Shown: one piece after another, positions 1 to 64,000 of the stretch
How positions within the stretch are numbered: the stretch's first letter is position 1
How the letters are laid out: each line of letters starts with the position of its first letter
Assembly: GCA_030652805.1 (NCBI GenBank)
Contig: JAUSPT010000024.1
Location: 37,050 to 101,049 of the forward strand
Direction: 5' to 3'
DNA from: a bacterium
Lineage (GTDB): Bacteria; JAHJDO01
Length of the DNA stretch: 64,000 bases
Made by a program: the position numbers and the translations under genes
Notes under the pieces: model-generated
Databases searched by the model: none
What the model was told of the DNA's origin: nothing
What the model saw: only the letters and a program-made list of their open reading frames with translations

Positions 1-210
1 CTTTCAGCATGGACAGACCTTTTTATATATCCCGGATATAAATTTAAAGTAGTGAACGCTATTATTACAAACTTTCATCTTCCAAAGTCAACGCTATTAA
101 TTTTAATACATGCTTTTGCGGGCAGAAAACTTATAACAAAGACATACAAAGAGGCAATTAAAAAGGAGTACAGGTTCTATAGTTATGGAGATGTGACGTT
201 TGTCACATAA
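1..210 (+). CDS. queA: S-adenosylmethionine:tRNA ribosyltransferase-isomerase, C-terminal fragment (5' truncated by window edge)
   Basis: Frame-1 translation ends ...[45 protein letters not shown], matching the conserved QueA C-terminus (HLPKSTL...YRFFSYGD). Confidence 0.55.
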
Positions 211-274
211 TAACTTGACAATCAATAGCCAATAACTATAATGCCAGCGATGAATTAAGAAATTGGGAGGAAGC

Positions 275-1015
275 ATGAAGCTTGGTGGAAAAACAGCAGT
301 TGTAACTGGTTCAGCTCAGGGTATTGGAAAGGAAATAGCGTGTAGTCTGGCAAAGGAGGGCGCAAATGTTGTAGTTTCCGATATAGATCTTGAACTTGCA
401 GAACAAACAGCAGCCGAGATAAGAAAAATGGGAAGAGAAACGCTGGTTATAAAAGCTGATGTTTCTATGCCAGAGGAAGCTGCAAACATTATAGAAAAAA
501 CGATTGACAAATTAGGAAGCCTGGATATACTCATCAACAATGCTGGAATAACCAGGGACAACTTTATTTTACGCATGAAGGATGAGGACTGGGATAAGGT
601 GTTAGCAATAAATCTTAAGGGGACATTTAACTGTATTAAAGCGGCTGCAAAAGTTATGTTAAAGCAAAGAAAAGGCAAAATAGTAAACATGGCATCCATT
701 ATAGGATTAATAGGCAATGCTGGGCAGGCGAATTATGCTGCCTCTAAAGCAGGTGTAATTGCCCTAACCAAGTCCGCTGCCAAAGAATTCGGCTCAAGAG
801 GAATAACTGTTAATGCTATAGCACCTGGTTTTATAAGCACAAGAATGACAGAAGTGCTTAAAGAAGATACAAAACAAAAAATGCTGGGCAATATTCCTCT
901 AGGTAGATTTGGCTTACCCACTGATGTTGCAAATCTTGTTTTATTTCTTGTCTCTGATGAAGCAAATTACATCACAGGACAGGTAATTAATGTAGACGGT
1001 GGAATGGTAACTTGA
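275..1015 (+). CDS. fabG: 3-oxoacyl-[ACP] reductase (SDR family)
   Basis: [19 protein letters not shown] Rossmann motif, NNAG, YAASKAG catalytic motif; GGGAGG RBS precedes ATG at 275 (ORF track begins at an upstream TTG); fabG-acpP-fabF synteny. Confidence 0.9.
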
Positions 1016-1043
1016 AGTTTTCAAAAAAAGGAGGAGATTGAGT

Positions 1044-1277
1044 ATGTCAAGTGAAAAAAGAGTGAAAGAGATTATTGTTGAACAGCTTGGTGTAAAGCCG
1101 GAAGAGGTTACTAATGAGGCATCTTTTGTTGATGATTTAGGCGCAGATTCATTAGATACAGTAGAACTTGTTATGGCACTTGAAGAGGAATTTGACATTG
1201 AAATACCCGATGAAGATGCAGAAAAGATTGTTACAGTTGTCGATGCGACAAACTACATAGATAAGCACGTCCAATAA
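1044..1277 (+). CDS. acpP: acyl carrier protein
   Basis: [20 protein letters not shown] phosphopantetheine-attachment motif; AAGGAGGAG RBS before ATG at 1044. Confidence 0.92.
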
Positions 1278-1296
1278 GAGCATTTCGGTTATAGTC

Positions 1297-2538
1297 ATGG
1301 AGAAAAATAGGGTTGTTATAACAGGTATAGGGGCGGTAACGCCTGTTGGTAATAATCCTGATATTTTTTGGAAAAACATATGCGATGGAAAGAGCGGGGT
1401 AGATCGCATCAGCTTGTTTGATCCATCAGATTTTGATAGCAAGATAGCTGGACAGATTAAAGATTTTGATTCTTCTATGTATCTTAGCCAAAAAGATATA
1501 AAAAGGATGGATCGTTTTGTGCAATTTGCTGTTGCCTGTAGTAAAATGGCTTTAGAGAATAGTGGATTAGATACAGATAAAGAGGATAAGAGCAGAATAG
1601 GTGTTCTTATAGGTTCTGGGATTGGCGGATTAAAGGTAATTGAAGATCAGCACAATGTGCTCTTGCAGAAAGGCCCTTCAAGGGTATCTCCTTTTCTTAT
1701 TCCGATGTTGATAATAGACATGGCTAGTGGACAAGTTGCAATTCAATTTGGTCTTAAAGGTCCGAATTTTGCGATTGCTACTGCGTGCGCTTCCGGCTCT
1801 CATGCAATAGGAGAGGCTTTTAGGATTATTCAAAGAGGAGAAGCAGATATAATGATAGCAGGGGGAACAGAGACTGCAATAACTCCTATTGGTGTTGCCG
1901 GCTTCTGTAAGATGAAGGCTCTTTCTACAAGAAATGATAAGCCTGAGAAAGCAAGCAGACCATTTGACAGGGATAGAGATGGTTTTGTAATTGGGGAAGG
2001 AGCAGGTATTCTGCTTCTTGAAGATTTGGATCATGCAACAAGGAGAGGTGCATACATTTATGCAGAATTAGCAGGTTTTGGTATGACTGCTGATGCATAT
2101 CATATAACATCTCCATCTCCTGAGGGTGAGGGAGCTGCGCAAGCAATGAAATTGGCTTTGGACGATGCGACGCTAAATCCTGAAGATATTGATTACATTA
2201 ATGCACATGGCACTTCAACCCCTTTCAATGACAGATGTGAGACAAAGGCTATTAAAACTGTATTCGGCAAGTATGCAAAAAACATACCTGTGAGTTCAAC
2301 GAAATCTATGACGGGTCATCTTTTAGGAGCGAGTGGAGGGGTTGAATTGATAACATGTGTCTTAAGCATAAAGCATGGCATTATTACTCCAACTATAAAC
2401 TATGAAAATCCGGATCCTGAATGTGATCTTGATTATGTGCCTAATACTGCGAGAGAATGCAAGGTTCAATATGCGATGTCAAATTCATTTGGTTTTGGCG
2501 GTCATAATTCAGCTTTAGTTGTAAAGAAATTTGAATAA
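1297..2538 (+). CDS. fabF: 3-oxoacyl-[ACP] synthase II
   Basis: KAS II hallmarks: active-site Cys in [30 protein letters not shown]; follows acpP. Confidence 0.92.
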
Positions 2539-2572
2539 TGATGATTTCTAAAATTTCAAGGAGACAATAGTT

Positions 2573-4486
2573 ATGAAAAAACTTTCAATATTCTTATTAA
2601 TATTTTCAGTAATCTTAACCAGTGTAACTCCTGCATATAGTTGGCCGTGGTCCAGAAATCGTCGTCCGCTTCCGCCCAAAACAGCAACAATCCAAGGCAG
2701 AGTAACAAATTCCCTAACAAATCAAGCCATATCCGGCGCAGCAGTCCGAGCAGGCAGTTACAGAGCCAGTACAAATGCAAATGGGCAGTATGTAATAAAA
2801 AATATTAATGTATGGTTCTGGGGAAGAATATATAGAGTAAGCGCATCAGCAAATGGATATTACTCAAGTTCTAAATGGATATATGTGAGAGCAGGAAGAA
2901 CATACACATTAAACTTCAGATTAAGACCCAAAAAACCGCTAATATTAGTCAAGATAACTTCCCCTGAAGACAATTCATACATAAGCGGGTCAAGCTTAGA
3001 TGTAAAAGTAGCATGGCAGGGCAGAGCAGGAATAATAGACTTATATTTAGATAATAGTTTAGCTGGAAGCTACAGAACATGGCGCTGGTGGCATAGAACA
3101 GGAATTCATACATTTAAAATAGACATTTCAGTTCAACAAGATGGAGAGCACAAGCTCAAAGCAATAGCATACAGATCACACATGAGAAAAGGCTACAAAG
3201 CAGAGTCTAAAGAGATAACATTCGTGTTAGATAACACCTCCCCTGTAATTTCAGCTCTATTACCAGAAGATAACGCTTTAATTAACAACAACCAGCCAGA
3301 GATCTCAGCAGTGTTGTCGGATGCTACAAGCGGGATTGGCAAAGAGACAATCATATTGAAACTTGATGATGCAGAAGTGACTTCAGCTTATGATGAGGTA
3401 ACAGGGGAACTAAGTTATACACCAGAAACAGCGCTTGAAGACGGAATTCATACAGTTTCTATTGAGGTAAAGGATAGAGCGGAAAATGAAGCAAGTGCAA
3501 GCTCAACATTTAGAGTGGAAACAGACACAACACCGCCAAGCATAACTGATTTATCTCCAAAAGACGCTTCCACAATCTACTACACAACGCCAAAAATCTC
3601 AGTAAAATATTCTGATGATAAATCAGGTATAGATAAAACCACAGTAAAGATGTTGGTAAACGCAGTAGATGTAACAGCAAGCAGTATAATTACAGATGAA
3701 GGTATTTCGTACAAACCTACAGAAGAACTCACAGAAGGCGGAGTAACAGTAAATATAGAGGTGAAAGACAAGGCAGGGAATCTAGCAACGAAGGAATTTA
3801 GTTTTGAGATAAAGATATTGACAGCGGAAGATCTTTTGCAGGCAGTAAAGAATAATCACGACTCAATTACCAGTATGAAGACAGACTATACTGTTGAATC
3901 GTTGTTAAATTCAGAGCCTGTTCTTGAGACGCAGTATGTAAGGTGTTTTTACAAAGACCCTTCAAAAACGAAGTTATATACTTATGAAGATTCAGATATG
4001 ACAAACAAGCTGAGTATATTAATAATGGATGATACAAGCATATACGATGTAGATCCAAACACAGGAGATATAGACGAAGTAAATACTTTTGAAGCAGAGG
4101 GGCTTGGAATTGAGTTTGAAGCATACGGTGATACAGAACTGTTTTTTGAATCTCATGACGTAACCAGTGAGACAATAGATGGAATGAGTGGCATAGGAGA
4201 AATAACAGCAGTCCCTGAGAATGCCAATGATACCTATTCCAAGATAAAGTTAAAAATAGATTATCCCAAAGAGATTATCGTAGGAATGTCTTTTTATGAC
4301 AATGATGATGAATATATAAGCGGATTTGAGGTAGTTGAAGCTGTAGAGATTGACGGTATCTGGGTTCCAAAGAAAGTAATTGAAACACCTGCGTTAGAAG
4401 GGATGCAGGTTATTCAAACATACAGTAACATTGAAATAAATGTTGATATTCCTAATGACGCATTTGATCCGGGAAAGCAGTTATGA
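2573..4486 (+). CDS. secreted multidomain protein (signal peptide, carboxypeptidase-regulatory-like beta-sandwich, repeated Ig-like domains, C-terminal LolA-like fold?)
   Basis: N-terminal MKKLSIFLLIFSVILTSVTPAYS signal peptide; GRVTN...NGQYVIKNI CarbopepD_reg-like motif; repeated TPP..T/S-rich ~90 aa modules. Confidence 0.6.
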   Translation: MKKLSIFLLIFSVILTSVTPAYSWPWSRNRRPLPPKTATIQGRVTNSLTNQAISGAAVRAGSYRASTNANGQYVIKNINVWFWGRIYRVSASANGYYSSSKWIYVRAGRTYTLNFRLRPKKPLILVKITSPEDNSYISGSSLDVKVAWQGRAGIIDLYLDNSLAGSYRTWRWWHRTGIHTFKIDISVQQDGEHKLKAIAYRSHMRKGYKAESKEITFVLDNTSPVISALLPEDNALINNNQPEISAVLSDATSGIGKETIILKLDDAEVTSAYDEVTGELSYTPETALEDGIHTVSIEVKDRAENEASASSTFRVETDTTPPSITDLSPKDASTIYYTTPKISVKYSDDKSGIDKTTVKMLVNAVDVTASSIITDEGISYKPTEELTEGGVTVNIEVKDKAGNLATKEFSFEIKILTAEDLLQAVKNNHDSITSMKTDYTVESLLNSEPVLETQYVRCFYKDPSKTKLYTYEDSDMTNKLSILIMDDTSIYDVDPNTGDIDEVNTFEAEGLGIEFEAYGDTELFFESHDVTSETIDGMSGIGEITAVPENANDTYSKIKLKIDYPKEIIVGMSFYDNDDEYISGFEVVEAVEIDGIWVPKKVIETPALEGMQVIQTYSNIEINVDIPNDAFDPGKQL

Positions 4487-5466
4487 AAAAAATTAGTTTA
4501 TTACTATTTATACTCACAATATGTTTAGCTGTAACTATACCTTCTTACGCAAAAAGGCTAAAAGGATGTGATTATGTAAGTTATCATAGTCCCTGCTGGA
4601 TGCCTGATTCAAAACATATCGTGTACATAAAACATATAAGTCATCACAAGTATCGTTATGGCTGGCTGGCTGCGGTGAGCAAGAGCGGAGATTTATGGGT
4701 GGGAAACGATTATTATATCTACAAGATGAATGTAGAGACGAAAAAAGAAGAGATAATTAAAAAATATTTTTCAAAGGTAGATCAGATAAAGTCTAAGTAT
4801 GAGTATTTTGTTGACGAGAACGGAAAAGCAAAGAGATTTCCATATAAAATGGAATCTTTTAAGATAGATTGTTCTAAAGACGGGAAATGGATATGTTTTA
4901 ATTCGGGGACGTTGCATCTTTTAAGCGCAGACGGAAAGATATTAAAAAAACTGCCTGTAGCTGGTGGCATCCCCAAATTTTCCCCGGATGGCAAAAGAAT
5001 ACTTTACGGTGTTTCTAGTGATGTAAGAACACATGAAGGAAAATATGTATGCAAGAAAGACGATTTAAGACTGATAGATGTAGATGGAGAAAATGACAGA
5101 TTATTGGTTGAAAATGCTACACATGGCATCTGGCATCCAAGCGGAGAGAAAATAGGATATCACAGAGAAAAAGATAAAATAGATTTCTGGACAGTAAATG
5201 TTGATGGAACGAATAAAAAAGCCGAGTTCAAAGCAAATTGTTATCCATGTGATTGGTCGCCTGATGGTGGGTATATAAACACTGTGGGAAGATTTCTCGA
5301 TATGCAAGGAAAGAGAATGAAGACAGGTTTTAAAAGTATTCCCTCATATGGAAAATTTTCACCTGATGGACTCAAAATGGTTGGAGAAAGTTTAGGCATA
5401 ACTTTCTCCAAAATTGGAGACGAAAAAGAAACGGTATTGCTTAAAGATTATTCAAAGGAATATTAA
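4483..5466 (+). CDS. lipoprotein/secreted TolB-like beta-propeller (PD40 repeats) protein
   Basis: Signal peptide MKKISLLLFILTICLAVTIPSYA; repeated SPDGK/WSPDG PD40-like motifs; start overlaps upstream stop (ATGA). Confidence 0.55.
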   Translation: MKKISLLLFILTICLAVTIPSYAKRLKGCDYVSYHSPCWMPDSKHIVYIKHISHHKYRYGWLAAVSKSGDLWVGNDYYIYKMNVETKKEEIIKKYFSKVDQIKSKYEYFVDENGKAKRFPYKMESFKIDCSKDGKWICFNSGTLHLLSADGKILKKLPVAGGIPKFSPDGKRILYGVSSDVRTHEGKYVCKKDDLRLIDVDGENDRLLVENATHGIWHPSGEKIGYHREKDKIDFWTVNVDGTNKKAEFKANCYPCDWSPDGGYINTVGRFLDMQGKRMKTGFKSIPSYGKFSPDGLKMVGESLGITFSKIGDEKETVLLKDYSKEY

Positions 5467-5481
5467 ATACGGGAGAGAAAG

Positions 5482-8187
5482 ATGAGAAATAAGAGATTTA
5501 ATTTTCTAATAATATTATTGTGTACGATGTTTTTGTTCACATCTTTTTCAATAGAGGCAGACCAATTATACACAACGGAAACTGCTTGGGAGGATAATCT
5601 GGATGTTTACCGTCCTTGTCCTGTATTATTCCTTCACGGTTTTGCAGCAGGTTCGCCGGAAACATGGCAAAAGGTAGTAGATAACCTTAAAACTCATCAT
5701 TTTGATTTCTATTATAGGGGAGAGAAGTATGGACACAGTTTTGGTAATAAAGTTAGTCCGTATCTAGAATCTATTCAATTCTTCAATGAAGCTGATGAAC
5801 CGGTGGTAGGCAAGAACAACTCCGTAGATACATACAAAGCGGGAGACTGTTATGTGGACAGAGGCTTGAGGGATATAAATGATCCGGGTGGAGCTAATAA
5901 GGTTTACTATTGGCTGCACAAACGTGTTCCAGATGGTGTTAATGACAGATTATCTTTTCTTGATAAGGAATCCACTCCAATAATTGGGACTTATACAGTT
6001 GACAGTGAAAAGCCAAAGGTAAACATGATTTGCCACAGTCTGGGAGGATTGTCTGCAAGGCAGTTTTTGAAACAGTATGGGGATGAAAATGTGGCGAAGC
6101 TGATAACCGTGGGCACTCCTCATTTAGGCTCTCCTCTTGCTGCAGCGGCGCATGGTGGATATGTGGGAACTCAGCTTATAGCCAAGGCAATTGCATCTAC
6201 ATTCTATATTCCAAGACTATCAAAAATTCTAATTCCAAAGATTGAGGGAGCCTCATTATGGCCGCCAAAGATTAAGATAGGCATCAGAAAATCCACTTTT
6301 ACTTCCTATGTTTCAGGTATAAAAAACACACGCGTTAATCTTCCTGATTTAGCAGATATTGATATTCAGGGAGACGCAGTAAGCGATTTGGTACCCGGAT
6401 GTGAATTTTTAAATCAGCTAAATAGTTCTGTTCCTGGCGGTCCGAAATATTACTGCGTTTACGGGCAGTATTCTGCAATTCCATATATTCATATTGGAGT
6501 CAATGCGATAGGTGGAGATATGGTAGTTCCTGTAGCCAGCCAGAGAGCCGATGGAGTGGGAATTCCATGGAAGGAAATGAAGAGGATTTATACATATCAT
6601 TCAAACGAAGGAGCCACTTTAGCGGAGAATGATTGTAAAACTCTTTTAGGATTCCTTGATGATACAGAACCAGTCCTTGACTTAGTCCGAGTTTTAGAAT
6701 CAAAAGACATAAATCTTTCAACGCTTCCTGAAAGGCCGGAAGGAGATTGGGACAATGAAGACACTGACTGGAGACAGCACTCAGCAGGTGGAAGTGTAAT
6801 AGAACTGGATATATTGAAATATGGCAAGGTTTACATCGAAGGTAAAGTTGACAACGAATATCTTCCTGCAACAAGTGAAGTAAAGATAGCAGTTTTTAAA
6901 AGGGATAAAAATCAATCAGCCACTTATGATGAAGATGAATTAGAATACTGGGGGTATGAATCTGATGATTTTGGCTATGTAACAAAGAAATGGAGTAATC
7001 TTGAAGAAGCAAAAGAGACTAGATGTTTAAAGCCTTATGCAAATCAGATACCAGCACCAGCAGGATTCAGATATAAGGTAGAATTTAATTTTAAAGACCC
7101 AGATAAACCAGAACCTGGAATATATGAAGCAAAAGTCTTCGTTGAAAACCCAGCAGGCTTGAAATCAGAGGTAAAATCTTTAAAAGTAACGTTTTTTGAC
7201 AGTAGCACAGGATTAGATTGCGGATATTGGAATGGTAGTTTTGCCTTTATCCATAAAAATGCCTATGAACCGCCTATGATTTATAAACATCCAAATTATG
7301 AGCTAATAGATATAGAGTGTCCAGAGTTGTTGCCTTTACGTGGTAATTACTTAAGTGATAAATGGTATTATGATGGTGATAGTTGGAATGAGATCTATGA
7401 GCCAGACTGGGGTGAAGGGGATTGGAGTGATAGAGGGACAAGCTCTATACAAACCACAGGTAATGAACCTTATGGTAAAATAACTAAATTAGGTAAAGAG
7501 ATAAACGTCGATGGCGAAAACAGATATTATTTTAAAGCGCGCATTTGGCTTCTTTCTGGTGGAGTATGGAGTTATACTGACCATATAGGTGGTTATGTTT
7601 ATGATGGACAGTGCTATGAAGAGGGATGGGCGTACGCTAGTGGAGGAGTACAAGGTGCATGGAAATGGGGCAATGATATATGTTATTTAGCGGCACATGG
7701 TACTTCTCATGGTACTTATGCTATGTATTGTAAAAATGGGGTTTATTTAGGTACAAGTTTATTCTCATATCGTGGAATTGGTCTTACAGTTTGTCCCAAT
7801 TTAGTTTATGCAAGAGCTACTTCTTATTATGCACGGGCTGATTATGGTCTTGCTAGACCAGATGGAATAATAACCTTAGAGAGGATAGGTCATATACCTC
7901 CTTATTATGGCTCTTATCACGCTTTGTCTAATGGTTGTTTGCGAATTAAAAGCACTTCTCAACGTCAATATGAGTATTATATTGATGCTGTAAAAAATAG
8001 TGGCACTTACTCTTTGCCTCAATATAACGGATATGAGTTTAGCGGCATAAGTTTCTATCGTAACAGTGGGAATGAAGTTATTGCGATAGTAAGTAGTTGG
8101 CAACATCCTGATGAAGATATGACAAGAATAATGAGCTTTAATCCCATAACAAATAGCTGGACAGATTATGGAGAAGTTCCGTGGTAA
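5482..8187 (+). CDS. secreted alpha/beta-hydrolase (lipase/esterase-like) with large W/Y/G-rich C-terminal domain
   Basis: Signal peptide; lipase nucleophile elbow CHSLGG (G-H-S-L-G) at aa ~185; PGAP1/lipase class 2-like N-terminus; ~600 aa C-terminal region of unknown fold. Confidence 0.6.
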   Translation: MRNKRFNFLIILLCTMFLFTSFSIEADQLYTTETAWEDNLDVYRPCPVLFLHGFAAGSPETWQKVVDNLKTHHFDFYYRGEKYGHSFGNKVSPYLESIQFFNEADEPVVGKNNSVDTYKAGDCYVDRGLRDINDPGGANKVYYWLHKRVPDGVNDRLSFLDKESTPIIGTYTVDSEKPKVNMICHSLGGLSARQFLKQYGDENVAKLITVGTPHLGSPLAAAAHGGYVGTQLIAKAIASTFYIPRLSKILIPKIEGASLWPPKIKIGIRKSTFTSYVSGIKNTRVNLPDLADIDIQGDAVSDLVPGCEFLNQLNSSVPGGPKYYCVYGQYSAIPYIHIGVNAIGGDMVVPVASQRADGVGIPWKEMKRIYTYHSNEGATLAENDCKTLLGFLDDTEPVLDLVRVLESKDINLSTLPERPEGDWDNEDTDWRQHSAGGSVIELDILKYGKVYIEGKVDNEYLPATSEVKIAVFKRDKNQSATYDEDELEYWGYESDDFGYVTKKWSNLEEAKETRCLKPYANQIPAPAGFRYKVEFNFKDPDKPEPGIYEAKVFVENPAGLKSEVKSLKVTFFDSSTGLDCGYWNGSFAFIHKNAYEPPMIYKHPNYELIDIECPELLPLRGNYLSDKWYYDGDSWNEIYEPDWGEGDWSDRGTSSIQTTGNEPYGKITKLGKEINVDGENRYYFKARIWLLSGGVWSYTDHIGGYVYDGQCYEEGWAYASGGVQGAWKWGNDICYLAAHGTSHGTYAMYCKNGVYLGTSLFSYRGIGLTVCPNLVYARATSYYARADYGLARPDGIITLERIGHIPPYYGSYHALSNGCLRIKSTSQRQYEYYIDAVKNSGTYSLPQYNGYEFSGISFYRNSGNEVIAIVSSWQHPDEDMTRIMSFNPITNSWTDYGEVPW

Positions 8188-8273
8188 AGAAAATTGGAGG
8201 CATAACCCATTACAACGCTAACACTCGCAATGACTTGGCAGGATAGGAATAATTAACCTAAGGAGATAGACAT

Positions 8274-9413
8274 ATGGATTTTAGTTTAACAGAAGAACAG
8301 CAGATGATGCTTGAGGAAGTTAAGAAAGTTTGTAAAGAAAAAATAGCTCCAAGAGCAGAGGAGGTTGACGAAAAAGGTGAATTCCCGAAAGAGAACATTG
8401 ATCTTTTGGCCAATATGGATTTACTTGGGCTTGTTATCCCTGAGGAATATGGCGGTCTTGGCATGGGTTTTTTAACATGGGCTCTTGTTGCTGAGGAGAT
8501 TTCAAAAGCATGTGGAACAACAGGTCTTATTTTTGGAGCTAATTTGCTTTGTGTGTATCCACTGATGACTTTTGGCACAGAAGAGCAAAAGAAAAAATAT
8601 CTGCCGTCTCTGGCAAAGGATAAGCTCGCAGCGTTTGCTCTCACTGAGCCGGAAGCAGGCTCTGACGCTGGAAACGTCAAGACAACCGCAAAGCTTGAAG
8701 GAGATCAATATATAATAAATGGCAGAAAGATCTTTAATACGAATGGTGGAGAAGCAAGCATCTATATTATTATTGCAAGTACACATCCGGCTCAGGGGCC
8801 TCGCGGTCTGAGTGCGTTCATAGTCGAGGAAGACACTCCTGGATTTACAATAGGGCAAAAGTTTAACAAGATGGGGTTCAGTGCACTTCCGAATGTAGAA
8901 CTTGTTTTTGATGATTGTAAGGTGCCAAAAGAAAATCTATTATTAAAAGAAAGACGTGGTTTTCGAGTTGCAATGGAAACATTTGATGCAGGCAGAATCG
9001 GAGTTGGCATAGGCGCGCTTGGCATTGCTGAGGCAGCGTTCGAAGCCGCTCTCAAATACGCAAAGGAAAGAGTGCAATTTGGAAAGCCGATAGCCTCTTT
9101 TCAGGCGATTCAACATATTTTGGCTGATATGGCAACAGAGATTGAGGCAGTAAAATTGATACTTTATAAATCAGCATGGCTTAAGGACCAGAATCAGCCT
9201 TTTGAAAAATATGCTTCAATGGGAAAACTAAAGGCTTCAGAAGTTGCTATGCACGTATCTACAAAAGCTGTGCAGGTTTTTGGCGGATACGGATATATGA
9301 AGGAATATCCTGTGCAGAGGTATATGAGAGAAGCCAAACTGTTTGAAATAATAGAAGGCACCTCTGAAATCCAACGCAGTGTTATTGCAAACTTTTTATT
9401 AAAGGGACGTTAA
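8274..9413 (+). CDS. acyl-CoA dehydrogenase (short/medium chain)
   Basis: ACAD family motifs (LTEPEAGSDAG, GGYGYMKEYPVQRYMREAKLFEI.EGTSEIQ). Confidence 0.88.
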   Translation: MDFSLTEEQQMMLEEVKKVCKEKIAPRAEEVDEKGEFPKENIDLLANMDLLGLVIPEEYGGLGMGFLTWALVAEEISKACGTTGLIFGANLLCVYPLMTFGTEEQKKKYLPSLAKDKLAAFALTEPEAGSDAGNVKTTAKLEGDQYIINGRKIFNTNGGEASIYIIIASTHPAQGPRGLSAFIVEEDTPGFTIGQKFNKMGFSALPNVELVFDDCKVPKENLLLKERRGFRVAMETFDAGRIGVGIGALGIAEAAFEAALKYAKERVQFGKPIASFQAIQHILADMATEIEAVKLILYKSAWLKDQNQPFEKYASMGKLKASEVAMHVSTKAVQVFGGYGYMKEYPVQRYMREAKLFEIIEGTSEIQRSVIANFLLKGR

Positions 9414-9416
9414 ATC

Positions 9417-10208
9417 ATGCAGTTCATTGTTTGTATAAAACAAGTTCCTGATACTGAAGAGATAAACAATGTTAAAATAGATTCCCAGACAAACACAATG
9501 ATTAGAGAAGGGATAAAGAATGTTATAAATCCCTTTGATGAGAACGCAATTGAGGAAGCTCTTAAGTTAAGAGAAAAATATGGAGGCAAGGTCACTGTTA
9601 TCAGCATGGGGCCTCCACAGGTAGAGGCTGCGCTTAAATCTGCTCTGGCAATGGGTGCAGATGAAGCGATACTTATTTGCGATAGAGCATTTGCTGGTTC
9701 AGATACACTTGCTACATCATACACATTGGCTCAAGCCATAAATAAAATAGGGAAGTTTGACATTGTATTATTTGGTAAACAGGCTATAGATGGTGATACT
9801 GCCCAGGTTGGACCTGGTGTTGCAGAACAGCTCGGTATAGCGCAAATAACATATGCCCGAAAAATAGAGATTAATGACAATATATTAAGGGCTGAGAGAG
9901 CATTAGAGAATTCTTTTGAGGTTGTAGAGGTAAAGCTTCCATGCGCGGTGACAGTTACAAAAGAGATTAATGAACCACGTTATGCTTCGATGAAGGGGCT
10001 TCTTATGGCAAGGAAAAAGCAGATTCATGTTTGGAGCGCTGAGGACTTGGATGTTGATAAGGACAAGATAGGGCTGGATGGTTCTCCTACTCAGGTAGTT
10101 AAAATATTCACTCCACAGACAAAACATGAAGGTGAAATTCTGGATGGGACATCTTCAGAAGTTGTAGATAAACTTGTTTCAAAATTAACAGAACATAAGC
10201 TTTTCTAA
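9417..10208 (+). CDS. etfB: electron transfer flavoprotein beta subunit
   Basis: MQFIVCIKQVPDT...NPFDENAIEEAL, ETF-beta signature; follows the ACAD; no etfA follows (tRNAs instead). Confidence 0.88.
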   Translation: MQFIVCIKQVPDTEEINNVKIDSQTNTMIREGIKNVINPFDENAIEEALKLREKYGGKVTVISMGPPQVEAALKSALAMGADEAILICDRAFAGSDTLATSYTLAQAINKIGKFDIVLFGKQAIDGDTAQVGPGVAEQLGIAQITYARKIEINDNILRAERALENSFEVVEVKLPCAVTVTKEINEPRYASMKGLLMARKKQIHVWSAEDLDVDKDKIGLDGSPTQVVKIFTPQTKHEGEILDGTSSEVVDKLVSKLTEHKLF

Positions 10209-10230
10209 TCTTTTATCCTCAAACTAACAT

Positions 10231-10304
10231 GTGCCTGTAGCTCAGTTGGATAGAGCGTTGGGTTGCGGACCCAAAGGTCGGAGGTTCAAATCCTCTCAGG
10301 CATG
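10231..10304 (+). tRNA. tRNA-Arg (anticodon GCG as parsed)
   Basis: Cloverleaf folded by hand: acceptor GTGCCTG/CAGGCAT (G1:U72), D-arm GCTC/GAGC, anticodon stem TTGGG/CCCAA, loop TTGCGGA, T-loop TTCAAAT. Confidence 0.6.
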
Positions 10305-10311
10305 CCGCAAT

Positions 10312-10398
10312 GGAGAGATCGCGTAGCCTGGCTTAGCGCGCACGCTTGGAAAGCGTGTAACCTGAAAGGGTTCGAGGGTTCAAATCCCTCTCTCTCCG
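10312..10398 (+). tRNA. tRNA-Ser (anticodon GGA), long variable arm
   Basis: Acceptor GGAGAGA/TCTCTCC, anticodon stem CACGC/GCGTG loop TTGGAAA, long variable arm, T-loop TTCAAAT, discriminator G. Confidence 0.75.
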
Positions 10399-10418
10399 CC
10401 GGTTTCTTTCAGCTTCTT

Positions 10419-12344
10419 TCATTCACGGTGCCTTTTTCCAAGAAGCATAATATCTCGTAGTCCTTCGATACTTTTAGCATGTAACCAGTCTTTGTCAAAG
10501 TTTGCATCTTGAGTAATTTGTGCAATTGCTGATAAAGCGCGCAGATGAAAATTCCTTTCATCACGTGTGCCAACTAATATGAATACAGCATAAACAGGAG
10601 TTGACGATTCTATAAAGTTAATGCCAGCTTCACATCTTACTATAACCAGTTCGAATTTGTGCTTGCCGTCAATAATTATATGTGGAATTGCCAATCCTGG
10701 CTTTATTACTGTTGTTGAAGTTTTCTCCCGCGCAATTAAAGAATCGAGCACTTGCTTTGCGTCCATGTTTAATCTGCTAGCGAGTTTTTCTGCAATAATT
10801 GCGAAGAATTCTTTAAGTGTAACTTGTTTTGTTATATCAATTACTTTGCATCTTTTTACTAATTCGTCAAATCTGTCTTCTATTATTTTGTCCCGTTCTT
10901 TTAGAACTTCGCGTAGCTCAGCTCCTAATGAATCACCTGCAATCTCTTTGGCAGTTATACGCTCAACAATATGTATTAGAGCGGACTTGCGCATGGATAT
11001 CTTGCGAACATAAATCCTATGCCATAAAATACAGGAAAGGATAAAGCTTCCCGTTCCAAGGATTGCTATAGTTCCCATCTTATATATTAGAAACCCATAA
11101 CAGATGATTCCTGCTATTTGTAACCAGGGATACAATGGCGAGCGGAATGTTGGCTTATAATTCAGAATTTTGCTTTCACGCATAACAATGCATGCTAGGA
11201 ACGCAAATATAAATAATACGAGCTGCATGGTGGAGGCTACTTTTACAAGATTTTCAAGATTTAGAAAAAGCATCACTATTATCATGAAAATTCCTGTAAA
11301 TATTATAGAAAAATGTGGTGTGTTAGATCGTTTGTTTATGTTTGCAAGAAATCCTGGCAGAAGATGATCACGACTCATTGCCATAGGAAAACGTGATGCA
11401 GCCAGTATACCCGCGTTGGCAGTAGTAATAAAAGCAAGTATTGCAGCGATTGCCATAACCAAGCTGCCAATTTTACCAAATATTTTATATCCCCCAGTTG
11501 ATATTGGAGTCAGGGAATGCGCCAGTTCATGCTTGTCGAGCAAGCCCACTGTTACAAAAATTGCTAAACCATAAAGAAGCAGTACAACGCAAAATGCCAG
11601 TATCATTCCGTACGGGATGTTCTTTGTTGGATTCTTTACCTCTTCTGCAACACTTGCAACCTTTGTCAATCCACAAAACGATATAAAGACCATACCGGCT
11701 GCTGCAAACAGCGCGTGCTTGTCAGACAGCATAAAAGGAGTGTATCTGTTGACATCAATAAACATTGTTCCGCGAGATATATATAAAACCAATAAACCGA
11801 TGAGCAGAATTACAAAGAAAACCTGAAACCTTCCTGTGAATTTAACGCTTGTCAGGTTGAGAATTATAAAAAACACACAGAATCCTACAGCAATGAGTTT
11901 AATCTGCCAATCTGTGATATTTGGGTTGATCAATGTTGCAAATACACCAATGCCAACTAATGAGAACGCGCTTTTAAGACTGAGCGAAAACCAACTGGCG
12001 AATCCACCCATTGTGCCTGCCGCTGAGCCCATACTTCGCTCAATAAAGAAGTAATCGCCGCCGGCTTTAGGCATAGCTGTAGTCAATTCAGCCTCAGAAA
12101 ATAACGCTGGTAGAATGAGTATGCCTGCCAGAATATAGACTAGAATCACTGCTGGACCAACTTTAGCATAGATCAGTCCAGGAAGGATAAACAGTCCTGA
12201 ACTAATCATTGCGCCAGCAGCGATGCAAAATACGTCAATACCCCTCAGTTGGCGGATTAATCTTTTGCCTTGATTATTATGAGACATAATCTGTATATTA
12301 TACTGCCAAATCTCATAATTGCGAGAACTTTTAGAAAAACGCAA
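10419..12344 (-). CDS. APC-family amino acid permease fused to C-terminal PTS EIIA(Fru/Ntr-type) regulatory domain
   Basis: 12 predicted TM helices with APC motifs (GAMISSGLF..PG), then C-terminal ~150 aa PTS_EIIA_2-like domain (GLAIPHIIIDG...VFILVGTRDE). Start may be the internal MSHNNQ at 12287. Confidence 0.7.
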   Translation of the reverse strand: MRFSKSSRNYEIWQYNIQIMSHNNQGKRLIRQLRGIDVFCIAAGAMISSGLFILPGLIYAKVGPAVILVYILAGILILPALFSEAELTTAMPKAGGDYFFIERSMGSAAGTMGGFASWFSLSLKSAFSLVGIGVFATLINPNITDWQIKLIAVGFCVFFIILNLTSVKFTGRFQVFFVILLIGLLVLYISRGTMFIDVNRYTPFMLSDKHALFAAAGMVFISFCGLTKVASVAEEVKNPTKNIPYGMILAFCVVLLLYGLAIFVTVGLLDKHELAHSLTPISTGGYKIFGKIGSLVMAIAAILAFITTANAGILAASRFPMAMSRDHLLPGFLANINKRSNTPHFSIIFTGIFMIIVMLFLNLENLVKVASTMQLVLFIFAFLACIVMRESKILNYKPTFRSPLYPWLQIAGIICYGFLIYKMGTIAILGTGSFILSCILWHRIYVRKISMRKSALIHIVERITAKEIAGDSLGAELREVLKERDKIIEDRFDELVKRCKVIDITKQVTLKEFFAIIAEKLASRLNMDAKQVLDSLIAREKTSTTVIKPGLAIPHIIIDGKHKFELVIVRCEAGINFIESSTPVYAVFILVGTRDERNFHLRALSAIAQITQDANFDKDWLHAKSIEGLRDIMLLGKRHRE

Positions 12345-12423
12345 GATATTACAAATTAAGGCAATATAATTTGAGAAATATAGTTATGTTAAAGATACAC
12401 TCTCTCAAAAAGGAGTATTAACT

Positions 12424-14118
12424 ATGATGACAGATTTAGAAATTGCACAAGCCGCAAAACTTAAACCAATTCAGGAGATTGCCAAAAATATTGGGCTAAA
12501 AGATGATGAACTAGAATTGTATGGTAAGTACAAGGCAAAAATTATTCTTGAAGTCCAGGATAGGTTACATACACAATCAAATGGTAAGTATATTGATGTA
12601 ACAGCCATTACTCCTACTCCTCTTGGTGAAGGAAAAACTGTTACAACTATTGGCCTGAGTATGGCACTCAACAGAATAGGCAAAAAGACAATTACTGCAA
12701 TAAGACAGCCTTCAATGGGTCCCACATTTGGAATTAAAGGTGGTGCAGCAGGCGGAGGATATTCACAAGTTGTACCTATGGAGGATTTCAATCTTCATCT
12801 TACAGGGGATATACACGCTGTAGGAGTAGCTCATAACCTTCTTGCAGCATTTATTGACAACTCTCTTCAGAAAAAGAATCCATTAAATATAGATCCATTT
12901 AGTATTACATGGCGCCGTGTTGTTGATATCAGCGATAGAGCTCTGAGAAATATTGTAATAGGCCTGGGCGGCAAGATAGATGGAGTTCCTAGGGAAACCG
13001 GTTTTGATATAACTGTAGCTTCAGAAGTTATGGCAATCCTTGCTTTAACAACAGGCTTAAAAGATTTAAGGAAAAGGTTGGGCAGAATAGTAATTGGTTA
13101 CACGAGAGATGAGGAGCCTGTAACAGCGGAAGATCTTAAATGCGCAGGCGCAATGACTGTTCTGATGAAAGACGCGATAAAGCCAACTTTAATGCAGACA
13201 TTAGAGAATACGCCTGTGTTTGTGCATGCAGGTCCATTTGCAAATATTGCACACGGCAATAGTTCTATACTGGCTGACAAAATAGGATTAAAACTTGCTG
13301 ATTATGTAGTAACAGAGAGTGGATTTGGAGCAGATTGCGGAGCAGAAAAATTTCTTAACATCAAATGCCGTTATAGTAAACTAATTCCCGATGCGGCTGT
13401 AATAGTATGTACTGTTAGGGCACTTAAGATGCACAGCGGTGATTTTACAGTTGTTGCTGGAAAACCGCTTGATGAGGGATTAATCAAAGAAAATCTGGAT
13501 GCTATTGAGCGTGGAGCTTGTAATCTGGAGAAACATATTGAAAATATAAAATTGTTTGGAATTCCTGTAGTAGTTGCTGTGAATAGATTCACTACTGATA
13601 CAGATAAAGAAATAGAATTAATAAGAGAAATAGCTAAAGGGGCTGGCGCGGAAGATGCGGTTGAGAGTACTGTGTGGGCTGAAGGAGGTAAGGGAGGAGA
13701 AGAACTTGCAAAGAAAGTTGTTGAAGTTGCAGAGAAACCCAGTAATTTTAAATTTCTATATGATTTAGAACAATCAATAGAAGAGAAGATGACTATCATT
13801 GCAAAAAAGATTTACGGAGCTGATGGGATAGATATTTCTCCTGTGGTTAGAAAGAAGATCCGTATGTATGAAAAAAATGGGCTTGATAAACTACCTATCT
13901 GTATGGCAAAGACACATCTTTCACTTTCTCATGATCCAAAATTAAAGGGAAGACCAAAAGGTTTCACAGTTCCAATAAAAGACATTAGACTATCTGCAGG
14001 AGCAGGTTTTCTTTACCCTCTACTTGGAGACATGCGAACAATGCCAGGACTTCCGACTACCCCTGCTGGTACAAAGGTAGATATTGACAGTACAGGGAAA
14101 ACTGTTGGATTGTTTTAA
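12424..14118 (+). CDS. fhs: formate--tetrahydrofolate ligase
   Basis: [17 protein letters not shown]-loop and full-length FTHFS conservation. Confidence 0.92.
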
Positions 14119-14208
14119 TAATTTGAAAAAAGGGCTTGTATTTTTTTTAAACTTAATTAGAATTAGATAAACGTTTGAAAAATTAACTTTGGAAGGAGGT
14201 GTAGAAAT

Positions 14209-14469
14209 ATGTGGAGTTTAATTGGAGGAATAGCTGCTATAGTACTTGGAGCTCTGGGATTAAAAATATGGTGGTTGCTTTTTCTGAAAGGTCTTGCTGC
14301 TACTGTTCCAGCAATATTAGTTCTTGGCGGCATAGCTGCTGTTGCTGCTGGTGTCAGTTCTATTAAAGATGATATTGCGGCTAAAAAGGAGAAGGAGGAA
14401 GAGAAGGAAAAGCCAGCTGCTGAGGAAGTAAAACCAGAGGAGAAAAAGGAAGAAGAGAAAAGCGAATAA
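14209..14469 (+). CDS. small membrane protein with lysine/glutamate-rich C-terminal tail
   Basis: Two hydrophobic helices followed by KKEKEEEKEKPAAEEVKPEEKKEEEKSE; followed by a strong terminator. Confidence 0.45.
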   Translation: MWSLIGGIAAIVLGALGLKIWWLLFLKGLAATVPAILVLGGIAAVAAGVSSIKDDIAAKKEKEEEKEKPAAEEVKPEEKKEEEKSE

Positions 14470-14487
14470 AAATTTTTTATATGGTTA

Positions 14488-14534
14488 AAGGGACAGAGTA
14501 AGTCACAGGACGTGTGATTTATCTGTCCCTTTTA
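14488..14534 (+). terminator. intrinsic terminator
   Basis: 10-bp stem AAGGGACAGA...TCTGTCCCTT, with an inner TCACA/TGTGA stem inside the loop, followed by TTTT. Confidence 0.7.
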
Positions 14535-14626
14535 TTGTGCTTGACATAGCATGCTGTAATTGATATGTTTCCCCTCGATATGTGTCCTGATTTAGGGTAA
14601 CTTACTTAATAGCATAGGAAGAAGTA

Positions 14627-16696
14627 ATGCAAATTGGAGATGTTAAAAAGATAAGAAATATCGGCATTATGGCTCATATTGATGCGGGTAAAACGACAAC
14701 AACAGAAAGAATGCTATTCTTTGCAGGCAGGATACATCGCATAGGCGAAGTTCATGACGGGGCTGCTACAATGGACTGGATGGAACAGGAAAGAGAGAGG
14801 GGAATAACAATCACGTCTGCGGCCACAACATGTATCTGGCGTAAGCATCATATTAATATCATTGACACTCCAGGGCATGTAGATTTCACTGCAGAGGTAG
14901 AACGAAGTCTAAGGGTTTTAGATGGTGCAGTAGCAATATTTTGCGCAGTTGGCGGTGTAGAGCCGCAAACTGAAACTGTATGGAGGCAGTCGGAAAAATA
15001 TAAAATTCCCAAGATTGTCTTTATTAATAAAATGGATAGAATTGGAGCAGATTTTTTTGCTGTACTTGAGATGATAGACAAGAAACTTGGAGTTAACTAT
15101 GTGCCAATTCAGTTGCCTATTGGAAAGGAAGATAATTTTCATGGCATTATAGATATTGTGGAAGAAAAGGCATTTTTCTTCAATCCGGAAGACGCTATGG
15201 AAGAGCCGAAAGAACGAGAAATTCCAGAAGACTATGTAAAGATGACGAAGAAATATAGAAATGAGCTAATAGAAAAACTTGCTGACACAGATGACAGTCT
15301 CATGAATAAATATATTGAAAATCAGCCCATTACAATAGAGGAAATTAAGAATTCTCTTAACAAAGCAACTATAAAATCCGAGATATTCCCTGTGCTGTGC
15401 GGCGCAGCTTTCAAGAACAAGGGAGTCAGGAGGCTTATGGAAGCTGTTGTCGATTACCTGCCAAGTCCAGAAGAGGCCCCCCCTGTAGAAGTTATAGATA
15501 GTGATTCAGGAGAAAAGAGCCTGTTCAGTTTCGGAGAAAAAAAGGATTTATTGGGGCTCGCTTTTAAGATTGCTGTTGACCCTCATATTGGAAAACTTGT
15601 TTATTGCAGAATATATTCGGGTTCAATAAAACAAGGTGAATATGTTTTCAAGGCAGGGTCATCAAAGAAAGAAAGAATATCCCGTATTGTAAAGATGCAC
15701 GCTAATAAAAAAGAAGCTGTGAATAGTCTCAGCGCAGGAGATATAGGAGCAATAATCGGGCCAATGAACATTACTACTGGAGATACAATATGTAAACAAA
15801 ATTCTAATCTTTTTCTCGAGAACATAGAATTTCCAACACCTGTAATTTCAGTGGCAATTGAAGCAAAGAACAAGATTGAGCAAGAGAAACTTTCGGATTC
15901 CATAAGAAAATTATCTAATGAGGACCCGACATTTAATTTCTTTTTTAATGAAGAGACATCCCAAACTATTCTTTCTGGTATGGGTGAACTGCATCTTGAG
16001 ATCCTGGTAGATAGATTAAAGAGGGAGTTTAAAGTGTCTGCGAATGTAGGCAAGCCTAAAGTTGCTTTCAAGGAGACAATAACCAATATTCAGGAAGAAA
16101 AATACAAACATCAGAAGCAAACTGGTGGAAGAGGGCAATTTGCAGAAGTACACATAGAACTAATTCCTGCAAAGAGAGGTGAAGGGTTCGAATTTATTAA
16201 TGATATCAAGCAGGGAGCTATTCCAAGAGAATTTATTCCTGCTGTTGAAAAGGGCTGTATTGAGGCAATGGAAGCAGGAATTTTTGCGGGATATCCTGTA
16301 ATTGATGTAAAAGTAAGATTATTTGACGGAAGATTTCACGAAGTTGACTCTTCTGAAATAGCTTTTAAGGTAGCCGGGTACTATGCATTCAAAAGTGCGT
16401 TTATGAAGGCAGGTCCAAGGCTTGTTGAGCCGATTATGACAGTAGATATATCTACTCCGGAAGAGTATTTTGGTTCAATCATGTCTGATATAACATCAAG
16501 AAGAGGTAAGATAATCCTGATAGAAAAAAAGGCTAAGAGCCAGTTAATAAAGGCTGAGGTTCCGCTTATGGAACTTTTCGGTTACGCTACACAGCTGAGA
16601 TCACTATCACAGGGACGAGCAACAGAGTCTATGCGGTTTGAAAGATATGACAAAGCTCCTCCGCATGTTGTCAGTAAAATAATAGAAGACAATTAA
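14627..16696 (+). CDS. fusA: elongation factor G (likely a second EF-G paralog; not in an rpsL-rpsG operon)
   Basis: [13 protein letters not shown]1 motif, [16 protein letters not shown] domains IV/V ([13 protein letters not shown]). Confidence 0.85.
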
Positions 16697-16702
16697 ATTA
16701 AC

Positions 16703-16722
16703 GGGTCAAGCACGCTTGACCC
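16703..16722. terminator. bidirectional hairpin between convergent fusA and the HD-domain gene
   Basis: GGGTCAAG-CACG-CTTGACCC perfect 8-bp stem; weak flanking T/A runs. Confidence 0.4.
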
Positions 16723-16725
16723 CTA

Positions 16726-18177
16726 CTAGATATTTGTAGACAGAGCTTCCCTTGTTCTGAATATTTCTTCAAATGCTCTGACTAGTTTCTTTTTATGTCT
16801 ATAGTCATGAGCGTATATCCTGCAGAGGTAGACTCTGGAAGGCACAAATTCAAATAGCTCCTTTAACGTTTCTTTCTGGACCTTTCCAGACGCAAGCTCG
16901 TATAAGAAAATCTGTTTGTCTCCCATAGCCATGGGATTATCAGGCATTGGATCAAGGGCAGGAATATCTATGCGAAAATCTATCTTATCAGGAGAGAGGT
17001 TTTCCTTTATTTTCGCTTCCAATCTTTCAACATCTGAATAGAAAATATCTGCATAATTTTCTGTATCCTTTAATCTTTCAAATTTCTCATAAACCATTTT
17101 CCACTGCCTTTGTCTCATAAGAATCTTCTCCCATTCTCTGCCAAGCCGGCAGATACTTTGATTTAGGCTGTATTTCCATTTATCTACACTCGCAAACAAT
17201 GACCATTCTGTAAGATATAAATAATCATTGAGATGATTTATAGGATTTTTATTTTCAAAGACCACTTTCATTGTTTCAGAGAATATATCCTTTAAACACA
17301 GATCTATGGACCTTGTAGCTCTGTGGTAATAAACAGCAGAATAAAGACTCAATCTGGCATTAACAAAATTGAGCAATGCTGTCTTCCCAGCTCCATGAAG
17401 CGTTAAACCTTTTGATGATATAAATGTATAGTGCAGAATGCGTTCAAGATCAATAATGCCTCTGGAAAAGCCTGTTATATACGAATCTCTTAATACATAG
17501 TCAAGATTATCTACAGTATATATTCCACTAAAAAGAGGTAGTAAGAATTTAAGCCACTTTGGGAAAGATGAGCGAGTTCTGTCTTTTTTAGGCTTTTCAA
17601 TAAGAAAAGATATGTACAAAGGGTCAATAACCTCACCTTTAGCAAAATCTCCGGATGGACTTCTTTTGATTTTCTTTAATAATGAGGCTAGCTTTGCTTT
17701 TATTATTGTCTTTGATATTGTCTCATGGGAAACATTAAATTGTTTGAGATAATTGTCATCAAAAAAATGTCCGAATGGTCCATGCCCTATATCATGAAGC
17801 AGGCCTGCAAGTCTCATCAGCTCTTCTAGGTAATTACTTGACGGGCAATCCGGACAGACTTTTTTTATTGACGGATATAGATGCAGGGCAAACCTGCCTG
17901 CTACATGCATTGTTCCAAGTGAATGCTGAAATCTGCTGTGCTCAGCTGAAGGAAAAACCCAGAATGCGCTTTGAAGTTGATGTATGCGTCTGAGCCGCTG
18001 TACCCACGGATTATCAATAATATCACGTTCTGTAATCTCTGTTTTATCTTCCTCAGTTGGAGAAGTAAATTTGATGTAATTATGTATAGGGTCGCTTATT
18101 AGATCTATGCCTGAATAAAAAGAATCGTTTTCACCTAGCTCTTTTGTTTCCATTACCTGAGCCTCACATTTTATCAA
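16726..18177 (-). CDS. HD-domain phosphohydrolase, dGTPase/SAMHD1-like
   Basis: HSRFQHSLGTMHV...LLHDIGHGPFGH HD motif typical of dNTP triphosphohydrolases. Confidence 0.75.
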   Translation of the reverse strand: MIKCEAQVMETKELGENDSFYSGIDLISDPIHNYIKFTSPTEEDKTEITERDIIDNPWVQRLRRIHQLQSAFWVFPSAEHSRFQHSLGTMHVAGRFALHLYPSIKKVCPDCPSSNYLEELMRLAGLLHDIGHGPFGHFFDDNYLKQFNVSHETISKTIIKAKLASLLKKIKRSPSGDFAKGEVIDPLYISFLIEKPKKDRTRSSFPKWLKFLLPLFSGIYTVDNLDYVLRDSYITGFSRGIIDLERILHYTFISSKGLTLHGAGKTALLNFVNARLSLYSAVYYHRATRSIDLCLKDIFSETMKVVFENKNPINHLNDYLYLTEWSLFASVDKWKYSLNQSICRLGREWEKILMRQRQWKMVYEKFERLKDTENYADIFYSDVERLEAKIKENLSPDKIDFRIDIPALDPMPDNPMAMGDKQIFLYELASGKVQKETLKELFEFVPSRVYLCRIYAHDYRHKKKLVRAFEEIFRTREALSTNI

Positions 18178-18252
18178 TAGTTACTTTTCTATTAGTATAC
18201 AAACATTCCTTTGTGTGTCAATAATATCAGATGATCACGGATTTCCCAGTTT

Positions 18253-19584
18253 TTACCGGGATAATAAACAGGCTGGAATAAACAGGGCTTGAGTATCGTT
18301 TAACTGTCGGCTGTCAAGGAAATCTTTTGTAACAACCAATGTATTTTTAGCATTTATCTGACTCATGCCACTTTTCATTGCTCTGGGAACCTTTGCCGAT
18401 TTAAGCGGTTGATATTTAACTTCAATAGCCATATCCCTGATTAAAAAGTCTATTTCGGTACCACTGTAAGTCCTCCAAAAGGATACGGGGTTGGCTATAT
18501 CTTGAAGTCCTGCCAGTAGTTGGAATATTACGTTTTCAACCAGATGACCTTTATCTATCCGATCCGATAACGGAAGGAACTGATTAATAAGTGCATTGCG
18601 TATGCCTGTATCATAAAAATATGTTTTAGGTGATTTAATAACTCTTTTCTTCACATTAGAAAAATACGGCGGTATCAAGTCAACTACGAATGTAACCGAA
18701 AGGATATCCAGATACCTCTGCAGGGTGCGATATGTGATTCCAAGGGGAGTAGTAAGTTCAGAATAGACCGTCAGGCTGCCTATTTGACCGGCCAGAATCT
18801 TAATCAACTGAGTAAAAGAGCCCAGATGATCTATATCAAATAGGGTGTGAATATCCTTGCGCAGATAATCATTGATAATACTCTGAAGGCGTTTCTGCTT
18901 AATATCTGCTGAATCGGCCATAACCACGGCTGGGTGACCACCGTAAACAGTATATTCTTCAAAAAGCGGTATCAGTCTCTGTAGAAAAGGTTGTATCGCA
19001 GGAGGCTCTGGCATCCTTTTCCCAAAGATATTTCGCAAACAAAATTTTTCGGTGAGTTCCGATAACTGATGCTCCTGCCTAAAATTGAGAAATTCTTTGA
19101 ATGCAAGAGACTGTAGATGAAATTCCTGTTTCCTACCGGGCAGAGTGTCCTTGAATTTTTTCCGTAATCCGGTAGATGAGGAACCCGAAGCGATTATTTT
19201 TATTTCAGGGTGGTGGTCAACAAGAAGTTTTACCAGTTGAGATGGATTGTCCAAATACTGAATTTCGTCAATGAACAGATAAAGAATACGTTTTGAATGA
19301 AATTTTTTCCCGGCCAGGCGCAAATGTTCTAATAAAGCTGAAACACCGCTATTACAGATTTCCAGGTCGGCAGAAGATTCTAAGTCGAAAAAAGCTATAT
19401 TTTCAAGATTTGCTATTTTAGTCTTAAGTAAATACTGGGCCAGAAGAAACATAAGGCAGCTTTTTCCCACCTGTCTGGAACCAACGATAATAATAGATTC
19501 ACGTTCAGACAACCATGGGATAATTTGTTCCATAATATCTCTTTTGTTTAACTTGCGATTGACGACATCTTCAGTTTTTATCAT
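18253..19584 (-). CDS. AAA+ ATPase with C-terminal DUF4143-like domain
   Basis: Walker A IVGSRQVGKS, Walker B LFIDEIQ; architecture of the widespread archaeal-type predicted ATPase. Confidence 0.7.
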   Translation of the reverse strand: MIKTEDVVNRKLNKRDIMEQIIPWLSERESIIIVGSRQVGKSCLMFLLAQYLLKTKIANLENIAFFDLESSADLEICNSGVSALLEHLRLAGKKFHSKRILYLFIDEIQYLDNPSQLVKLLVDHHPEIKIIASGSSSTGLRKKFKDTLPGRKQEFHLQSLAFKEFLNFRQEHQLSELTEKFCLRNIFGKRMPEPPAIQPFLQRLIPLFEEYTVYGGHPAVVMADSADIKQKRLQSIINDYLRKDIHTLFDIDHLGSFTQLIKILAGQIGSLTVYSELTTPLGITYRTLQRYLDILSVTFVVDLIPPYFSNVKKRVIKSPKTYFYDTGIRNALINQFLPLSDRIDKGHLVENVIFQLLAGLQDIANPVSFWRTYSGTEIDFLIRDMAIEVKYQPLKSAKVPRAMKSGMSQINAKNTLVVTKDFLDSRQLNDTQALFIPACLLSR

Positions 19585-19757
19585 ATTAGTGCCTCCATAG
19601 ACAATTATATCATGGAAAATATTGTTGTCAATGTCAAAAATTTTCTATTAAATAAAAATAATAGATTGTTTTGTAGTAATAAGTTATAATTAAATTTCTA
19701 ACGAGGTTTAGCTGATGGCTTTGCCTACCAAAGAAAGGATTTGGAAGGGAATTAAAA

Positions 19758-21455
19758 ATGGAAGCAAGAAAAACAGGAATTGATATTTTAGGCAATAAGC
19801 CCTGGGGTACACACTTCTGCCAATTTTACCAGACCAAAAATGATTTAATTGATATTCTGGTGCCGTATTTTAAAGCGGGATTAGAAAATAATGAATTTTG
19901 CATGTGGGTTACTTCAGAGCCTCTAAATGTTGAAGAAACAAAGGAATCGTTAAGAAAGGCTGTAAAAGACCTGGATAAGTATATCAAAAAAGGTCAGATA
20001 GAAATACTTGATTACAGCCAGTGGTATACCAAAGCAGGAAAATTCGAACAGGATAGGGTATTACAGGGCTGGGTCAAAAAGGAGAAGGAAGCCATAAAGA
20101 AAGGGTTTGACGGTCTCCGCCTCACAGGCAATACTTTCTGGCTTGAGAAAAAGGACTGGAAGAGTTTTGCTGATTATGAAGAAGTGGTAAACAATGTTAT
20201 AGGTAAATATAAAATGCTCGCAATCTGCACCTATTCCCTTGAAAAGTGCAATCTATTTAAAGTCCTGGATGTAGTCAAAAACCACCAATTCGCTCTCATA
20301 CAGCGTGCAGGTAAATGGGAGATTATTGAAAGCGCCGAGCTCAGGAAGGCGGAGGAGGAGCTAAGGGAAAACGAAGAGAAGTATCGAGACTTGTGGGAGA
20401 ACGTAAATGACCTTATTCAGAGCGTTAAACCAGATGGTACGTTTGTATATGTTAACCGTGCCTGGCGAGAAACTCTTGGGTATAATGAGAAAGAAATCCC
20501 AGATCTCTCGTTGTTGGATATCATTCATCCCGACAGTCATGCGCACTGTATGGAGATATTTAAGCGTTTGTTAGCTGGAGAAAAGGTCGAATACATTGAA
20601 GCTGCGTTCCTGGCCAAGGATGGCAAGACAATTATGGTCGAGGGAAGCGCAAACTGTCGCTTCGTAGATGGCAAGCCTGTTACTACACGCGCTATTTTCC
20701 GTGATGTCACCGAGCGCAAGAAGGTGGAGAAGAGGAAATCGGAATTTCTTTCTCATGTATCCCACGCCTTAAGGACACCCTTGGCTTCGATTAAATCCTT
20801 TGTAGAGATTCTCTTAAAGTACAAAGATGTGAATCCGACCGAACAAAGTGAGTTTCTGACTGTAATTAATAATGAAACTGACCGTTTAACTCGCCTGATA
20901 AATCAACTTTTAGATTTAGACAAGATAGAACAGGACGAGTTAAAATGGAAATTTGTGTCTTGTGATATCTCGAATATAGTTCAGAACGCAATTAGTGAGC
21001 TAGAGCCATTGATACAAGAAAAAAATATTGTAGTTAATATGAATCTTCCTTCTCAGGATTTGATTGTTAATGGAGATAAAGATAGATTAAATGAGGTGTT
21101 CATAAATCTAATAGGCAATGCAATTAAATTTACTCCTAGTAAGAGAGAGATTAGGATAACCGTTAAAAATAAAGGGAAAGTTGTCGAAGTCAGTATAGCT
21201 GATACAGGTATAGGAATACCCAAGGATGAGTTGACCAATATCTTTGAAAGGTTCAAGAGATTAGATAACTCCATTAATAGAAAGCTAACAGGAACAGGTT
21301 TGGGCTTATACATATGCAAGCAAATTATAGAAAAGCATGAAGGTAAGATTTGGGCTGAGAGCCATGGAAGTAAGGGTGCTAAATTTATTTTTGTCTTACC
21401 AAAGTATAAAGCTAAGTCAACTAAAAAGAGAATCGAACCCAAAAGAGGTTCATAG
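19758..21455 (+). CDS. sensor histidine kinase: MEDS domain - PAS - HisKA - HATPase_c
   Basis: N-terminal WGTHFCQFY (MEDS signature), PAS (VNRAWRETLGY), H-box FLSHVSHALRTPL, G-boxes DTGIGI/GTGLGL. Confidence 0.8.
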   Translation: MEARKTGIDILGNKPWGTHFCQFYQTKNDLIDILVPYFKAGLENNEFCMWVTSEPLNVEETKESLRKAVKDLDKYIKKGQIEILDYSQWYTKAGKFEQDRVLQGWVKKEKEAIKKGFDGLRLTGNTFWLEKKDWKSFADYEEVVNNVIGKYKMLAICTYSLEKCNLFKVLDVVKNHQFALIQRAGKWEIIESAELRKAEEELRENEEKYRDLWENVNDLIQSVKPDGTFVYVNRAWRETLGYNEKEIPDLSLLDIIHPDSHAHCMEIFKRLLAGEKVEYIEAAFLAKDGKTIMVEGSANCRFVDGKPVTTRAIFRDVTERKKVEKRKSEFLSHVSHALRTPLASIKSFVEILLKYKDVNPTEQSEFLTVINNETDRLTRLINQLLDLDKIEQDELKWKFVSCDISNIVQNAISELEPLIQEKNIVVNMNLPSQDLIVNGDKDRLNEVFINLIGNAIKFTPSKREIRITVKNKGKVVEVSIADTGIGIPKDELTNIFERFKRLDNSINRKLTGTGLGLYICKQIIEKHEGKIWAESHGSKGAKFIFVLPKYKAKSTKKRIEPKRGS

Positions 21456-21472
21456 AGTAATAGGAGAGATCT

Positions 21473-22159
21473 ATGGCTAAGAGAACAATCTTAGTAGTTG
21501 ATGATGATCCTAATATCATTCAAGCGGTCTCTTTTGTTTTAAAAAAGGAAGGATATATAGTTACTACAGCTGTTGATGGAAAAGAAGCATTTAAAAAAGC
21601 TAAAGAAGAATTACCTCACCTAATTATTCTTGATGTTATGTTACCGAAACTGAGTGGATTTGAGGTCTGTAAACGATTAAAAGCTAATACTCAAACCAGA
21701 AAAATTCGTACTATTATGTTGACTGCTAGGAGTGAAGAAAAGGATAAAAGGTTGGGTGAGAAGTTAGGTGTGAATGCTTATATTACTAAACCTTATAATA
21801 TTGATGAGGTTCTATTTACAGTAAAGAGAGCTATAGAGAAAAAAGAATTACAGAGATCAATTGAAAAAATGAAAAAAGCAGCCTTGGTGGGGTATATGGG
21901 AGAGGCGATGTCTCATGAGATATTTAATCCTTTATCTGTTGTTTCTGGCTCCGTCCAACTTTTAATGAGCAGGATTAAAAAAGGCAAAAAGCTAACTACA
22001 AAAGAATATGAAGATTTCTTTAAAAATATTACTAAAAATGTAGAAAGGTGCATAGAGATTATAAATATTTTTAGGAAATTTTATGCATCTATAGGCATTG
22101 AGATTAAGCCTAGAAATTTAGAAGAAACGTTAAGGGATATATTGGAAGGCAAGATATGA
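21473..22159 (+). CDS. response regulator receiver with C-terminal HisKA-like dimerisation domain (no ATPase domain)
   Basis: ILVVDDDPN...LIILDVMLPKLSGFEV receiver; C-terminal EAMSHEIFNPLSVVSGSVQLL H-box-like. Confidence 0.7.
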   Translation: MAKRTILVVDDDPNIIQAVSFVLKKEGYIVTTAVDGKEAFKKAKEELPHLIILDVMLPKLSGFEVCKRLKANTQTRKIRTIMLTARSEEKDKRLGEKLGVNAYITKPYNIDEVLFTVKRAIEKKELQRSIEKMKKAALVGYMGEAMSHEIFNPLSVVSGSVQLLMSRIKKGKKLTTKEYEDFFKNITKNVERCIEIINIFRKFYASIGIEIKPRNLEETLRDILEGKI

Positions 22160-23229
22160 TTATGAGTAAAGAGTTTAGCAGAGCTCTGTTTGAGTACAAT
22201 CCTATTGAAACCGTAGTCGTGGATTTGGAAGGAAGAATAATCGACTTTAATCTGGCAAAAAAGAACTCAGGGGATAGATTGCCCAATATTGGGGATGGGA
22301 TGTACAAGGATTATGCAGCTCATCATGAGATTGACATGTATGCTGAATTGATAAAATGTATCAGAACAAGTAAGGTAAAAAAGTTTCCTGAGAAAAAATA
22401 TAAAAAGAGGTTTCTATCCATAACAATAGCTCCCTTTCCCAAAGGGGCAATTATAACATCTCTAGATGTCACCGAGCACAAGAAAGAGACAGAAATAGAG
22501 AGGAAAAGAGCTACAGAGGCGAAAAAGGATTATGAACAACTACAAGCCAATAAGGACGATTTGATTCGCTCCGAGAAACTTGCCTTTACCGGCCGCATAG
22601 CCGCAAATATTGCTCATGAGATAAGAAATCCCCTGACCAATGTAGCTATGGCAGTCCAGCAGCTTGGGAAAACCATTAAACAGGAAGGACACATTGCTAA
22701 ACATATGGACATCATTAAAAGAAACACAGAAAGGATTAACTATTTAATTACTGAACTCCTAAATTGTGCCCGCCCGCCAAAACTTAATATACAGCCATGT
22801 AATATTCATAAGGTATTAGAAGATATTTTAGAGTCCAACAAGACTAAGATTAGTTCAAAAAATATAAAGATAATTAAAAGGTTTACCTCTGACACATTCA
22901 TAATAAAGATTGATAAAGAACAAATGCAGCGTGCCTTCTTAAACATAGTCATCAATGCTATTGAAGCTATGCCCAAGAGAGGCAAATTGACCATTATTAC
23001 AGAGTTTAAGGGAAATCTTTTTGAGGTGAAGGTTCAAGATACAGGTAAAGGCATTCCTGAAGAAGATATTATCAGGATATTTGACCCTTTCTTTAGTTCC
23101 AAGTCCGGGGGTGTAGGCTTAGGATTGACTATATGTTATGGGATTATTGTGAGCCATGGCGGTACTATAGAGGTAGAAAGCAAGCCGAAAGAAGGGTCTA
23201 TCTTTATGGTATCTTTGCCAATTGGGTAA
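22156..23229 (+). CDS. sensor histidine kinase (PAS-like - HisKA - HATPase_c), cytoplasmic
   Basis: H-box IAHEIRNPLTNV, N-box, G-boxes DTGKGI/GVGLGL; start overlaps upstream stop (ATGA). Confidence 0.8.
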   Translation: MIMSKEFSRALFEYNPIETVVVDLEGRIIDFNLAKKNSGDRLPNIGDGMYKDYAAHHEIDMYAELIKCIRTSKVKKFPEKKYKKRFLSITIAPFPKGAIITSLDVTEHKKETEIERKRATEAKKDYEQLQANKDDLIRSEKLAFTGRIAANIAHEIRNPLTNVAMAVQQLGKTIKQEGHIAKHMDIIKRNTERINYLITELLNCARPPKLNIQPCNIHKVLEDILESNKTKISSKNIKIIKRFTSDTFIIKIDKEQMQRAFLNIVINAIEAMPKRGKLTIITEFKGNLFEVKVQDTGKGIPEEDIIRIFDPFFSSKSGGVGLGLTICYGIIVSHGGTIEVESKPKEGSIFMVSLPIG

Positions 23230-23326
23230 AGATCAAAAGTTAGAAAAAGTAAAATTTTGAGATAAAAAAGGCACAAAGTGACAAAGGCGCAAAAGATGCT
23301 CGTTTACATAACGGAGAGTGAATATA

Positions 23327-23407
23327 AACTCACCCTGACCCTCTCTTGAGTAGAGAGGGAATGTTCCCCTTCTCTGTCAAGAGAAGGGGCGAGGGGATGA
23401 GTTGAGT
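23327..23407. repeat. composite inverted pair of a short dispersed repeat (second copy at 60721-60753)
   Basis: AAACTCACCCTGACCCTCTCTTGAGTAGAGAGGG ... CCCCTTCTCTGTCAAGAGAAGGGGCGAGGGGATGAGTTGAGTT. Each half is a hairpin (CCCTCTC..GAGAGGG) plus GGGTGAGTT tail, matching 60721-60753 in both orientations. Confidence 0.55.
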
Positions 23408-23439
23408 TCACTAAATATTTACGACGACGGAGTGTAATA

Positions 23440-24048
23440 GTGGAAATAAAATATGATATTAGAAGAGGCGCAGATATATATCGGGCAATTTATGGAGCTC
23501 GATTACAGAAATGGATTCTTGCAGGTAAGATAAAGCGAGGAGAAGTAATTGTCTGGCGAAGCGGTCTTTCAGGCTGGCGCAAAGCCGAAGAACTTGAAGA
23601 ACTGGCGCCATTTTTTGAACAGTGGGAAAAAGAACAATTAAGAGAAACAAAGAGGCAAAAAGAGCAAGTCTTCTTAAGGAAGAAACAGAAGAAGATAAAG
23701 AATATTTTGATAATAGACGATGAGAAGGATTTGTGTTCGCTCCTGTCTGACGCCTTAATCCAGAGAAACTACAATGTATCGATTGCAAACACAAAAAGAG
23801 AAGCTATGGCTTATCTTAAAAAGAAATCACCTGATTTAGTTCTGTTAGACCTAAAACTACCTGATGGCGATGGAATAAAAATCCTTCCTAGGATCAAAAG
23901 GGTAAATCCAGAGACAGTAGTGATTGTAATTTCTGCCTATGGAAGCGAAGAAAGCAGACAAATGGCAAAAAAGGGAGGAGCTTTTACCTTTATAAACAAG
24001 CCGTTTACTGAAGAAGATATATTAAGGAGTATAAAAGTACTCTCATAA
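23440..24048 (+). CDS. response regulator: N-terminal DUF4339/GYF-like domain, K/E-rich linker, receiver domain
   Basis: GWRKAEELEELAPFF (DUF4339-like), then ILIIDDEKD...LLDLKLPDGDG receiver. Confidence 0.65.
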   Translation: MEIKYDIRRGADIYRAIYGARLQKWILAGKIKRGEVIVWRSGLSGWRKAEELEELAPFFEQWEKEQLRETKRQKEQVFLRKKQKKIKNILIIDDEKDLCSLLSDALIQRNYNVSIANTKREAMAYLKKKSPDLVLLDLKLPDGDGIKILPRIKRVNPETVVIVISAYGSEESRQMAKKGGAFTFINKPFTEEDILRSIKVLS

Positions 24049-24059
24049 CAGAGGGCAGC

Positions 24060-25439
24060 ATGGAGACGATTCTAATAGTAGATGATGAGAAGGACTTGCG
24101 TTTTAATCTTTCCAACATTTTGAAGGACGAAGGTTACAACGCAATCGCTGTGGGAGACGGAAGGAAAGCGCTTAATGCAGTTAAGAAAAATTCTCCCAAT
24201 TTGGTCCTGCTGGATATGAAGCTTCCTGAAATGGATGGGATGCAGATTCTAGAGAAGATGAAGCTGATTGATAAGGATTTGATTATTATAATGCTTACTG
24301 CTTATGGAAATCTAAATGGAGCGGTAAAAGCAATGAAATTAGGGGCATTTGACTATCTTGCCAAGCCTTTTGATAATGAAGAATTAATTCTTGTAATAAA
24401 AAGGGCTCTTCGGACCCAATATTTAGCCAAGGAAGTAGAAACTCTAAAAAAACGGGTTGGTGAAAAAATTACAGCAGAAGAGCTAATGGGAGAAAGCCCT
24501 CAAATAAAGCAAGTCTTAAAACAGATTAAGATAATTGCTCCGACCAATATGACTGTAATACTTCAAGGTGAAAGCGGAACAGGCAAGGAATTGATTGCTC
24601 AGATGATCCATCAGGAAAGTCCGCGAAAAAATGACCCTTTTATTGCTATAGACTGTGGCGCAATTCCCGATACATTGGCTGAGAGTGAACTCTTTGGTCA
24701 TGAGAAAGGCGCCTTTACAGGAGCTGATGCTCAAAAAGAAGGCAGGTTTGAAGAGGCTAATGGAGGAACTCTGTTTCTGGATGAGATTACAAATCTCTCT
24801 TCTACTACGCAGAGAAAACTTCTCAGAGTGATACAGGAAAGAAGGCTTCAGCATATAGGCGGCAAGAGAAGTATAAAAGTTGACGTCAGAATAATCGTGG
24901 CTACGAACATTAATCTCTCAGGCGCGGTAAGGCGGGGTAAATTTAGAGAGGACCTCTTCCATAGGTTAAATGAATTTCATATTTCACTTCCCCCGCTTCG
25001 GGAAAGAAAAGATGACATCCCCCATTTAGCCATGCGTTTTTTGGGGGGAGGAAATCAGGAATTAAATAAAAAAATAGAAGGGTTTTCTTCTGATGTAATG
25101 AAATTGCTTCTGGATTATCCCTGGCCGGGCAATGTTAGAGAATTAAAGAATGTAGTCAGAAAAGCAGTGCTTCTGTGCGATTCCAATCATATCAAACCGG
25201 AACACTTTCCATTAGATAATATTGCTTCCACTAAAAAGCTTGAATTTCAGCAGGATTTGGATAAAGGAGTCTCCCTCAAAGAGATAACTAAAAAAGCGAC
25301 AGGACAGATAGAAAAGGAAGCTATTGAGCAAGCACTGGCAAAAGCCGGCGGCAATAAAAGTAAAACCGCCAAAATCCTCAAAATAGACCGCATGACCCTC
25401 TATTCTAAGATGAAGGAATATCAGATACGTAGACTGTAA
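24060..25439 (+). CDS. sigma54-dependent transcriptional activator, NtrC family (receiver - AAA+ - Fis-type HTH). Candidate gas-vesicle regulator, GvrA-like
   Basis: Receiver LLDMKLPEMDG; Walker A GESGTGKE; GAFTGA motif; ESELFGHEKGAFTGA; C-terminal HTH KTAKILKIDRMTLYSKMK; immediately upstream of a sigma54 promoter and gvpA. Confidence 0.9.
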   Translation: METILIVDDEKDLRFNLSNILKDEGYNAIAVGDGRKALNAVKKNSPNLVLLDMKLPEMDGMQILEKMKLIDKDLIIIMLTAYGNLNGAVKAMKLGAFDYLAKPFDNEELILVIKRALRTQYLAKEVETLKKRVGEKITAEELMGESPQIKQVLKQIKIIAPTNMTVILQGESGTGKELIAQMIHQESPRKNDPFIAIDCGAIPDTLAESELFGHEKGAFTGADAQKEGRFEEANGGTLFLDEITNLSSTTQRKLLRVIQERRLQHIGGKRSIKVDVRIIVATNINLSGAVRRGKFREDLFHRLNEFHISLPPLRERKDDIPHLAMRFLGGGNQELNKKIEGFSSDVMKLLLDYPWPGNVRELKNVVRKAVLLCDSNHIKPEHFPLDNIASTKKLEFQQDLDKGVSLKEITKKATGQIEKEAIEQALAKAGGNKSKTAKILKIDRMTLYSKMKEYQIRRL

Positions 25440-25511
25440 ATCGTATATCGTATACAGCACACGGCTAACGAAATACGGACGACGAAATACGAAATACAGC
25501 ATGCAAAGCGC

Positions 25512-25529
25512 TGTAGAATAGAGTCTACA
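25512..25529. promoter_or_regulatory. palindromic upstream activator sequence candidate (TGTAGA-N6-TCTACA)
   Basis: Perfect 6-bp inverted repeat about 190 bp upstream of the -24 element; shares the half-site with the 25567 palindrome. Confidence 0.5.
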
Positions 25530-25566
25530 CTATATAAAGGAACACGTAGGGTTGTTGTAAAATAAA

Positions 25567-25584
25567 TTCTACACAGATGTAGAA
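25567..25584. promoter_or_regulatory. palindromic upstream activator sequence candidate (TTCTACA-CAGA-TGTAGAA)
   Basis: Perfect 7-bp inverted repeat about 120-135 bp upstream of the sigma54 -24/-12 element; typical bEBP enhancer distance. Confidence 0.55.
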
Positions 25585-25701
25585 ACAACTCTACGCTTTT
25601 TGCCTTTAAATTTCCTCTGCTTTTAAGCTCCTCAGAATTCTTTCAAAAGATATTTTTAAAAAAGAGGATACGCAAGCCGAAATTTTTTTTAGCAGATACT
25701 T

Positions 25702-25717
25702 TGGCACGGAATTTGCT
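25702..25717 (+). promoter_or_regulatory. sigma54 (RpoN) -24/-12 promoter of gvpA
   Basis: TGGCACGgaatTTGCt. Exact match to TGGCACG-N4-TTGCW with correct GG/GC spacing; about 113 bp upstream of gvpA ATG; NtrC-type activator encoded immediately upstream. Confidence 0.8.
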
Positions 25718-25830
25718 TTTACAATACAGATGGTCGCAGATGAAAAATCGCAGATGGGTACAGATGTTCAATCTGCGCTGGTCTGTGAAAATAATCTGCG
25801 CTAATCTGTGAAAGAGGGGAGGTGGAAAAA

Positions 25831-26037
25831 ATGGCAGTAGAAAAAGCAATCGGTTCATCTAGTTTGGTTGAGGTTATTGACAGAATCCTTGACAAGGGTG
25901 TTGTGGTTGATGCATGGGTTAGAATTTCTTTAGTTGGTATTGAATTACTCGCTATTGAAGCAAGAGTCGTAGTCGCATCAGTCGAGACATACCTGAAGTA
26001 TGCTGAAGCAATTGGTCTAACCGCAACAGCAGCTTAA
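25831..26037 (+). CDS. gvpA: gas vesicle structural protein GvpA
   Basis: [60 protein letters not shown]. Near-identical to the canonical GvpA core; AGGTGG RBS before ATG 25831 (ORF track starts at upstream GTG). Confidence 0.95.
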
Positions 26038-26226
26038 GTATAGTTTAAAAAAAGGATTCTTGCCGAGCCACCCTTTTGAGCGCAGATTGGCGCAGATGTA
26101 AAAGACAGATGCACACAGAGAAATCTGTGATAATCAGCGTAAAAAAATCAGTGTTAATCTGTGGTTTAAACAGCATGGTTCGCCAAGAGATTCCTTTTTC
26201 CGTTCTGAGAAAAAAGGGGTAAAATT

Positions 26227-26925
26227 ATGGGAAGTGCCGAGGAAATGAAGAATTTGGCGCAAGGAATTGTTTCTTCTTATCAGGCCAGAGTTTCTGAAGT
26301 AGCCACGGTCATGGACAATGCTCACCAAATTCTTGAAGATTTTAAGCTCAAAAGAAGTGAGATGAGCAGTCAACTTAGAGAAACCCTTGCCAATGGAGAG
26401 TCTCTCAGAAAAAAGGATTTTGATAATATGATGAAAGGCATCCTTTCCCATCAAGAAGAAAGAGAAAAAGAGGTAAAAGATTTATTAAAGACTTTTTTTG
26501 AAGAACAAAAAGAAATAGCTGAAGCCATTAGGAAGAATTTGGCCGAAGGCGAAAGCGTGAGAATAAGTGATTTTAAAAAGATGCTCCAGGATATTCAGGC
26601 AAGGCAGAAACTCAGGGAAAATGAAGTAAGAACGACCCTAAAGGAATTTCAGGAAGGACATAGGGAGATGGCTGAGTCTTTGCACAGCCTTTTAAATAAA
26701 GAAGAGTCCTTACGGATTGAGGACTTTAAAGAGATGCTAAAAGATATTCGTTCAAGACAGATAGAGCGGAAAAAAGAAGTCAGAACCAAACTTGATGAAT
26801 TCAGGAAAGAACATCAAAATATGACTTCCGAATGGAATAAACTAACCGGTCTTATGGCCGAGAAAAGAGCCAGCAAGCTGAGAGGAGGTGAGAGAGAGGA
26901 AAAGTTGGAAGTTGCCAGGGTTTAA
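26227..26925 (+). CDS. tandem-repeat coiled-coil protein, candidate GvpC-like gas vesicle scaffold/strengthening protein
   Basis: Three ~50-aa repeats of pattern L..GES.R..DFK.ML.DI..RQ..RE.EVR..L.EF...H..M; hydrophilic, predicted all-helical; directly downstream of gvpA as gvpC is in cyanobacteria. Confidence 0.5.
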   Translation: MGSAEEMKNLAQGIVSSYQARVSEVATVMDNAHQILEDFKLKRSEMSSQLRETLANGESLRKKDFDNMMKGILSHQEEREKEVKDLLKTFFEEQKEIAEAIRKNLAEGESVRISDFKKMLQDIQARQKLRENEVRTTLKEFQEGHREMAESLHSLLNKEESLRIEDFKEMLKDIRSRQIERKKEVRTKLDEFRKEHQNMTSEWNKLTGLMAEKRASKLRGGEREEKLEVARV

Positions 26926-26995
26926 TTTTGGATCCTGGGTAAGTAACCTGATGTATGGGAACTAAGAAACTAGAAGTTTAAGAGGAGGAATAAAG

Positions 26996-28027
26996 ATGGG
27001 AATAGCAAGTGATATCAAAGCACTGGGTGAGGACATTGTTGCCTCTTATGATACGCGAGTAAGGGCGATAGGTGTGCTTGTCAAGGACGTCGACAAAATG
27101 CTTAAGGGTCTTCATACGGATCATAAGAGTATGGCTGCCAATCTTAAAGCTGGCCTTAACAAGGGAGAAGAAGATAGGCTCAATGCCTTTAAGCCAATGA
27201 TAGCAGAAATTCAGAAGCGGACAAAGGAAATAGAAGTCTATGTTAAAACTCTGCTCAAAAAGTTTCACAGCGAGCATATGGAAATGTCTGCCAATCTTAA
27301 TGCCTCTCTTGCAAAAGGAGAAGAGGATCGACTTAAGGACTTTAGAGCAATGATGGCTGATGTTAAGAAGTTTGTAGCGGATATGGTTGATACGACTGCG
27401 AAACTGATGAAGCAAATTCAGGCTGAACAGAAAGATAGAAATAAAGGAGTAGCTGATCTCCTTGCAAAGTTTGCGCAAGACCATGCATCTATGGCAGATG
27501 AGCTTAGAAAAAGCCTTGCAAAAGGAGAAACAAACAGGCTTGAAGACTTCAAAAAGATGATAGATAGTATCCAAAAATATGTGGCTGATGTAATTAGTGC
27601 GACTAAGCAGCTAATTAGCGAAATTCAAGCAAGGCAGGATGAGAGAAACAAAGAGGTTCTTGCTCTCTTACAGGCATTCCAGGCCGAAAGAGAAAAGATG
27701 GCTGCTAACTGGCAGGCTCTGGCTGCAACAATGGAGAAGAGAAGAGGCGGTAAGCCGATTCCAGTTAAAGTAGAAGCCAGGCAGGAAGTAAAGACTGTTG
27801 AAGAGGCAGTGAAAGAAAAACCCAAAGCTAAACCTAAGGCTGGGCCTAAACCCAAAACACCTGAAGGTCAGATATTAGCTTTGCTTAGGGAGCATGCTGA
27901 AGGCATGAGCTTGCCGAATTTAGGAAATGAAGCAGGCTGCCACTTTATAAAGCTGACCAGTCCAATGAGAGGTCTGCTGGATAAAGGCAAAGTTAGAAAA
28001 GAAGATAATCTTTACTTTATTGCTTAG
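26996..28027 (+). CDS. tandem-repeat coiled-coil protein (paralog of 26227 gene) with K/P-rich linker and C-terminal winged-helix-like domain
   Basis: Repeats ...SLAKGEEDRLKDF.AMM.D..K.V.D...; KPKAKPKAGPKPKTPEG linker; C-terminal ILALLREHAEGMSLPNL... Confidence 0.5.
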   Translation: MGIASDIKALGEDIVASYDTRVRAIGVLVKDVDKMLKGLHTDHKSMAANLKAGLNKGEEDRLNAFKPMIAEIQKRTKEIEVYVKTLLKKFHSEHMEMSANLNASLAKGEEDRLKDFRAMMADVKKFVADMVDTTAKLMKQIQAEQKDRNKGVADLLAKFAQDHASMADELRKSLAKGETNRLEDFKKMIDSIQKYVADVISATKQLISEIQARQDERNKEVLALLQAFQAEREKMAANWQALAATMEKRRGGKPIPVKVEARQEVKTVEEAVKEKPKAKPKAGPKPKTPEGQILALLREHAEGMSLPNLGNEAGCHFIKLTSPMRGLLDKGKVRKEDNLYFIA

Positions 28028-28043
28028 TGAATGGAGGTGAAAG

Positions 28044-28364
28044 ATGAGCGAGATAAAATGTGCTTTCTGCAAAGGCACGGGCAAGGATCCATTTGATCTT
28101 CTATCCGAGCTTGCTGTCTGCCAGGTTTGCGGAGGCAGGGGTAAAGTTGAGGTAAAAGAGCCGGCAATCAAGTGTGTCTTTTGTAGCAGCACCGGTATCT
28201 ATCCTCGTAGTCGAGTTACCTGCACTGTATGTAATGGCAAAGGAATGGTTGCGGTTAAAGGCGCGACTGACGAGTGCCCTAAGTGCAAAGGCACAGGCAG
28301 AGCAATAGATAGCGGACTTCCCTGCATTAAATGTGGAGGCAAAGGGGTCGTTTCAAAAAAATGA
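28044..28364 (+). CDS. DnaJ-type cysteine-rich zinc-finger (CxxCxGxG repeat) protein
   Basis: Six CxxC(x)GxG motifs (CAFCKGTG, CQVCGGRG, CVFCSSTG, CTVCNGKG, CPKCKGTG, CIKCGGKG), as in DnaJ CR domain. Confidence 0.7.
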   Translation: MSEIKCAFCKGTGKDPFDLLSELAVCQVCGGRGKVEVKEPAIKCVFCSSTGIYPRSRVTCTVCNGKGMVAVKGATDECPKCKGTGRAIDSGLPCIKCGGKGVVSKK

Positions 28365-28546
28365 CTGAATTAAACTCCTCCAGGGAAGACTTTCTTAGAA
28401 AAAGAAAGGAAGCGTTAGATAAGTTGAGTTCCTGCCGGGAAGGTTTTAGAAGGAAGGAGAAGAGAATAAAAGCGGATTTGGCAGAGGCGGGCAAGACTTG
28501 GGAGAAAGTGAGCCAAAAGTTCAAGTGGTGGCAGTCTCTGCCCTAG
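28361..28546 (+). CDS. small basic hypothetical protein
   Basis: ATG overlapping upstream stop (ATGA); MTELNSSREDFLRKRKEALDKL...; no recognisable domain. Confidence 0.3.
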   Translation: MTELNSSREDFLRKRKEALDKLSSCREGFRRKEKRIKADLAEAGKTWEKVSQKFKWWQSLP

Positions 28547-28586
28547 AGGAAAAGAAAACAAAAATCAAAAAAGGAGGTAAGATAAG

Positions 28587-29507
28587 ATGGCAGCTGTTGA
28601 GGAGATGACCACAGTACTTGAACCAAGTCCTTTATCAGACTTTGTGGAAACAAAGTATGTGAAGGATGTCACTAATCGGACACTTTCCTATATTAAGGCC
28701 GGTTTTCCGGTCCATTTTCGAGGTCCTTCAGGGACAGGAAAGACCACTCTGGCTATGCATGTAGCCAGTAAGGTTAAAAGGCCGGTGGTAATGATTCACG
28801 GGGATGAAGAGTTTACAACCTCTGATTTGGTGGGTGGTGAACATGGCTACAGGTTTAGAAAGGTTGTAGACAGATTTGTCTCCAGGGTGTTGAAAGTGGA
28901 AGAAGATATGGTAAAGCGCTGGGTGGATAACCGTTTAACGGTTGCCTGTAAGTATGGTTTTACCCTTATCTATGATGAATTCACACGTTCCCGTCCTGAG
29001 GCAAACAATATTCTTCTCTCTATTTTGCAGGAGAAGATGATGGATCTGCCAGTGGGAAGAGGCGGAGAAGAACCGTATTTAAAGGTTGACCCTGATTTTA
29101 CCGCTATTTTCACATCAAACCCTGAGGAATATGCCGGAGTTCATCGGAGTCAGGACGCTCTTAGGGACAGAATGATAACCATGGATTTGGACCATTTTGA
29201 TTATGATACGGAAATAGGTATTACCAGGGCAAAATCCAAACTCTCTAAACAAGATTCTGAGAGGATAGTTAATATTGTAAGAGGATTGAGGGAATCAGGA
29301 AAGTGTGAGTATGCACCAACCGTACGCGGCTGTATTATGATTGCTAAGACGCTTAAAGTTCTGGGCACTGCTCCTGCTAAGAGTAATGGTTCCTTCAGCG
29401 CGATGTGTCAGGACATATTGGCTTCTGAGACCAGTAGAGTTGGCTCAAAGACGAATCAGGACAGGGTAAAGGGGATAGTTAAGGAGTTGGTTAAGAAATA
29501 TAGTTAA
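28587..29507 (+). CDS. gvpN: gas vesicle protein GvpN (AAA+ ATPase)
   Basis: Walker A GPSGTGKTTLAMHVA, Walker B LIYDEF; length and position typical of GvpN (CbbQ/NirQ-like AAA+). Confidence 0.88.
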   Translation: MAAVEEMTTVLEPSPLSDFVETKYVKDVTNRTLSYIKAGFPVHFRGPSGTGKTTLAMHVASKVKRPVVMIHGDEEFTTSDLVGGEHGYRFRKVVDRFVSRVLKVEEDMVKRWVDNRLTVACKYGFTLIYDEFTRSRPEANNILLSILQEKMMDLPVGRGGEEPYLKVDPDFTAIFTSNPEEYAGVHRSQDALRDRMITMDLDHFDYDTEIGITRAKSKLSKQDSERIVNIVRGLRESGKCEYAPTVRGCIMIAKTLKVLGTAPAKSNGSFSAMCQDILASETSRVGSKTNQDRVKGIVKELVKKYS

Positions 29508-29585
29508 AAGACAGAGGGCAGAAGGCAGAAAGCAGAAAAATCTGCTCTCAGAAATCTGGTTTCTGAATAAGAGAGGAGAAAGAAA

Positions 29586-29756
29586 ATGACACTGATGAGG
29601 ACGTTTTCTAAAGTGGAAAAAGATGGGAAGATAAAACTTCCCGGTAATATTCAGCGAGCAGCAGGTCTTAAAGAAGGCCAGTTGATTGAGCTGAAGATTG
29701 TAGGAGCAAGCAGGAAGAAGAATATCTTGCTCTCGGCTAAAGATAGCGCAAGATAG
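29586..29756 (+). CDS. AbrB/MazE/SpoVT-type swapped-hairpin DNA-binding protein (56 aa; not in ORF track)
   Basis: MTLMRTFSKVEKDGKIKLPGNIQRAAGLKEGQLIELKIVGASRKK. Classic AbrB-N pattern (KVxxxGxIxIPxxIRxxLGIxxGDxV); preceded by TCAGAAA-TCTGG-TTTCTGA palindrome and GAGAGGAGAAAGAAAATG RBS. Confidence 0.5.
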   Translation: MTLMRTFSKVEKDGKIKLPGNIQRAAGLKEGQLIELKIVGASRKKNILLSAKDSAR

Positions 29757-29791
29757 GTCTGTAAGTTTCTCACATTATAAGGGAGAGAACA

Positions 29792-30127
29792 ATGAAGGAT
29801 GTTAATAGTCTGCCGGGACTCCATAAGTTGAGGACTATGTTTAGTGCCAAGAAGAGGTCCATACCAAAGGTTCAAAGCTCGGGTTATTTAGATTTGTATA
29901 TGCTCGGGAAAGAGAAAGAGAGACTCCTGAAGGAAGATGAGAGGCTGGATATGAGAAAAGACACTCTCAAGAAGCGCCTGGAGGAGATAGACCTGGAGAT
30001 GAATCAACTACAGGAGGTCTCGAAAAGCGGGATTAAATCTGCTCCGGACATAGGTTTTTCAGGAGGCACTTTCACGCAGAAAAATGGAGTCAAAAAAGAG
30101 TGGAAAAAGATGTCTTTAAATTATTAA
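29792..30127 (+). CDS. hypothetical protein (gvp-locus accessory)
   Basis: ORF with coiled-coil central region; no recognisable motif. Confidence 0.4.
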   Translation: MKDVNSLPGLHKLRTMFSAKKRSIPKVQSSGYLDLYMLGKEKERLLKEDERLDMRKDTLKKRLEEIDLEMNQLQEVSKSGIKSAPDIGFSGGTFTQKNGVKKEWKKMSLNY

Positions 30128-30148
30128 CAACTGCATAGGTGGTTGAGA

Positions 30149-30541
30149 ATGAATTGGAACACATTTGACTTTAAAAGCGGGAAAAGCGGAAGAACCAGGT
30201 CAGGACGAAGGATAGGTGAGATTTTGGAAGGGGATAAGTTTAGATGTTCATTATGCAGAGGCACAGGGATATTACCCCGAACCAAGGGCACAAGATGTCA
30301 TGTATGTAAAGGCTCAGGCATAGTTTCCTTAACCGGACCGGCAGTAGTATGCGCTTACTGCAAAGGCAGAGGCGATTATCCGCCGAGGACAAGTCTTACC
30401 TGTACGGTTTGCGGAGGGAAGGGTTTAGTTAGCATTACCAAACCCATTGAAATATGCGAACATTGCCGGGGAACCGGTGCTGAGCCGGGCAATAAACTAC
30501 CTTGCTTAAAATGCAAAGGTAAGGGTGTGATTACAAAATAG
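30149..30541 (+). CDS. DnaJ-type cysteine-rich zinc-finger protein (paralog 2)
   Basis: CSLCRGTG, CHVCKGSG, CAYCKGRG, CTVCGGKG, CEHCRGTG, CLKCKGKG; AGGTGG RBS, ATG at 30149. Confidence 0.7.
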   Translation: MNWNTFDFKSGKSGRTRSGRRIGEILEGDKFRCSLCRGTGILPRTKGTRCHVCKGSGIVSLTGPAVVCAYCKGRGDYPPRTSLTCTVCGGKGLVSITKPIEICEHCRGTGAEPGNKLPCLKCKGKGVITK

Positions 30542-30558
30542 AAATCGGGAGAGAGACT

Positions 30559-30816
30559 ATGAAAATAGAAGAAGTAGAGAAGGCGATCACAGATTTCTTT
30601 AAGAGCAGTCTTGGTGGAAAGGCAAAAGTAATAAAGATAGTAAAATCTCAGGATGGCTGGACAGGTGAGGCAGAGATTTATGAGGAGAGTTCATTTATTA
30701 AATCTTTAGGACTATCTACCAGAGTTCAGGATAGGAATATTTACGGGATTAAATTGACTGATGCCTTGGAAGTGGTCTCTTACGCGCGAAAAGAGGGATC
30801 TGTAAAAGAGGAATAA
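30559..30816 (+). CDS. GvpO/GvpR-like gas vesicle protein
   Basis: DGWTGEAEIYEESSFIKSLGLSTRVQDRNIYGIKLTDALEVVSYARKE resembles GvpO core (GW.A.VEVVER...DTQD..GRYE..LD...V.GY.R.RR). Confidence 0.55.
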   Translation: MKIEEVEKAITDFFKSSLGGKAKVIKIVKSQDGWTGEAEIYEESSFIKSLGLSTRVQDRNIYGIKLTDALEVVSYARKEGSVKEE

Positions 30817-30831
30817 AAATAAGGAGCAATT

Positions 30832-31128
30832 ATGACTAATAAAATGGCTCATGCTACTGAGGCGACGAATCTTGCGGATATTTTAGAAAGGGTTCTGGAT
30901 AAGGGGATAGTTATTGCCGGGGATATTAAGATCCAAATTGCCGACATTGATCTTCTCACTATCAAAATAAGGCTGTTGGTTGCCTCTGTGGATAAGGCAA
31001 TGGAGATGGGGATAAATTGGTGGCAGCAGGATTCTTATCTTTCTTCTGAAGCAAAAGAGAAAGAAATAGAGAACGAAAATAAATCCTTAAAAAAGAGATT
31101 AGAACGGTTAGAAGCGAAGATAAAATAA
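30832..31128 (+). CDS. gvpJ: GvpA-family minor gas vesicle protein (GvpJ/GvpM-like)
   Basis: ANLADILERVLDKGIVIAGDIKIQIADIDLLTIKIRLLVASVDKAMEMG, GvpA fold with extended C-terminus. Confidence 0.85.
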   Translation: MTNKMAHATEATNLADILERVLDKGIVIAGDIKIQIADIDLLTIKIRLLVASVDKAMEMGINWWQQDSYLSSEAKEKEIENENKSLKKRLERLEAKIK

Positions 31129-31132
31129 AGAA

Positions 31133-31441
31133 ATGACCAGTATGGAGCGTGAGACTTTAGATGTTATTGCTGAAAATGAGGAGAGAGTCCATTATTACTT
31201 AATAGCTCAGGAATTAAAGGTAAGCGCTCATTATGCCTATGTGATTTGCAAAGGGCTTGAGAGAGACAAATATGTTGATTTTGATACATTTAAAGGAGTA
31301 TGCAGCTTAACAGAAAAAGGTAAAGAAACAGTGGAAGAGAATTGGCTTTTTAAACTTAAGCAGCAAAAGCAGAATATTCAGAAGAGAAGAAAAGAAAATA
31401 AGGGAAAAATTTCTAAGAATGTTGAGGTTGTAAATTATTAA
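31133..31441 (+). CDS. small winged-helix DNA-binding protein (MarR/ArsR-like)
   Basis: LDVIAENEERVHYYLIAQELKVSAHYAYVICKGLERDKYV. HTH + wing pattern; basic C-terminus. Confidence 0.5.
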   Translation: MTSMERETLDVIAENEERVHYYLIAQELKVSAHYAYVICKGLERDKYVDFDTFKGVCSLTEKGKETVEENWLFKLKQQKQNIQKRRKENKGKISKNVEVVNY

Positions 31442-31444
31442 GAC

Positions 31445-31657
31445 GTGAGTATAACAGCTACAGAATTAGAAATACTAAGAATTATAAAAAAGAAAAACGG
31501 TTTAATATCTATGAAAGAGTTAAGCAGTAAAGCAGGGTTTGAGATAGGCTATACCTACATGTTGTGCAAGTCCCTGGAAAAGCAGGATTGTATTGGGTTT
31601 TTTACCCATTCATCTTGTAGAATAACTGCAACAGGCAAAGGTCTGATAAGCGAATAG
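31445..31657 (+). CDS. small winged-helix DNA-binding protein (paralog)
   Basis: ELEILRIIKKKNGLISMKELSSKAGFEIGYTYMLCKSLEKQDCI. Same HTH pattern as the 31133 gene. Confidence 0.5.
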   Translation: MSITATELEILRIIKKKNGLISMKELSSKAGFEIGYTYMLCKSLEKQDCIGFFTHSSCRITATGKGLISE

Positions 31658-31666
31658 GAGGTCGAA

Positions 31667-32053
31667 ATGAGCTGGCAAACAATGGAGTGGAATAAACAAA
31701 AGATCGGGCGCAGAGGAGAGATTTTAACCAGGGATGTCTACAGATGCGGTTTTTGTAGAGGCACAGGTCTCCTTTCTTCTAAAAAGGGGATAAAATGTCC
31801 TGTTTGTTTAGGTAATGGAGAGGCAAAGGTTTCATCTCCGGCTGTAATTTGCGCTTATTGCAATGGAACGGGAAAAAGACATCCTCGAACTACCCTCACC
31901 TGTACTGTTTGCCGAGGAAAGGGTGTTGTGAGCGTGGGAACTTCTGATATTGAAGCTTGTCCTACTTGCAAAGGAATAGGCAGGGAACGCGGCAGGACTC
32001 TTCCCTGTTTAACCTGCAAAGGGACAGGCGTTATTCCTAAAAAGAAGAGATAA
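31667..32053 (+). CDS. DnaJ-type cysteine-rich zinc-finger protein (paralog 3)
   Basis: CGFCRGTG, CPVCLGNG, CAYCNGTG, CTVCRGKG, CPTCKGIG, CLTCKGTG. Confidence 0.7.
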   Translation: MSWQTMEWNKQKIGRRGEILTRDVYRCGFCRGTGLLSSKKGIKCPVCLGNGEAKVSSPAVICAYCNGTGKRHPRTTLTCTVCRGKGVVSVGTSDIEACPTCKGIGRERGRTLPCLTCKGTGVIPKKKR

Positions 32054-32085
32054 TATTTTAGTATTAAATGTACAGGGAGAAAAAA

Positions 32086-32604
32086 ATGGCTAAAGAAAAG
32101 AAAAAAAATGAAGAAGCGGTAGGTTTTGATTTTGGCATTGGTGGGCTGTTTAAAGGTATTGAGAAATTAGTTGACCTGGCAGCAGATTTAAAAGAGGCCG
32201 GAGGGGAGATTAAGAAAGAAGGCGAAATAGACCTGAGCCATCTTAAGAAAGGGATGAAGGGAGTATTTGGATTTTCTGTAAAAAGCGCGGTGGGAGGAAA
32301 ACCAACAGTTGAGACATTCGGCCACAAAATTAAGAAGACCCCTGAAGGTCCCACGGTTGAAGAAGAGAGAGAGCCTATCATAGATGTATTTGATGAAAAA
32401 GAAGAGATCCGAGTCTATGCTGAGATGCCGGGGGTAAATGACGAGTCTATATCGGTTGATTTAAAAGGGGATATATTAGAAATAACAGCTGTAAGTAAGG
32501 ATAGAAAATACCGCAAGGAAATTTTGCTTCCTGCTAAAGTTGAATCTAAAACTTTAGAGAGGAGTTTTAAAAACGGTATCTTAGAAATAAAAATAAAGAA
32601 ATGA
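32086..32604 (+). CDS. gvpH: Hsp20/alpha-crystallin-domain protein, GvpH-like
   Basis: C-terminal ACD: IDVFDEKEEIRVYAEMPGVNDESISVDLKGDILEITAV...ERSFKNGILEIKIKK; RBS AGGGAG before ATG 32086 (ORF track starts at 32068). Confidence 0.75.
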   Translation: MAKEKKKNEEAVGFDFGIGGLFKGIEKLVDLAADLKEAGGEIKKEGEIDLSHLKKGMKGVFGFSVKSAVGGKPTVETFGHKIKKTPEGPTVEEEREPIIDVFDEKEEIRVYAEMPGVNDESISVDLKGDILEITAVSKDRKYRKEILLPAKVESKTLERSFKNGILEIKIKK

Positions 32605-32607
32605 TAT

Positions 32608-33543
32608 ATGGCATTAACAGGATTAAGAGAAGATGCGTTAAAACTGGTTTTATTTGGAGGGAAGGGCGGCGTAGGAAAGACAACCTGTGCATCAAGCACA
32701 GGCTTTTATTTAGCAAAGAATTTCAGGACATTGCTTTTTTCAACAGACCCGGCACATTCGCTCTCTGATAGTTTAGAGCAGGACATTGGCAGTAACATAA
32801 TAGAGGTGAAAGGGACAAAAAACTTGAGTGCTTTTGAAGTAAGCGCAGAAAAAGCTCTTTCTAGATTCAAGATAGAACATGAAGACCAGATAAAAAAGAT
32901 TTTGGATACCTCTACCTATTTAGATGAGGAAGACATTGATTCCATCTTTGATTTGCCTATTCCCGGGATGGATGAAGTGATGGGGTTCAAGACAATTGTT
33001 GATTTAATAGAGGAAGCTAAGTTTGACAAGTACATTGTAGATACCGCGCCTAGCGGTCATGCGATGAGACTTCTGACTTTACCTGACCTGCTGGATGACT
33101 GGGTCAAGGTTATGGCAAAGATGAGATGGAAGTATAGATATATGGTGGAAAGATTTGGCGGAAGATATAATCCTGACGAAGGCGATGATTTCTTATTAAC
33201 TATGAAAAAGACCGTAAAGAGAATAGAAAATCTTCTTAAGGATCAAAAAAGGTGTGAATTTATAGCAGTTACCATTCCGGAAGATATGGCAATTTTAGAA
33301 ACCGGGAGAATGATAAATAATTTGAACGACTATGGCATAAAAGTGAGGCAATTAGTAATAAATAATGTTGTAGAATCGCAGGATTGCGGATTTTGTAGAG
33401 AAAGAAGAAAAGGGCAGGAGAAACATATAAACAGGATAATGAAAAAGTTTGATGACTTAAAAATAACAATTGTCCCTTTGCAATCAAGGGAGGTTAAAGG
33501 TATAGATACCTTGAATAATTTTAAAGAGATGCTATTTCAATAA
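32608..33543 (+). CDS. ArsA/Get3-family P-loop ATPase (single ATPase domain)
   Basis: Deviant Walker [11 protein letters not shown]; ArsA/Get3 signature [12 protein letters not shown] (cf. DTAPTGHTLRLL); [11 protein letters not shown]. Confidence 0.75.
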
Positions 33544-35711
33544 TGGGAAAAAAGAACTCAGCTCTTACACTTAAAGTAAAAGAAGCTCTGCCAAAGGATG
33601 CAGGAAGGGCTATCGCCAGGATTGACCCGGAAGATATGAAAACTCTTGGAATAGAAGTGGGCGAGGTTGTAGAGATTGACGGTAAAAGAAAAACTCCTGT
33701 CAAAGCAATGCCATCTTACGTAGAAGATAGAGGGAAAAAGACTATTCAAATGGATGGAATATCCAGAGAGAATGCGCAGATTGGACTGGATGAAAAGGTA
33801 AAGATCAGCAAGATTGACTATAAGTCTGCTAACAAAATCACACTCTCGCCTCTAACTGCATCAAGTCTGCTTCAAAGAGATAAAGATACCAGATATATCG
33901 GGTCGCTTATGGAGGGGCTTCCTGTAACCAGCGGCGATAGGATTAGAGCTACGCTTTTTGGCTCAAGATCCTGCGATTTTAAGGTGCTGGATACTATTCC
34001 TGCGGGTGTAGTTTTAATAAACCAGACTACTTCAATAAAGATGAAGACAAAGGGAGCAGAAAAAGAGAGGTCAGCCAAAGTTTCATATGAAGATATTGGC
34101 GGGCTTGATAAGCCAATCCAAAGAATCAGGGAGATGATAGAGCTTCCTTTAAAATATCCTCAAGTATTTGAAAGATTAGGAATTGATCCGCCGAAAGGCG
34201 TTTTTCTCCATGGTCCTCCGGGTTGTGGAAAAACCTTAATCGCTCGGGCCGTGGCTAATGAAACAGATGCTTATTTTACCAGCATAAGCGGACCGGAAAT
34301 TATGGGGAAGTTTTATGGGGAGAGCGAAGCTCGCCTCCGTTCCATATTTGAAGATGCTCAGGCACATGCGCCTGCTATCATATTTTTGGATGAGATTGAA
34401 TCTATTGCTCCAAAAAGAGAAGATATGGGCGCTGAAAAACAGGTTGAGCGAAGAGTAGTAGCTCAGCTTCTGGCTCTGATGGATGGATTAGAATCAAGGG
34501 GACATGTTGTTGTTATAGCTGCAACCAATTTGCCTAATACAGTTGATCCGGCTTTGAGACGGCCAGGCCGTTTTGACAGAGAATTATCTATCCCTATTCC
34601 GGATAAAAATGGGCGATTAGAAATTTTACAGATACATACAAGAGGAATGCCTTTGGCAGAAGATGTGAGTTTAGAGAGATTAGCTGAGATTACTCATGGA
34701 TTTGTGGGCGCGGATTTAGAATCATTAGCAAGAGAAGCAGCAATGTCAGCGTTAAGAAAGATTTTGCCTAAGATAGATTTTGAATTAGCGGAGATACCTT
34801 ATGAGACTCTTTTAGAATTGCAGGTTACTATGGACAATTTTTTGGAGGCATTGAAAGAAATAGAGCCTTCTGCTATCCGCGAGGTATTTGTTGAGATTCC
34901 TGATGTCCGGTGGGATGAGGTTGGTGGATTAGATGAAATAAAGAAGTCTTTAATTGAAGCCGTGGAATGGCCTCTTAAATACAGCAGATTATTTGAGCAC
35001 GTCAAAACAGAGCCGCCTACAGGCATTTTGCTCTCCGGTTCTCCGGGTACGGGAAAGACTTTGGTAGCCAAAGCATTAGCTACTGAGAGCGGGGTTAATT
35101 TTATTTCTGTTAAAGGCCCTGAGATTATAAGTAAGTATGTGGGTGAGTCAGAACGCGCTGTCCGTGAGATATTTAAAAAGGCAAGAATGGCTGCTCCATG
35201 TATTTTATTCCTGGATGAAATAGACAGTCTGGTTCCTACACGCGGAAGCGCTGGAGGGGATTCACAGGTAACCGAGAGAGTGATCAGCCAATTTCTTACC
35301 GAACTTGGAGGGATAGAGAGATTAAAGGGCGTAGTAGTGATTGGTGCGACCAATAGATTAGATATGATAGACACCGCAGTATCAAGGGCGGGAAGGTTTG
35401 ATATCCATTTAAACTTTCCATTACCTGATAAAAAGACAAGACTCAGAATTTTTGAAATTCATGCTAAAGACAAACCATTAGATAAAGATGTAAATTTAGA
35501 AAAATTAGCAGATCAAATAGAAGAATATTCCGGAGCAGATATTGAAGCTGTTTGCCGTCGCGCGTCTATGCTTGCTATAAGAGGATATATAGAAAATCAA
35601 AAGGCAAAAAGCAAAGATCAAAAATTAGAACTCAAGATATCAAAGAGCAATTTTGAAGAAGCTATTAGTTTACTAAAAGAACAGAAGAACGAAATAAAGG
35701 GGGGTGGTTAA
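33543..35711 (+). CDS. CDC48/VCP-like AAA+ ATPase (N-domain + D1 + D2)
   Basis: CDC48-N-like start; two AAA modules with Walker A GPPGCGKT and GSPGTGKT, Walker [20 protein letters not shown] regions; archaeal/eukaryotic-type architecture. Confidence 0.85.
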
Positions 35712-35712
35712 A

Positions 35713-35847
35713 ATGGCAGGGATTATTGAGAAAATTAAAAACTTTTTTAGCAGCATGTGTATATGCAAAGTTAAGAAGGAAAAAGAAGAACCTAAACTGC
35801 AACAGGAAGAGCCTAAGGTAGAGGAAAAACCTGAAGAACAAAAATAA
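35713..35847 (+). CDS. small protein with K/E/P-rich tail (44 aa; not in ORF track)
   Basis: MAGIIEKIKNFFSSMCICKVKKEKEEPKLQQEEPKVEEKPEEQK; tail resembles that of the 14209 gene product; AAGG..GGTGG RBS. Confidence 0.3.
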   Translation: MAGIIEKIKNFFSSMCICKVKKEKEEPKLQQEEPKVEEKPEEQK

Positions 35848-35862
35848 TAAACAAGGTGTAAA

Positions 35863-36867
35863 ATGGCTGAAATTGGAAAATATATTTATGGAATTATAAG
35901 TTCTAATACGAACTTCCGCCTTTTTATCTCGGAGGATAGCATACATGCGATTCCTTATCAGGATATCTCGGCTGTAGTAGGAGACTCTGAGATAATCGAT
36001 TACACCTGTATATCTAAAGGTGATGTGGCGAAAATGCTGGTCAGGCATCAAAAGGTTATTGAAGGCGTTATGAGTTCAGGGCTTACAATTATTCCTATGA
36101 AATTAGGTACATTCGCTGTTTCGGAAATTGAGGTCAAAGATATTTTGGATAGAGGATATAACCTCATTAAGGAGATTATGGAGAAGACGGGCGATAAAAT
36201 AGAGATTGATATAGTCGCCACATGGAGTGATTTTCCTTCAATTCTTAAAGAGGTTGGGGAAGAGAGAGAAATTAAAGAATTCAAAGAAAGGCTTTTAGCT
36301 AGTCCAAAAGAGATAACCATAACTGAGCAAATGAAAGTAGGGCTTATGGTTAAGAAAGCATTGGATACAAGAAAAGAAAAATATGCTGAAAAGATAAAGA
36401 ATGCACTGGAAACTCTAAGCCAGGATCTAAAGTTGCATGAACTCATGGACGATAATATGGTTGCTAATATAGCCTTTTTGATAAATAAAACCCGGCAAAT
36501 AGAATTTGATAAAAAGATAGAAGACCTAAACACTGAATTTCACGATGAGTTAAATTTTAGATGTATAGGTCCGCTTCCGCCTTATAGTTTCTATACGCTT
36601 GAGATAAAAAAGATGAAATTTGACGAGATTGATTGGGCAAAAAAGAAGTTGAGGTTAAATGATTTTGCAGGTAAAGATGAAATTAAGAAAGCTTATCGAA
36701 GAGTAGCCGCCTCTTCCCATCCTGATAGAAATCCGGATATACCGGCTAAAATTTTTGATGATGTAAACAAAGCTAATAAGATACTTATTGATTATTGCAA
36801 AGCTCGTGAACAAGCAGGCGAGGAAGAATTTGAAAAGAACGCAATATTGATCAAAGTGAGGGAGTAA
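35863..36867 (+). CDS. GvpF/GvpL-family protein fused to C-terminal DnaJ J-domain
   Basis: N-terminal YIYGIISS...AIPYQDISAVV (GvpF/L hallmark); C-terminal KKAYRRVAASSHPDRNPD...ANKIL J-domain with HPD tripeptide at nt 36718-36726. Confidence 0.8.
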   Translation: MAEIGKYIYGIISSNTNFRLFISEDSIHAIPYQDISAVVGDSEIIDYTCISKGDVAKMLVRHQKVIEGVMSSGLTIIPMKLGTFAVSEIEVKDILDRGYNLIKEIMEKTGDKIEIDIVATWSDFPSILKEVGEEREIKEFKERLLASPKEITITEQMKVGLMVKKALDTRKEKYAEKIKNALETLSQDLKLHELMDDNMVANIAFLINKTRQIEFDKKIEDLNTEFHDELNFRCIGPLPPYSFYTLEIKKMKFDEIDWAKKKLRLNDFAGKDEIKKAYRRVAASSHPDRNPDIPAKIFDDVNKANKILIDYCKAREQAGEEEFEKNAILIKVRE

Positions 36868-36874
36868 TAGGAAT

Positions 36875-37645
36875 ATGGAGAAAGAAGGTAAATATATCTA
36901 TTGTATTATCGCAACATCGCAGGAGAGGAACTTTGGGTCAATAGGAATAGGTGGCAGGGGCGATGAGGTATTAACCATTGGCTATAATGATCTGAGCATG
37001 GTTGTAAGCAGTCATCCAATGACTAAATTTACTGTTAATCGCGAGAATATGCTGGCTCATGAGAAGGTAATTGAAGAAGTGATGAAGGAATTTGATAGTG
37101 TTCTTCCAGTCAGATTTGGCACAGTTGCCTCTAATGCCGATGAGATAAGAAATCTTCTGGATAAAAGATATAGAGAATTTAAGGACTCATTAAGAAATAT
37201 GGATCATAAAATAGAATTAGGGGTTAAAGGGATATGGAAGAATATGGATATCATCTTCAAGGAGATTTCAGAAGAGAACAGAGAGATTAAGAAGGCAAAA
37301 GTGAAAATTCAAAACGGCAAAGGGAAAAAGAATATACAATCTAAGATGGAGGTTGGTAAAGAGGTTTTTGAAGCTCTGCAAAAGAAAAAAGAGAAAGAGG
37401 CAGAGAAGATAGTAGATGCCTTAAGAAGAACATCCTTTGACCATAAACTTAATGAGACTATTACTGATGAGATGTTTATGAATGCAGCCTTTTTGGTGGA
37501 TAAAGGGAGAGAGAAAGAATTTGATAACATAATGGGTGATTTAAGTGAAGAATATAAGGATAGAGTAAAGTTTATGTATGTAGGTCCTTTACCTGTTTTT
37601 AATTTTGTGAGCATTGCAATTTATCCTGAAGAATGGGAGAAATAA
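36875..37645 (+). CDS. GvpF/GvpL-family gas vesicle protein
   Basis: KYIYCIIATSQERNFGSIGIGGRGDEVLTIGYNDLSMVVS; YVGPLP near C-terminus. Confidence 0.8.
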   Translation: MEKEGKYIYCIIATSQERNFGSIGIGGRGDEVLTIGYNDLSMVVSSHPMTKFTVNRENMLAHEKVIEEVMKEFDSVLPVRFGTVASNADEIRNLLDKRYREFKDSLRNMDHKIELGVKGIWKNMDIIFKEISEENREIKKAKVKIQNGKGKKNIQSKMEVGKEVFEALQKKKEKEAEKIVDALRRTSFDHKLNETITDEMFMNAAFLVDKGREKEFDNIMGDLSEEYKDRVKFMYVGPLPVFNFVSIAIYPEEWEK

Positions 37646-37646
37646 G

Positions 37647-38414
37647 ATGGAAACGGCTGTAAAACGAGGTAAATATATATATTGCGTAATTGAGTCAAAT
37701 CAAGCCCAATCATTCGGTTCGCCGGGAGTTGGCGGAAGAGGGGACGAATTGCATACTATTTGCTTTAACGATATAGCAGTTGTAGTGAGCAATTCTCCAA
37801 TAATAAAATACCCGGTATCAAGGGAGAATACACTTGCTCATGAAAAGGCAATTGAGGAAGTGATGGAAAAATATGTAGTTTTGCCGGTAAGATTTTGTAC
37901 AATTGCTGAAGACGAGAAGAAGGTAAAAAAGATTTTAGAAAGAGAGCATGATAAATTCAAAGATTTGTTGGATGAGATCAAAGGGAAAAAAGAGCTCGGA
38001 TTAAAAGCAATATTTAAAGAGGATGTTATTTATAAAGATATCCTGGAAAAACATGAAGGCATAAGAAAGTTAAAAGAAGGGCTGGCTTCTAAACCCCCTG
38101 AAGCGACCCATTACGAACGTATGGAAATAGGAAAAATGGTGGAAACTGCTCTACAAAAAGAAAAAGAGATTTGTGAAAAGGAAATTATTAATGCTCTTTT
38201 GCCTTTGGCAGTAGAGCATAAGACGAATAATACCTATGGTGAACGAATGATTATTAATGCGGCTTTTTTAGTGGAGAAAAGCAAAGAAACAGAATTTGAT
38301 CAGAAGGTTCAGGAACTTGACGGAAAATATGGTAATAAAATAAAATTTAAATATGTGGGCACATTACCGCCATTTAATTTTGTCAATTTAGTAATTAATA
38401 TAGGAGAGTATTAA
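37647..38414 (+). CDS. GvpF/GvpL-family gas vesicle protein
   Basis: KYIYCVIESNQAQSFGSPGVGGRGDELHTICFNDIAVVVS; YVGTLPPFNF; ATG 37647 directly after upstream stop. Confidence 0.8.
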   Translation: METAVKRGKYIYCVIESNQAQSFGSPGVGGRGDELHTICFNDIAVVVSNSPIIKYPVSRENTLAHEKAIEEVMEKYVVLPVRFCTIAEDEKKVKKILEREHDKFKDLLDEIKGKKELGLKAIFKEDVIYKDILEKHEGIRKLKEGLASKPPEATHYERMEIGKMVETALQKEKEICEKEIINALLPLAVEHKTNNTYGERMIINAAFLVEKSKETEFDQKVQELDGKYGNKIKFKYVGTLPPFNFVNLVINIGEY

Positions 38415-38653
38415 TGTTTTTAATTGATGATATATTCCTTGCGCCATTGAAAGGGGTGGTTTGGCTTGGCAAGAAGATGAATGAGGTTATAGAGAAGGAA
38501 ATCTCTGATGAAGGGCGGATAAAAGAGAAACTTATGGAATTACAAATGCAGTTTGAACTTGATGAAATAAACGATGAAGAATATAAGAAGCAGGAAGAAG
38601 AACTTTTAGCGCGATTGGACGCTATTAGAAAAGCAAAAGAAGAGGAGGTGTGA
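38414..38653 (+). CDS. gvpG: gas vesicle protein GvpG
   Basis: MFLIDDIFLAPLKGVVWLGKKM... typical GvpG N-terminus; ATG overlaps upstream TAA. Confidence 0.8.
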   Translation: MFLIDDIFLAPLKGVVWLGKKMNEVIEKEISDEGRIKEKLMELQMQFELDEINDEEYKKQEEELLARLDAIRKAKEEEV

Positions 38654-38913
38654 AGATGGCTAATATGGAAGAAGCTAAGAAAGCAGTTGCAGAGTTTTTA
38701 AAAAAGACCCTTAATGTCAAAGATGTAAAGGTTATTAAGGTTGGAAAGAGCGAAAAGGGCTGGGAGACAGAAGCAGAAGTATATGAAGAAAGTTCATTTA
38801 TAAAGGCTCTCGGACTTCCAACAAGAGTAAAGGACCGGAATATCTATGAGATTAAATTGGATGATAAGTTGGAAGTAGAGTCTTACGAACGTAAAAAGGA
38901 AGAGAAGGAATAG
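38650..38913 (+). CDS. GvpO/GvpR-like gas vesicle protein (paralog of 30559)
   Basis: KGWETEAEVYEESSFIKALGLPTRVKDRNIYEIKLDDKLEVESYERKKEE. About 55% identical to 30559 product. Confidence 0.55.
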   Translation: MKMANMEEAKKAVAEFLKKTLNVKDVKVIKVGKSEKGWETEAEVYEESSFIKALGLPTRVKDRNIYEIKLDDKLEVESYERKKEEKE

Positions 38914-38959
38914 AGGCAGTGATAAGAGAGAAGAAGGGAGGCAATAAAGGAGGAACGAG

Positions 38960-39325
38960 ATGGCTTTAGAGGCGACAAGAGGTAATGGTGGTGATAACGG
39001 AACTCTGGTTGACGTAATAGACCGCATTCTGGATAAGGGTTTAGTCATCAATGCGGATATTACTGTATCCGTAGCGGGGGTTGAATTACTTGGTGTAAAG
39101 GTTCGGGCAGCTCTGGCTTCATTTGAAACCGCAGCAAAATATGGTTTAGAATTCCCCTCAGGCACTAATTACGAAACCGCGGCATGGAAAGAGGCGGCAA
39201 AAGGTAAAGATGAATGTCCGCAGTGTGCTAAAAAGGTACTGACAGATGAACTGATGAATAAAGGATGCCCTTGGTGCGGCTGGCAAAGCGCTAAGGCAAA
39301 ACTAAAACCAAAACAAATAGTCTAA
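38960..39325 (+). CDS. GvpA-family domain fused to C-terminal zinc-ribbon
   Basis: [48 protein letters not shown], then CPQC...GCPWCGW. Confidence 0.75.
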   Translation: MALEATRGNGGDNGTLVDVIDRILDKGLVINADITVSVAGVELLGVKVRAALASFETAAKYGLEFPSGTNYETAAWKEAAKGKDECPQCAKKVLTDELMNKGCPWCGWQSAKAKLKPKQIV

Positions 39326-39330
39326 ATTCT

Positions 39331-39597
39331 ATGAGCAAAAAGGAAAAATCGAGATTAGGCGGGTTTAATCTTCTAGGCATTCCTCTAGACCCTACTTTGG
39401 GTGTAGGAGATAAGGTTTTAGACCATGTAGATGAATCAATAGAAGCTGAAAAAAGAAAAGAAGCGGGTTCTAAATATTGGGCCCGTTGCTCTTTCTATTA
39501 CACTGTTTGCCCTAAATGCAGTCGTAAGGTAATTACTGAAGAGTTGGAAGAAAAGGGATGTTTTGTTTGTGGATATAAACCTAATAAGGAGGAGTGA
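39331..39597 (+). CDS. stand-alone zinc-ribbon protein homologous to C-terminus of the 38960 gene product
   Basis: CPKCSRKVITEELEEKGCFVCGYK parallels CPQCAKKVLTDELMNKGCPWCGWQ. Confidence 0.5.
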   Translation: MSKKEKSRLGGFNLLGIPLDPTLGVGDKVLDHVDESIEAEKRKEAGSKYWARCSFYYTVCPKCSRKVITEELEEKGCFVCGYKPNKEE

Positions 39598-39600
39598 CAT

Positions 39601-39990
39601 ATGCGCGTTAAAATTAACACAAATAGAGATATAAAAAGTAACATGGACATTGCAAGAAAACAGAAGATACCATCTATGACATCAAAGATAGAGGATATAG
39701 TAAAGGCAGAATTGGAAGAAGAATTTGGACCAACATTGACAGAGGAAGAACTCTCTAAAATAGCCCAGAAGGAAAAAGAGAGAAAAGTAAAGCGGGATTT
39801 GGCCTTGAAAAACTCTAGGATGAAAATAATGAGGGTAAAGGAAAAGGCGAGGGAGACTCAGAGGATAAGACAGGAAATAGCTAAGGGGAAAACTTGCCAC
39901 CACATCAAGGATTTTAGCGCGGGGGCAAACCTCAAAGTTAGCGGAGATTCTAGAAAAGAGAGGTTTAAGAAAATGAATATTGAATACTAA
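39601..39990 (+). CDS. hypothetical highly charged protein
   Basis: ORF in gvp locus; K/E/R-rich; no motif recognised. Confidence 0.4.
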   Translation: MRVKINTNRDIKSNMDIARKQKIPSMTSKIEDIVKAELEEEFGPTLTEEELSKIAQKEKERKVKRDLALKNSRMKIMRVKEKARETQRIRQEIAKGKTCHHIKDFSAGANLKVSGDSRKERFKKMNIEY

Positions 39991-40038
39991 TCTTGCTGCA
40001 AGTTGTTTTATTTGTGGATATAAGGGAGGATAAAGGAA

Positions 40039-40605
40039 ATGGATGAAGAAAAAAAGCGAAATCCTGAGAAGCAAAGAGATAAAAAGAAAGAACCTGGTAG
40101 AGAAAAGGAAGAGGGTATAGCAGGAGAAACTCTTAAAGGGATTGGTAAGATGATTCCAGGATTGGGTGGATTGTTCAGGGGTCTGAGAAAATCTCCAGTA
40201 TTCAAAGAAAGATTAAAAAAGATTGATGAAGAAGTAGAGCGCAAGTTGAAGGAAGCTCCCTTAGAAAAGACAGAAAAAGGAAAATTTAAGATAGAGGGAA
40301 AGTTTGAAGCAAGGCATTTAGCTCCAGATAAACCATTTATGAGAAAGGAAGTTTCTCCTCCAATGCCACAGGAAAGGTCAGCAGATATTTTTGACGAGGA
40401 AGATCATATTAAAATAATAGCTGAAATCCCCGGCGTAGATGCAAATGATATAAATCTTAATTTGCAAGGGAATAAACTTACTATATCTGTAGATACCCTT
40501 GACCGTAAATATCATCAGGAATTGAAACTACCCTGCGAACCTAAAGGGGAATTGCAGAAGTCTTATAAGAATGGGATCTTAGAAGTAAAGATAAAAAAGG
40601 AATAA
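40039..40605 (+). CDS. Hsp20/alpha-crystallin-domain protein, GvpH-like (paralog 2)
   Basis: ADIFDEEDHIKIIAEIPGVDANDINLNLQGNKLTISV...QKSYKNGILEVKIKKE. Confidence 0.75.
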   Translation: MDEEKKRNPEKQRDKKKEPGREKEEGIAGETLKGIGKMIPGLGGLFRGLRKSPVFKERLKKIDEEVERKLKEAPLEKTEKGKFKIEGKFEARHLAPDKPFMRKEVSPPMPQERSADIFDEEDHIKIIAEIPGVDANDINLNLQGNKLTISVDTLDRKYHQELKLPCEPKGELQKSYKNGILEVKIKKE

Positions 40606-40629
40606 TTTTTCATTGGAGCAAAATGACAT

Positions 40630-40953
40630 ATGCCAATAGATATTGATGAGGATAATCTAAAACACGGGGTTTTAGGGCTGGTTATTGCTTTAGTGGAGGT
40701 AATTAAAGATGCTCTTAATCTCCAGGCAATGAAACGTATGGAGGGAGGATCTCTTACGGAAGAAGAGATGGAACGATTGGGCGAAGCCCTTATGGATTTA
40801 GATGTGGCAATTGAGGATATAAAAAAGGAACAGGGTGTTACTGAGTCAGTTAAATCCGTAAGGGATGGATTGGATAGTATTGTGGATGATGTATTAGACA
40901 AGATGATAAATCCAGAAAGATGGAGGAAAGAAGCAGAGGAGAAAGGAATTTAA
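40630..40953 (+). CDS. gvpK: gas vesicle protein GvpK
   Basis: GVLGLVIALVEVIKDALNLQAMKRMEGGSLTEEEMERLGEALMDLD matches GvpK signature (GLAKLVLTVVELLR..LERQA.RR...GSLT.EE.ERLGEAL.DLD). Confidence 0.8.
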   Translation: MPIDIDEDNLKHGVLGLVIALVEVIKDALNLQAMKRMEGGSLTEEEMERLGEALMDLDVAIEDIKKEQGVTESVKSVRDGLDSIVDDVLDKMINPERWRKEAEEKGI

Positions 40954-40954
40954 G

Positions 40955-41719
40955 ATGAATGAAGCAAGATATCTTTATTGTATAGCCGATGGAAATAAAA
41001 AGATAACATTTGGCAATATTGGAATAGAGGATAGCGAAGTCTACACTATCCCTTATGAAGATTTATGCGCTGTAGTTCATAATTGTCCTTCAGAGCCCTA
41101 CAAATCAGAGGATAATGAAGTGGTGAAAAAATGGGTAACGGCTCACCAGAAGGTTGTTGATACTGTCTGGGGAAAATTTGGCACTGTCTTACCATTGGGT
41201 TTTGATACCATAATTAAAGGCGAGAAGGGGACTACCCCGGATAAGAATATGAAGAATTGGATTAAAGAAGATTACAAAAATTTAAAAGAAAAGATAGCTA
41301 AGCTTAAAGGCAAGGCTGAGTATGGGGTTCAGATTTCCTGGGACCCTAAGGTGATTGGAGAAAAGTTAATAGAAAGTAATCAAGAGATTAAGAAATTAAA
41401 TGAGGAGATAAAATCCAAATCCAAGGGTCTTGCTTATATGTATAAACAGAAACTGGAGAATCTCTTGAAGAAAGAGATGGAAGTGGAGGCGGAAAGGCAT
41501 TTTAAAGATTTTTACGAGAAAATTAAAAAATGTGCGAATGAAATTAAAGTAGAAAAGACTAAAAAACTTGAAGAAGGAAAACAAATGCTGATAAACCTTT
41601 CTTGTCTTTTACCCAAAGAAAAAAGCAAGGTATTAGGCGAGGAGTTAGAAAAGATTAACGATATGGAAGAATTCTACGTTCGCTTCACTGGTCCCTGGCC
41701 GCCATATAGTTTTGTATAG
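40955..41719 (+). CDS. GvpF/GvpL-family gas vesicle protein (4th paralog)
   Basis: RYLYCIADGNKKITFGNIGIEDSEVYTIPYEDLCAVVH; FTGPWPPYSF. Confidence 0.75.
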   Translation: MNEARYLYCIADGNKKITFGNIGIEDSEVYTIPYEDLCAVVHNCPSEPYKSEDNEVVKKWVTAHQKVVDTVWGKFGTVLPLGFDTIIKGEKGTTPDKNMKNWIKEDYKNLKEKIAKLKGKAEYGVQISWDPKVIGEKLIESNQEIKKLNEEIKSKSKGLAYMYKQKLENLLKKEMEVEAERHFKDFYEKIKKCANEIKVEKTKKLEEGKQMLINLSCLLPKEKSKVLGEELEKINDMEEFYVRFTGPWPPYSFV

Positions 41720-41727
41720 GATAAAAA

Positions 41728-42834
41728 ATGGAACCGACCCGCAATGTTCAGGCAACTTTGGTTGATTTATTGGATAGGATACTGGATAAGGGGCTGGTAA
41801 TCAACGCCGATATTATCATCTCTGTGGCTGGTATTCCTTTAATCGGCGTTAATTTGAGAGCGGCGTTAGCAGGAATGGAGACTATGCTTAAATACGGGGT
41901 GATGCAGTCCTGGGATGAGAAGAGCAGGGCATGGGAGAGGGAACATCAGAAGAAGGCTCTTCCTTCTCTGGTTGAAGGGGAGAAGATCGCCCTGAAAATA
42001 TATGGTTCTTATTATTATAGTAAAGGAATATATAATGCCTGGAAACCAGGCTATTTTTATTTAACTAATAAAAGGCTTATTCTTCACCGTCAGGATTTTG
42101 ATGAAATCACCTTTCAGATACCATTAGAAAAAATAAAAGCATTAATAGTGAAAGAGGAAGAGCATTTTGTTAAAGAAAAGAAAAAACAGGTGCTTTATCT
42201 TATGGATAGACAGGATCAAGCGCATCGGCTTAGCGCAGTAGAGGCAAACCAATTAAAAGAGGCTATTGAACAAAGAATAAAGGATATGGGACTTTGTCTG
42301 GAAGAAAATCCTGTTCTTCCAGAGTTTGTGGATGAGCGAATTGCAGGTTCGCTGATGGAAGAAGAAAAGGTTAGTCATCAAGGGAAGAAAGTGTGGTATT
42401 TAGTGCCGCCTGAAGGAATTCAACAAGAGACCTGGAGACCGGGTCATCTCTATCTTACCAATAAAAGATTATTTTGGTGGTATGATTTTGATAAAAGAAT
42501 AGTTTTTGATGTTTCTGTTGATAAAATAGTTGGCGTTAATGCCGAGATGAGAAAAACAAGCGGTCTTGATAGTAAGAAAGAGAAAATCCTTGATATACTA
42601 TACGGGGTTAATTCAACAAAAAGAACAGCTTCTTTTGCCGGAAAGGAAATAGATGAATGGGCGGAAGCGCTAAACAGGATTGTTCCCGGCAAGATAAATG
42701 AGGAAATCGAAACCTGCCCCCAGTGCGGCAGGCCCGCCCCGGCCAAAGAATTATTAGAAGAGAGTTGCCAGAGCTGTGGCTGGGTCAGCCCTAGATTAAA
42801 AAAGAAGATAGCTCAAGCGGCTTTATCAGCATGA
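41728..42834 (+). CDS. GvpA-family domain fused to two GRAM/PH-like domains and a C-terminal zinc ribbon
   Basis: N-terminus ATLVDLLDRILDKGLVINADIIISVAGIPLIGVNLRAALAGMETMLKYG (GvpA fold); two W(K/R)PG(Y/H)(F/L)YLTNKRL modules (GRAM/bacterial PH signature); CPQCGR...CQSCGW. Confidence 0.7.
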   Translation: MEPTRNVQATLVDLLDRILDKGLVINADIIISVAGIPLIGVNLRAALAGMETMLKYGVMQSWDEKSRAWEREHQKKALPSLVEGEKIALKIYGSYYYSKGIYNAWKPGYFYLTNKRLILHRQDFDEITFQIPLEKIKALIVKEEEHFVKEKKKQVLYLMDRQDQAHRLSAVEANQLKEAIEQRIKDMGLCLEENPVLPEFVDERIAGSLMEEEKVSHQGKKVWYLVPPEGIQQETWRPGHLYLTNKRLFWWYDFDKRIVFDVSVDKIVGVNAEMRKTSGLDSKKEKILDILYGVNSTKRTASFAGKEIDEWAEALNRIVPGKINEEIETCPQCGRPAPAKELLEESCQSCGWVSPRLKKKIAQAALSA

Positions 42835-44039
42835 GAAGTTATTTAGATACTATAAGAAAACCGGTTAATTTACCTTTGCTTCAGGGCGAAGAAGTGCTTA
42901 AGTATTTTACGGCGAGCTACGATGTTGGGAGTTCACTTGCCTCATCCTGGAGACTGGGAAATTTATATCTTACCAATAAGAGACTGCTTTTTGTCCAGGG
43001 AAGAAAGATACTATTTGAGGGCCTGCTCAGCCAAATAAAGACTATAAATATAGTAAAGAGAAGATGGATTTTGGGTAAGAAAGTAAAACAACTAAGTATA
43101 GTATCTGAAGGCAGGAGAGCGCCATATATTGCCATAAAAGACCCTGAAGAATGGAAAAAAGCAATCCTTTCTGATCCACAGTCCCCAGTCCATAACTCGC
43201 AACCTGATGAAGTAATTTTAAAAGGAAGGGGTGGTTATTTAACTCCCGGTCAATCAAAGTGGAGGCTTGGCACTCTTCTCCTTACCAATAAAAAACTCGC
43301 ATTTTCCCAGTTGAGGGGAATTGTATGGGAGACGCCACTCAGCAGTATTAAGGGTTTAAGAATAGAAAAAAGAGTTTACGGGGTCAGTAAAAGTGATGCG
43401 ATATGTGTGGAATATGAATCTTTGGGTGAATTATTAAAAGCATGGATTATATCGCTTAATTTAGAGACTTGGAGAAAAGAGCTATATGAGAGAGTATTAC
43501 TAAAAGTAGATCGGGAGACATTAGATAAAATTGTTACCGAATTGGATCCAGGTTCAAAAGGGATACTCTGGTTTCTTTATGAGAACCGACACGCAAGAAT
43601 CGATATCTTAGCCAAGCTCATAAAGTCTCCTACCCATATGGATGTTTTACTTAAAATAAGGGAGATTATAAACCCAACAGCTGAAAAGCTCATCGGCTAT
43701 CCTATACTCTCATTCGAGAGTTCAAAAGTTGACTGGGAAACTGGCGAGAAAGTTACGTTTAGCTGGTGGCTCGCTGGTCAGCCTTATAGAGAGAAAATGG
43801 AGCCGCTTCTGGACATATTTGATGAGGATGCTGAGCTGGTAGTCTATTTAGAGATGGTAGGTATTAAAGAAGATAAGTTATGCTTAAGTGTGGTGAATAA
43901 CAAACTTATTATTGATGCAGATAAAAATTATCATAAAGAAATTTCTCTTCCCGCAGTGGTTAATACAAATAGTTTTACCAAGAGGTATAAAAATAATATA
44001 TTGGAAGTAAGGTTAAAAAAGGGAAAGTGTAACAGGTGA
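42831..44039 (+). CDS. two GRAM/PH-like domains fused to C-terminal Hsp20/alpha-crystallin domain
   Basis: WRLGNLYLTNKRLLFVQ and WRLGTLLLTNKKLAFSQ modules; C-terminal ACD LLDIFDEDAELVVYLEMVGIKEDKLCLSVVNNKLII...KRYKNNILEVRLKK. Confidence 0.7.
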   Translation: MRSYLDTIRKPVNLPLLQGEEVLKYFTASYDVGSSLASSWRLGNLYLTNKRLLFVQGRKILFEGLLSQIKTINIVKRRWILGKKVKQLSIVSEGRRAPYIAIKDPEEWKKAILSDPQSPVHNSQPDEVILKGRGGYLTPGQSKWRLGTLLLTNKKLAFSQLRGIVWETPLSSIKGLRIEKRVYGVSKSDAICVEYESLGELLKAWIISLNLETWRKELYERVLLKVDRETLDKIVTELDPGSKGILWFLYENRHARIDILAKLIKSPTHMDVLLKIREIINPTAEKLIGYPILSFESSKVDWETGEKVTFSWWLAGQPYREKMEPLLDIFDEDAELVVYLEMVGIKEDKLCLSVVNNKLIIDADKNYHKEISLPAVVNTNSFTKRYKNNILEVRLKKGKCNR

Positions 44040-44716
44040 GAAAACTTATTTATGTGCCGATTATACATATGAGCGCTGACTTAGGCAGTGTTGCCAAGCA
44101 GGTAAATAAAAGAGGTATTGCAGATTTTGGAGAGGAATTCTGGAAGAAACACAGAGAGACTGTGTCCGGCTTTTGGGATTCGATTGTAAAATATTTTGCC
44201 AATTTAGAGGTTAAAGATTTTAAGATATACCAGGATGGCTTGGTAGCTGATGGAGAAGTTGGCCAAAAAATAGTGGAGGAAGGCGTTAAATCCGGCAGTA
44301 AAAATTATGAAGTTATCGATGATTTATTGAAGAAAGGGGGGATTTTAGTCCAGACAGAGGATTTCCCTCTGGTTAAAGAAGAAAGAGATCGTATTGTTAA
44401 AATTACCCAGGCTAAGACGATAACAACGAAGTTAATAGCATATTTAGGATATAGATTGACTAAGGATTGGTTACTAAGGAAAAGAGATAATTATATAGCT
44501 AAGAGGATAGATGAAACTTTAGAACATGGCGGAGAAAAGGGCATCCTCTTTTTAGGTGCATACCACAACATAATACCTGAACTCTCTAAAAAAATTCAGA
44601 TAACTGAGGTAAAGGAAGCAAAAAAAGTAAGGGATTATCAAAGATTGCTTCTCTCATTTAGAAAGAATAAAGAAGAATTTGAAGAGTTAGCAAGATATTT
44701 AATCTCACCAATATAA
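44036..44716 (+). CDS. hypothetical protein, last gene of gvp locus
   Basis: ORF contiguous with cluster (alternative GTG start at 44036, ATG at 44066); no motif recognised. Confidence 0.4.
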   Translation: MRKLIYVPIIHMSADLGSVAKQVNKRGIADFGEEFWKKHRETVSGFWDSIVKYFANLEVKDFKIYQDGLVADGEVGQKIVEEGVKSGSKNYEVIDDLLKKGGILVQTEDFPLVKEERDRIVKITQAKTITTKLIAYLGYRLTKDWLLRKRDNYIAKRIDETLEHGGEKGILFLGAYHNIIPELSKKIQITEVKEAKKVRDYQRLLLSFRKNKEEFEELARYLISPI

Positions 44717-44889
44717 AAGAACCCTTTACTGCTTTTTTCTCTTTCATCGTTAATCCCATAGACCATCTCCTGTTTTAATCTTTTCCCCGCCTTTATATCA
44801 GGAGATAGTCTATAACCTAAATTTTTGTGTAGATTTTTACGTGAGGCAATGATACAATTCCCTGTTAACTAAAATCCGTGGTACTATAA

Positions 44890-44962
<73 letters not shown>

Positions 44963-44992
44963 CAAACTTATCATAACTTTATGGGAGAATAT

Positions 44993-45349
44993 ATGGCAAA
45001 ACACAAAGTTTTTAAAATACATGATAAATTACACGTTACTATAACAAGTAAACAAATAGAATTAACATCTAAACTTAGGGATTATATTCAGCAGAAAACT
45101 TCAAAATTAACAAAATACTTCTCTCATATATCTGACATACACATTATCATAAATGAAGAAAAATATAGACATGTTATAGAAATTAATGCATTAACTAACG
45201 GAATAATAATGCCGGGCAGAGCAGAGCATACAGATGTTCATACAGCGTTTGATAAAGCACTTGCTAAGGTCGAAAACCAAATCAGAAGATATAAGGACAA
45301 AATCGTAACTCATACATCTAAGCAAGAAAAGACAGAGAGTAATTCCTGA
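44993..45349 (+). CDS. hpf: ribosome hibernation promoting factor / sigma54 modulation protein (short form)
   Basis: KVFKIHDKLHVTITSKQIELTSKLRDYIQQKTSKLTKYFSHISDIHIIIN. RaiA/HPF fold; GGGAGA RBS before ATG 44993. Confidence 0.8.
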   Translation: MAKHKVFKIHDKLHVTITSKQIELTSKLRDYIQQKTSKLTKYFSHISDIHIIINEEKYRHVIEINALTNGIIMPGRAEHTDVHTAFDKALAKVENQIRRYKDKIVTHTSKQEKTESNS

Positions 45350-45365
45350 TAAAAAAGGATATAAG

Positions 45366-45839
45366 GTGAGACTAACTGATTTTATTAATAAAGGTGCAGT
45401 TTGTATAGATTTGAAATCAAATGATAAAACAGCTGTGCTTTATGAACTGGTTGATATTCTCCAGAAATCTGGAGGAATTAAAAATGGTAATAGTAATAGA
45501 GAAAAATTGTTTAACATTCTATGTGAGAGAGAGAAACTCGGCAGCACAGGAATTGCTAATAGAGCGGCTATCCCGCATGGAAAATCTGATTTGGTAAAAA
45601 GCATAACCATTGCTATTGGTATTTCTCCTAATGGAGTTGATTTTGATTCTATTGACGGGCAAAAGACATGTATATTCGCTCTTTTAATTGCGCCTCCTAG
45701 CTCTGCAGCTCCTCATTTAAGAGCACTGGCCAGAATAGCCCGTCTTTTTAAAAATAAGACTTTCAGGCATGTTTTAATAAATGCTAAATCTCCAGAAGAC
45801 GTAATAAGACTAATTGCAACAGAAGAGAAAACTCTTTGA
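45366..45839 (+). CDS. ptsN: PTS EIIA-Ntr (nitrogen regulatory IIA)
   Basis: PTS_EIIA_2 domain with phosphorylatable His in AIPHGK; follows hpf as in rpoN operons. Confidence 0.8.
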   Translation: MRLTDFINKGAVCIDLKSNDKTAVLYELVDILQKSGGIKNGNSNREKLFNILCEREKLGSTGIANRAAIPHGKSDLVKSITIAIGISPNGVDFDSIDGQKTCIFALLIAPPSSAAPHLRALARIARLFKNKTFRHVLINAKSPEDVIRLIATEEKTL

Positions 45840-46398
45840 GGGTCCAATGATAAAAGCGGCAGTTAAGACAGAAAAAAGAACAATGACTCATGGAGTTTTA
45901 TTGGATGTGCATGGATCTGGTGTGTTAATTACAGGTAAAAGCGGTGTGGGAAAAAGTGAAGCAGCACTTGATCTGATTACAAGAGGACAGCGGTTGGTTG
46001 CAGATGACGTTGTTAATATTAAATTAGTCGCAGAGAAATTTCTGATGGGCTCCGGGTCTGAACTCACTAAACATAAGATGGAGATCAGAGGTCTGGGCAT
46101 TATAGACGTTTGCGCTATCTTTGGAATAGGAAGCATAAGAAATCGTAAAAGGATAGAATTGGTGATAAAACTTGAACACTGGGACAGCAGTAAGGAATAT
46201 GAAAGATTGGGGCTGGAAGAAAAAATACACTGTATATTGGGGATAGGCATTCCAATGATAATTATTCCTGTAAGGCCTGGACGTAATATTGCAACAATTA
46301 TTGAAGTTGCTACGAAAAATCACAGATTAAGAAGAATGGGTGCTTTTGCAGCAAAAGAGCTGGATGAAGAATTAATTAATATGTCGAAAAATAAATAG
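45814..46398 (+). CDS. hprK: HPr kinase/phosphorylase, C-terminal kinase domain only (short form)
   Basis: Walker A GKSGVGKSE, LVADD, MEIRGLGIIDV...GIG motifs of HprK C-domain; lacks N-terminal domain. Confidence 0.75.
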   Translation: MQQKRKLFEGPMIKAAVKTEKRTMTHGVLLDVHGSGVLITGKSGVGKSEAALDLITRGQRLVADDVVNIKLVAEKFLMGSGSELTKHKMEIRGLGIIDVCAIFGIGSIRNRKRIELVIKLEHWDSSKEYERLGLEEKIHCILGIGIPMIIIPVRPGRNIATIIEVATKNHRLRRMGAFAAKELDEELINMSKNK

Positions 46399-46421
46399 TA
46401 AATTAAGAGAGGAAAAGGTAT

Positions 46422-47183
46422 ATGCGTAAGCCGTTAATAGCTGGGAATTGGAAAATGAATAAAACTGTGAGCGAAGCAGCAGATTTTGCAAATAACTTAA
46501 AGTCAGCATTAAGAGACCTGCAATATGTTGAAATTGTTATATGTCCTGCTTTCGTTGCTTTAAGTGAAGTTAGTAAAATACTGGAAGGAAACAGCGCAAA
46601 GTTAGGTGCTCAGAATATGTATATGCAGGAGAATGGCGCATATACAGGAGAAATATCGCCTCTAATGTTAAAGGAACTGGGTTGCAGGTATGTTATAATA
46701 GGGCATTCTGAAAGGAGAGAATATTTTAAGGAAGATAATAAATTAATTAATGCTAAGATAAAGTTGGCCTTAAAATACCAATTGCGTCCAATTTTGTGCG
46801 TTGGCGAAACTCTCTCAGAATACCAAAACAATCAAACTATTGATATTGTAAAAACAGAAATTAGAGAGGGTTTAGCTGGTATAGATGAGGAGCAAATGAG
46901 TCAAGTAGCTATTGCATATGAGCCGATTTGGGCTATTGGAACAGGGGAAACCGCTACTCCAGATGATGCTAATAGAGTTCATAAGATTATAAGAAAGATT
47001 ATATCAGAGATGTTTGATGCTAAAACTGGCGAAAAAACGAGAATACAGTATGGAGGCAGTGTAAAACCAGATAATATAAGCGCTTTGATGGAAAAATCCG
47101 ACATAGACGGGGCTTTAGTAGGTGGAGCAAGTTTGTCTGTTGAATCATTTATAAGAATAGTCAATTATGATAAAAAAGACTGA
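46422..47183 (+). CDS. tpiA: triosephosphate isomerase
   Basis: IAGNWKMNKT, IIGHSERR, AYEPIWAIGTG, GGSV. Confidence 0.9.
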   Translation: MRKPLIAGNWKMNKTVSEAADFANNLKSALRDLQYVEIVICPAFVALSEVSKILEGNSAKLGAQNMYMQENGAYTGEISPLMLKELGCRYVIIGHSERREYFKEDNKLINAKIKLALKYQLRPILCVGETLSEYQNNQTIDIVKTEIREGLAGIDEEQMSQVAIAYEPIWAIGTGETATPDDANRVHKIIRKIISEMFDAKTGEKTRIQYGGSVKPDNISALMEKSDIDGALVGGASLSVESFIRIVNYDKKD

Positions 47184-47448
47184 TATAAAAAGAATAGTTG
47201 TTATAAAGAATACGCTTGGTCTGCATGCAAGACCAGCAGCTTTATTTGTTCAACTTGCTAATAAATTTCAATCGGAGATTTTTGTAGAGAAAAAAGAGCA
47301 AAAAGTAAATGGGAAAAGCATCATGGGAATAATGACATTGGCTGCTGGCAAAGGGCAGAAAATAACTATAATAGCAGACGGAAATGATGCTGAAAAAGCT
47401 GTAAAGGCCTTAGAAAAATTACTTAAAGATAAATTTGGAGAGGAGTAA
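47167..47448 (+). CDS. ptsH: phosphocarrier protein HPr/NPr
   Basis: NTLGLHARPAA with His15; Ser46 region KSIMGIM. Confidence 0.85.
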   Translation: MIKKTDIKRIVVIKNTLGLHARPAALFVQLANKFQSEIFVEKKEQKVNGKSIMGIMTLAAGKGQKITIIADGNDAEKAVKALEKLLKDKFGEE

Positions 47449-47454
47449 ACTAGA

Positions 47455-49203
47455 TTGTTGAATGGAATTCCTGTATCACCCGGCATAGTAATCGGGAAAG
47501 TTCTATTATTGGATAGTCGAATATCTGCTGTGCCTAAGTATAAGATTAACAAAGATGGAATAGTAAAAGAAATAATCCGCTTTACAAGAGCGCTTAGCAA
47601 AGCTAAAAGGGAGCTTACAGAGATTCAGAGAAAATTTGTTGACAAGGTTGGAGAAACGCACGCCGCTATCTTTGATGCGCATTTGTTAATTCTAGAGGAT
47701 TCATCACTAATAGAAAAAACCATAGAACAAGTAAGAAATGAACAGTTTAATGTGGAGTTTGTATTTTCCCAGGTACTGGAGAAGGTAATTAAAAAGTTTT
47801 CTGGTATTAATGATGAATACATGGGGGAACGTGTAGCTGATATAAACGACGTTGGCAGACGCGTTCTCAAAAATCTTTTAGCCAAGAAGCATGTGGATTT
47901 GTCTAATTTAAAAGAAAGGGTTGTGCTCGTAAGCCATGATCTTTCTCCATCAGACACTGCCCAAATGAATAAGAATAAAGTCATAGGCTTTGCGACTGAA
48001 ATAGGCGGGCGAACTTCGCATACAGCAATCATGGCAAGAACGTTAGAGATCCCTGCTGTTGTAGGAGTAGAAAACATTACTCAAAAAGTGATTACAGGGG
48101 ACACTATTATTATAGATGGGGTTAAGGGAATAGTAATAGTAAATCCTTCTCCGTTTATTCTTGAGAAATATTTGAAGAAGCGGGCAGAAATTAAGTCATT
48201 AGAAAGAAAGCTCTCAAGACTTAGATACGTACGCGCAGATACGCTTGATGGGCAGAAAATTTTGCTGGCGGCAAATATAGAATCACGAAACGAAGTCCAT
48301 TCAATAATAACACATGGCGCAAACGGGATAGGACTTTATAGAACAGAATTTCTCTACTTAAAGAGAAATACTATGCCTAGCGAAGAAGAGCAGTTTAACG
48401 CTTATAGGTATGTTGCTCAAAAAATTAATCCGCAGAATGTGGTTATAAGAACTCTTGATCTGGGAGGAGATAAGTTTATATCAGAGTTAGGAATGCCAAA
48501 AGAAATGAATCCCCTTTTAGGTTTGAGGGCTATTAGATTTTGTTTGAAACGGCCGGATATATTCAAGCCTCAGTTACGGGCCATTCTAAGAGCAAGCCAT
48601 TACGGTAATGTGTCAATGATGTTCCCTATGATATCAGGATTGTCAGAACTAAGAGAGGCAAAAGTGCTTGTTGAGGGGGTAAAAAAGGAACTGGATAGGG
48701 AAAATCTTCCTTATGACAGGAATATTAAGGTTGGCGTTATGATAGAGGTGCCTTCCGCGGCATTAATAGCTGATATATTGGCGAAGGAAGCAGATTTTTT
48801 TAGCATAGGAACTAATGACTTAATTCAGTATTCTTTTGCGCTAGACAGAGTTAACGAAAAAATCTCCTATCTCTATAGACCTAATCATCCGGCAGTTTAT
48901 CGTTTAATCAAAATGATTATAGACGCTGCGAATAAGGCTGATATTCCTGTCACTATATGTGGAGAGATGGCAGGAGTGCCAGCATCTGTATTGGCCTTAT
49001 TGGGATTGGGATTGTTTCGTTTCAGTATGGCCTCTGTAATAATTCCTGAAATTAAAAAACTGATTCGCCACGTAAACACTAATGATGCAAAAAAAGTTGC
49101 TAAACATGTTCTCGAATTATCAACAGGTAAGGAAGCAGACAGGTATCTGAGATCTAAGATTGAAAAGATTATCTCAAGGGCTGAAATTGAGATATATGGC
49201 TAA
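47455..49203 (+). CDS. ptsI: phosphoenolpyruvate-protein phosphotransferase (Enzyme I)
   Basis: GGRTSHTAIMAR (phospho-His domain), PEP-utilising TIM barrel motifs (LGGDKF, IGTNDLIQY, CGEMAG). Confidence 0.88.
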   Translation: MLNGIPVSPGIVIGKVLLLDSRISAVPKYKINKDGIVKEIIRFTRALSKAKRELTEIQRKFVDKVGETHAAIFDAHLLILEDSSLIEKTIEQVRNEQFNVEFVFSQVLEKVIKKFSGINDEYMGERVADINDVGRRVLKNLLAKKHVDLSNLKERVVLVSHDLSPSDTAQMNKNKVIGFATEIGGRTSHTAIMARTLEIPAVVGVENITQKVITGDTIIIDGVKGIVIVNPSPFILEKYLKKRAEIKSLERKLSRLRYVRADTLDGQKILLAANIESRNEVHSIITHGANGIGLYRTEFLYLKRNTMPSEEEQFNAYRYVAQKINPQNVVIRTLDLGGDKFISELGMPKEMNPLLGLRAIRFCLKRPDIFKPQLRAILRASHYGNVSMMFPMISGLSELREAKVLVEGVKKELDRENLPYDRNIKVGVMIEVPSAALIADILAKEADFFSIGTNDLIQYSFALDRVNEKISYLYRPNHPAVYRLIKMIIDAANKADIPVTICGEMAGVPASVLALLGLGLFRFSMASVIIPEIKKLIRHVNTNDAKKVAKHVLELSTGKEADRYLRSKIEKIISRAEIEIYG

Positions 49204-49408
49204 CTATTATGAAGATGAAATATCAAATCACAAATAACAAATCTCAAACAAATTCAAAATTTCAATTTTCAAAATTCAAAGACAGAGCAATTTTGATCAT
49301 TGGTTATTTGGTCATTGTGATTTGTTTGTTATTTGGTACTTGGTACTTGGAATTTTAAAATTTATACTAACTTAGAGTTAAACATTTACAAGAGAGGAAA
49401 TTTTTTTT

Positions 49409-50467
49409 ATGGATGTTTTGGATAACTTAGAGTCAATAAAGAAAATAGATGTATCTAATATGTTTGATTTGATATTGAATTTTGACTCTCAGTGCGAGGA
49501 GGCTGTTTCTGCTGCCCGGTCTTGCGATATTCCTCGGGAATATTCACAGGTTGAGAAAATTATAGTCATAGGTATGGGTGGTTCAGCAATTGGAGGAGAT
49601 ATTTTATCAAAACTTCTCATAGATGAAATAAAAGTTCCAGTATTTGTTAATCGCAATTATCGTTTGCCTAATTTTGCAGATAAGAAAACTCTTGTATTTG
49701 CTACAAGTTATTCAGGTAATACTGAAGAGACACTTTCGTCTTACAACGATGCGAAGGGACGTGGTTGCAGAATAATTTGTGTAACAAGTGGGGGAAGACT
49801 GGCTGAGAATGCAGAGTCTGACAGTCTTCCACTCATAAAAATACCCGGTGGTCAGCCTCCGAGAAGTGCGTTAGGATACATGTTTCTACCTGTGTTAATA
49901 GTTATGCAAAATCTAGGACTTACTACTTCAAAGATGGAAGATATAAGCGAAGCTATAAGTATTTTGAAGAGGTTAAAAACTGTGTGGGGAAATAAATTCT
50001 CTGATTCAAACCTGGCAAAAAAACTTGCAAAGACATTATACAATAAATTCCCTCTGATCTATTCTATAGATGGCTGTCTTGGGCCAGTAGCTCTAAGATG
50101 GAAAACACAGCTGAATGAAAACAGTAAAATTCTGGCGTACAATAATGTTTTCCCTGAGCTGGATCATAATGAAATAGTTGGCTGGGAAGGGCTGGATAAT
50201 CTAACCAAGAGTATGTCAGTCATAATACTCAGAGATAAAGGTGATTTTGAGAGAAATTCAAAGCGCATTGTTATAACAAATTCAATCATAAAAGACAAGC
50301 CAAGTGAAATTACTGAAGTCTGGACAGAGGGTAATTCTGTATTAGCCAGAATGTTTTCACTTATTTATCTTGGAGATTTTGTGAGTTTTTATCTTGCAAT
50401 ATTGTATGGAGTTGATCCAACACCTGTTGATAAAATAGAAACATTAAAGAAAAAACTGGTAGAATAA
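49409..50467 (+). CDS. bifunctional phosphoglucose/phosphomannose isomerase (SIS domain, archaeal type)
   Basis: SIS motif VIGMGGSAIGGD, ATSYSGNTEETL; PGI/PMI family architecture. Confidence 0.75.
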   Translation: MDVLDNLESIKKIDVSNMFDLILNFDSQCEEAVSAARSCDIPREYSQVEKIIVIGMGGSAIGGDILSKLLIDEIKVPVFVNRNYRLPNFADKKTLVFATSYSGNTEETLSSYNDAKGRGCRIICVTSGGRLAENAESDSLPLIKIPGGQPPRSALGYMFLPVLIVMQNLGLTTSKMEDISEAISILKRLKTVWGNKFSDSNLAKKLAKTLYNKFPLIYSIDGCLGPVALRWKTQLNENSKILAYNNVFPELDHNEIVGWEGLDNLTKSMSVIILRDKGDFERNSKRIVITNSIIKDKPSEITEVWTEGNSVLARMFSLIYLGDFVSFYLAILYGVDPTPVDKIETLKKKLVE

Positions 50468-50483
50468 CAGAAGGAGGAATTAG

Positions 50484-51647
50484 ATGGTAACAAAGAGTAG
50501 CAACAACTATTTATTTACATCAGAGTCTGTAACTGAAGGACACCCTGACAAAATGGCAGACCAGATATCTGACAGTGTTTTAGATGTTATTATGGAGAAT
50601 GACCCAAATGGAAGAGTTGCATGTGAGACACTTGTTACGACAGGCATCGTATATGTTGCCGGAGAGATTACAACTTCGTGCTATGTAGATATTCCTACAA
50701 TTGCAAGAAAGACTATTAGAGAGATTGGCTATACCAGTGCTTCTTATGGATTTGATTACGAAACATGTGGTGTTCTTACTGCTATACAATCTCAGTCTCC
50801 AGACATTGCTCTCGGTGTTGATCCAGGTGGTGCAGGAGACCAGGGTATGATGTTTGGTTATGCGACTGAGGAGACAAAGGAACTTATGCCCTTGCCAATC
50901 ATGCTTGCTCATAAACTTTGCAGAAGACTGGCTAAGATAAGAAAAGAAAAAATCTTAGATTACTTAAGGCCTGATGGGAAGTCACAGGTAACGGCTGAAT
51001 ATGTAGATGGAAAACCATACCGCATAGAAGCAATAGTAGTATCAACACAGCATGATGGCGATATTGATATGAACATCTTAAAGGATGATATAAAAGAACA
51101 TGTGATAAGACCTGTTATTCCTTCTAATCTGATGGATAGCAAAACCAAGATTTTTATAAATCCAACAGGTCGCTTTGAGATAGGTGGACCGCATGGAGAT
51201 ACTGGTTTGACAGGGAGAAAGATCATAGTTGATACATACGGCGGTGTAGGCAGCCACGGTGGGGGCTGTTTTTCTGGTAAGGATTGTACCAAAGTTGATC
51301 GATCTGCATCTTATTTTGCCCGCTACCTTGCAAAGAATATAGTGGCAGCTGGTTTAACATCTGAGTGTGAGATTCAGCTGGCATATGCAATTGGAGTACC
51401 GGAACCAGTTTCAGTTATGGTAAATACATTCAATAAAGGCAAGATAGCCAAAGATAAAATTAAAAAGCTTCTTATCGATAATTTTGATATGAGCCCGAAA
51501 GGGATAATTAATCATCTAAAACTTCGCAGGCCAATCTATAAGAAGACTGCTTGCTATGGTCATTTTGGCAGGGAAGAAGCTACCTTTACATGGGAAAAGA
51601 CAGACAAAGCAGATTTTCTTAGAAAAAAGGCTGGACTGTGCTCGTGA
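50484..51647 (+). CDS. metK: S-adenosylmethionine synthetase
   Basis: [35 protein letters not shown](C)TKVDRS. Confidence 0.92.
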
Positions 51648-51658
51648 TTAATATATAG

Positions 51659-52927
<1,269 letters not shown>

Positions 52928-52940
52928 CTCAGTTAATGTT

Positions 52941-53135
52941 ATGATTAAAAAAATAATAAAAACTACGACACATGCCAAACAGGCAATAGATGATCGAAAA
53001 TTCTGGCAATCACAAACGTCCGAATATAGGTTGAGTACTGTAGAAAAGCTGAGAATTGAGGCGGGGAATTTTTTGTATGAATATCCAGCAAGACTTCAAA
53101 GAACTATTAGAGTTACTCGAAAAACATCAAGTTGA
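52941..53135 (+). CDS. small hypothetical ORF overlapping start of nucleotidyltransferase gene
   Basis: 64-aa ORF, different frame from 53077 gene, 59-nt overlap; possible partner protein or spurious. Confidence 0.2.
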   Translation: MIKKIIKTTTHAKQAIDDRKFWQSQTSEYRLSTVEKLRIEAGNFLYEYPARLQRTIRVTRKTSS

Positions 53136-53517
53136 ATATATGATTGTCGGCGGATATGCCGTCGCTTTTCATGGTTTTCCGAGATTTACAAAAGATATTG
53201 ATATATTCTTTTCCAGTTCTTCCAAAAATGTTGAGAAAATCATAGCAGTGCTTGTTGAGTTTGGCTTTTCAAAAACTGACCTATCCCCTGAATTGTTTCT
53301 TAAAGAAGGGAATATTGTTACTTTCGGGATAGCACCTGTTCGGGTAGATTTTGTAAATAAAATTGATGGTGTGGATTTTTCAGCAGCATGTCCAAGACGT
53401 GTCAGAGGAAAGTATGGCAGCGTTGATGTTTATTTTATCGGGAAGAAAGATTTGCTGACAAACAAAAGCTCAACTACGAGAACTAGGGATAAAGCGGACG
53501 TAGAAGAATTGTCATAA
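53077..53517 (+). CDS. minimal nucleotidyltransferase (Pol-beta superfamily, MNT-like)
   Basis: MIVGGYAVAFHGFPRFTKDIDIFF. G[GS]x9-13Dx[DE] NTase motif; ATG at 53077 preferred over track start 53056. Confidence 0.55.
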   Translation: MNIQQDFKELLELLEKHQVEYMIVGGYAVAFHGFPRFTKDIDIFFSSSSKNVEKIIAVLVEFGFSKTDLSPELFLKEGNIVTFGIAPVRVDFVNKIDGVDFSAACPRRVRGKYGSVDVYFIGKKDLLTNKSSTTRTRDKADVEELS

Positions 53518-53525
53518 TAAAAATT

Positions 53526-56500
53526 CTACACTTCCCAGCACACACATCTAAAATTGCAATTATCGCATTTTGTTTTATCGTATTCTGAAAGCTTCTCAAA
53601 TTCAAGATTGTGAATCCTCTTCCATACGTCAATAATGAGCTTCTTCATATCTTCTGCCATTTTATCAGTTATTGTAAGCTCGAGTGTTTTATATTCTCCT
53701 TCTTCTATATCGTATTTTTTGACCGTTCTTTTTGCGGGCTCTAAAAACTCAAGTTTGCATGATGCTACTTTATAGGGCTCGGGTTGATTTTCGAGTATTA
53801 ATTTATATGCTATTAGCTGGTGAAGGTATGGGTCGCAGTCTTTATTAAGAGGGTCATTGTTGTCTGTAATGCTTTTTATATGTCTATATGCATCTCCTGT
53901 TTTGTAATCAATAACGCACACGTTTCTATTGTTTCCAACAGTATCTATTCTGTCAAACCTTCCTGAAAAAGGGATATTCTCATTTATAAATATTCCAAGG
54001 CTTTTCTCTATGAATAAAACGCACGCAGGGCTTTCAGCCTTCTTCTGATACCAGTTTCTGAGCTCCTCAACTTTCCCAAGGCAGCCTTGTTCTATCCTTT
54101 GTCCCGGGGACATATTTTCCAGACAGGTCTTAAAAACATTCTCAAAAAAACTAAATCCGGGGAGACTTCGCCTCGAGAGACTTTGTCTCTTTTTGTATAT
54201 TTCATAGGTTTTGCTCAATGCTTTGTGTACACATGTTCCAAATAGCAGGCTTTCAGTTAATTCACTTGGAATCATTAACAGGTTATTGTAGAGAAAAGAT
54301 CTCTTGCATTTTACATAGTCATTTACATTTGTTGGATTTAGGGTTATGAATTTTACGTAGTCTTTGAGAATTTCATCTGTTTGCAAAAAGGGAGGACGTT
54401 CCTTAACTGTATCTATGGAAAATCTAAGAACATGTTCTTCAGGTATAAGGCATGGTTGAGGCTCAATATCCATGTTCTTAAGAAACATGCTGGTAATGTC
54501 TTTTTCCAGAGGAGCAGCAGTAAAAAATAGATTCGCTTTAGCCCTTGTACACGCTACATAGAATAGTCTTATTTCATCGTATATATGGAGTTTTTTCATC
54601 GCTTCCAAGGAACATACACTTTCAGGTATTTGAAGAATAGTTTGCGGAATAGGTATTAGGTCTGTAATTAGTTTTTTAGGCCATTTTTTATCATGAATAC
54701 AAAAAGGAATAAAAACAGTATGAAATTCAGTTCCTTTCCCACTGTGAGCTGTTAATACTCTGACCCCTTTTTGATGAGAACTTGCAAGTATACCTTGAAT
54801 TCCTATGCCGTAAGATTGCTGCAAATTGATATTTCCCACAAAATCAGTAATCGTCATTATAGGATTGGTAGTTACCTGTTCCTTTACACACTCAATAAAA
54901 GAAGAGATTGCTCTTAAATCTCTTACTTTTAATATCTGGTCTGTTTCGTACTGTGCTAATATAAACTCCAGCATTCCGGAATCCTTTATATACTGAAGTA
55001 TTAGCTGATGAACCGAACGCGTGCCGGAATCCTTAATAAGTCTTTGAATCGCCCATGAGAATTTATGTAACTTTAGAGGTTTTTTAAGGTTGATATGTTT
55101 TGTTATTTTTAGTTGATTTGATTCTTGCTCTGTAGGCGAAGTGTTTCCTGGAAATCCTGATGTTATTTCTTCGAGGAAAGTAATTGATTTATTCCCATTA
55201 ATATTTTTCCTCTTTTTTAAGCTTACATAACTCAGCAAAGCAGTCATATCACTTACATCTATTTCAAAATAATCAGAAGCAAGTAATTCAAATATATACC
55301 TATCTGCATGCTCAGGATTATGCGAATTTACTGCAAGGTTTAGAGCTGAAAACAGCTGCCTGACACGCAGATGGGAGCTTATATCCTCCTTGCCATCTGT
55401 TACATACGGAATTCCTGTTTGCAGGAATGCATCAATAATAGGCAGTATGTCTTTTCTTGTTCTAAGGAGTATAGCTATATCGCTGTATGGGTCATCACCT
55501 GGTATAATCTTCTCTCTAACAAGCCGTTTAATTTCCTCTACAATAAAAGATACCTCTTCTCTGAGGGAACCGAATTTTAATGATTTTACCCCATTAGAGA
55601 AAACCACTGACTTTAGTCGGTGGTGCGGGACTAAAGATTTCTGTGATATTCTCTTATGCGAAGGGATTTCTTCTATGAGTTTTCTTGATATATTAAGTAT
55701 TTCAGGAGTTGAGCGATAGTTTTCTGTAAGCGTCATTTGTGTGAGATTCTTAAATCTGTCTTTTATTGTCCTGAAGTTTGCAATAGATGCGCCCTGAAAT
55801 CTGTATATTGACTGGTCATCATCTCCAACCACACATAGATTAGTTTTCTTGGGATTAATAAGACTTAGAAGCAGTTTGAGCTGAGCTTTGTTTGTATCCT
55901 GAAACTCGTCCACCATAATATAGCTAAATTTCCCCCTGTACTTTTTACCCAGATTCTTGTCATGATTCAGAATATGAGTTGCCATAATTATCATATCATC
56001 AAAATCATATCTTCCCCTCTCATCAAGAACATGTTTTTCTCCTGAATCCTTGAGCTCTTCATACATTCTGTAAACCTTTTCAAATTGGTTAAGTTTTGGG
56101 ATATGTTTTTCCTGAATAATCTCTCCGTCAGTAAAGATATTACTCAGACATTGGGAAAAATCGTCGGGGGTGATACCTTCCCTTTTTAGAATATTTATGT
56201 TTCTGATAATCTCCTTTTCATAATGATAAGGCGCTCTAAAGGGTCTGATTTGTGAGATATTATCTAAATTGTCCAGAATGTATCTTATAAGTTTGATTCT
56301 CTCTGTGTCATGCAGTTCTATTTTTTCTCCAAAGGCCTCAGATACTTCCTCTGATTCAGTAATGATGGAATTTGCAAGGCTGTGATATGTCTCAACTTCT
56401 ACAAAGTAACCGTCAGCGCCAATAATTTCAACAATCCTTTCCCTGATAGTTCCGCTAGCAGCATTGGTAAAGCTCAGGATAAGGATATTTGACGGCGAAG

Positions 56501-56651
56501 CATTGTTTCTTTTTAGTATATTTGCCGTTCTTACAGAAAGCACCTGAGTTTTCCCGGTGCCTGGTCCGGCCAGTACAACAACATGTTCTTTAATGTTGTC
56601 AACAACTGCTTTTTGTTTATCATTTAACTGGTTATAATAATTGCTGTACAT
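53526..56651 (-). CDS. UvrD/PcrA-like superfamily-1 helicase fused to C-terminal PD-(D/E)xK (RecB/Cas4-like, Cys-cluster) nuclease
   Basis: Walker A LAGPGTGKTQ, motif II MVDEFQDTN, helicase motifs through GKGTEFHTVF; C-terminal nuclease core RFDRIDTV...VIDYKTG and terminal CDNCNFRCVCW cysteine cluster. Confidence 0.8.
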   Translation of the reverse strand: MYSNYYNQLNDKQKAVVDNIKEHVVVLAGPGTGKTQVLSVRTANILKRNNASPSNILILSFTNAASGTIRERIVEIIGADGYFVEVETYHSLANSIITESEEVSEAFGEKIELHDTERIKLIRYILDNLDNISQIRPFRAPYHYEKEIIRNINILKREGITPDDFSQCLSNIFTDGEIIQEKHIPKLNQFEKVYRMYEELKDSGEKHVLDERGRYDFDDMIIMATHILNHDKNLGKKYRGKFSYIMVDEFQDTNKAQLKLLLSLINPKKTNLCVVGDDDQSIYRFQGASIANFRTIKDRFKNLTQMTLTENYRSTPEILNISRKLIEEIPSHKRISQKSLVPHHRLKSVVFSNGVKSLKFGSLREEVSFIVEEIKRLVREKIIPGDDPYSDIAILLRTRKDILPIIDAFLQTGIPYVTDGKEDISSHLRVRQLFSALNLAVNSHNPEHADRYIFELLASDYFEIDVSDMTALLSYVSLKKRKNINGNKSITFLEEITSGFPGNTSPTEQESNQLKITKHINLKKPLKLHKFSWAIQRLIKDSGTRSVHQLILQYIKDSGMLEFILAQYETDQILKVRDLRAISSFIECVKEQVTTNPIMTITDFVGNINLQQSYGIGIQGILASSHQKGVRVLTAHSGKGTEFHTVFIPFCIHDKKWPKKLITDLIPIPQTILQIPESVCSLEAMKKLHIYDEIRLFYVACTRAKANLFFTAAPLEKDITSMFLKNMDIEPQPCLIPEEHVLRFSIDTVKERPPFLQTDEILKDYVKFITLNPTNVNDYVKCKRSFLYNNLLMIPSELTESLLFGTCVHKALSKTYEIYKKRQSLSRRSLPGFSFFENVFKTCLENMSPGQRIEQGCLGKVEELRNWYQKKAESPACVLFIEKSLGIFINENIPFSGRFDRIDTVGNNRNVCVIDYKTGDAYRHIKSITDNNDPLNKDCDPYLHQLIAYKLILENQPEPYKVASCKLEFLEPAKRTVKKYDIEEGEYKTLELTITDKMAEDMKKLIIDVWKRIHNLEFEKLSEYDKTKCDNCNFRCVCWEV

Positions 56652-56912
56652 GACTTAATATATTAACATAAAACTGGGACACAATAAAGAAAGCCCGTTT
56701 ATATTTGCCATTGCGAATCCCGAATGCTTTCGGGATGAAGCAATCTCATCTTTTTGAATTTTTATATTGTAGGGGCGGGGCTTGCCTCCGCCCTTTTTCC
56801 TTTTGTCTATTTTTATTGAGGTTTTAAGTAATTTGAGGTAAGGTAATATTAAAGCAGAAGTAATTGTTCAATAGTGTATTTTAAAAGAACTTTTATGATA
56901 TAAAGAATTAGT

Positions 56913-57953
56913 ATGAAAAAGAAGTTGGAAATAAATACCACACTATACACAGACGTAAAAAAGCTGATTGAAAGTGCCCGCACTGCTGTTGCACAGACAA
57001 TTAATGTCGGTCTTACGATGCTTTACTGGAATATTGGTAAAAGAATTAATGATGAGATTTTAAAAAATAAGAGAGCTGATTACGGCAAACAAATTTTCTC
57101 TACGCTGTCGCACAAATTGACAGAGGAATATGGCAAAGGATTTTCTCGTTCAGCATTAACCAGAATGTGTTTATTTAATGAAAAGTTTCCTGATCTCAAG
57201 ATTGTTGCGACGCTGTCGCACAAATTAAGTTGGTCACATTTTATTGAAATTTTACCTCTCAGCAATGAACTCCAACAAGATTTCTATGCTCAAATGTGCC
57301 GGATTGAACAGTGGAGTGTCCGTACGCTGAGGAAAAAGATTGATTCCATGCTGTTTGAACGGACAGCTATCTCTAAAAAACCAGAGGAATTGGCAAAACT
57401 TGAACTAAAAAATCTACAGGAGAATGACAAGGTAACTCCTGATTTGGTATTCAGGAGTCCTTATATTCTTGATTTTTTAAACCTGAAAGACACCTATCAA
57501 GAAAAAGACTTAGAGAAAGCCATACTAAATAAAATAGAGCAGTTTATTCTTGAACTTGGCAAAGGTTTTACGTTCGTAGAACGGCAAAAAAGAATGATAA
57601 TTGATGATAAAGACTTTTATCTTGATATGCTGTTTTATCATCGCAAACTCAAGCGGCTTGTTGCTATTGAATTAAAGCTAGGTAAATTTAAGGCTTCATA
57701 CAAAGGGCAGATGGAGCTTTATTTGAAATGGCTGGGAAAATATGAAATGGAAGAAGACGAAGATCTGCCTATTGGTTTGATATTATGTGCGGAAGGGAGC
57801 AAAGAGCAAATTGAACTGTTGCAACTTGAAGAAAGCAATATCAAAGTTGCTGAATATATTACTAAAATTTTACCAAAGAAGTTATTAAAAGAAAAACTGC
57901 ATCAATTCTATCTGCAAAGTAAGAGTTTGATTGAAAATAGGGACAGGTGTTGA
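56913..57953 (+). CDS. YhcG-like (DUF1016) PD-(D/E)xK nuclease-domain protein
   Basis: N-terminal TAVAQTINVGLTMLYWNIGKRINDEIL... typical of DUF1016/YhcG; C-terminal ELKLGKFKASYKGQMELYL nuclease core. Confidence 0.65.
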   Translation: MKKKLEINTTLYTDVKKLIESARTAVAQTINVGLTMLYWNIGKRINDEILKNKRADYGKQIFSTLSHKLTEEYGKGFSRSALTRMCLFNEKFPDLKIVATLSHKLSWSHFIEILPLSNELQQDFYAQMCRIEQWSVRTLRKKIDSMLFERTAISKKPEELAKLELKNLQENDKVTPDLVFRSPYILDFLNLKDTYQEKDLEKAILNKIEQFILELGKGFTFVERQKRMIIDDKDFYLDMLFYHRKLKRLVAIELKLGKFKASYKGQMELYLKWLGKYEMEEDEDLPIGLILCAEGSKEQIELLQLEESNIKVAEYITKILPKKLLKEKLHQFYLQSKSLIENRDRC

Positions 57954-58079
57954 ATAATAAGAAATTTCCGAAAAATTTTGGTTTGCAAAAAGTCGCTGTT
58001 CCTATTTTTTTACCCATATCATATACTATGAGTTGATTTCATTGTATGACCAAATTATTCGGCAAATAAAAGTTAAAGG

Positions 58080-59075
58080 ATGAGTAGAATACGATGCCAT
58101 ACCGTCCCCCAATTTTACCTAAAGTATTTTCTCATACCTAATTCTAACCTCTTTTGGGTATATGATAAGAAAGACTCCACTGCCAGAGAACAGTCCCCCA
58201 TCAATACTACCGTAATAGGTGACTATTATTTATCTTCATCAGATAAAGAAGGTAATAAAGATACGAGAATGGAAGACTTTTTTTCTGTGCTGGAGGATAG
58301 GACTAAACCATTATTTGATGCGTGGATATCTAATCCATTCAAATGGTCTGAAGATGATAAATCTTTAATTGCGATATTCTTATCTTTTATGTATACACGA
58401 GCTCCGAGAACAATTGAGTTAACAAAAGAAATGGGTGCTGTTGGTATTAATTATCGTCTTGATAAGTTAAAGGATGTTGCAAATGACGCAGGAAAATTTA
58501 AAAAGCTATATGAAGATTTTTGTGCTAGCAAAGAAGGGAAGGGTTGCAAAATTTCGTTTAAAGAATGTTCCCATCTAATGTCAGATCCACTAAAATATGT
58601 AAAAGTTCAAATCAATGAAAAACACGCTATTGGAGACAGCCTTCGTATGTCAGAAGCTATATACCGTGTTCTCATGAGTATGCATTGGGGTATAGGCTAT
58701 ATTGATGACGAGCATTTTTTTGTAACAAACGATACTCCTGTAAATATTTTTGTTCCAACCAATGACAAAAAAGCAATACTTGGTAGTGGTTTTGGTTCGC
58801 CCAAAGCAGAAATTAATTTTCCATTGTCACCAAAGCTATGTTTGCGGATAAGGCATACACCGATAAATAGATATCATCGCGTATATGCAGGTTTTGTTGA
58901 TGAAATAAACAGAAGAAGTGTTTATACAGCAGAACGTTATATTATTTCTTCTTTTAAAAGTAATAGAATTTATAAAATTGTTAAAGAAGCAGCTTCAACA
59001 TACGGAAAACCAAAGATAGATGCCGAGAAAATTAGGCAAAGATTGGAAGATGCCGGAGTGGGTAATAATCTGTAA
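58080..59075 (+). CDS. DUF4238-domain protein
   Basis: N-terminal HTVPQFYLKYF matches DUF4238 signature (H.VPQFYLR.F). Confidence 0.6.
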   Translation: MSRIRCHTVPQFYLKYFLIPNSNLFWVYDKKDSTAREQSPINTTVIGDYYLSSSDKEGNKDTRMEDFFSVLEDRTKPLFDAWISNPFKWSEDDKSLIAIFLSFMYTRAPRTIELTKEMGAVGINYRLDKLKDVANDAGKFKKLYEDFCASKEGKGCKISFKECSHLMSDPLKYVKVQINEKHAIGDSLRMSEAIYRVLMSMHWGIGYIDDEHFFVTNDTPVNIFVPTNDKKAILGSGFGSPKAEINFPLSPKLCLRIRHTPINRYHRVYAGFVDEINRRSVYTAERYIISSFKSNRIYKIVKEAASTYGKPKIDAEKIRQRLEDAGVGNNL

Positions 59076-59151
59076 CGGAAAGGGAAAAGGGGCAGAGTAT
59101 CGAAAGGGGCTAAGTTTTTATTGTTGATAAAACCGTTTTCAAATACGCATT

Positions 59152-59181
59152 TTGACAAAATAAGTTGTGAGGTGTTACTAT
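59152..59181 (+). promoter_or_regulatory. sigma70-type promoter (TTGACA-N18-TACTAT)
   Basis: Consensus -35 TTGACA and -10 TACTAT; drives the candidate sRNA/leader below. Confidence 0.5.
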
Positions 59182-59187
59182 CACATT

Positions 59188-59368
59188 AGCAACATTGTTC
59201 TTTAAAAATTAATTATTTTTCAGTTTTGCCTTAAAGAAGCTTTGGCTTCTCACCGCAAAGTGAGGTAGAGCTGTCATATCGCTGTCCTTCGGGATGGCGA
59301 GGGGTGGCAGTCTTTATCGGATTCACTTTGCGGTGGCCGATATAGATGTTTGCGCCCCTTTTTTATTG
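59188..59368 (+). ncRNA. candidate small RNA or structured leader (promoter to U-run)
   Basis: Begins downstream of TTGACA/TACTAT promoter; contains long-range inverted repeat CACCGCAAAGTG...CACTTTGCGGTG, CTTCGG-looped hairpin; ends GCGCCCCTTTTTT at 59357-59368. Confidence 0.3.
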
Positions 59369-59424
59369 GGAAGTGGACTAGAATGAGATATAATGGTTTT
59401 AAGAAAATAAAAATAGGAGATCCA

Positions 59425-59874
59425 ATGAACACAAAAAAAGGCTTTCTAAGATTAACAATTATTTTTTCAATTATTGTATATGCGATAACATTTGGGGTTT
59501 GTTTTATGGACTTTAATAATTATCGTCCTGATTATAGAATGAAAAGTAAATATAAGGCTACTGATAAAGAGACTGGAAAAACAGTTGCTTTTGATTGGGA
59601 AGGAGTAAATCCGCCTACTGAAAGTGATTTAGAGGAGATTTTTGCAAAAGCTAGAAATATATCCTCCCCCAAAACATTTAATCTTGATGTTAAACCTAAA
59701 ATTCTCACCGATGATGATATTAGACGATTTGATGCTAAAGAAAAATATGACAATGCTAAACTTAGCCTCTTATTAACTCCTTTGGCGTTTTTTGCGGGAG
59801 TTTGGAGTCTGTGGATAATCTATTTTATTATTAGAGTTCTATCTGTTTGGGTAATAAGAGGATTTAAAAAATAA
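59425..59874 (+). CDS. small two-helix membrane protein (paralog A)
   Basis: MNTKKGFLRLTIIFSIIVY... N-terminal TM and C-terminal TM; TAGGAG RBS before ATG 59425 (track start 59350 rejected). Confidence 0.55.
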   Translation: MNTKKGFLRLTIIFSIIVYAITFGVCFMDFNNYRPDYRMKSKYKATDKETGKTVAFDWEGVNPPTESDLEEIFAKARNISSPKTFNLDVKPKILTDDDIRRFDAKEKYDNAKLSLLLTPLAFFAGVWSLWIIYFIIRVLSVWVIRGFKK

Positions 59875-59883
59875 AGGAAAAGA

Positions 59884-60273
59884 ATGAATAAGAAAAAGGG
59901 ATTTCTGAGACTTACGCTGGTATTATCGATTATAGTAGGTATCCTATCAGGTGTAATTGGATATATTTCATATGAAGCTATGAATTTAGACCTAAGACCA
60001 TTAGAACTTAAACCAATCAGATTAAGTGATATTCCCGATACATTACCTACGCCAGGTTTTGTGCCCGATAAGCCAACACCAAGCTTTATACCAGATAAAC
60101 CCACATCTGGATTTGTTCCTGATGAAGTAATACCAGAATGGTCAAAAGTTACAGCTGGAATACTATGGCTGATTATAGGTTTTATTTCAGTTTGGACAAT
60201 CTATGGCTTTATAAGATGGTGTATTATTAACCTTACAACATGGATAATTATAGGATTTAAGACAAGTCAATGA
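59884..60273 (+). CDS. small two-helix membrane protein (paralog B) with tandem PDKPT repeats
   Basis: MNKKKGFLRLTLVLSIIVG...; LPTPGFVPDKPTPSFIPDKPTSGFVPDE repeats; C-terminal TM. Confidence 0.55.
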   Translation: MNKKKGFLRLTLVLSIIVGILSGVIGYISYEAMNLDLRPLELKPIRLSDIPDTLPTPGFVPDKPTPSFIPDKPTSGFVPDEVIPEWSKVTAGILWLIIGFISVWTIYGFIRWCIINLTTWIIIGFKTSQ

Positions 60274-60605
60274 AAAAACTTAAAATAATTTTACCAACAA
60301 TCTCTATCATAATGCTTTTATTGGCAATCCCTAAAGGATTATTTCCTTATAGCTATAATCTTCTCCGTTTTGTTGTTTGTGGAACAGGAGTATTCCTTGC
60401 GATAATATCATACAAAAGTAAGGATACTGTATGGACTTGGACAATGGGAATAGTCGCCTTTATTTTTAATCCAATTTTCCCTATACATTTGGGCAAAGAG
60501 ATTTGGGTTGTAATTGATATTGTAGTTGCAATTGTTTTTTCTGTTTATCTTTTTGTAATAAAATCCGGAAAAATAAAAAGGATAAAAAGGGATAGCAACC
60601 TTTAG
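60270..60605 (+). CDS. small polytopic membrane protein
   Basis: Three hydrophobic helices; overlapping start with upstream gene. Confidence 0.45.
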   Translation: MKKLKIILPTISIIMLLLAIPKGLFPYSYNLLRFVVCGTGVFLAIISYKSKDTVWTWTMGIVAFIFNPIFPIHLGKEIWVVIDIVVAIVFSVYLFVIKSGKIKRIKRDSNL

Positions 60606-60720
60606 GAATAAACACTGGATTCTGCGATTAAGCCGCAGAATGACAGGCGAGATTGCCACGTCGCTACGCTTCTCGCAATGACGGACTTGGGTGAATATAT
60701 AGTATAGGAATTTCCATTTT

Positions 60721-60753
60721 CCCTCTCTGTCAAGAGAGGGTCAGGGTGAGTTT
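60721..60753. repeat. second copy of dispersed hairpin repeat (see 23327-23407)
   Basis: CCCTCTCTGTCAAGAGAGGGTCAGGGTGAGTTT immediately before the ATG at 60757. Confidence 0.5.
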
Positions 60754-60756
60754 AAT

Positions 60757-61842
60757 ATGATTGATAGAAGATTGTTGGAAAATTTTGATTTTATTTTATT
60801 CTTTACAACAATTGTATTATGTCTGGTGGGTATAATATTTATCAAAAGCGCTACCAGTACACTGGAAATTGACTACGCAAAAAGGCAGCTTTTATACTTC
60901 TCTATTGGATTAGTCGGGCTGATAATTGCAGTAATGTTCAATTATTCTAAGATAGCTAAGCATACAATACCAGTTTATGCGTTATCTGTGCTGTTATTAA
61001 TAACGGTTCTTCTTATAGGCGAAGGCGTAGGTGGGGCAAAAAGGTGGATTTCTCTTGGTATAGTAAGTTTTCAGCCGTCGGAATTATTTAAAATTACATC
61101 TATCTTAATGATAGCGTATTATTTGGATAAGGTGGGTAAGAGAGTAAGTAATTCTAAAATATTAAGTTACGTTTTTTTAATTGTGGTTTTACCAGTTTTA
61201 CTTATTATTATTCAACCGGATCTTGGCACTGCTCTCTCTCTAATTTTTGTGATCTTTACTGTTGTATTTGTCTCAGGAGGAAGCATTCGGAATATGTTGA
61301 TTGTAATTGGAATAAGTCTTGCTAGTTGTCCGTTTTTATGGGGATTTTTAAGAACGTATCAGAAGAAAAGACTGCTGGTTTTCATGAATCCAGATGTAGA
61401 TCCTTTAGGTGCTGGTTATGCTATAATTCAATCAAAGATAGCTGTTGGAGCCGGTGGATTATTTGGATATGGATGGAAAAGAGGTTACCAGACGCACCTT
61501 AACTTTATACCGGAACATCACACGGATTTTATCTTCTCAACAATAGCCGAGGAATGGGGATTTATAGGATCATGCGTATTGTTGTTACTTTATGCTGTTC
61601 TCCTTTGGCGTATGTTTAGTATAGCAAGCTTGGTAAGAGATAAATTGGGCTTACTTATAATTGTTGGGGTAATTTCTCTTTTTGGGGTACAGGTTTTTAT
61701 CAACATAGGAATGGCAATAGGGATAATGCCCATTACAGGCCTTACACTGCCGTTTTTGAGTTATGGAGGCTCATCCTTAATTGTAAATATGTGTTTAATA
61801 GGGTTAGTGCTTAATATAGGAATGAGGAGGTTTAAAGTTTAG
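60757..61842 (+). CDS. SEDS-family peptidoglycan glycosyltransferase (RodA/FtsW)
   Basis: 10-TM FtsW/RodA/SpoVE pattern (PSEL.K, GD.GSG, GL.LPF.SYGGSS). Confidence 0.85.
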   Translation: MIDRRLLENFDFILFFTTIVLCLVGIIFIKSATSTLEIDYAKRQLLYFSIGLVGLIIAVMFNYSKIAKHTIPVYALSVLLLITVLLIGEGVGGAKRWISLGIVSFQPSELFKITSILMIAYYLDKVGKRVSNSKILSYVFLIVVLPVLLIIIQPDLGTALSLIFVIFTVVFVSGGSIRNMLIVIGISLASCPFLWGFLRTYQKKRLLVFMNPDVDPLGAGYAIIQSKIAVGAGGLFGYGWKRGYQTHLNFIPEHHTDFIFSTIAEEWGFIGSCVLLLLYAVLLWRMFSIASLVRDKLGLLIIVGVISLFGVQVFINIGMAIGIMPITGLTLPFLSYGGSSLIVNMCLIGLVLNIGMRRFKV

Positions 61843-61843
61843 T

Positions 61844-62221
61844 ATGAATGTTATAGGAGTTGGGGTAGATCTAGTTGAGGTAAATAGAATTGAAACTGCT
61901 ATTAGAAGATTTGGAGATAGATTCCTGAAGAAAATATACACAGACATGGAAATAAAATACTGCAATACAGGAAAAGTAGCCTGCCAGCATTTTGCGGGGA
62001 AGTTTGCAGCAAAGGAAGCGGTATACAAAACATTAAATATTGATTGTGTTGTAAAATGGACAGAGATAGAAGTTAAAAATTTAGAACAAGGTCGTCCGTA
62101 TGTAGTTCTTCATGGTAAAGTAAAGAAAATTGCTAAAGAAAAGAATATTTCAAGCATTTTGGTAAGCATTTCTCATATAAAGACCCGCGCAGTAGCTTCT
62201 GCAGTGGCTCTGAGTGTTTAA
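61844..62221 (+). CDS. acpS: holo-[ACP] synthase
   Basis: IGVGVDLVEVNRIE...FAAKEAVYK, 4'-phosphopantetheinyl transferase motifs. Confidence 0.88.
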   Translation: MNVIGVGVDLVEVNRIETAIRRFGDRFLKKIYTDMEIKYCNTGKVACQHFAGKFAAKEAVYKTLNIDCVVKWTEIEVKNLEQGRPYVVLHGKVKKIAKEKNISSILVSISHIKTRAVASAVALSV

Positions 62222-63782
62222 AATATTGGAATTTAAAAATCTCTCCTTGTCTTTTATTTCAGGAATGCTGCTTGCAATTTCCTTTCCCAAAATTGATTTT
62301 GAATATGGTGCATGGATAGCTCTAGTTCCACTATTCCTGATTTTAGTAAATGTTGATTCAAAAAAAGCTTTTACTTTCTCCTATATAACAGGGGTAGTTT
62401 TTTTTGCATCCACAATTTATTGGATATCCTTTGTCAGCACATTAGGCACGGTGTTGCTTGTTCTATATCTTAGCCTTTACATGGCTGTATTTGGGTTTTT
62501 TACGAACTGCCTTTTTAGGAGGCTCAAATTACCGCTGGCGCTTATTGCTCCTCCTGTCTGGGTATTACTCGAATTTGCAAGAGCACATTTTCTTACTGGA
62601 TTTCCCTGGGTTTTGTTAGGCTATTCCCAGTATAAACAGATCACGCTTATTCAGAGCGCATCTTTTATTAGTGTTTATGGAATATCGTGTCTAATTGTTC
62701 TCATTAATGCCTCAATTGCTGATGTATGGTTATTTTTTAAGAATAGAAGTGGAGACTGGAGGTTCTTAATATGTCCAGTATTATCAGTTATTGCTGTTAT
62801 CGTTTTTTTGATTTATGGTAATGCCAGTATAAGGACAGAAAAGAGAGGAGGCGTTGAAGAAGGCATTAAGGTTGGGATTGTTCAGCCGAACATAACGCAT
62901 GAAGAAAAAGCAGAAGATGTTTACAGCTCAAGAGAGAAAGCTCTAAATATTCATCTAAATCTAAGTGAAGAGCTTCTAAAATTTGACCCTGATATCATTA
63001 TTTGGCCTGAAACTGCGCTGACCTATATGGATAATTACGACGAGAAATTGATTACTAAACTCAAAAATTTTGCAAAGCATAATAATTTACATCTTCTGAC
63101 AGGTGTTTGTTATAAGTCGCCCTTAACAAGTAAATTCTATAATAGTGTGTTTCTTTTTGCTCCGAATGGCGCAATACGGGAACGCTATGATAAAATACAT
63201 CTTGTGCCGTTTGGTGAATATATCCCTCTTAAGAAGCTTTTCCCGTTTTTGGGCAAAGTGGTTCCTATAGGAGATTTTGATTGTGGAAAAGAGTACACAG
63301 TATTGAATTTTTTTAGAGAAGGCAAATTAGATTCAGATCAAAAAATTAAGTTTGCTTGTACAATCTGTTTTGAAAATATATTTTCAGACTTTACTCGGCA
63401 ATTTGTAAGAAATGGCGCACAGTTTCTAGTTAATATTACAAATGACAGCTGGTTTGGTAACTCCAAAGCTCCATATCAGCATATGTCAATGTCTGTATTT
63501 AGAGCTGTAGAAAATCGTATACCAGTGATTTTCAATGCAAATACAGGTGTTTCTTGCTTTATTGATAAATACGGAAGAATAAGCAATAGAGTAAACGATG
63601 GCAATGACGATATCTTTATTGCAGGAACTGGTTTTGCTAATGTGTCTTTTAATAATAAGAAAACTTTTTATACAAAGTATGGAAATCTATTCGTGATATT
63701 TAACATAATTTGGCTGGTAATATTGACAGGTATTTATATATTTGTTAGAATCGCCCCTCATCCTAGTCTTTTGCCCACATAG
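62214..63782 (+). CDS. lnt: apolipoprotein N-acyltransferase
   Basis: N-terminal multi-TM then CN-hydrolase domain with catalytic Cys in CTICFENIF and VNITNDSWFG. Confidence 0.85.
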   Translation: MFKILEFKNLSLSFISGMLLAISFPKIDFEYGAWIALVPLFLILVNVDSKKAFTFSYITGVVFFASTIYWISFVSTLGTVLLVLYLSLYMAVFGFFTNCLFRRLKLPLALIAPPVWVLLEFARAHFLTGFPWVLLGYSQYKQITLIQSASFISVYGISCLIVLINASIADVWLFFKNRSGDWRFLICPVLSVIAVIVFLIYGNASIRTEKRGGVEEGIKVGIVQPNITHEEKAEDVYSSREKALNIHLNLSEELLKFDPDIIIWPETALTYMDNYDEKLITKLKNFAKHNNLHLLTGVCYKSPLTSKFYNSVFLFAPNGAIRERYDKIHLVPFGEYIPLKKLFPFLGKVVPIGDFDCGKEYTVLNFFREGKLDSDQKIKFACTICFENIFSDFTRQFVRNGAQFLVNITNDSWFGNSKAPYQHMSMSVFRAVENRIPVIFNANTGVSCFIDKYGRISNRVNDGNDDIFIAGTGFANVSFNNKKTFYTKYGNLFVIFNIIWLVILTGIYIFVRIAPHPSLLPT

Positions 63783-63845
63783 CTCAGTTGGCAGAGCACA
63801 TGCATGGTAAGCATGAGGTCATCGGTTCAATTCCGATTGTGGGCT
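63773..63845 (+). tRNA. tRNA-Thr (anticodon GGT)
   Basis: Acceptor GCCCACA/TGTGGGC, anticodon loop ATGGTAA, T-loop TTCAATT; precedes tuf as in many bacteria. Confidence 0.8.
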
Positions 63846-63895
63846 CTGTCAAAAAAAGGACTTGCAAGAGAAAGAGGATATGATATAATCCGTGA

Positions 63896-64000
<105 letters not shown>

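Follow-up and report, generated by a model that had tools for sequence, protein, structure and literature searches.

The question raised by the gas-vesicle locus of the window analysed here, a stretch of 64 kb from an uncultivated organism, is whether the two open reading frames that directly follow gvpA, ORF1 and ORF2, encode GvpC proteins and, if so, of which kind. GvpC determines how stiff the gas vesicle is, what shape it has and at what pressure it collapses, and it is the component mainly used in engineering acoustic reporter genes and biosensors. The only well-studied types of this protein are the cyanobacterial one, with 33-aa repeats, and the haloarchaeal one (PMC9994262, PMC10903477, PMC9501494). 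The original prediction, made on inspection of the DNA, regarded ORF1 and ORF2 as candidate analogs of GvpC, non-homologous to it. Our analysis suggests that the family to which both belong is a third, unannotated GvpC type.

Both reading frames were found at the positions proposed for them, on the + strand and directly after gvpA (Table 1), whose identity was confirmed by matches to the Pfam Gas_vesicle family (2e-16) and the NCBIfam GvpA model (1e-38). The listed gvpA reading frame extends over 25822-26037 with a GTG start at 25822; the probable true start is the ATG at 25831, with which the protein has the canonical N-terminus MAVEK. The encoded GvpA is 82% identical to that of Dolichospermum, and its helix alpha-2, the docking site of GvpC, is identical in the two proteins. 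ORF1 and ORF2 are paralogs (31% identity, E 3e-33), the latter preceded at 7 nt by a strong Shine-Dalgarno sequence, AGGAGG, and both products are alpha-helical almost throughout, charged and, as had been noticed before, hydrophilic. The position of the small DnaJ-type protein located between ORF2 and gvpN is kept in most related loci. The gvp cluster of the window, at 25700-44700, is unusually rich in chaperone genes, and it also encodes dedicated regulators.

Table 1. Features of the gvpA-gvpN region of the window
Feature	Positions	Strand	Remarks
Sigma-54 type -24/-12 promoter	25702..25716	+	TGGCACGGAATTTGC; 5' of gvpA
Sister stem-loop, 5' UTR	25718-25815		RNA fold -41.4 kcal/mol, z = -7.6
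gvpA	25831..26037	+	major gas-vesicle shell protein; directly 5' of ORF1
Long stem-loop, gvpA-ORF1 spacer	26075..26172	+	RNA fold -31.6 kcal/mol, z = -5.7
ORF1 (REP1)	26227..26925	+	232 aa; GvpC-family paralog with short tail; 3.5 units of 51 aa
ORF1 N-terminal segment	26227..26340	+	aa 1-38; conserved, common to ORF2 and the whole family (alignments)
ORF1 full 51-aa units (three)	26341..26799	+	aa 39-89, 90-140, 141-191
ORF1 partial fourth unit	26800..26874	+	aa 192-216; holds the family-wide invariant Trp W203
ORF2 (REP2)	26996..28027	+	343 aa; long GvpC-family paralog: helical repeats, linker, winged helix
ORF2 repeat units	27110..27676	+	51 aa (39-89), 69 aa (90-158), 69 aa (159-227)
ORF2 terminal partial unit	27677..27742	+	aa 228-249, FQAEREKMAANWQALAATMEKR; most conserved block of the family
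ORF2 K/P-rich linker	27743..27859	+	aa 250-288; predicted disordered, pLDDT ~40
ORF2 C-terminal winged-helix domain	27860..28024	+	aa 289-343; predicted, pLDDT ~90
Small DnaJ-type CXXCXGXG zinc-finger protein	28044..28364	+	conserved neighbour in the ORF2-gvpN interval; Pfam DnaJ_CXXCXGXG 2.7e-11
gvpN	28587..29507	+	AAA+ ATPase; TIGR02640 GvpN 1e-101; ends the gvpA-(gvpC-like)-gvpN block

The pattern TGGCAC-N5-TTGC has a single zero-mismatch match in the whole window, which is the promoter site upstream of gvpA, and a gene encoding an NtrC-type sigma-54 activator (24060-25439) lies directly upstream of that site; homologous activators are found upstream of gvpA in many related loci. Judging from these sequence features, gvpA, ORF1 and ORF2 are probably driven by this sigma-54 promoter. 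The two stem-loops, one at either side of gvpA, have repeat motifs in common, and most related loci have a structured spacer at the position of the gvpA-ORF1 gap. Rfam gave no match for the sequences on either side of gvpA.

The claim that the two genes occupy the position of gvpC holds well beyond the window. A family member immediately follows gvpA in all 18 related loci for which upstream sequence is available and lies ahead of gvpN in all 16 with downstream sequence, gvpA-gvpC-gvpN being the gene order of both Dolichospermum and Halobacterium, and gvpA x3-gvpC-gvpN that of the reference locus L029. The paralog pair is kept almost everywhere in the family loci. No canonical GvpC was detected in the window or in the related loci, where the cyanobacterial GvpC HMM touches only reading frames of family members. 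At 50% identity the family comprises 1511 clusters, and its hosts are metagenome-assembled genomes (MAGs) of more than 12 phyla, many of them uncultivated and non-cyanobacterial. Homologs of ORF1 alone number 261, mostly of 229-234 aa, with an exact match to the NCBI MAG protein Q7J67_01465, annotated as hypothetical. Locus L024 (Gemmatimonadaceae) had been picked up falsely by the pattern scan, and a tblastn search with ORF2 against 72,556 plasmids gave no match.

Iterated helical repeats of about 50-70 aa had been proposed for both proteins, and units of 51 and 69 aa were indeed delimited, which align in unit-against-unit BLASTP with 37-51% identity and E values of 1e-8 to 1e-22. In ORF1 the head motif F..x[H/R/Q]..M recurs at aa 39, 90, 141 and 192, that is, with a period of 51, accompanied by GES.R motifs at aa 57, 108 and 159, and its units are 37-50% identical to each other (E 1e-10 to 1e-14). 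The heads of ORF2 are located at L39, F90, F159 and aa 228, with periods of 51, 69 and 69; the 69-aa unit is a 51-aa unit with an insertion of 18 aa, and the two 69-aa units are 47% identical across 68 aa (E 1e-22). No repeat was found at the DNA level in the two reading frames, indicating that the repeats are old and diverged. Over 395 sequences of the family the head-to-head spacing is 51 aa in 42% of cases, 69 aa in 12% and 33 aa in 11%, with minority spacings of 58, 65 and 66 aa, and the steps between the unit lengths 33, 51 and 69 correspond to 18 aa, or five helical turns. Mosaics of 33-aa and 51-aa units also exist, such as P0002, a full-length match to ORF2 with 60% identity.

The description of both proteins as tandem-repeat coiled coils stands as regards the repeats, but is imprecise as regards the coiled coil. 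Their hydrophobicity is periodic at 3.63-3.64 residues (z = 6 for ORF1 and 11.7 for ORF2 in comparison with shuffled sequences), and almost no power is left at the heptad value of 3.50, at which it amounts to 7.5 against 145 at the peak in ORF1 and 11.5 against 212 in ORF2. The period of 3.64 is coherent along 215-249 residues, and the best period falls within 3.62-3.68 in every one of the 121 family members tested. ORF1 and ORF2 are therefore not heptad coiled coils. Derived from the positions of conservation, an arc of ~100 degrees takes in the residues F, H/R, M, L, L, G, R, F, M and I, and the conserved face of the family includes a Gly-Glu pair and a residue that is either His or Arg, besides an Arg that does not vary. 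The same analysis of GvpC was uninformative, five copies of the Anabaena consensus giving peaks at 3.30 and 3.67 and Halobacterium GvpC a weak one at 3.5.

Structure prediction rendered different pictures for the two paralogs. The AF2 model of ORF1 (pLDDT 69.6, pTM 0.55) consists of four helices of 45-53 residues (4-56, 62-106, 113-157 and 164-216), interrupted at every GES motif, and would fit an up-and-down bundle better than an extended rod; a fold search with it retrieved only designed helical bundles and SMC coiled coils, long designed bundles being the best matches. In the model of ORF2 a helix of ~250 residues, unbroken from 56 to 249, is followed by a disordered linker and then by a winged helix. 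This helix ends in the terminal partial unit, in which E231 and W239 do not vary over 122 sequences and R232, M235 and A236 hardly do. The K/P-rich linker originally noticed in ORF2 was located after this block, at aa 250-288, and is predicted to be disordered; in homologs the corresponding region takes one of two forms, a basic tail rich in K, R and G or an acidic linker, rich in E and P, that leads to a winged helix. Of the two endings, the winged helix occurs in 56 of 121 family members and the tail (median net charge +9) in the other 65. The proposal of a winged-helix-like C-terminus is also confirmed, since the AF2 domain (pLDDT ~90) has the topology helix-helix-helix-strand-strand, with three helices and a beta-hairpin wing, Foldseek matches it to MexR/MarR, Rv2887 and Z-alpha domains with rmsd of 1.0-1.7 A, and the homolog P0045 exceeds the Pfam MarR_2 cutoff (29.5 vs 27 bits). 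In the Pfam scan ORF2 of the window did not itself reach that cutoff, and its winged helix deviates from the family consensus at many conserved positions. No relationship was detectable between this domain and the two stand-alone winged-helix proteins of the cluster.

Neither ORF1 nor ORF2 matched a curated family, and direct comparison with cyanobacterial GvpC was equally unproductive. PF01304 and TIGR02641 gave no match to either protein at E <= 0.1, the Pfam and NCBIfam scans returned only sub-threshold coiled-coil noise (Vps5, Baculo_PEP_C, SOGA), and PF01304 was not among the 25 most-matched families shown for a scan of all 23 sequences of the REP2 alignment at E <= 10. PF28101, listed for several homologs, is a "faint" CdiI-like match that was considered spurious. 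A GvpC HMM scored ~5 bits on ORF2. The comparison with GvpC profiles that the original prediction recommended fails when carried out directly, hhalign giving 2.1% for the REP2 profile, in an alignment confined to a 17-residue motif, and 0.1% for the REP1 profile. Searches of PDB sequences rendered nothing significant, either with the family profile or with the GvpC consensus. By itself, the direct value of 2.1% would have favoured the qualification of these proteins as non-homologous to GvpC.

That assessment was changed by family members made of exact 33-aa repeats. They share the N- and C-termini of ORF2 (E 1e-33 to 1e-43) and are matched by hhalign to the REP2 profile at 100% (E 3.7e-60) and to the REP1 profile at 99.5% (E 2e-22). 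With cyanobacterial GvpC the same members give 95.6% (E 1.3e-8) in a collinear alignment of 104 columns that starts at the N-terminus, their N-terminal non-repeat segment being collinear with that of GvpC and the alignment continuing through the repeats. Helical repeat proteins easily give spurious matches in profile comparisons, though the reversed-profile controls, at 0.3%, argue otherwise in this case. Of 395 family members, 31 score at least 15 bits with the GvpC HMM and the highest reaches 48.8, as compared with at most 11.8 bits for reversed and 7.9 bits for shuffled copies, and P0183 passes the curated cutoff of the NCBIfam repeat model TIGR02641 gvpC_cyan_rpt (19.6 vs 18.8 bits). At E <= 0.01 PF01304 leaves even the 33-aa-repeat members undetected, whereas the NCBIfam repeat model and our custom HMM detect them. 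When the 33-aa consensus of the family is set against the Anabaena repeat there is a single best register (mean BLOSUM +12.3, next best -2.0), in which L4, F11, L12, R19, Q26, L30 and F33 of GvpC correspond to the conserved L, M, L, H/R, Q, L and F of the family. Alanine mutagenesis by Huber et al. showed that L4/L12/L30, F11/F33 and R19 are each required for stabilisation of the gas vesicle, and Q26 is a conserved residue that makes a contact in their docking model (PMC9994262). Because the window proteins themselves have no direct similarity to GvpC models, homology rests on these intermediates. Of the original designation, the GvpC-like role is well supported by the genomic context, but "non-homologous" is probably wrong, since the 33-aa-repeat members link the sequences of the family to GvpC.

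The likeness to cyanobacterial GvpC (PF01304/TIGR02641), for instance that of Anabaena/Dolichospermum flos-aquae, includes the location of the gene between gvpA and gvpN, the all-alpha tandem repeats, the closely similar GvpA partner with its identical helix alpha-2, the conserved L, F, R and Q on one face in the pattern 0-4-7-11-15-18-22-26-29-33, and the probable remote homology, seen through the 33-aa-repeat members and not in direct comparison. There are also clear differences: the units of GvpC measure 33 aa and those of ORF1 and ORF2 51 and 69 aa; cyanobacteria have one gvpC gene and the window two paralogs; ORF2 has a disordered linker and a winged helix in addition; a G-E-x-x-R motif that GvpC lacks is conserved in every window unit; and the hosts of the family belong to uncultivated, non-cyanobacterial phyla, with an operon that appears from its promoter to be sigma-54 dependent. 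With haloarchaeal GvpC (PF05465, Halobacterium salinarum pNRC100) the window shares the order gvpA-gvpC-gvpN, and ORF2 shares its architecture, in which helical repeats are followed by an extended linker and then by a compact C-terminal domain (PMC10903477) of DNA-binding-fold type. The C-terminal fold differs, however, being a winged helix in ORF2 and Ros/MucR zinc-finger-like in Halobacterium GvpC, the domain of which matches the Ros/MucR zinc-finger family and has been reported to bind GvpN, GvpO and GvpC (PMC9501494). The haloarchaeal repeats are acidic and of 32-40 aa, and similarity to the family is absent: PF05465 Halo_GVPC gave no match to the window proteins (244.8 bits for the Halobacterium GvpC positive control), and hhalign against Halobacterium GvpC gave 0.26% with the REP2 profile and 0.2% with the 33-aa-repeat members.

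We consider it fairly likely that ORF1 and ORF2 are a duplicated and highly diverged pair of the GvpC superfamily, of the cyanobacterial lineage, in which extension by steps of 18 residues has turned an ancestral repeat of 33 residues into units of 51 and 69. Their role is best read as that of rib-binding, shell-reinforcing proteins. Transcribed together with gvpA from the sigma-54 promoter, each would form a long amphipathic alpha-helix of 3.64 residues per turn with one conserved straight face (F, H/R, M, L, L, G-E, R, L, F, M, I), and this face would run along the shell rib on helix alpha-2 of GvpA, as in cyanobacterial GvpC. A 33-aa repeat spans four GvpA subunits of 12.1-12.7 A apiece (PMC9994262), and the three unit lengths, 33, 51 and 69 residues, would correspond to about 4, 6 and 8 subunits, tying neighbouring subunits together and raising the collapse pressure. 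The longer the unit, the poorer its fit to the GvpA spacing, 69 aa amounting to 103.5 A and eight subunits to 97-102 A. The linker and winged helix of ORF2, replaced by a K/R-rich tail in many orthologs, would parallel the linker and globular C-terminal domain of haloarchaeal GvpC, and this module probably contacts other Gvp proteins, other GvpC molecules or a polyanion. Counting against the GvpC reading are the lack of direct similarity to GvpC, the bundle-like AF2 model of ORF1 and the repeat spacings of 58, 65 and 66 aa.

It could also be the case that the proteins are true analogs of independent origin, their likeness to GvpC being convergence from binding the same GvpA surface. Cyanobacterial and haloarchaeal GvpC are already separate Pfam families (PF01304 and PF05465), and "GvpC" is therefore partly a functional label; the window proteins have no direct profile similarity to either, and an L/F/R face with a period of ~11/3 is a plausible convergent solution for proteins that bind one lattice. 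Nevertheless, we regard this origin as unlikely given the collinearity of the 33-aa-repeat members with GvpC from the N-terminal segment through the repeats (95.6% against 0.3% for reversed profiles), the presence in those same members of the N- and C-termini of ORF2, and the mosaics that combine 33-aa and 51-aa units, such as P0002. A relationship with exchangeable apolipoproteins and phasins (ApoLp-III, ApoA-I, PhaP/PhaF) deserves consideration as well. Like ORF1 and ORF2, these have long amphipathic helices with a non-heptad stripe of ~11/3 suited to surfaces, and, as the AF2 model suggests, ORF1 might share with them a closed-bundle form. ORF1 and ORF2 would then be exchangeable helical bundles acting in assembly and not permanent parts of the shell, as the four helices of ORF1 turning at the GES motifs, the designed-bundle fold matches and the abundance of chaperones in the cluster may indicate. 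Weak sub-threshold matches to ApoLp-III, Apolipoprotein A1/A4/E, perilipin, PhaP_Bmeg and BAR recur and fit that bundle-like model, but not one of these families reaches its curated cutoff, the best scores, all in homologs, being 30.3 vs 36.3 bits for ApoLp-III, 27.7 vs 90 for Apolipoprotein and 22.2 vs 28.3 for PhaP_Bmeg. Apolipoproteins and phasins coat lipid or polyester, whereas the family is strictly associated with gvp genes and its target would be a protein lattice; its chain of homology ends at GvpC, a surface protein, and a face with Arg, Gly-Glu and His/Arg suits docking to the Glu-rich helix alpha-2 better than hydrophobic shielding. An assembly-bundle role is improbable in our opinion. 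The original prediction named a result that would speak against the prediction itself, confident placement in an unrelated family such as the phasins with no gvp association in other genomes; no such placement was obtained.

The C-terminal module of ORF2 invites yet another interpretation. In Pseudomonas, the phasin PhaF combines an amphipathic helix with a basic tail that binds DNA, and it tethers PHA granules to the nucleoid for their positioning and inheritance. ORF2 might similarly be mainly a nucleic-acid binder through its winged helix or basic tail, either as a regulator of the gvp operon or as a tether between vesicle and nucleoid that serves positioning and inheritance. Its predicted MarR/Z-alpha-like fold, with MarR_2 above cutoff in a homolog, is consistent with this, as are the alternation of winged-helix and basic-tail ends (56 and 65 of 121 members), typical of polyanion binders, and the sequence motifs repeated on both sides of gvpA. 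On the other hand, ORF1 and many orthologs lack the module and yet have the same conserved repeat face, the cluster already has regulators of its own, and the winged helix of the window departs from its family consensus at many conserved positions. Moreover, the DNA-binding-fold domain (Ros/MucR) of haloarchaeal GvpC is reported to bind Gvp proteins (PMC9501494), and nucleic-acid binding as the main function of ORF2 appears unlikely.

A bolder version of the GvpC reading, which we find rather doubtful, is that repeat lengths are quantised as 33 + 18n, each 18-residue step (five turns, ~27 A) matching roughly two GvpA subunits. The proteins would then measure off the GvpA rib like rulers, 4, 6 or 8 subunits at a time, REP1 and REP2 would build a two-component cage, and the winged helix or poly-basic tail of REP2 would link the vesicle to a polyanion (the nucleoid) or to the GvpN machinery, a link that, to our knowledge, is known for no GvpC. 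Independently of this, the natural 33/51/69 series on an almost invariant GvpA surface offers a test of how repeat length and registry with GvpA act on shell mechanics. No description of the family was found in the literature. Its recognition would correct the annotation of gvp clusters and would imply that GvpC is more widely distributed than present models detect. The names under which its members were seen in databases are "hypothetical", the generic "gas vesicle protein", or spurious ones such as YukE, YhgE, FliJ, RmuC and nucleoid DNA-binding protein.

A large gas-vesicle (gvp) cluster occupies the + strand of the window from about 25700 to about 44700, and includes the two repeat proteins ORF1 (REP1) and ORF2 (REP2). 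Past gvpN lie GvpJ-like genes, a GvpO-like gene, GvpG, GvpK and four GvpF/L genes, as well as Hsp20s, an ArsA-like ATPase and a CDC48-like ATPase.

Features of the gvp cluster and its upstream region (window coordinates)
Feature	Position	Strand	Remarks
Response-regulator and histidine-kinase genes	21473-24048		just upstream of gvp promoter
NtrC-type response regulator / sigma-54 activator	24060-25439		just 5' of promoter
Sigma-54 -24/-12 promoter	25702-25716	+	perfect (TGGCACGGAATTTGC); ~115 nt 5' of gvpA; sole zero-mismatch match within window
Stem-loop	25718-25815	+	5' UTR; -41.4 kcal/mol (z = -7.6)
gvpA	25831-26037	+	Pfam Gas_vesicle 2e-16, NCBIfam GvpA 1e-38
Stem-loop	26075-26172	+	gvpA-ORF1 spacer; -31.6 kcal/mol (z = -5.7)
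ORF1/REP1	26227-26925	+	232 aa; next after gvpA
ORF2/REP2	26996-28027	+	343 aa; follows ORF1
DnaJ-type zinc-finger protein	28044-28364		between ORF2 and gvpN; chaperone-type
gvpN		+	downstream of ORF2 and zinc-finger gene; TIGR02640, 1e-101
Chaperone-type	30143-30541
Small GvpO-like paralog	30559-30816	+	earlier, unscored copy; no family matched
Small winged-helix-like protein	31133-31441	+	adjoins the next
Small winged-helix-like protein	31445-31657	+	paralog of the preceding (E 1e-7)
Chaperone-type	31667-32053
Chaperone-type	32068-35711		Hsp20 at 32068-32604
Chaperone-type	35863-36867
Small GvpO-like paralog	38650-38913	+	above Pfam GvpO cutoff (27 vs 25 bits)
Hsp20, chaperone-type	40039-40605
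GvpJ-PH fusion	41728-42834	+	Gas_vesicle 4e-17
ORF after GvpJ-PH fusion	42831-44039	+	C-terminus weakly ArsA_HSP20-like, sub-threshold

Neither ORF1 nor ORF2 matched any curated Pfam or NCBIfam family. Homolog searches rendered about 260 relatives per ORF (90% clustering), and an exhaustive profile search 1511 clusters at 50% identity, 805 of them at E <= 1e-10; the database names noted for the family are "hypothetical", the generic "gas vesicle protein" or spurious labels, and ORF1 itself is identical to a hypothetical protein in an unclassified bacterial MAG. A locus scan over species-representative genomes detected 23 true loci, in MAGs labelled Actinomycetota, Elusimicrobia, Omnitrophota, Nitrospinota, Nitrospirota, Phycisphaerae, Aerophobetes, Bacteroidota, Thermodesulfobacteriota, Ignavibacteriales, Latescibacter, Patescibacteria and others. 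The usual gene order is gvpA - REP1 - REP2 - zinc finger - gvpN, with gvpA upstream of the family in all 18 loci with room for it and gvpN downstream in 16 of 16, which bears out the gvpC-like position in the original prediction; the slot is that of gvpC in Dolichospermum and Halobacterium, and no canonical GvpC was found in the window or the related loci. Other arrangements were a tandem pair of REP2-type genes after REP1 (L011:10001-11404), a REP2-type gene preceding the REP1-type gene (L007:7773-9518) and, in a Patescibacteria MAG, a zinc-finger gene separating the two (L021:3868-5431).

ORF1 and ORF2 are paralogs (31% identity, E 3e-33), and their internal repeats, already noted from the sequence, are confirmed by units that are 37-51% identical (pairwise E 1e-8 to 1e-22), with no repeat at the DNA level. 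The head motif F..x[H/R/Q]..M is found at aa 39, 90, 141 and 192 of ORF1 (period 51) and at aa 39, 90, 159 and 228 of ORF2 (periods 51, 69 and 69), the 69-aa unit being the 51-aa unit with an 18-aa insertion. REP1 orthologs hardly vary in length (229-234 aa); those of REP2 differ in repeat number, and REP2-type proteins end in an acidic linker and a winged helix (56/121) or in a K/R/G-rich tail of median net charge +9 (65/121).

Comparison with GvpC profiles gave 2.1% when the family was aligned directly to cyanobacterial GvpC by hhalign, and 0.26% for Halobacterium GvpC. A GvpC HMM made from cyanobacterial sequences, however, matched family members only, among all ORFs of the loci: 31 of the 395 family sequences scored at least 15 bits (top 48.8), against at most 11.8 bits for reversed and 7.9 for shuffled copies. 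The top scorers have the N-terminus and C-terminus of the family, winged helix included, and central repeats of exactly 33 aa (e.g. SSGRQQMSDEQAKSLAGFVNDLTKNVQNMLKAF from the homolog P0183, which reaches the curated TIGR02641 gvpC_cyan_rpt cutoff). By hhalign, an alignment of twelve such proteins matched the REP2 family profile at 100% (E 3.7e-60), the REP1 family profile at 99.5% (E 2e-22) and cyanobacterial GvpC at 95.6% (E 1.3e-8, 104 collinear columns from the N-terminus), compared with 0.3% (E about 0.2) for reversed-profile controls. There is one best register of the family 33-aa consensus, F...Hk.MS.EqaK.LA.FV.dL.k.V..mLkg, against the Anabaena repeat, and it places GvpC R19, Q26, L30, F33, L4, F11 and L12 on conserved H/R, Q, L, F, L, M and L. 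Mutagenesis has shown that stabilisation of the gas vesicle needs the Leu set, the Phe pair and R19 of GvpC, and the conserved Q26 contacts GvpA in a docking model (Huber et al., PMC9994262). Units of 33 and 51 aa occur side by side in mosaic proteins such as P0002, 60% identical to ORF2, and head-to-head spacings in the 395 sequences are 51 (42%), 69 (12%), 33 (11%) and 102 = 2 x 51 (6.5%), so that, with some exceptions, spacings form a 33 + 18n series.

In an AF2 model built on a 122-sequence alignment, aa 2-249 of ORF2 are essentially a single helix, interrupted once and briefly at 53-55; aa 250-288, the K/P-rich linker recognized originally, are predicted disordered, and aa 289-343 are confidently modelled as a winged helix (pLDDT about 90), as had been proposed for this C-terminus. 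This domain can be superposed at 1.0-1.7 A on MexR/MarR and Z-alpha domains, and one homolog scores above the Pfam MarR_2 cutoff. For ORF1 the model has four helices, 45-53 residues long, with a break at every G-E-S motif (pTM 0.55); since the two models differ, the units may form either one rod or a hairpinned bundle in solution. Hydrophobic periodicity is 3.63-3.64 residues (z vs shuffles of 6 for ORF1 and 11.7 for ORF2) and 3.62-3.68 in 121/121 relatives tested, with power at 3.5 almost nil, so that the proteins are not heptad coiled coils and the earlier "coiled-coil" description is imprecise. The hydrophobic stripe runs straight, as expected of helices lying on a surface, and an 18-aa insertion adds five turns and keeps it in phase (51/14 = 3.64; 69/19 = 3.63).

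ORF1 and ORF2 are thus quite probably distant homologs of GvpC whose repeats have been lengthened, as opposed to independent inventions; the link, though likely, is short of certain because it depends on intermediates. A GvpC-like role, with a predicted location on the vesicle, appears likely, as originally suggested; the qualifier "non-homologous" was probably wrong, and convergence on a GvpC-like form is less well supported in view of the match of the 33-aa-repeat members to GvpC. An apolipoprotein- or phasin-like assembly chaperone is favoured by the bundle model of ORF1 and by ApoLp-III, apolipoprotein and perilipin matches, all sub-threshold. However, each unit has its conserved residues, an invariant Arg and a Gly-Glu pair among them, on one face, which suits docking onto helix alpha-2 of GvpA better than a bundle core, and the chaperone reading is likewise less well supported than a GvpC-like one. 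The same holds for a role in DNA binding, whether as regulator or as nucleoid tether, by way of the winged helix or the basic tail.

A GvpC-like protein would dock its conserved unit face onto the Glu-rich alpha-2, the GvpC docking site, and reinforce the shell from outside, parallel to the ribs; given the fit of this face, such reinforcement is the most likely function. The GvpA of the window is 82% identical to that of Dolichospermum, with an identical alpha-2. One 33-aa repeat (49.5 A) covers four GvpA subunits of 12.1-12.7 A apiece (Huber et al., PMC9994262); by the same arithmetic, 51 aa (76.5 A) fits about six subunits well (72.6-76.2 A), and 69 aa (103.5 A) about eight more loosely (96.8-101.6 A).

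ORF2, with its linker and globular domain, is laid out like haloarchaeal GvpC (PMC10903477), whose C-terminal domain has been reported to contact GvpN, GvpO and GvpC (PMC9501494). In the GvpC encoded on Halobacterium pNRC100 (gvpC at L027:22804-23952) this domain passes the Pfam cutoff for ROS_MUCR, a family of zinc-finger DNA-binding regulators (28.3 vs 25.4 bits), and therefore two unrelated GvpC types both terminate in a DNA-binding-fold domain.

Expression of gvpA-ORF1-ORF2 is probably driven by the sigma-54 promoter under the adjoining NtrC-type activator; homologous activators lie 5' of gvpA in many related loci. No terminator-like site was found on the + strand between gvpA and gvpN, and the ribosome-binding site of ORF2 is strong. 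The two related stem-loops of ca. 95 nt flanking gvpA are made of repeated CAGATnnnGCAGATG and AATCTGnGnTnATCTGTG motifs and had no match in Rfam. In 13 of the 16 gvpA-REP1 spacers tested, that of the window among them, folding beats shuffles by 2 SD or more, suggesting a transcript stabiliser or an attenuator that sets how much GvpA is made relative to the downstream proteins.

These results are of moderate-to-good relevance for gas-vesicle biology and acoustic-reporter engineering. Chaperone-type genes are unusually many in the cluster and syntenic across phyla, with three small DnaJ-type CXXCXGXG zinc-finger proteins, the two Hsp20 proteins, an ArsA/Get3-like ATPase, a CDC48-like double AAA+ ATPase and a GvpF/L fused to a J-domain, which hints at a dedicated pathway of GvpA targeting or insertion. 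The small winged-helix-like pair, with sub-threshold MarR and HTH_24 matches, is kept in several related loci and has no detectable relationship to the ORF2 winged helix. The unusual GvpJ-PH fusion joins a GvpA/J-type domain to PH/GRAM/Vps36-GLUE-like domains and a C-terminal CxxC...CxxC motif. Finally, the GvpO-like genes appear to be duplicated, since one of two small paralogs with the common motif EESSFIK(S/A)LGL passes the GvpO cutoff.

Follow-up and report, generated by a model that had tools for sequence, protein, structure and literature searches.

A GvpF/L–J-domain fusion and DnaJ-type zinc-finger proteins in a widespread bacterial gas-vesicle gene cluster

Described relatives of the cluster

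Class C J-proteins carry the J-domain and its HPD tripeptide on a specialised client-binding or targeting domain and are devoid of the G/F, CR and C-terminal (CTD) regions, and they are presumed to recruit an Hsp70, general or dedicated, to a single assembly. HscB/Jac1 delivers IscU to HscA, auxilin takes part in clathrin uncoating, and TopJ in the assembly of the Mycoplasma terminal organelle. The same architecture and presumed role apply to a fusion protein, hereafter GvpF-J, encoded in a gas-vesicle (gvp) cluster within the 64 kb stretch of DNA analysed here (the window). Unlike in HscB/Jac1, auxilin and TopJ, its client module has the GvpF/L fold, and its J-domain is C-terminal and followed by an extra strand.

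In type I Hsp40 (DnaJ), the J-domain and the cysteine-rich CR region belong to the same Pfam families as those of GvpF-J and of three small proteins of the window (CR1, CR2 and CR3), but they share one polypeptide with the G/F region and two C-terminal β-sandwich domains, whereas here they reside in separate proteins and the other regions are absent. CR proteins that stand alone have also been described: BSD2, PSA2, ZnJ6 and anti-TRAP possess no J-domain, and several of the plant and algal members are assembly chaperones of a single complex (Rubisco, PSI or PSII). Like BSD2, PSA2, LQY1, ZnJ6 and anti-TRAP, CR1–CR3 are small, consist mostly of CxxCxGxG motifs and carry no J-domain, and these stand-alone families were recovered as their top Pfam matches or structural neighbours. 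They differ from them in having six motifs and three predicted Zn centres instead of four or two motifs, in being bacterial, cytoplasmic and encoded in a gas-vesicle cluster, unlike the plant and algal BSD2, PSA2, LQY1 and ZnJ6, and, for CR2 and CR3, in a shared and conserved N-terminal W...GE[IV]L extension.

A long-standing question is how cells keep the shell protein GvpA, which is extremely hydrophobic and prone to aggregate, in solution and how they build it into a growing gas vesicle. To our knowledge, none of the GvpF/L proteins characterised in haloarchaea, cyanobacteria, B. megaterium and Serratia carries a J-domain. Only recently was GvpF put forward as a chaperone of GvpA that is its primary partner and binds its hydrophobic part transiently (PMC11445434; see also PMC7688916), an interaction from which it is displaced by GvpG (PMC11445434). 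GvpF/GvpL (4QSG, 6L5D) share their fold and Pfam family with residues 1–250 of GvpF-J, whose gene likewise lies in a gvp cluster beside other GvpF/L paralogs and GvpG; in contrast to the characterised proteins, GvpF-J has ~85 additional residues forming the J-domain. ArsA and Hsp20 genes linked to gvp genes have already been reported from Polaribacter, Pelodictyon and Geobacter uraniireducens, in which such ATPase and small heat-shock protein genes are found among gvpN, F, L, G, J, K and M, as here; the ArsA described there is a two-domain protein of about 600 aa, and that report does not mention genes for J-domain, CR or CDC48-like proteins (PMC2963123). In the window, by contrast, ArsA is single-domain (311 aa), and the cluster additionally contains CDC48-like, GvpF-J and CR genes, the presence of which in gvp clusters was not found described in the literature.

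The GvpF/L–J-domain fusion and its distribution

The core of the finding is GvpF-J itself, a protein of 334 aa encoded on the forward strand at 35863..36867 and flanked by gvp genes. A GvpF/L body, the presumed client-binding module, occupies aa 5-244 (35875..36594; PF06386 GvpL_GvpF, 170.5 bits against a cut-off of 23.6), and a J-domain occupies aa 263-313 (36649..36801; PF00226, 40.4 bits against 27.8). The initial annotation had claimed a J-domain for this GvpF/L paralog, placing its HPD at nt 36718-36726, and had taken a failure of that region to score as a J-domain as grounds for abandoning the claim. The claim stands: the codons at 36718..36726 translate to HPD (aa 286-288), the Pfam score exceeds its cut-off, all 34 matches in a PDB sequence search with the HPD region were J-domains, and identity with the E. 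coli DnaJ J-domain was 38% (E=7e-10). The predicted fold agrees with this assignment. In the AF2 model (pLDDT 84), the J-domain helices span residues 253-262, 271-285 and 295-318, with HPD falling between the last two. Foldseek matched the model to the GvpF crystal structures 6l5d_B (E=6e-15) and 4qsg (E=4.7e-13), with target-normalised TM-scores of 0.76-0.81 for the GvpF body, and to J-domains with a probability of 1.00 and target-normalised TM-scores of 0.70 (2och) and 0.66 (5nro_B, a DnaJ J-domain bound to DnaK); the E-values of these J-domain matches were just 0.015-0.1 because the J-domain is a small part of the query. The GvpF and GvpL equivalog models were not reached (79.6 bits against 350 and 50 against 200, respectively). 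Past the J-domain, the model places a C-terminal β-strand at aa 328-332 (36844..36858), with the sequence ILIKV and a family consensus of ILVKV, whose columns are highly conserved among 121 family sequences.

In these 121 sequences, HPD was invariant. Positions equivalent to DnaJ R22 and R36 were K or R in 119 and 118 sequences, respectively, the equivalents of N37 and F47 were kept in 116 and 120, and those of Y25 and R27 were also conserved. Moreover, the J-domain was about as conserved as the GvpF body (0.715 versus 0.746). With HPD and the Hsp70-contact positions kept, and the J-domain as conserved as the GvpF body in many phyla, this pattern bears the signature of a working J-domain under purifying selection.

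A search for homologs of GvpF-J recovered 1130 protein clusters at E<1e-5, and both domains were present in all of the top 120. The fusion was found in 185 species-level genomes from many phyla; this recurrence, in at least 120 independent protein clusters, rules out a chance or one-off fusion artefact. The best 80 genome matches listed, also from many phyla, were all MAGs or one SAG, and the carriers are thus putative gas-vesicle formers. The fusion always sits in one conserved gene order, which reads GvpA, two repeat proteins, a CR slot, GvpN, orf111, a further CR slot, Hsp20, ArsA, CDC48-like, GvpF-J and more GvpF/L paralogs; the fusions, which the initial annotation had proposed to look for in related genomes, recur there in fixed positions, as do the CR genes. 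The nearest relative (L001) shows 92% identity.

A search of the window and 162 related loci, in all six frames, detected no Hsp70 signature motifs. Whereas hscB adjoins hscA, neither Hsp70 (judged by signature motifs only) nor GrpE nor another J-partner was found in the window or within 10 kb on either side of the fusion in the 162 loci, and Pfam scans detected no DnaK, GrpE or ClpB among 20 flanking ORFs. The dependence on Hsp70 is one that we infer from J-domain biology.

Zinc-finger proteins and neighbouring genes

Chaperone-type genes abound in the cluster, namely two for Hsp20, one ArsA/Get3-like, one CDC48-like and gvpN. Upstream of the fusion, and all on the forward strand, are the genes for the shell protein and presumed client GvpA (25822..26037; PF00741, 60.1 bits), a GvpN-type AAA+ ATPase of conserved position (28587..29507; PF07728, 71 bits), orf111 (29792..30127), an Hsp20/GvpH-like small heat-shock protein (32068..32604; PF00011, 32.1 bits), an ArsA/Get3-like single-domain ATPase (32608..33543; PF02374, 266 bits) and, immediately before GvpF-J, a CDC48-like ATPase consisting of an N-domain and two AAA+ modules (33543..35711; PF02359 89.9, PF02933 45.8 and PF00004 298.7 bits, the last in two stretches). 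The orf111 product is a coiled-coil protein for which Pfam returned no family, and its gene regularly precedes CR2/CR3-type genes as a recurrent pair. Two J-less GvpF/L paralogs follow GvpF-J directly on the same strand (36875-37645 and 37614-38414), and a fourth GvpF/L paralog lies at 40955-41719; the J-less paralogs reach 212-230 bits with PF06386. The initial annotation had counted three Hsp20 (GvpH-like) proteins, two of which were borne out, the one given above and a second on the forward strand at 40039..40605 (PF00011, 24.2 bits against 20.8), whereas in the third candidate (42831-44039) just the C-terminus resembles ArsA_HSP20, at a score below threshold (20.5 bits against 22.5). Hsp20 and the CDC48-like ATPase were each found in 31 of 32 complete loci and ArsA in 25 of 32, and the CDC48-like gene lay directly upstream of GvpF-J in 46 of 55 loci. 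The CDC48-like double AAA+ ATPase and the ArsA/Get3-like ATPase, both absent from the initial annotation, are the tightest-linked partners of the J fusion.

The three small proteins had been described as almost pure DnaJ-type zinc fingers, a description that held for all of them, coordinates included. CR1 (106 aa; 28044..28364) occupies the slot upstream of gvpN and has five strict CxxCxGxG motifs and one variant, CVFCSSTG; CR2 (130 aa; 30149..30541) and CR3 (128 aa; 31667..32053), the latter in the slot upstream of Hsp20, have six strict motifs apiece, and all three are encoded on the forward strand. The ATG at 30149 as the start of CR2 is backed by the conserved M-x-W N-terminus of its homologs. 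Within the window, two or more motifs of this type occur only in these three ORFs. PF00684 (DnaJ_CXXCXGXG) was the top Pfam family for CR1, CR2 and CR3 (44.0, 50.1 and 46.4 bits; gathering cut-off, 32.7), and other zinc-ribbon families were rejected, all of them scoring below their cut-offs apart from the runner-up, anti-TRAP, itself a CR-type finger. A better fit to an unrelated class such as ZAS had been named as the outcome that would count against a DnaJ-type finger; no ZAS/zf-HC2 family appeared among the Pfam matches at E<=1, a range in which few matches beyond about E=0.1 survive the HMMER filters. The four motifs of the E. coli DnaJ CR have their counterparts, by alignment, in motifs 3-6, the 12 Cys of the CR3 family are invariant or nearly so in 38 sequences, and the CR3 AF2 model (pLDDT 84) had only CR-type fingers as structural neighbours; the zinc-ribbon hairpin fold of the DnaJ central cysteine-rich domain is typified by 1EXK. 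The six motifs would be expected to form three Zn(Cys)4 centres.

Orthologs of CR1 filled its slot in 19 of the 32 complete loci, and CR2 belongs to an inserted or duplicated module, CR2-GvpO-GvpJ-wHTH-wHTH, that is also present in loci L012, L026, L046, L073 and L082-L107. Distant CR homologs occupy the same cluster slot. All 80 CR3-seeded loci were gvp clusters, and all 21 that extended far enough contained GvpF-J with HPD. The reverse does not apply, since 9-11 of the 32 complete J-fusion clusters, about one third, are devoid of CR genes. Even close relatives differ in their number, which ranges from 0 to 3, with one CR gene in L001 and three in the window; the J fusion thus does not require the CR proteins. 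Judging from this distribution, the latter are probably optional, cluster-specific accessories of a holdase-like or adaptor kind.

None of the four proteins qualifies as a type I Hsp40 (DnaJ). The J, G/F, CR and C-terminal regions are not in one polypeptide, neither G/F nor C-terminal substrate-binding domains are present, and the equivalog scores of GvpF-J and CR1–CR3 are about ten-fold below the cut-off (TIGR02349, 33-43 bits against 377.2; PRK10767, 30-38 against 338).

A putative Hsp70 co-chaperone for gas-vesicle assembly

From these domain identities, conserved Hsp70-contact residues, gene order and co-occurrence, we infer that GvpF-J would be a dedicated class C (type III) J-domain co-chaperone delivering a GvpA-family client to the housekeeping DnaK, with the CR proteins as optional accessories, and we give this reading a probability of roughly 0.6. 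In a chaperone-rich gvp cluster, one of four GvpF/L paralogs would have turned into a class C J-domain protein, the GvpF/L body of which would bind GvpA-family shell proteins or a complex of accessory proteins. The J-domain would dock ATP-bound housekeeping DnaK, presumably encoded elsewhere, and trigger its ATPase, upon which Hsp70 could, where assembly takes place, take hold of the hydrophobic client or remodel it, with GvpA being held soluble, passed on, or freed from GvpF. The CR proteins would act in the same pathway as optional holdase or adaptor factors. Because the cluster has three further GvpF/L paralogs, the partner of GvpF-J may differ from GvpA.

The initial annotation had regarded the cluster as containing a split Hsp40. 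Its two parts are real and co-occur, but the CR part is not obligatory and the G/F and C-terminal domains are absent; as GvpF-J is likely a stand-alone class C protein and the zinc fingers are probably optional, the label is only partly apt. A true split Hsp40, in which the CR proteins would bind GvpF-J or DnaK and rebuild a type-I DnaJ-like co-chaperone in trans, is unlikely. The CR proteins would then contribute the zinc centre by which clients are locked onto DnaK, for which E. coli DnaJ offers a precedent: Linke et al. (2003) are said to have found its zinc centre II to be required for DnaK-dependent client locking. The confinement of CR genes to this type of gvp cluster in all 80 loci sampled and the presence of the J fusion in every CR locus that reaches far enough are as this arrangement would have it, but the CR-less third of the clusters and the variable copy number are not. 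Nor are the CR genes adjacent to GvpF-J, being placed 3.8 to 7.5 kb upstream beside gvpN, orf111 and Hsp20, and the stand-alone CR proteins known so far elsewhere have no J-domain partner (PMC4806229, PMC7865324). A non-chaperone function of the CR proteins, as anti-TRAP-like regulators or inhibitors or as thiol-disulfide redox factors, is improbable. A redox role has been reported for some plant DnaJ-like zinc-finger proteins, and the CR proteins do pass the anti-TRAP Pfam model (PF15777, 33-43 bits against 32), but they score higher with PF00684 in all three cases and fall short of the anti-TRAP (RtpA) equivalog (NF058604, 37.6-39.8 bits against 65), by which that identity was rejected. Anti-TRAP, moreover, is a protein of 53 aa with one zinc and a trp-operon context, as opposed to six motifs here, and the neighbours of the CR1 and CR3 slots are structural and ATPase genes rather than regulators.

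As to the J-domain, a decayed or merely structural appendage devoid of Hsp70 function is highly improbable. The lack of a nearby Hsp70 gene would be compatible with it, as would the 2-residue deletion in the loop ahead of helix III and the shorter tail in the subclade of the window, but these are set against the invariant HPD and the conservation described above. It is possible, if rather doubtful, that the J-domain works in the manner of auxilin, recruiting Hsp70 to strip GvpF/L off its partner or to dismantle an accessory-protein complex, perhaps in a relay with the CDC48-like unfoldase and Hsp20 by analogy with sHsp-Hsp70-ClpB disaggregation. The adjacency of the CDC48-like gene and the near-constant presence of CDC48 and Hsp20 point in this direction, and the conserved strand after the J-domain suggests, in the model, that the J-domain is kept near the GvpF body; the GvpF-GvpA contact is, besides, a transient one that GvpG disrupts (PMC11445434). 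Operon history alone, however, may explain the CDC48–GvpF-J adjacency, and no bacterial case is known to us in which a J-protein and Hsp70 hand over to a Cdc48-type ATPase. Quite unlikely, too, is a full proteostasis relay for a gas-filled shell, in which sHsps and CR zinc-finger holdases would keep GvpA-family proteins assembly-competent, GvpF-J would recruit Hsp70, and the CDC48-like unfoldase and Get3-like ATPase would extract subunits and insert them into the growing shell. If this is true, the cluster would provide a bacterial equivalent of the sHsp-Hsp70-AAA+ disaggregase relay in which a J-protein is coupled to a Cdc48-type motor.

Natural, widespread and strongly conserved, the fusion serves as a "Rosetta-stone" for GvpF/L working as a client-binding chaperone module and, at the level of gene content, points to an involvement of Hsp70 in building gas vesicles in many lineages, thereby providing a lead on how the sticky GvpA is chaperoned. 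The CR proteins, in turn, constitute a new family in bacteria, that of stand-alone DnaJ-CR zinc-finger proteins with six motifs and a link to a single organelle. Since many gas-vesicle clusters, employed as acoustic reporter genes in E. coli, fail or prove toxic (PMC12848028), it may also be that some of them need a matching chaperone capacity.

The J-domain fusion and its distribution

The GvpF/L paralog encoded at 35863-36867 (+), designated GvpF-J (334 aa), was found to combine a GvpL_GvpF domain (Pfam, 170.5 bits over aa 5-244) with a C-terminal DnaJ domain (40.4 bits against a cut-off of 27.8, aa 263-313). Its HPD motif is encoded by codons 36718-36726, and the true J-domain noticed in the initial annotation was thus borne out. 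The protein belongs both to the J-domain proteins and to the GvpF/L proteins, and falls outside type-I DnaJ. All 34 PDB sequence matches of residues 249-334 were J-domains, the best being DNAJC5 (8.9e-8), and 38% identity was shared with the E. coli DnaJ J-domain (E=7e-10). The AlphaFold2 model (pLDDT 84) presented a GvpF body followed by helices 253-262, 271-285 and 295-318, with the HPD located in the II-III loop. Foldseek matched the body to the GvpF crystal structures 6l5d_B (E=6e-15) and 4qsg, and the tail to J-domains, among them the DnaK-bound DnaJ J-domain 5nro_B. In a 121-sequence alignment of the family, the HPD was invariant, the equivalents of DnaJ R22, Y25, R27, R36, N37 and F47 were kept, and conservation was at an equal level in the J-domain (0.715) and the GvpF body (0.746). 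The model and the alignment also revealed a conserved beta-strand (ILVKV) C-terminal to the J-domain. Sequence and structural modeling together indicate that this J-domain is real and under selection.

Most GvpF-J homologs carry conserved Cys right after J helix III (DYCxAC...CSF; columns around window aa 312-319), which may form a metal or redox site. The subclade of the window's protein presents only the first of these Cys, plus a deletion at the same place.

The same fusion, proposed to be sought in related genomes, was recovered. A protein search with GvpF-J returned 1130 clusters at E<1e-5, the best 120 of which all held both Pfam domains, and relatives were detected in 185 genomes when one genome per species was scanned. 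The best 80 of these carriers were MAGs plus one SAG, every carrier seen being uncultivated, and were labelled Omnitrophota, Planctomycetota/Pirellulales, Elusimicrobia, Desantisbacteria, Atribacteria, Aminicenantes, Latescibacteria, Nitrospirota/Nitrospinota, Ignavibacteriales and others. When the ORFs of these best 80 loci were labelled by the window's proteins, one conserved order emerged: GvpA, rep232, rep343, CR1, GvpN, orf111, CR3, Hsp20, ArsA, CDC48, GvpF-J, GvpF, GvpF, GvpG, GvpO, GvpF, GvpJ, (GvpF), GvpK, GvpJ and orf226, in which rep232, rep343, orf111 and orf226 are labels for cluster ORFs and the slots of the zinc-finger proteins CR1 and CR3 are sometimes empty. The HPD was present in 78 of 79 GvpF-J ORFs of related loci, the sole exception being interrupted by a contig end. 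Across the loci covering GvpA to GvpF-J, CDC48 was found in 31/32, Hsp20 in 31/32 and ArsA in 25/32. The fusion therefore defines a widespread gvp cluster type. The gene for the CDC48-like ATPase (33543-35711) was the one most tightly linked to it, lying immediately 5′ of GvpF-J in 46 of 55 loci.

Hsp20-like GvpH is a classical gvp-cluster component. The presence of ArsA and Hsp20 genes in such clusters has been known since 2010 (PMC2963123). Full-text literature searches returned no paper describing a J-domain, DnaJ-type zinc fingers or a CDC48-like ATPase as gvp-cluster parts, so this known organelle gene cluster holds an undescribed, conserved chaperone module. Both domains of the fusion are recorded in precomputed Pfam hits, and the source labels of these proteins read only 'hypothetical protein', 'GvpL/GvpF family gas vesicle protein' or 'DnaJ-class molecular chaperone'. 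The fusion, which is widely distributed, highly conserved and seemingly undescribed, opens the chaperoning of GvpA to direct testing.

DnaJ-type zinc-finger proteins

Only three ORFs of the 64 kb window encode at least two CxxCxGxG motifs, namely CR1 (28044-28364), CR2 (30149-30541) and CR3 (31667-32053). DnaJ_CXXCXGXG (PF00684) was the best-scoring Pfam family for all of them (44.0, 50.1 and 46.4 bits against a gathering threshold of 32.7). The initial annotation had read six repeats in each; six motifs were indeed counted (5+1, 6 and 6), but one CR1 motif is degenerate. A CR3 homolog search yielded 50 proteins, all with PF00684 except one 79-aa fragment, and the twelve Cys of the family were invariant or nearly so. 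CR3 was modeled by AlphaFold2 as a confident all-beta hairpin (pLDDT 84, pTM 0.77). Since the four E. coli DnaJ CR motifs could be aligned to motifs 3-6, a plausible prediction is one additional zinc knuckle followed by a two-zinc unit of the DnaJ kind.

A conserved N-terminal extension, M-x-W...GE[IV]L (CR2 aa 1-30, 30149-30238; CR3 aa 1-26, 31667-31744), is common to CR2- and CR3-type proteins and missing from CR1-type proteins. Its first 11 residues were modeled with low confidence, and it could be a partner-docking motif. CR2 itself is part of a CR2-GvpO-GvpJ-wHTH-wHTH module (30149-31657) placed between orf111 and CR3, which looks like an insertion or duplication. The module recurs in some lineages (L012, L026, L046, L073, L082-L107), usually accompanied by a second copy of orf111, and is absent from the window's nearest relative, L001.

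The co-occurrence of CR genes with the fusion was asymmetric. Among 32 complete J-fusion loci, CR slots were occupied on both sides of gvpN in 11, only upstream in 8, only downstream in 2 and on neither side in 11, 2 of the latter holding degenerate CR1-like ORFs. L001, whose GvpF-J is 92% identical to the window's, has one CR gene versus three in the window. Conversely, when metagenomes were scanned with CR3 as the seed, 263 relatives were obtained; each of the 80 loci retained from them contained other gvp-cluster genes, and GvpF-J with the HPD was present in 21 of the 21 loci reaching beyond the CDC48 gene. The same slot in gvp clusters was also occupied by two remote homologs of CR3 (46% and 63% identity). 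The CR proteins are thus specific accessories of this cluster type, yet the J fusion is independent of them.

Possible roles in GvpA handling

For a J-domain whose HPD and Hsp70-contact residues are intact, a single activity is established, the docking of ATP-bound Hsp70, which triggers ATP hydrolysis and leads Hsp70 to clamp its client, as seen for example in 5NRO. GvpF/L proteins bind GvpA-family proteins, with GvpF interacting transiently with GvpA2 as its primary partner and proposed chaperone (PMC11445434; PMC7688916). From these two activities, the most likely reading of GvpF-J is that of a class-C J-domain protein with GvpF/L as its presumed client module, through which housekeeping DnaK would be recruited to the accessory complex or to clients of the GvpA family. 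No Hsp70 gene was found by signature motifs in the window nor in any of 162 related loci. [quoted passage not shown] The mechanism for GvpF-J and the CR proteins is one that we infer.

The initial annotation, whose observations were confirmed, had interpreted these parts as a split Hsp40 aiding GvpA, and that interpretation was only partly supported. Both parts are real, and every CR locus reaching far enough encodes the fusion (21/21); however, a literal split Hsp40, with CR proteins and GvpF-J working together, is weakened by the 11 of 32 fusion loci without CR genes and by the CR genes and GvpF-J not being adjacent. An auxilin-like release or remodelling by GvpF-J, perhaps relayed with Hsp20 and the tightly linked CDC48-like ATPase, is an attractive option, although we know of no precedent for it. 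A role of the CR proteins as anti-TRAP-like regulators is unlikely, as the RtpA equivalog scored 37.6-39.8 bits against 65, and a dead J-domain in GvpF-J is very unlikely because the domain is conserved.

Organization and regulation of the gas-vesicle cluster

The cluster lies on a single strand at ~25.8-44.7 kb. It opens with GvpA (25822), two repeat proteins (26227-26925 and 26996-28027), CR1 (28044), GvpN (28587), the coiled-coil orf111 (29792) and CR2 (30149), followed by GvpO-like, GvpJ-like and two small winged-helix proteins, CR3 (31667), Hsp20 (32068), an ArsA/Get3-like ATPase (32608) and the CDC48-like ATPase, which comprises a CDC48 N-domain, domain 2 and two AAA+ modules, directly upstream of GvpF-J (35863). 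Downstream come two further GvpF/L paralogs, GvpG, GvpO, a GvpJ-like protein with a zinc-ribbon tail, a second Hsp20 (40039), GvpK, a fourth GvpF/L paralog, and a GvpA-PH-domain fusion with further ORFs. Two of the three Hsp20 proteins initially proposed were retained, whereas the third candidate was sub-threshold (ArsA_HSP20-like C-terminus). On either side the cluster is bordered by ordinary bacterial chromosome (fatty-acid and acyl-CoA genes, FTHFS, EF-G, PTS genes), with a two-component/NtrC module immediately upstream.

A perfect sigma-54 promoter core, TGGCAC-N5-TTGC, was observed at 25702-25716 (+), ~105 bp 5′ of gvpA, and no other exact match occurs in the window. Upstream of it, within 19758-25439, lie an NtrC-type sigma-54 activator (24060-25439) and a MEDS-PAS histidine kinase and response-regulator set. 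Together, the core and the neighbouring activator set point to sigma-54-dependent control of the cluster. The same MEDS-PAS/NtrC set precedes gvpA in the related locus L162.

The two repeat proteins are coiled-coil, with periods of ~51 aa and ~69 aa, respectively, and neither matched a Pfam family; the second has a C-terminal winged-helix-like tail. Both are found downstream of gvpA in nearly all related loci and may be GvpC-like outer-surface stiffeners. A zinc-ribbon-like tail (CPxC-x13-CxxC, then G and W or Y) is common to the GvpJ-like protein (39215-39277), an 88-aa ORF (39508-39570) and the GvpA-PH fusion (42715-42777), and could be a docking tag. In the latter fusion (41728-42834), a GvpA-type domain is joined to PH/GLUE/GRAM-like domains (Vps36 GLUE 34 bits). 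The next ORF (42831-44039) presents weak, sub-threshold PH/GRAM-like matches at its N-terminus and a sub-threshold ArsA_HSP20-like C-terminus, and the pair recurs in Atribacteria and Actinomycetota loci (L041, L076).

Follow-up and report, generated by a model that had tools for sequence, protein, structure and literature searches.

A gas vesicle (gvp) cluster of ~18 kb, lying in a window of 64,000 nt (the whole stretch of DNA analysed), encloses ORFs for a Get3-like ATPase and a CDC48-like unfoldase, directly preceded by a gene for a small heat-shock protein (Hsp20). Our judgement tips somewhat towards these three proteins forming a cluster-dedicated, archaeal-type proteostasis (holdase/unfoldase) module for aggregation-prone GvpA-family proteins and, jointly with this, towards their genes being co-transcribed as an integral part of this type of gvp cluster. 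The three-gene module probably handles the sticky shell proteins. Gene content, intact motifs, strict synteny, the restriction of this CDC48 clade to gvp clusters and the absence of an HbYX-like ending were all directly observed. The helpers known from model systems for keeping GvpA soluble, delivering it and inserting it into the wall, and for dealing with collapsed vesicles, are limited to GvpN and GvpF/L-type proteins; widespread clusters with their own small heat-shock protein (sHsp), Get3-like protein, CDC48 and J-domain GvpF supply testable candidates for these steps. Features given below with coordinates in the form a..b are all on the forward strand.

Layout of the gvp cluster

The two ORFs were recovered exactly where the original prediction had placed them, at 32608..33543 (Get3/ArsA-like) and 33543..35711 (CDC48-like), and both score above the cut-offs of their NCBIfam families. 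Their predicted location inside a gvp locus is borne out by the genes around them, which comprise gvpA, gvpN, several GvpF/L genes, GvpG, GvpJ/M-like genes and GvpK. The gene for the major shell protein and presumed client, GvpA (25831..26037; Pfam Gas_vesicle), translates to a 68-aa form. This identical ATG-start form was recorded in 108 blocks of the collection, where a 71-aa GTG-start form has no record. The canonical gas-vesicle AAA+ ATPase, GvpN, is encoded at 28587..29507 (TIGR02640, 339.5 bits against a cut-off of 266.8) and coexists with CDC48 in the cluster. Two repeat-rich genes follow gvpA; a DNA tandem-repeat search of them gave nothing useful, their repeats being visible at the protein level only. 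Two small winged-helix proteins are encoded at 31133-31657, just upstream of the module, and sigma-54 two-component regulators lie on the flanks of the cluster.

The stop codon of Hsp20 lies 3 nt before the ATG of the Get3-like gene, and the Get3-like and CDC48 genes are separated by -1 nt. Their junction reads ...CAA TAATG GGA, with the TAA stop at 33541-33543 and the ATG at 33543-33545, so that the one-base overlap at 33543 described in the original prediction is correct. No terminator-like sites were found between genes at 30-36 kb; all matches there fall inside coding sequence, which supports no more than the negative finding that an internal terminator is not evident. Across 25.2-45.1 kb, scans for promoters and terminators returned sites no more frequently than in shuffled sequence.

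The Get3-like ATPase

The first ORF of the pair encodes a single-domain ATPase of 311 aa belonging to the Get3/TRC40/ArsA family (Pfam ArsA_ATPase, E = 4.6e-79, residues 12-310; NCBIfam TIGR00345 GET3_arsA_TRC40, 264.6 bits, above the cut-off of 135). Chance matches are excluded by domain E-values of 1e-79 and below. In an alignment of 32 sequences (A1), the deviant Walker A/P-loop (residues 17-26, 32656..32685) is invariant from G17 to T25 and switch I (DPAHS) from D47 to S51. Switch II, DTAPSGH (residues 145-151, 33040..33060), has D145, T146, A147, P148, G150 and H151 invariant and matches the DTAPTGH of Get3 structures. Both sequence elements named in the original prediction, a 10-letter P-loop at residues 17-26 and a 12-letter stretch from residue 145, are thereby accounted for. 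A further motif that it had overlooked, CGFC (C260-C263, 33385..33396), is of the Get3 CxxC type; C260, F262 and C263 are invariant in the same alignment, and the motif aligns with CDFC and CEFC of the archaeal structures 3ug6 and 3zq6. The CxxC of Get3 binds zinc at the homodimer interface.

The best single-domain solved relatives are the archaeal Get3 proteins 3ug6 (7.9e-58) and 3zq6 (3.6e-55), with alignments over the full length. Foldseek also placed 3zq6 and 3ug6 at the top for the AF2 model, with a TM of ~0.65 to Get3 structures; the model is of low confidence (pLDDT 66.7) and served to assign the fold family, not the details of the groove. Helices are predicted at residues 80-136 and 158-211, where model confidence is only pLDDT 55-65, and the helical subdomain is conserved to the same degree as the ATPase core. 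Sequence and fold comparisons both put the protein closer to Get3 than to arsenite pump ATPases. Within the sampled data it represents a relative of Get3 with no apparent membrane role.

The CDC48-like unfoldase

The second ORF encodes a CDC48/VAT-type double-ring AAA+ ATPase of 722 aa, with Pfam matches to CDC48_N, CDC48_2, two AAA and two AAA_lid_3 domains and a score of 920.9 bits against NCBIfam TIGR01243 CDC48 (cut-off 802.65). Its closest solved structure is Thermoplasma VAT (5g4f, E = 1.2e-214). The N-domain (residues 9-173, 33567..34061) is made up of CDC48_N (1.2e-25, residues 9-92) and CDC48_2 (4.9e-12, residues 116-173), equivalent to the double-psi barrel and the beta-clam. The D1 AAA module (34110..34922) carries K230 in Walker A, D283/E284 in Walker B, a KFYGESE pore loop (F257, Y258) and the Arg fingers R340/R343; the corresponding elements of D2 (34923..35642) are K505, D558/E559, KYVGESE (Y532) and R615/R618. 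The motifs GPPGCGKT, DEIES and RPGRFDRE of D1 and GSPGTGKT, DEIDS and RAGRFDIH of D2 are conserved in 36 bacterial sequences, and the aromatic, VAT-like pore loops of both rings are conserved across the clade. The N-domain and two complete AAA modules that had been predicted are intact in both domains and motifs, and from these motifs the protein is predicted to be a full unfoldase-type enzyme.

Phylogeny, the check proposed originally, placed the bacterial gvp-linked CDC48s in a single clade whose sister is archaeal. The actinobacterial proteasomal ATPase ARC/Mpa was also considered as a family, and the protein does not reach its cut-off (TIGR03689, 396.9 bits against 504.75), with only the generic AAA modules matching. 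Within the bacterial clade, mean identity is 84% for D1, and the N-domain is 57-63% identical; to those of archaeal CDC48s the N-domain is only 23-39% identical, and its divergence from archaea is strongest in the Nc half (23% identity). An N-domain that is kept within the clade and has diverged from archaea would fit a clade-specific partner or client. The C-terminus of the window protein (...NEIKGGG) has no HbYX-like ending, and neither does that of any of 35 members of the bacterial clade, whereas many of the 30 archaeal sequences end in ...MYR, ...IYR, ...LYA or ...YFG. The HbYX motif docks on the 20S proteasome and is a feature of many archaeal CDC48s, not of the whole family.

Hsp20 and neighbouring chaperone genes

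The first gene of the module, at 32068..32604, lies just outside the coordinates covered by the original prediction and had not been remarked upon. It encodes an Hsp20/alpha-crystallin-type small heat-shock protein of 178 aa with Pfam matches to HSP20 (1.3e-07), ArsA_HSP20 (6.8e-05; 22.8 bits, cut-off 22.5) and GvpH (5.7e-04), and it scores 133.9 bits against the NCBIfam 'archaeal Hsp20' profile NF041800 (cut-off 140, E = 3.7e-39, positions 7-149 of 162). We count this gene as part of the module, and it suggests an sHsp/VAT pair for proteostasis in the archaeal manner. The protein also has a clade-specific N-terminal extension with a conserved DFGIG..GGLFKG stretch; a strict regular expression for this stretch matches 23 of 101 Hsp20s, many of the others carrying a short insertion. 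A p97-adaptor-like SHP box (FxGxGxxL) was considered for this N-terminus and dropped, as the stretch is off consensus.

Other chaperone-related genes adjoin the module. At 35863..36867 the C-terminus of a GvpF/L protein (Pfam GvpL_GvpF, 8.3e-50) bears a fused J-domain (Pfam DnaJ, 3.2e-10) that contains an HPD motif, and a J-domain with HPD is found within 3.5 kb downstream of CDC48 in 53/62 bacterial loci. The J-domain is the element that recruits Hsp70/DnaK. Directly upstream of Hsp20 lies a gene for a DnaJ-type CXXCXGXG zinc-finger protein (31667..32053; Pfam DnaJ_CXXCXGXG, 4.7e-12), with two further copies of the type at 28044-28364 and 30143-30541. A gene of this type occupies the equivalent position in loci L002-L004.

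Synteny and distribution of the module

All loci were retrieved by similarity to the window proteins, so the sample represents the near clade, and distant bacterial CDC48s in other contexts are outside its view. CDC48 lies immediately downstream of the ArsA gene in all 76 metagenome relatives with room downstream, Hsp20 immediately precedes the ArsA-like gene in 70 of 73 metagenome loci, and every long ArsA-anchored metagenome locus has gvpA/N/F/G/K. Among bacterial CDC48-anchored species-representative loci, 35/40 have gvp genes; the remaining five are cut or too short, four of them lying on contigs of at most 4.4 kb and the fifth having CDC48 where its contig ends. No gvp genes were found near CDC48 in any of 40 archaeal loci. 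Moreover, the module is present in all eight evaluable loci encoding an identical GvpA, and its position between the gvpN and gvpF genes is the same in considerably more than 100 loci, whose MAGs carry the labels of at least a dozen phyla. The further genomic contexts inspected are consistent with this. The original prediction held that the pair would be an incidental insertion if it were common without gvp genes and if gvp loci of relatives lacked it; instead, close relatives of the pair were found only in gvp clusters, and no bacterial copy of this CDC48 clade was found outside gvp loci in the sample. Within the sampled data this is a bona fide bacterial CDC48 clade confined to one cellular structure.

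The pairing of ArsA and CDC48 near gvp genes, as originally predicted, is common, but it is not obligatory. In the 40 bacterial species loci, Hsp20 is directly upstream of the module in 29 and directly precedes CDC48 with no ArsA between in ten, while five other loci have a two-domain ArsA elsewhere in the cluster, non-adjacent to CDC48. ArsA is missing from the retrieved flanks (up to 10 kb per side) in approximately eight CDC48-bearing loci. A tight Get3-CDC48 complex is therefore not required.

CDC48, ArsA and GvpN are 75-89% identical to their counterparts in other phyla, whereas the EF-G of the host is at most 58% identical to that of any other lineage. On these identities, the predicted proteostasis module is common to MAGs of many bacterial phyla at far higher identity than host EF-G. 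A phage-type integrase adjoins some of the gvp clusters.

Proposed function of the module

From these data we infer the clients of the module, its physical contacts and the direction of flow (assembly or recycling); the insertion, extraction or recycling of GvpA by the Get3-like protein and CDC48, as suggested in the original prediction, would belong to the same scheme. Hsp20 and the DnaJ-type zinc-finger proteins would act as ATP-independent holdases for the very hydrophobic, aggregation-prone GvpA, J and M. A zinc-bridged dimer of the Get3-like protein would also hold shell proteins, its helical subdomain shielding hydrophobic segments under ATP control. The CDC48 hexamer would thread GvpA-family chains through its aromatic pore loops, and this threading would extract them from sHsp complexes, from aggregates and from mis-assembled or collapsed shells. 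Freed chains would then be recaptured and, with the GvpF-J-domain protein and host DnaK as intermediaries, would enter assembly by GvpF/L-G-K-N. As CDC48 has no tail for docking on the proteasome, the chains would be refolded or reused, not degraded. Such a scheme would functionally resemble the sHsp-Hsp70-ClpB disaggregation triad, with CDC48 in the role of ClpB. To our knowledge, the well-studied systems of Halobacterium, Anabaena, B. megaterium and Serratia all build their vesicles in the absence of CDC48; gas-vesicle formation in general therefore does not depend on the module. Counting against the holdase/unfoldase reading, the hydrophobic core of GvpA is a beta-hairpin, whereas Get3 normally binds a transmembrane helix. 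In its favour, GvpA, J and M go into inclusion bodies without chaperones (PMC9501494), and aggregation of GvpA2 in E. coli causes proteotoxic stress that is relieved by pre-expressed assembly factors (PMC12848028).

A dismantling machine, a possible reading that we rather doubt, draws on the same genomic evidence. In it, the main task of CDC48 would not be to aid assembly; like the segregase p97, it would extract GvpA from vesicles that have collapsed or are surplus, and the Get3-like protein and Hsp20 would catch the subunits for reuse. The absent HbYX-like ending would favour release over degradation, and the N-domain is clade-specific. In eukaryotes, the AAA+ extractor Msp1/ATAD1 followed by recapture by Get3 deals with mislocalised tail-anchored proteins, and p97 pulls proteins out of assemblies; these precedents lend the reading support. 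However, the evidence does not tell extraction from a shell apart from the clearing of off-pathway aggregates. Biogenesis is equally compatible with the order of the genes (holdases, CDC48, then GvpF/L) and with the J-domain of GvpF, and no shell-recognising adaptor was identified. If true, it would mean active down-regulation of buoyancy and recycling of shell proteins. A fuller version, which we likewise doubt, has a gvp-specific CDC48 extracting GvpA in an ATP-driven dismantling of the wall and the Get3-like dimer and a specialised Hsp20 catching subunits and returning them to GvpF/L-GvpN, the module having originated in an archaeal heat-shock cassette and travelled between bacterial phyla along with the gvp island. 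Buoyancy could then be actively reversed, and Get3 would be a targeting chaperone for a protein-gas interface, not a lipid membrane. It is unlikely that CDC48 instead unfolds a regulator or a limiting assembly factor and so exerts post-translational control over gas-vesicle formation. There is a haloarchaeal precedent, in that the presence of GvpD leads to degradation of the activator GvpE (PMC9501494), and both the winged-helix pair just upstream and the flanking sigma-54 regulators could be candidates for such control. However, the winged-helix pair was not seen to be conserved (L002-L004 have no HTH Pfam match at the corresponding position), the cluster encodes no partner protease, CDC48 has no HbYX-like ending, and the genes that constantly accompany it encode holdases and a J-domain rather than regulators.

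Delivery of a tail-anchored protein encoded in or near the cluster by the Get3-like protein, with CDC48 clearing mis-targeted copies and only an indirect link to gas vesicles, appears more improbable still. Although the closest relatives are bona fide tail-anchor targeting factors and the CxxC is conserved, an unsystematic look through the cluster ORFs revealed no obvious Get1/2-like receptor or tail-anchored protein, and in the sample the module occurs only with gvp genes. A bacterial family of this kind exists in NCBIfam ('Get3/ArsA fold putative tail anchor-mediating ATPase'), and the protein matches it partially, far below the cut-off. The archaeal affinities of all three genes, the sharing of the cluster among several phyla as judged against EF-G and the integrase beside some clusters might suggest that an archaeal-type Hsp20-Get3-CDC48 heat-shock cassette landed by chance in a mobile gvp island and has no gas-vesicle role. 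This we regard as very improbable, and the synteny data largely refute it: the internal position is constant across all those loci and phylum labels, the module is retained where the ArsA gene has been rearranged, the sample contains no bacterial copy outside gvp loci, and the very high conservation (84% in D1) indicates selection in the gvp context. A role as the catalytic subunit of an arsenite efflux pump would find support only in the name of the Pfam family and in the automatic 'arsenite-transporting ATPase' annotations of some sources. Arsenical pump-driving ArsA consists of two homologous halves, about 580 aa in total, whereas the window protein has a single domain of 311 aa, scores 123.5 bits against TIGR04291 (arsenical pump-driving ArsA, cut-off 650) and aligns with E. 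coli ArsA (1f48) only over residues 14-163. It has no cysteine between C27 and C216, where metalloid-binding cysteines would be, and arsB, acr3, arsR and arsD were not identified among the window ORFs scanned, the neighbours being gvp genes, Hsp20 and CDC48. On family cut-offs and motifs, arsenic resistance was rejected, as was membership of ARC/Mpa.

Relationship to known systems

The association of ArsA with gvp genes and Hsp20 has been known since 2010, when Castillo and Saier described ArsA homologues encoded alongside gvpN/F/L/G/J/K/M and hsp20, in neighbourhoods free of ars genes, and proposed that they energise a step of gas-vesicle biogenesis (PMC2963123). The window protein likewise lies in a gvp cluster with hsp20, as do their ArsAs of clusters 4 and 6, but those are two-domain, internally duplicated proteins of about 600-640 aa, whereas it is a single-domain protein of 311 aa with one CxxC. 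Moreover, it is coupled to CDC48, which Castillo and Saier do not mention (PMC2963123). Here the duplicated type (607-695 aa) was seen only in variant loci (L013, L024, L026, L031, L056 and L166). With archaeal Get3/TRC40 (M. jannaschii 3ug6 and M. thermautotrophicus 3zq6) the window protein shares 34-36% identity over its full length together with the P-loop, switch I/II and CxxC. Unlike these, it is bacterial and encoded in an operon for organelle proteins, with no evident membrane receptor or tail-anchored client, and its presumed clients are the small hydrophobic proteins that form the shell of a gas compartment bounded by protein.

The CDC48-like protein has the N-domain, D1, D2 and aromatic pore loops in both rings of VAT and archaeal CDC48, with 46-60% identity to archaeal homologues, but differs in being bacterial, in its diverged N-domain, in having no HbYX-like ending and in occurring only with gvp genes in the sample. 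GvpN, an ATPase of gvp clusters on which vesicle growth depends (PMC9501494), is a single-ring protein of the MoxR/AAA_5 type that lacks both an N-domain and a second ring; CDC48 comes on top of it and does not replace it. In Pyrococcus furiosus, the genes for HSP20 and VAT1 are neighbours under the control of Phr, and heat induces both strongly (PMC10746257). The window Hsp20 is similarly near CDC48 and scores just below the NCBIfam 'archaeal Hsp20' cut-off, although its pair lies inside a gvp operon, usually has a Get3-like gene between, and features an Hsp20 whose N-terminal extension is clade-specific. In two Pyrobaculum loci (L046 and L049) Hsp20 follows CDC48. The bacterial disaggregation system consists of an sHsp (IbpAB), DnaK/DnaJ and ClpB. 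The proposed module would share with it an sHsp holdase, an Hsp70-recruiting J-domain and a double-ring AAA+ threading machine; however, the AAA+ protein is CDC48 and not Hsp100/ClpB, the J-domain is on GvpF, and the genes are encoded with a specific client set and not for the whole proteome.

No report of a link between CDC48 and gvp genes was found in the open-access literature, where searches linking gas vesicles to CDC48, Get3 or unfoldases brought up nothing but papers on haloarchaea or on unrelated subjects. The module goes unmentioned in the Scalindua rubra genome paper and in a 2022 review, which never mentions Hsp20 or ArsA and in which the sole 'unfoldase' is ClpX (PMC9501494). Gas vesicles serve as acoustic reporters in E. 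coli, where the proteotoxicity of GvpA limits expression (PMC12848028); a dedicated chaperone/unfoldase cassette might offer a remedy, or a switch for vesicle turnover.

A small ORF downstream of CDC48

An ORF of 44 aa with an amphipathic N-terminus (MAGIIEKIKNFF...) starts 2 nt after the CDC48 stop (35713..35847) and is called as a gene in locus L001. Similar small ORFs follow CDC48 in L003, L007, L016, L018, L019, L022, L025 and L030, and in L175 a 48-aa ORF occupies the same place, a match of position only. Tentatively, the product of the 44-aa ORF may be a small partner protein.

The ArsA-CDC48 pair lies within a large gas vesicle cluster

The window is bacterial chromosomal DNA, encoding FabF, formate-tetrahydrofolate ligase, EF-G, PtsI, AhcY and Lnt, as well as a ribosome hibernation factor-like ORF and four tRNAs. 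The host is an unclassified lineage; its EF-G (14627-16696) has three close relatives at 92-100% identity, the next best matches, at 58%, being scattered over many phyla. A large gas vesicle (gvp) cluster occupies ~25.8 to 44 kb, with all genes on the forward strand. Headed by gvpA, it contains gvpN, GvpO-like and GvpJ/M-like genes, the Hsp20, ArsA-like and CDC48 genes, five GvpF/L genes (the first with a J-domain fusion), GvpG, GvpK and additional Hsp20-like and GvpA-domain fusion proteins. Directly upstream of gvpA are a histidine kinase, several response regulators and an NtrC-type sigma-54 activator (19758-25439, forward strand), which suggests sigma-54-dependent control of the cluster. 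The same arrangement precedes gvpA in L002-L004, L166 and L169 (L-numbers denote homologous loci found by similarity to window proteins). Two small winged-helix (MarR/HTH_24-like) proteins are encoded within the cluster (31133-31441 and 31445-31657, forward strand), with no HTH match at the equivalent position in L002-L004.

The original prediction placed an ArsA/Get3-like ATPase gene, coupled to a CDC48-like gene, inside this locus. Both ORFs are present at the predicted coordinates (32608-33543, 311 aa, and 33543-35711, 722 aa), with domain assignments that leave no room for doubt. The former matches Pfam ArsA_ATPase (4.6e-79) and scores above the TIGR00345 cut-off, whilst the latter contains CDC48_N, CDC48_2, two AAA and two lid domains and exceeds the TIGR01243 cut-off. 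The motifs quoted for them were found in the sequence, and the stop codon of ArsA overlaps the start codon of CDC48 by one base (TAATG). The Hsp20 gene (32068-32604) stops 3 nt upstream of the ArsA start, and a scan for terminator-like sites between the genes of this stretch found none.

The module is conserved in related gvp clusters across bacteria

Synteny was surveyed from three independent anchors: CDC48, the ArsA-like protein and the exact 68-aa GvpA. With CDC48, taking one genome per GTDB species, 40 bacterial (63-95% identity) and 40 archaeal loci (46-60%) were compared. Genes for gvp were found in 35/40 bacterial loci, 34 of which held at least 3 gvp families, and in 0/40 archaeal loci. 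Of the five bacterial loci without gvp, four are contigs of at most 4.4 kb and one has CDC48 at the contig end. Record titles label the bacterial loci as Nitrospinota, Nitrospirota, Omnitrophota, Deltaproteobacteria, Thermodesulfobacteriota, Planctomycetota (including Scalindua and Brocadiaceae), Chlamydiota, Elusimicrobia, Desantisbacteria, WOR-3 and others, and spot checks of matches labelled Bacteroidota and Actinomycetota were consistent with gvp linkage. On metagenome contigs retrieved with the ArsA-like protein, CDC48 lay directly downstream in all 76 loci with room for it and Hsp20 directly upstream in 70/73; gvpA/N/F/G/K were present in every long locus. The GvpA anchor returned the order Hsp20-(ArsA)-CDC48-GvpF/J-domain in 8/8 places extending far enough. 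Thus, from all three anchors, the pair is not one that is common away from gvp genes and missing from the gvp loci of relatives. The predicted association therefore stands, and the module forms a constant part of a widespread gvp cluster type among loci retrieved by similarity to the window, a search that would overlook more distant CDC48s of bacteria in different contexts. Its genomic integration is plain from these loci.

The make-up of the module nevertheless varies. Single-domain ArsA lies directly upstream of CDC48 in 20/40 species loci, Hsp20 does so with no intervening ArsA in 10/40, and a two-domain ArsA (607-695 aa, one CxxC per half) is found elsewhere in the cluster in 5/40. The association of ArsA, Hsp20 and gvp has already been published by Castillo and Saier in 2010 (PMC2963123), who tied the two-domain type to gvp genes and hsp20. 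The ArsA-CDC48 gap ranges from -4 to +152 nt. Because the placement, type and gap of ArsA vary among loci, it seems that CDC48 and the Get3-like ATPase serve one pathway with no need of an obligate complex. The steadier neighbour of CDC48 is Hsp20 rather than ArsA.

Host CDC48, ArsA and GvpN share 75-89% identity with proteins of other phyla, as against a maximum of 58% for EF-G outside close relatives, and a phage-type integrase adjoins four related gvp clusters (L167, L168, L172, L173). Taken together, these data suggest that the cluster has moved horizontally, as a mobile island.

The ATPase resembles Get3 and CDC48 an active unfoldase

Judged by its sequence, the ArsA-like protein is Get3-like and not an arsenite pump. 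The archaeal Get3 structures 3ug6 and 3zq6 are its best single-domain solved relatives, aligning over the full length, and a Foldseek search with a modest AF2 model gave the same ranking. Its CxxC aligns with that of Get3, where zinc bridges the dimer. The helical subdomain, which in Get3 forms the client groove, shows the same degree of conservation as the ATPase core. Pump identity was rejected since the protein scores far under the arsenical-pump equivalog cut-offs, has no cysteines at the would-be metalloid site, and no ars genes were identified in the window.

In a neighbour-joining tree (no bootstrap) all bacterial gvp-linked CDC48s group in a single clade, whose sister is a Methanobacteriota MAG. 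Every clade member keeps its Walker A/B motifs, Arg fingers and aromatic pore loops in both rings, a combination characteristic of active unfoldases that thread their substrates, like VAT, the Thermoplasma homologue and the closest solved structure. An HbYX-like ending occurs in 0/35 bacterial CDC48s examined, whereas many archaeal homologues have one; this argues against hand-over to the 20S proteasome. Identity across the clade is 84% for D1. The N-domain shows 57-63% identity inside the clade but only 23-39% to archaeal N-domains, which would fit recognition of a partner peculiar to the clade.

Starting 2 nt past the CDC48 stop is a 44-aa ORF (35713-35847, forward strand); its N-terminus (MAGIIEKIKNFF...) is amphipathic and its tail rich in Lys, Glu and Pro. 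Comparable short ORFs come immediately after CDC48 in L003, L007, L016, L018, L019, L022, L025 and L030, and L175 has a 48-aa ORF at that position. The 44-aa ORF could encode a small, conserved partner protein.

Chaperone context

The window Hsp20 falls just short of the NCBIfam archaeal Hsp20 cut-off and also matches the Pfam 'HSP20-like domain found in ArsA'. In Pyrococcus furiosus, HSP20 adjoins the CDC48 homologue VAT1, both genes being under Phr control and ranking with those that heat induces most strongly (PMC10746257). Pyrobaculum loci L046 and L049 match this neighbourhood, with an Hsp20 gene (~12383-12730) immediately downstream of archaeal CDC48. Given the archaeal-like Hsp20 and these adjacencies, the module has the appearance of an archaeal heat-shock pair that, together with a Get3-type chaperone, was drawn into a gvp operon.

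The gvp-type Hsp20s (window, L002, L009, L015, L056 and others) have a strongly conserved N-terminal extension (DFGIG..GGLFKGIEKLVDLA..LKEAGGEIKKEGEIDL), which the Pyrobaculum Hsp20 lacks. This might be a docking element; a p97 SHP-box was considered and rejected, the consensus not being matched.

Three small proteins made up of DnaJ-type CXXCXGXG zinc-finger repeats and lacking a J-domain (28044-28364, 30143-30541 and 31667-32053, forward strand) are probably holdase-like; one such protein also lies just upstream of Hsp20 in each of L002-L004. Downstream of CDC48, a GvpF/L protein (35863-36867, forward strand) carries a C-terminal J-domain with HPD intact, and such a J-domain occurs within 3.5 kb downstream of CDC48 in 53/62 bacterial loci. 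HPD-bearing J-domains recruit Hsp70. The fusion to GvpF would imply that host DnaK/Hsp70 is drawn to the gas vesicle assembly machinery.

Possible roles of the module

GvpA, GvpJ and GvpM aggregate without chaperones and monomeric GvpA is bound by GvpF (PMC9501494); the proteotoxicity of vesicle production in E. coli stems from GvpA aggregation (PMC12848028). In the most economical reading, where clients, contacts and direction of flow are inferred, Hsp20 and the zinc-finger proteins, together with the Get3-like dimer, would hold the hydrophobic GvpA/J/M. CDC48 would then extract them by threading from holdase complexes, aggregates or faulty shells, and J-domain-GvpF with DnaK would hand them to the assembly machinery, the chains being reused and not degraded. 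The scheme parallels the sHsp-Hsp70-ClpB triad in its logic, CDC48 standing in for ClpB.

Dismantling or recycling as the main role is rather unlikely; the present data do not separate it from the holdase/unfoldase scheme. Regulation in the manner of GvpD is less probable again, and conventional tail-anchor targeting slightly more doubtful still. The synteny and motif data argue against both a stress cassette that merely hitch-hikes with gvp genes, which we consider very improbable, and arsenic resistance, whose likelihood is close to nil.

The cluster appears to have a built-in Hsp20/Get3-like/CDC48 proteostasis module, its CDC48 link apparently unreported in open-access text. No paper found there ties bacterial CDC48, or Get3 by name, to gas vesicles, and the 2022 review of Gvp proteins (PMC9501494) mentions none of Hsp20, ArsA/Get3 and CDC48. 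The module is present in the Scalindua rubra genome, for which the genome paper gives just '11 gas vesicle synthesis proteins'.

Other proteins of the cluster

Directly downstream of gvpA is a pair of paralogous proteins (26227-26925 and 26996-28027, forward strand; 31% identity, E 3e-33). They are repeat-rich and predicted to be helical, the repeats being detectable at the protein level only, and gave no significant match to Pfam or NCBIfam. A candidate role for both is that of a GvpC-like outer scaffold. Unusual fusions and an extra Hsp20 are found at 41728-42834, 42831-44039 and 40039-40605 (forward strand). In the order of these coordinates, the first fusion joins a GvpA-type domain to two domains of the PH/GRAM-like kind and a C-terminal zinc ribbon, the next is a PH/GRAM-like protein that has an ArsA_HSP20-like domain at its end, and the last is a second stand-alone Hsp20.

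Follow-up and report, generated by a model that had tools for sequence, protein, structure and literature searches.

A conserved Cys4 ribbon on a GvpJ-type gas vesicle protein, with a free-standing copy in the adjacent gene

What a small cysteine-rich module may be doing at the end of a gas vesicle protein, and again in the product of the very next gene, is the question raised by a locus in the window analysed here, the whole stretch of 64,000 nucleotides from the bacterial contig JAUSPT010000024.1 (assembly GCA_030652805.1). The two genes, the second of which encodes a small protein referred to below as R, lie at 38960..39325 and 39331..39597 of the plus strand, within a gas vesicle (gvp) cluster that extends over the same strand as one large unit from about 25.8 to 44.7 kb of the window. 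The cluster includes gvpA (25822-26037, plus strand) for the main shell protein GvpA, gvpN, and the genes of two repeat proteins, three DnaJ_CXXCXGXG proteins, two GvpO and a bacterial-type GvpJ-like protein (30832), Hsp20s, an ArsA-like ATPase, a Cdc48-like double AAA+ ATPase, four GvpF/L proteins, with a J-domain fused to one of them, and GvpG (38414..38653, plus strand; PF05120, E 4.3e-20). The gene order around the two ribbon genes is J-R-x-Hsp20-K-F/L-M, the J-K-L/F-M module being completed on the plus strand by GvpK (40630..40953; PF05121, E 1.5e-18), a GvpF/L-family protein assigned with phmmer (40955..41719) and a GvpM-type protein of the GvpA family (41728..42834). The motif AGGAGG is located 6 nt 5' of the ATG of the first ribbon gene, and the ATG of R follows the stop codon of that gene by 5 nt, with no Shine-Dalgarno-like motif at R; the short gap together with the lack of such a motif suggests that the expression of the two genes is coupled.

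The product of 38960..39325 (121 aa) had been described in the first-pass annotation as a shell protein with a GvpA-like core. Its place in the GvpA family stands: the Pfam family Gas_vesicle (PF00741) matches aa 15-53 (39002..39118, plus strand; helix 1 and the beta-hairpin) with E 5.2e-17 and 62.1 bits, the cut-off being 25, and aa 12-62 align to the solved GvpA structures 8gbs and 7r1c. The product is not the main shell protein, since the best NCBIfam model for this product is halo_gas_GvpJ (NF046090; 98.1 bits, the GvpM model being next with 57 bits) and the gene order gvpJ-K-L-M, by which the GvpJ subfamily is recognised, is present here as in Halobacterium; GvpA itself has its own, separate gene. 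The score is below the curated cut-off of 125 bits of halo_gas_GvpJ, an 'exception' model tuned to haloarchaea. Judged by sequence and gene order, the ribbon-bearing protein is a GvpJ paralogue, and it is predicted to be a minor wall component that is located in bicones and required for vesicles to form, as known for other GvpJ/M/S proteins (PMC10903477). It shares with GvpJ of Halobacterium salinarum (gvpFGHIJKLM) the core signature RAA(L/I)ASFETAA-YGL(E/D)FP-GT, whereas the Halobacterium protein (98 aa, pNRC200) is free of Cys and has a C-terminal tail that is acidic and unstructured. The AF2 model of the window protein has a helix at 16-26, strands at 28-38 and 41-52 and a helix at 55-60, and its low overall confidence (mean pLDDT 58) means that the orientation of the ribbon is not fixed by the model.

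The tail of this GvpJ reads C86-P-Q-C89, 13 residues, C103-P-W-C106-G-W108 (CPQC-13-CPWCGW, aa 86-108; 39215..39283, plus strand). Both of the motifs noticed at first, CPQC and CPWCGW, are real, and the spacer of 16 reported with them is corrected to 13, since the former value counts from the first Cys to the third. Protein R (88 aa, plus strand) has a Gly/Leu-rich stretch in its first 32 residues and a ribbon of the form C60-P-K-C63, 13 residues, C77-F-V-C80-G-Y82 (CPKC-13-CFVCGY, aa 60-82; 39508..39576, plus strand), which is of the R2 type by class consensus. The homology of the two ribbons and the Gly/Leu-rich N-terminus, both claimed in the first-pass annotation, were confirmed: in the BLASTP alignment of the ribbons 14 of the 27 residues are identical and 21/27 positive (E 1e-9), and in a permutation test, where the four Cys were fixed and the remaining residues shuffled, none of the 50,000 shuffles reached the observed score (z 7.2).

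A third ribbon, C330-PQ-C333-13-C347-QS-C350-GW (CPQC-13-CQSCGW, aa 330-352; 42715..42783, plus strand), is found at the C-terminus of the GvpM-type protein (368 aa), behind the GvpM-type core and two PH/GRAM-like domains, and is similar to the ribbons of GvpJ (E 3e-7, permutation z 5.3) and R (E 6e-5, z 4.1). Its carrier matches PF00741 (62.5 bits, E 3.9e-17) and, besides this core, Vps36/PH/GRAM/bPH families, has halo_gas_GvpM as its top NCBIfam model (97 bits), stands last in the module and has an orthologue in another locus, L004. The core is like those of haloarchaeal GvpM and bacterial GvpS, while the PH/GRAM-like domains and the ribbon are extra; classical GvpM proteins are about 70-85 aa long. 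Unrelated DnaJ-type CxxC-13-CxxC modules from the same loci scored much lower against the ribbons, and the four ribbon classes (J, M, R1, R2) are much nearer to each other than to these modules, the closest classes by sequence being those of GvpJ and GvpM on the one side and R1 and R2 on the other. The three ribbons of the window are homologous beyond their common Cys spacing.

The ribbon is probably a metal-stabilised knob of about 27 residues with the Cys4 pattern CPxC-13-CxxCG-W/Y. Two CxxC knuckles with four conserved Cys, the sequence criterion of a Cys4 zinc ribbon, are present, and in the AF2 models each ribbon is predicted as strand-strand-helix, at pLDDT 76-89 (76-78 in GvpJ). A Foldseek search of the PDB with the R model gave no significant ribbon match, none reaching E <= 1e-3; a local match to the N-terminal zinc ribbon of AccD (8uz2_D; 31 columns, rmsd 1.7 A, 29% identity) has E 0.76. 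The AccD ribbon, which belongs to a carboxyltransferase subunit, has knuckles of the same type, and homology to it is not claimed, neither the sequence nor the Foldseek matches being significant: Zn_ribbon_ACC (PF17848) appears in faint precomputed matches only, in R homologues. The ribbon reaches no Pfam threshold, with DUF7560 (PF24441) giving 14.3 and 14.4 bits for GvpJ and R against a cut-off of 27. DUF7560 and the haloarchaeal CPxCG zinc-finger proteins such as Brz are likewise small proteins with CPxCG knuckles, and to our knowledge neither has a link to gas vesicles. The haloarchaeal GvpC, a protein of the vesicle outer face, also carries a C-terminal metal-binding motif, a zinc-finger domain that was seen to bind to itself by split-GFP (PMC9372576). 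The analogy is one of function alone, and homology with the ribbon was rejected, GvpC being a helical-repeat protein with a CxxC...HxxxH motif and no similarity to the ribbon.

Among 60 full-length GvpJ-ribbon homologues from many phyla, which are 68-84% identical to the window protein, not only C86, C89, C103 and C106 but also P87, K91, W105, G107, W108 and S110 are invariant, and CxxC-13-CxxC is kept in 119 of the 120 best tail matches out of at least 358 clusters. The invariant residues other than Cys fit a functional surface and not merely a fold. Thus, the early description of the ribbon as a module added to a GvpA-family protein holds in that the module is discrete, homologous and strongly conserved.

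The free-standing protein is also conserved. The window R, identical in sequence to the NCBI MAG protein Q7J67_01580, has homologues in 54 clusters at 90% identity, and an exhaustive profile search found 72 family representatives at 50% identity among 1.84 billion, nearly all shorter than 200 aa; in many loci the gene holds a syntenic position directly behind that of GvpJ-ribbon, so that the 39331 reading frame, which the first-pass annotation had left to be checked in related loci, is a genuine member of a family. Most homologues have 135-150 aa and two tandem ribbons. They begin with a near-invariant N-terminal peptide (LGIPLDPTLGVGDKVLDHVDES; in the window protein aa 9-36, LGGFNLLGIPLDPTLGVGDKVLDHVDES, 39355..39438, plus strand), which is followed by a helix, ribbon 1 (CPSCGK...GCYxCGW), a second helix and ribbon 2 (CPKCGR...GCFICGY), with the Cys columns invariant or at least 90% conserved. 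Aligned to this layout, the window R has a clean gap, in frame, between 'YWARC' and 'SFYYTVCPKC', by which ribbon 1 is gone and an orphan Cys53 remains, and the alignment identifies it as an in-frame deletion derivative of the two-ribbon family. A few further one-ribbon forms (P0049, P0050, L057, L069) are known. The two-ribbon norm of the R family, the third ribbon in the product of 41728-42834 and the GvpJ identity of the 38960 product were not in the first-pass annotation. The AF2 model of the two-ribbon homologue P0002 has an N-terminal peptide predicted to be disordered (pLDDT about 40) and two independent ribbon beads (pLDDT 85-89), and its low pTM of 0.32 indicates beads on a string. 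A search with the tandem ribbons returned only the same small proteins and no ribbon fusions to other domains.

The N-terminal peptide of R is suggestive of the GvpG N-terminus: its profile gave repeated sub-threshold matches to GvpG N-termini, hhalign gave P 3e-4 with a narrow and 0.005 with a broad alignment, and GvpG was the best of 19 other cluster families tested with the broad one, a resemblance that is not significant after multiple testing. The GvpG segment in question is hydrophobic, and R is devoid of the C-terminal helical hairpin of GvpG. R has no Pfam or NCBIfam match to GvpG, and a GvpG domain at its N-terminus is taken as a lead only. There is also a divergent branch of the family, with a shorter N-terminus of the form M(V/I)FDPxSKxLLDxI.

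The database survey of GvpA-ribbon fusions, suggested in the first-pass annotation, revealed a very wide distribution. A search with the GvpJ tail alone yielded at least 358 protein clusters, and when one genome was scanned for each GTDB species, the tail turned up in at least 422 of them, both bacterial and archaeal. Among the bacterial carriers are Nitrospirota, Omnitrophota, Atribacterota, Dehalococcoidia, Bacteroidota, Actinomycetota, Bacillota, Desulfobacterota, Scalindua, Acidobacteriota, Thermotogota, Zixibacteria and Ignavibacteria, the archaeal ones include ANME-1 Methanophagales, Methanotrichaceae, Bathyarchaeia and Halobacteriota, and among cultured organisms the fusion is encoded on plasmids of Natrinema zhouii, Natronococcus occultus SP4 and Streptomyces sp. 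SGAir0924. The gene neighbourhood was followed in the 80 best GvpJ-ribbon loci, a sample of ribbon-positive loci only. Within 4.5 kb downstream of the GvpJ-ribbon gene, GvpK, GvpF/L and a GvpM-type gene are all present in 45 of the 49 evaluable loci; where at least 9 kb of upstream sequence was available (31 loci), GvpG and Cdc48-like genes were seen in 21 and 20 loci, GvpN in 21 and GvpA in 18. Natronococcus occultus and Streptomyces have a minimal module of J-ribbon, M, K and L with gvpA and gvpN not nearby, and a minimal J-ribbon/K/L/M module with gvpA not nearby occurs in ANME-1 as well; these modules limit any partner encoded nearby to K, L/F, M or GvpJ itself.

R is more restricted. It lies within 2.5 kb of the GvpJ-ribbon gene in 26/74 evaluable loci; in 21 it is the directly neighbouring gene, and a two-ribbon form is present in 21. 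The GvpM is ribbon-bearing in 25/45 loci, and the GvpJ ribbon is alone, with neither R nor a GvpM ribbon, in 15/45. A coupling of R presence to the GvpM ribbon was considered, and no clear association was found (2x2 table 10/5/15/15). The first-pass annotation had seen in R a soluble competitor or partner of the shell protein; a soluble protein with the same module is indeed encoded 5 nt downstream, and the occurrence in 26/74 loci, together with the loci where the GvpJ ribbon stands alone, means that it is not an obligatory partner and at most an optional partner or competitor. Being absent from about two thirds of the GvpJ-ribbon loci, R may have a peripheral role.

Taken with what is known of the minor gas vesicle proteins, these data lead to the reading we prefer, at a probability of roughly 0.45, according to which the nucleation proteins carry the ribbon as a docking knob that faces the cytoplasm and is probably read within the J-K-L-M module, with R as an optional adaptor or competitor. 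The arguments for docking are the C-terminal position of the ribbon, the invariant residues beyond the Cys and the constant company of K, L/F and M. GvpJ, GvpM and GvpS are absent from the cylinder wall and have been identified in purified bicones (PMC10903477), haloarchaeal GvpJ and GvpM each bind GvpL (PMC9501494), and in Halobacterium it is the C-terminal half of GvpJ that binds accessory Gvps, the fragment J47-114 interacting with GvpG, GvpH and GvpL (PMC8716928). The ribbon of the window protein is located at this same C-terminal end. With the GvpA-like core of GvpJ and GvpM expected in the wall, the C-terminal knob would come to lie on the cytoplasmic face, where it would stand in place of the unstructured acidic tail of classical GvpJ and could serve as a rigid docking site for the assembly factors of the J-K-L/F-M module, GvpL/F being the likeliest and the most parsimonious candidate for the partner. 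R would present the same knob in soluble form, once in the window and twice in most relatives, behind its disordered, GvpG-like peptide, and would bind whatever reads the knobs of GvpJ and GvpM, serving as an optional adaptor or tuning nucleation by competition. The elements of the docking proposal that we infer are metal binding, surface exposure, which protein is the partner and in which direction R acts.

The same features may be read as those of a steric or solubilising knob, the bulk of which bars GvpJ and GvpM from the regular ribs, so that they are confined to the cone, the tip or the rib ends, or keeps hydrophobic proteins soluble, R being an unrelated small helper. The presence of GvpJ/M/S in bicones and their exclusion from the cylinder (PMC10903477) would be accounted for, as would the loci where the GvpJ ribbon is the sole one (15/45), and the C-terminal add-ons of the GvpA family do differ by lineage: Anabaena GvpJ has C-terminal repeats (6 x 21 aa), and in B. 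megaterium it is GvpA that has an elongated C-terminus, to which GvpU/GvpT bind (PMC10903477). In these two proteins, too, a function has been added at an exposed C-terminus, although by repeats or unstructured tails, with no Cys4 domain and no soluble copy next door. Bulk, however, leaves unexplained the invariance of K91, W105, W108 and the SAKAK tail across phyla as well as the homologous ribbons on the soluble neighbour R, and the same job is done by the knobless classical GvpJ; we regard the steric explanation as rather unlikely.

A more specific version of the docking proposal, which we hold to be distinctly unlikely as a whole, makes the knob the handle by which J-K-L/F-M build the first bicone nucleus and the tandem-ribbon R a bivalent bridge or ruler that sets vesicle number. 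R would then connect GvpJ and GvpM or join two nuclei, its GvpG-like peptide fitting into the GvpG site. If this were true, the minimal modules devoid of gvpA would represent a nucleation machine that is separable and horizontally mobile.

A redox or metal switch, in which a Cys4 site with Zn or rubredoxin-like Fe gates nucleation and buoyancy follows the redox gradient, is quite improbable. The carriers are mostly anaerobes (Atribacterota, Dehalococcoidia, ANME-1, Methanotrichaceae, Bathyarchaeia, sulfate reducers and Scalindua), further Cys4 proteins abound in the cluster, the three DnaJ_CXXCXGXG among them, and Zn and Fe sites of this kind look the same in sequence; but aerobic Streptomyces and the haloarchaea Natronococcus and Natrinema have the GvpJ ribbon as well, and the J-K-L-M module has no conserved redox partner gene. 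An anaerobe-specific redox role is weakened by the Streptomyces and haloarchaeal carriers.

Just as improbable is that the R of the window is a decaying remnant of the two-ribbon form, without a function of its own. The in-frame loss of ribbon 1 that left Cys53 as an orphan, and the dispensability of R in most lineages, would agree with decay; against it, the reading frame is uninterrupted, both ribbon 2 and the N-terminal motif agree with the family consensus, other one-ribbon forms exist and the tight spacing behind GvpJ is preserved. That the ribbons bind RNA or DNA, with R as a small regulator of the gvp operon, is very improbable, for the net charge of +2 to +3 of the GvpJ, GvpM and R1 ribbon segments, the AccD zinc ribbon as the only tight structural match, the weak precomputed Zn_ribbon_ACC matches and the existence of small haloarchaeal CPxCG zinc-finger regulators, such as the transcription regulator Brz (PMC2253796), are offset by the lack of significance of the AccD match, the neutral net charge of the window R ribbon, the fact that two of the three ribbon carriers are wall proteins and not soluble regulators, and the small winged-helix-like proteins, recognised by eye, that are already encoded at 31133 (with no Pfam match) and 31445.

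Gas vesicle nucleation and the role of the essential minor paralogues GvpJ and GvpM are an acknowledged open question (PMC10903477), and the fusion of GvpJ with a ribbon is conserved and very widespread and appears to be undescribed in the literature searched, in the full text of which no description of ribbon fusions was found. An invariant compact domain at the presumably exposed end of GvpJ, and often of GvpM, which probably binds metal, provides a testable handle on nucleation by mutation, by its use as a bait or tag and by modelling of complexes, and R, as a soluble carrier of the same domain, should perturb nucleation predictably. The fusion is, moreover, the mark of a very widespread type of gvp cluster found in both domains, with Cdc48-like and ArsA-like ATPases, DnaJ parts and Hsp20s, mainly from uncultured anaerobes, of which no description was found in the literature searched and which may serve the mining of gvp genes for acoustic reporter genes. 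In the databases, the homologues of both the GvpJ-ribbon protein and R are labelled either 'gas vesicle protein' or 'hypothetical protein'.

Two ATPases are encoded in the middle of the gvp cluster (window 32608-36867): one is ArsA/Get3-like, the other is a Cdc48-like double AAA+ protein with the domains CDC48_N, CDC48_2 and two AAA. The same region encodes a fusion of a GvpL/F protein with a DnaJ J-domain, and with the Hsp20s these three proteins make up a complete chaperone set. The Cdc48-like genes were found in 47 of the 80 best GvpJ-ribbon loci (the related loci of the counts below), and no report connecting such an ATPase with gvp clusters of this type was found in the literature searched. 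In three small proteins of the cluster (window 28044-28364, 30143-30541 and 31667-32053), nearly the whole length is taken up by the Cys-rich repeats of the central DnaJ region (PF00684, also Anti-TRAP-like); relatives of these proteins occur in 23/80 loci.

In the GvpM-like protein (window 41728-42834), two PH/GRAM/Vps36-like domains precede the ribbon, and the 402-aa product of the following gene (window 42831-44039) combines two similar PH-like regions with an Hsp20/ArsA_HSP20-like C-terminus. Gas-vesicle proteins with PH-like domains seem to be unusual.

Directly 3' of gvpA, two proteins of 232 and 343 aa (window 26227-28027) both contain internal repeats with a unit of about 40 aa, and the longer one has a Lys/Pro-rich linker ahead of its C-terminal end. 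No Pfam family was found for either; their position would fit GvpC-like proteins of the outer surface, and relatives are present in about 20 related loci. Among the other small proteins, the GvpO-like genes are duplicated (window 30559-30816 and 38650-38913; products of 85 and 87 aa). Two neighbouring proteins in window 31133-31657, of 102 aa (31133) and 70 aa (31445), look by eye like winged-helix regulators, the Pfam scan, performed for the 102-aa protein alone, being without a match. A Lys/Glu-rich protein of 129 aa (window 39601-39990), encoded between the free-standing ribbon protein gene and an Hsp20 gene, has no family match and is conserved in only 7/80 related loci.

Minimal modules of four or five genes, comprising GvpJ-ribbon, GvpM-type, GvpK and GvpL/F, are located on plasmid 2 of Natronococcus occultus SP4 (L086 12001-14568) and on a plasmid of Streptomyces sp. 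SGAir0924 (L087 9977-12570), with neither gvpA nor gvpN within 10-12 kb. They are flanked by a TetR regulator, and may act together with a gvpA located elsewhere or have another function. ANME-1 (L008) and Methanotrichaceae (L035) have comparable modules that start with J. In the Atribacterota cluster (L001), a GvpG-like protein (8605-8976), the second of this cluster, has an N-terminal extension, and two DZR-like double-zinc-ribbon paralogues of 74-75 aa (8995-9219 and 11459-11686), one upstream of GvpO and the other downstream of GvpK, have ribbons of a different type. Genes of the four-helix-bundle family 23S_rRNA_IVP (PF05635) are scattered within or adjoining this type of gvp cluster (L001 12613-12960; a further related locus, L004, 12181-12531 and 15948-16331).
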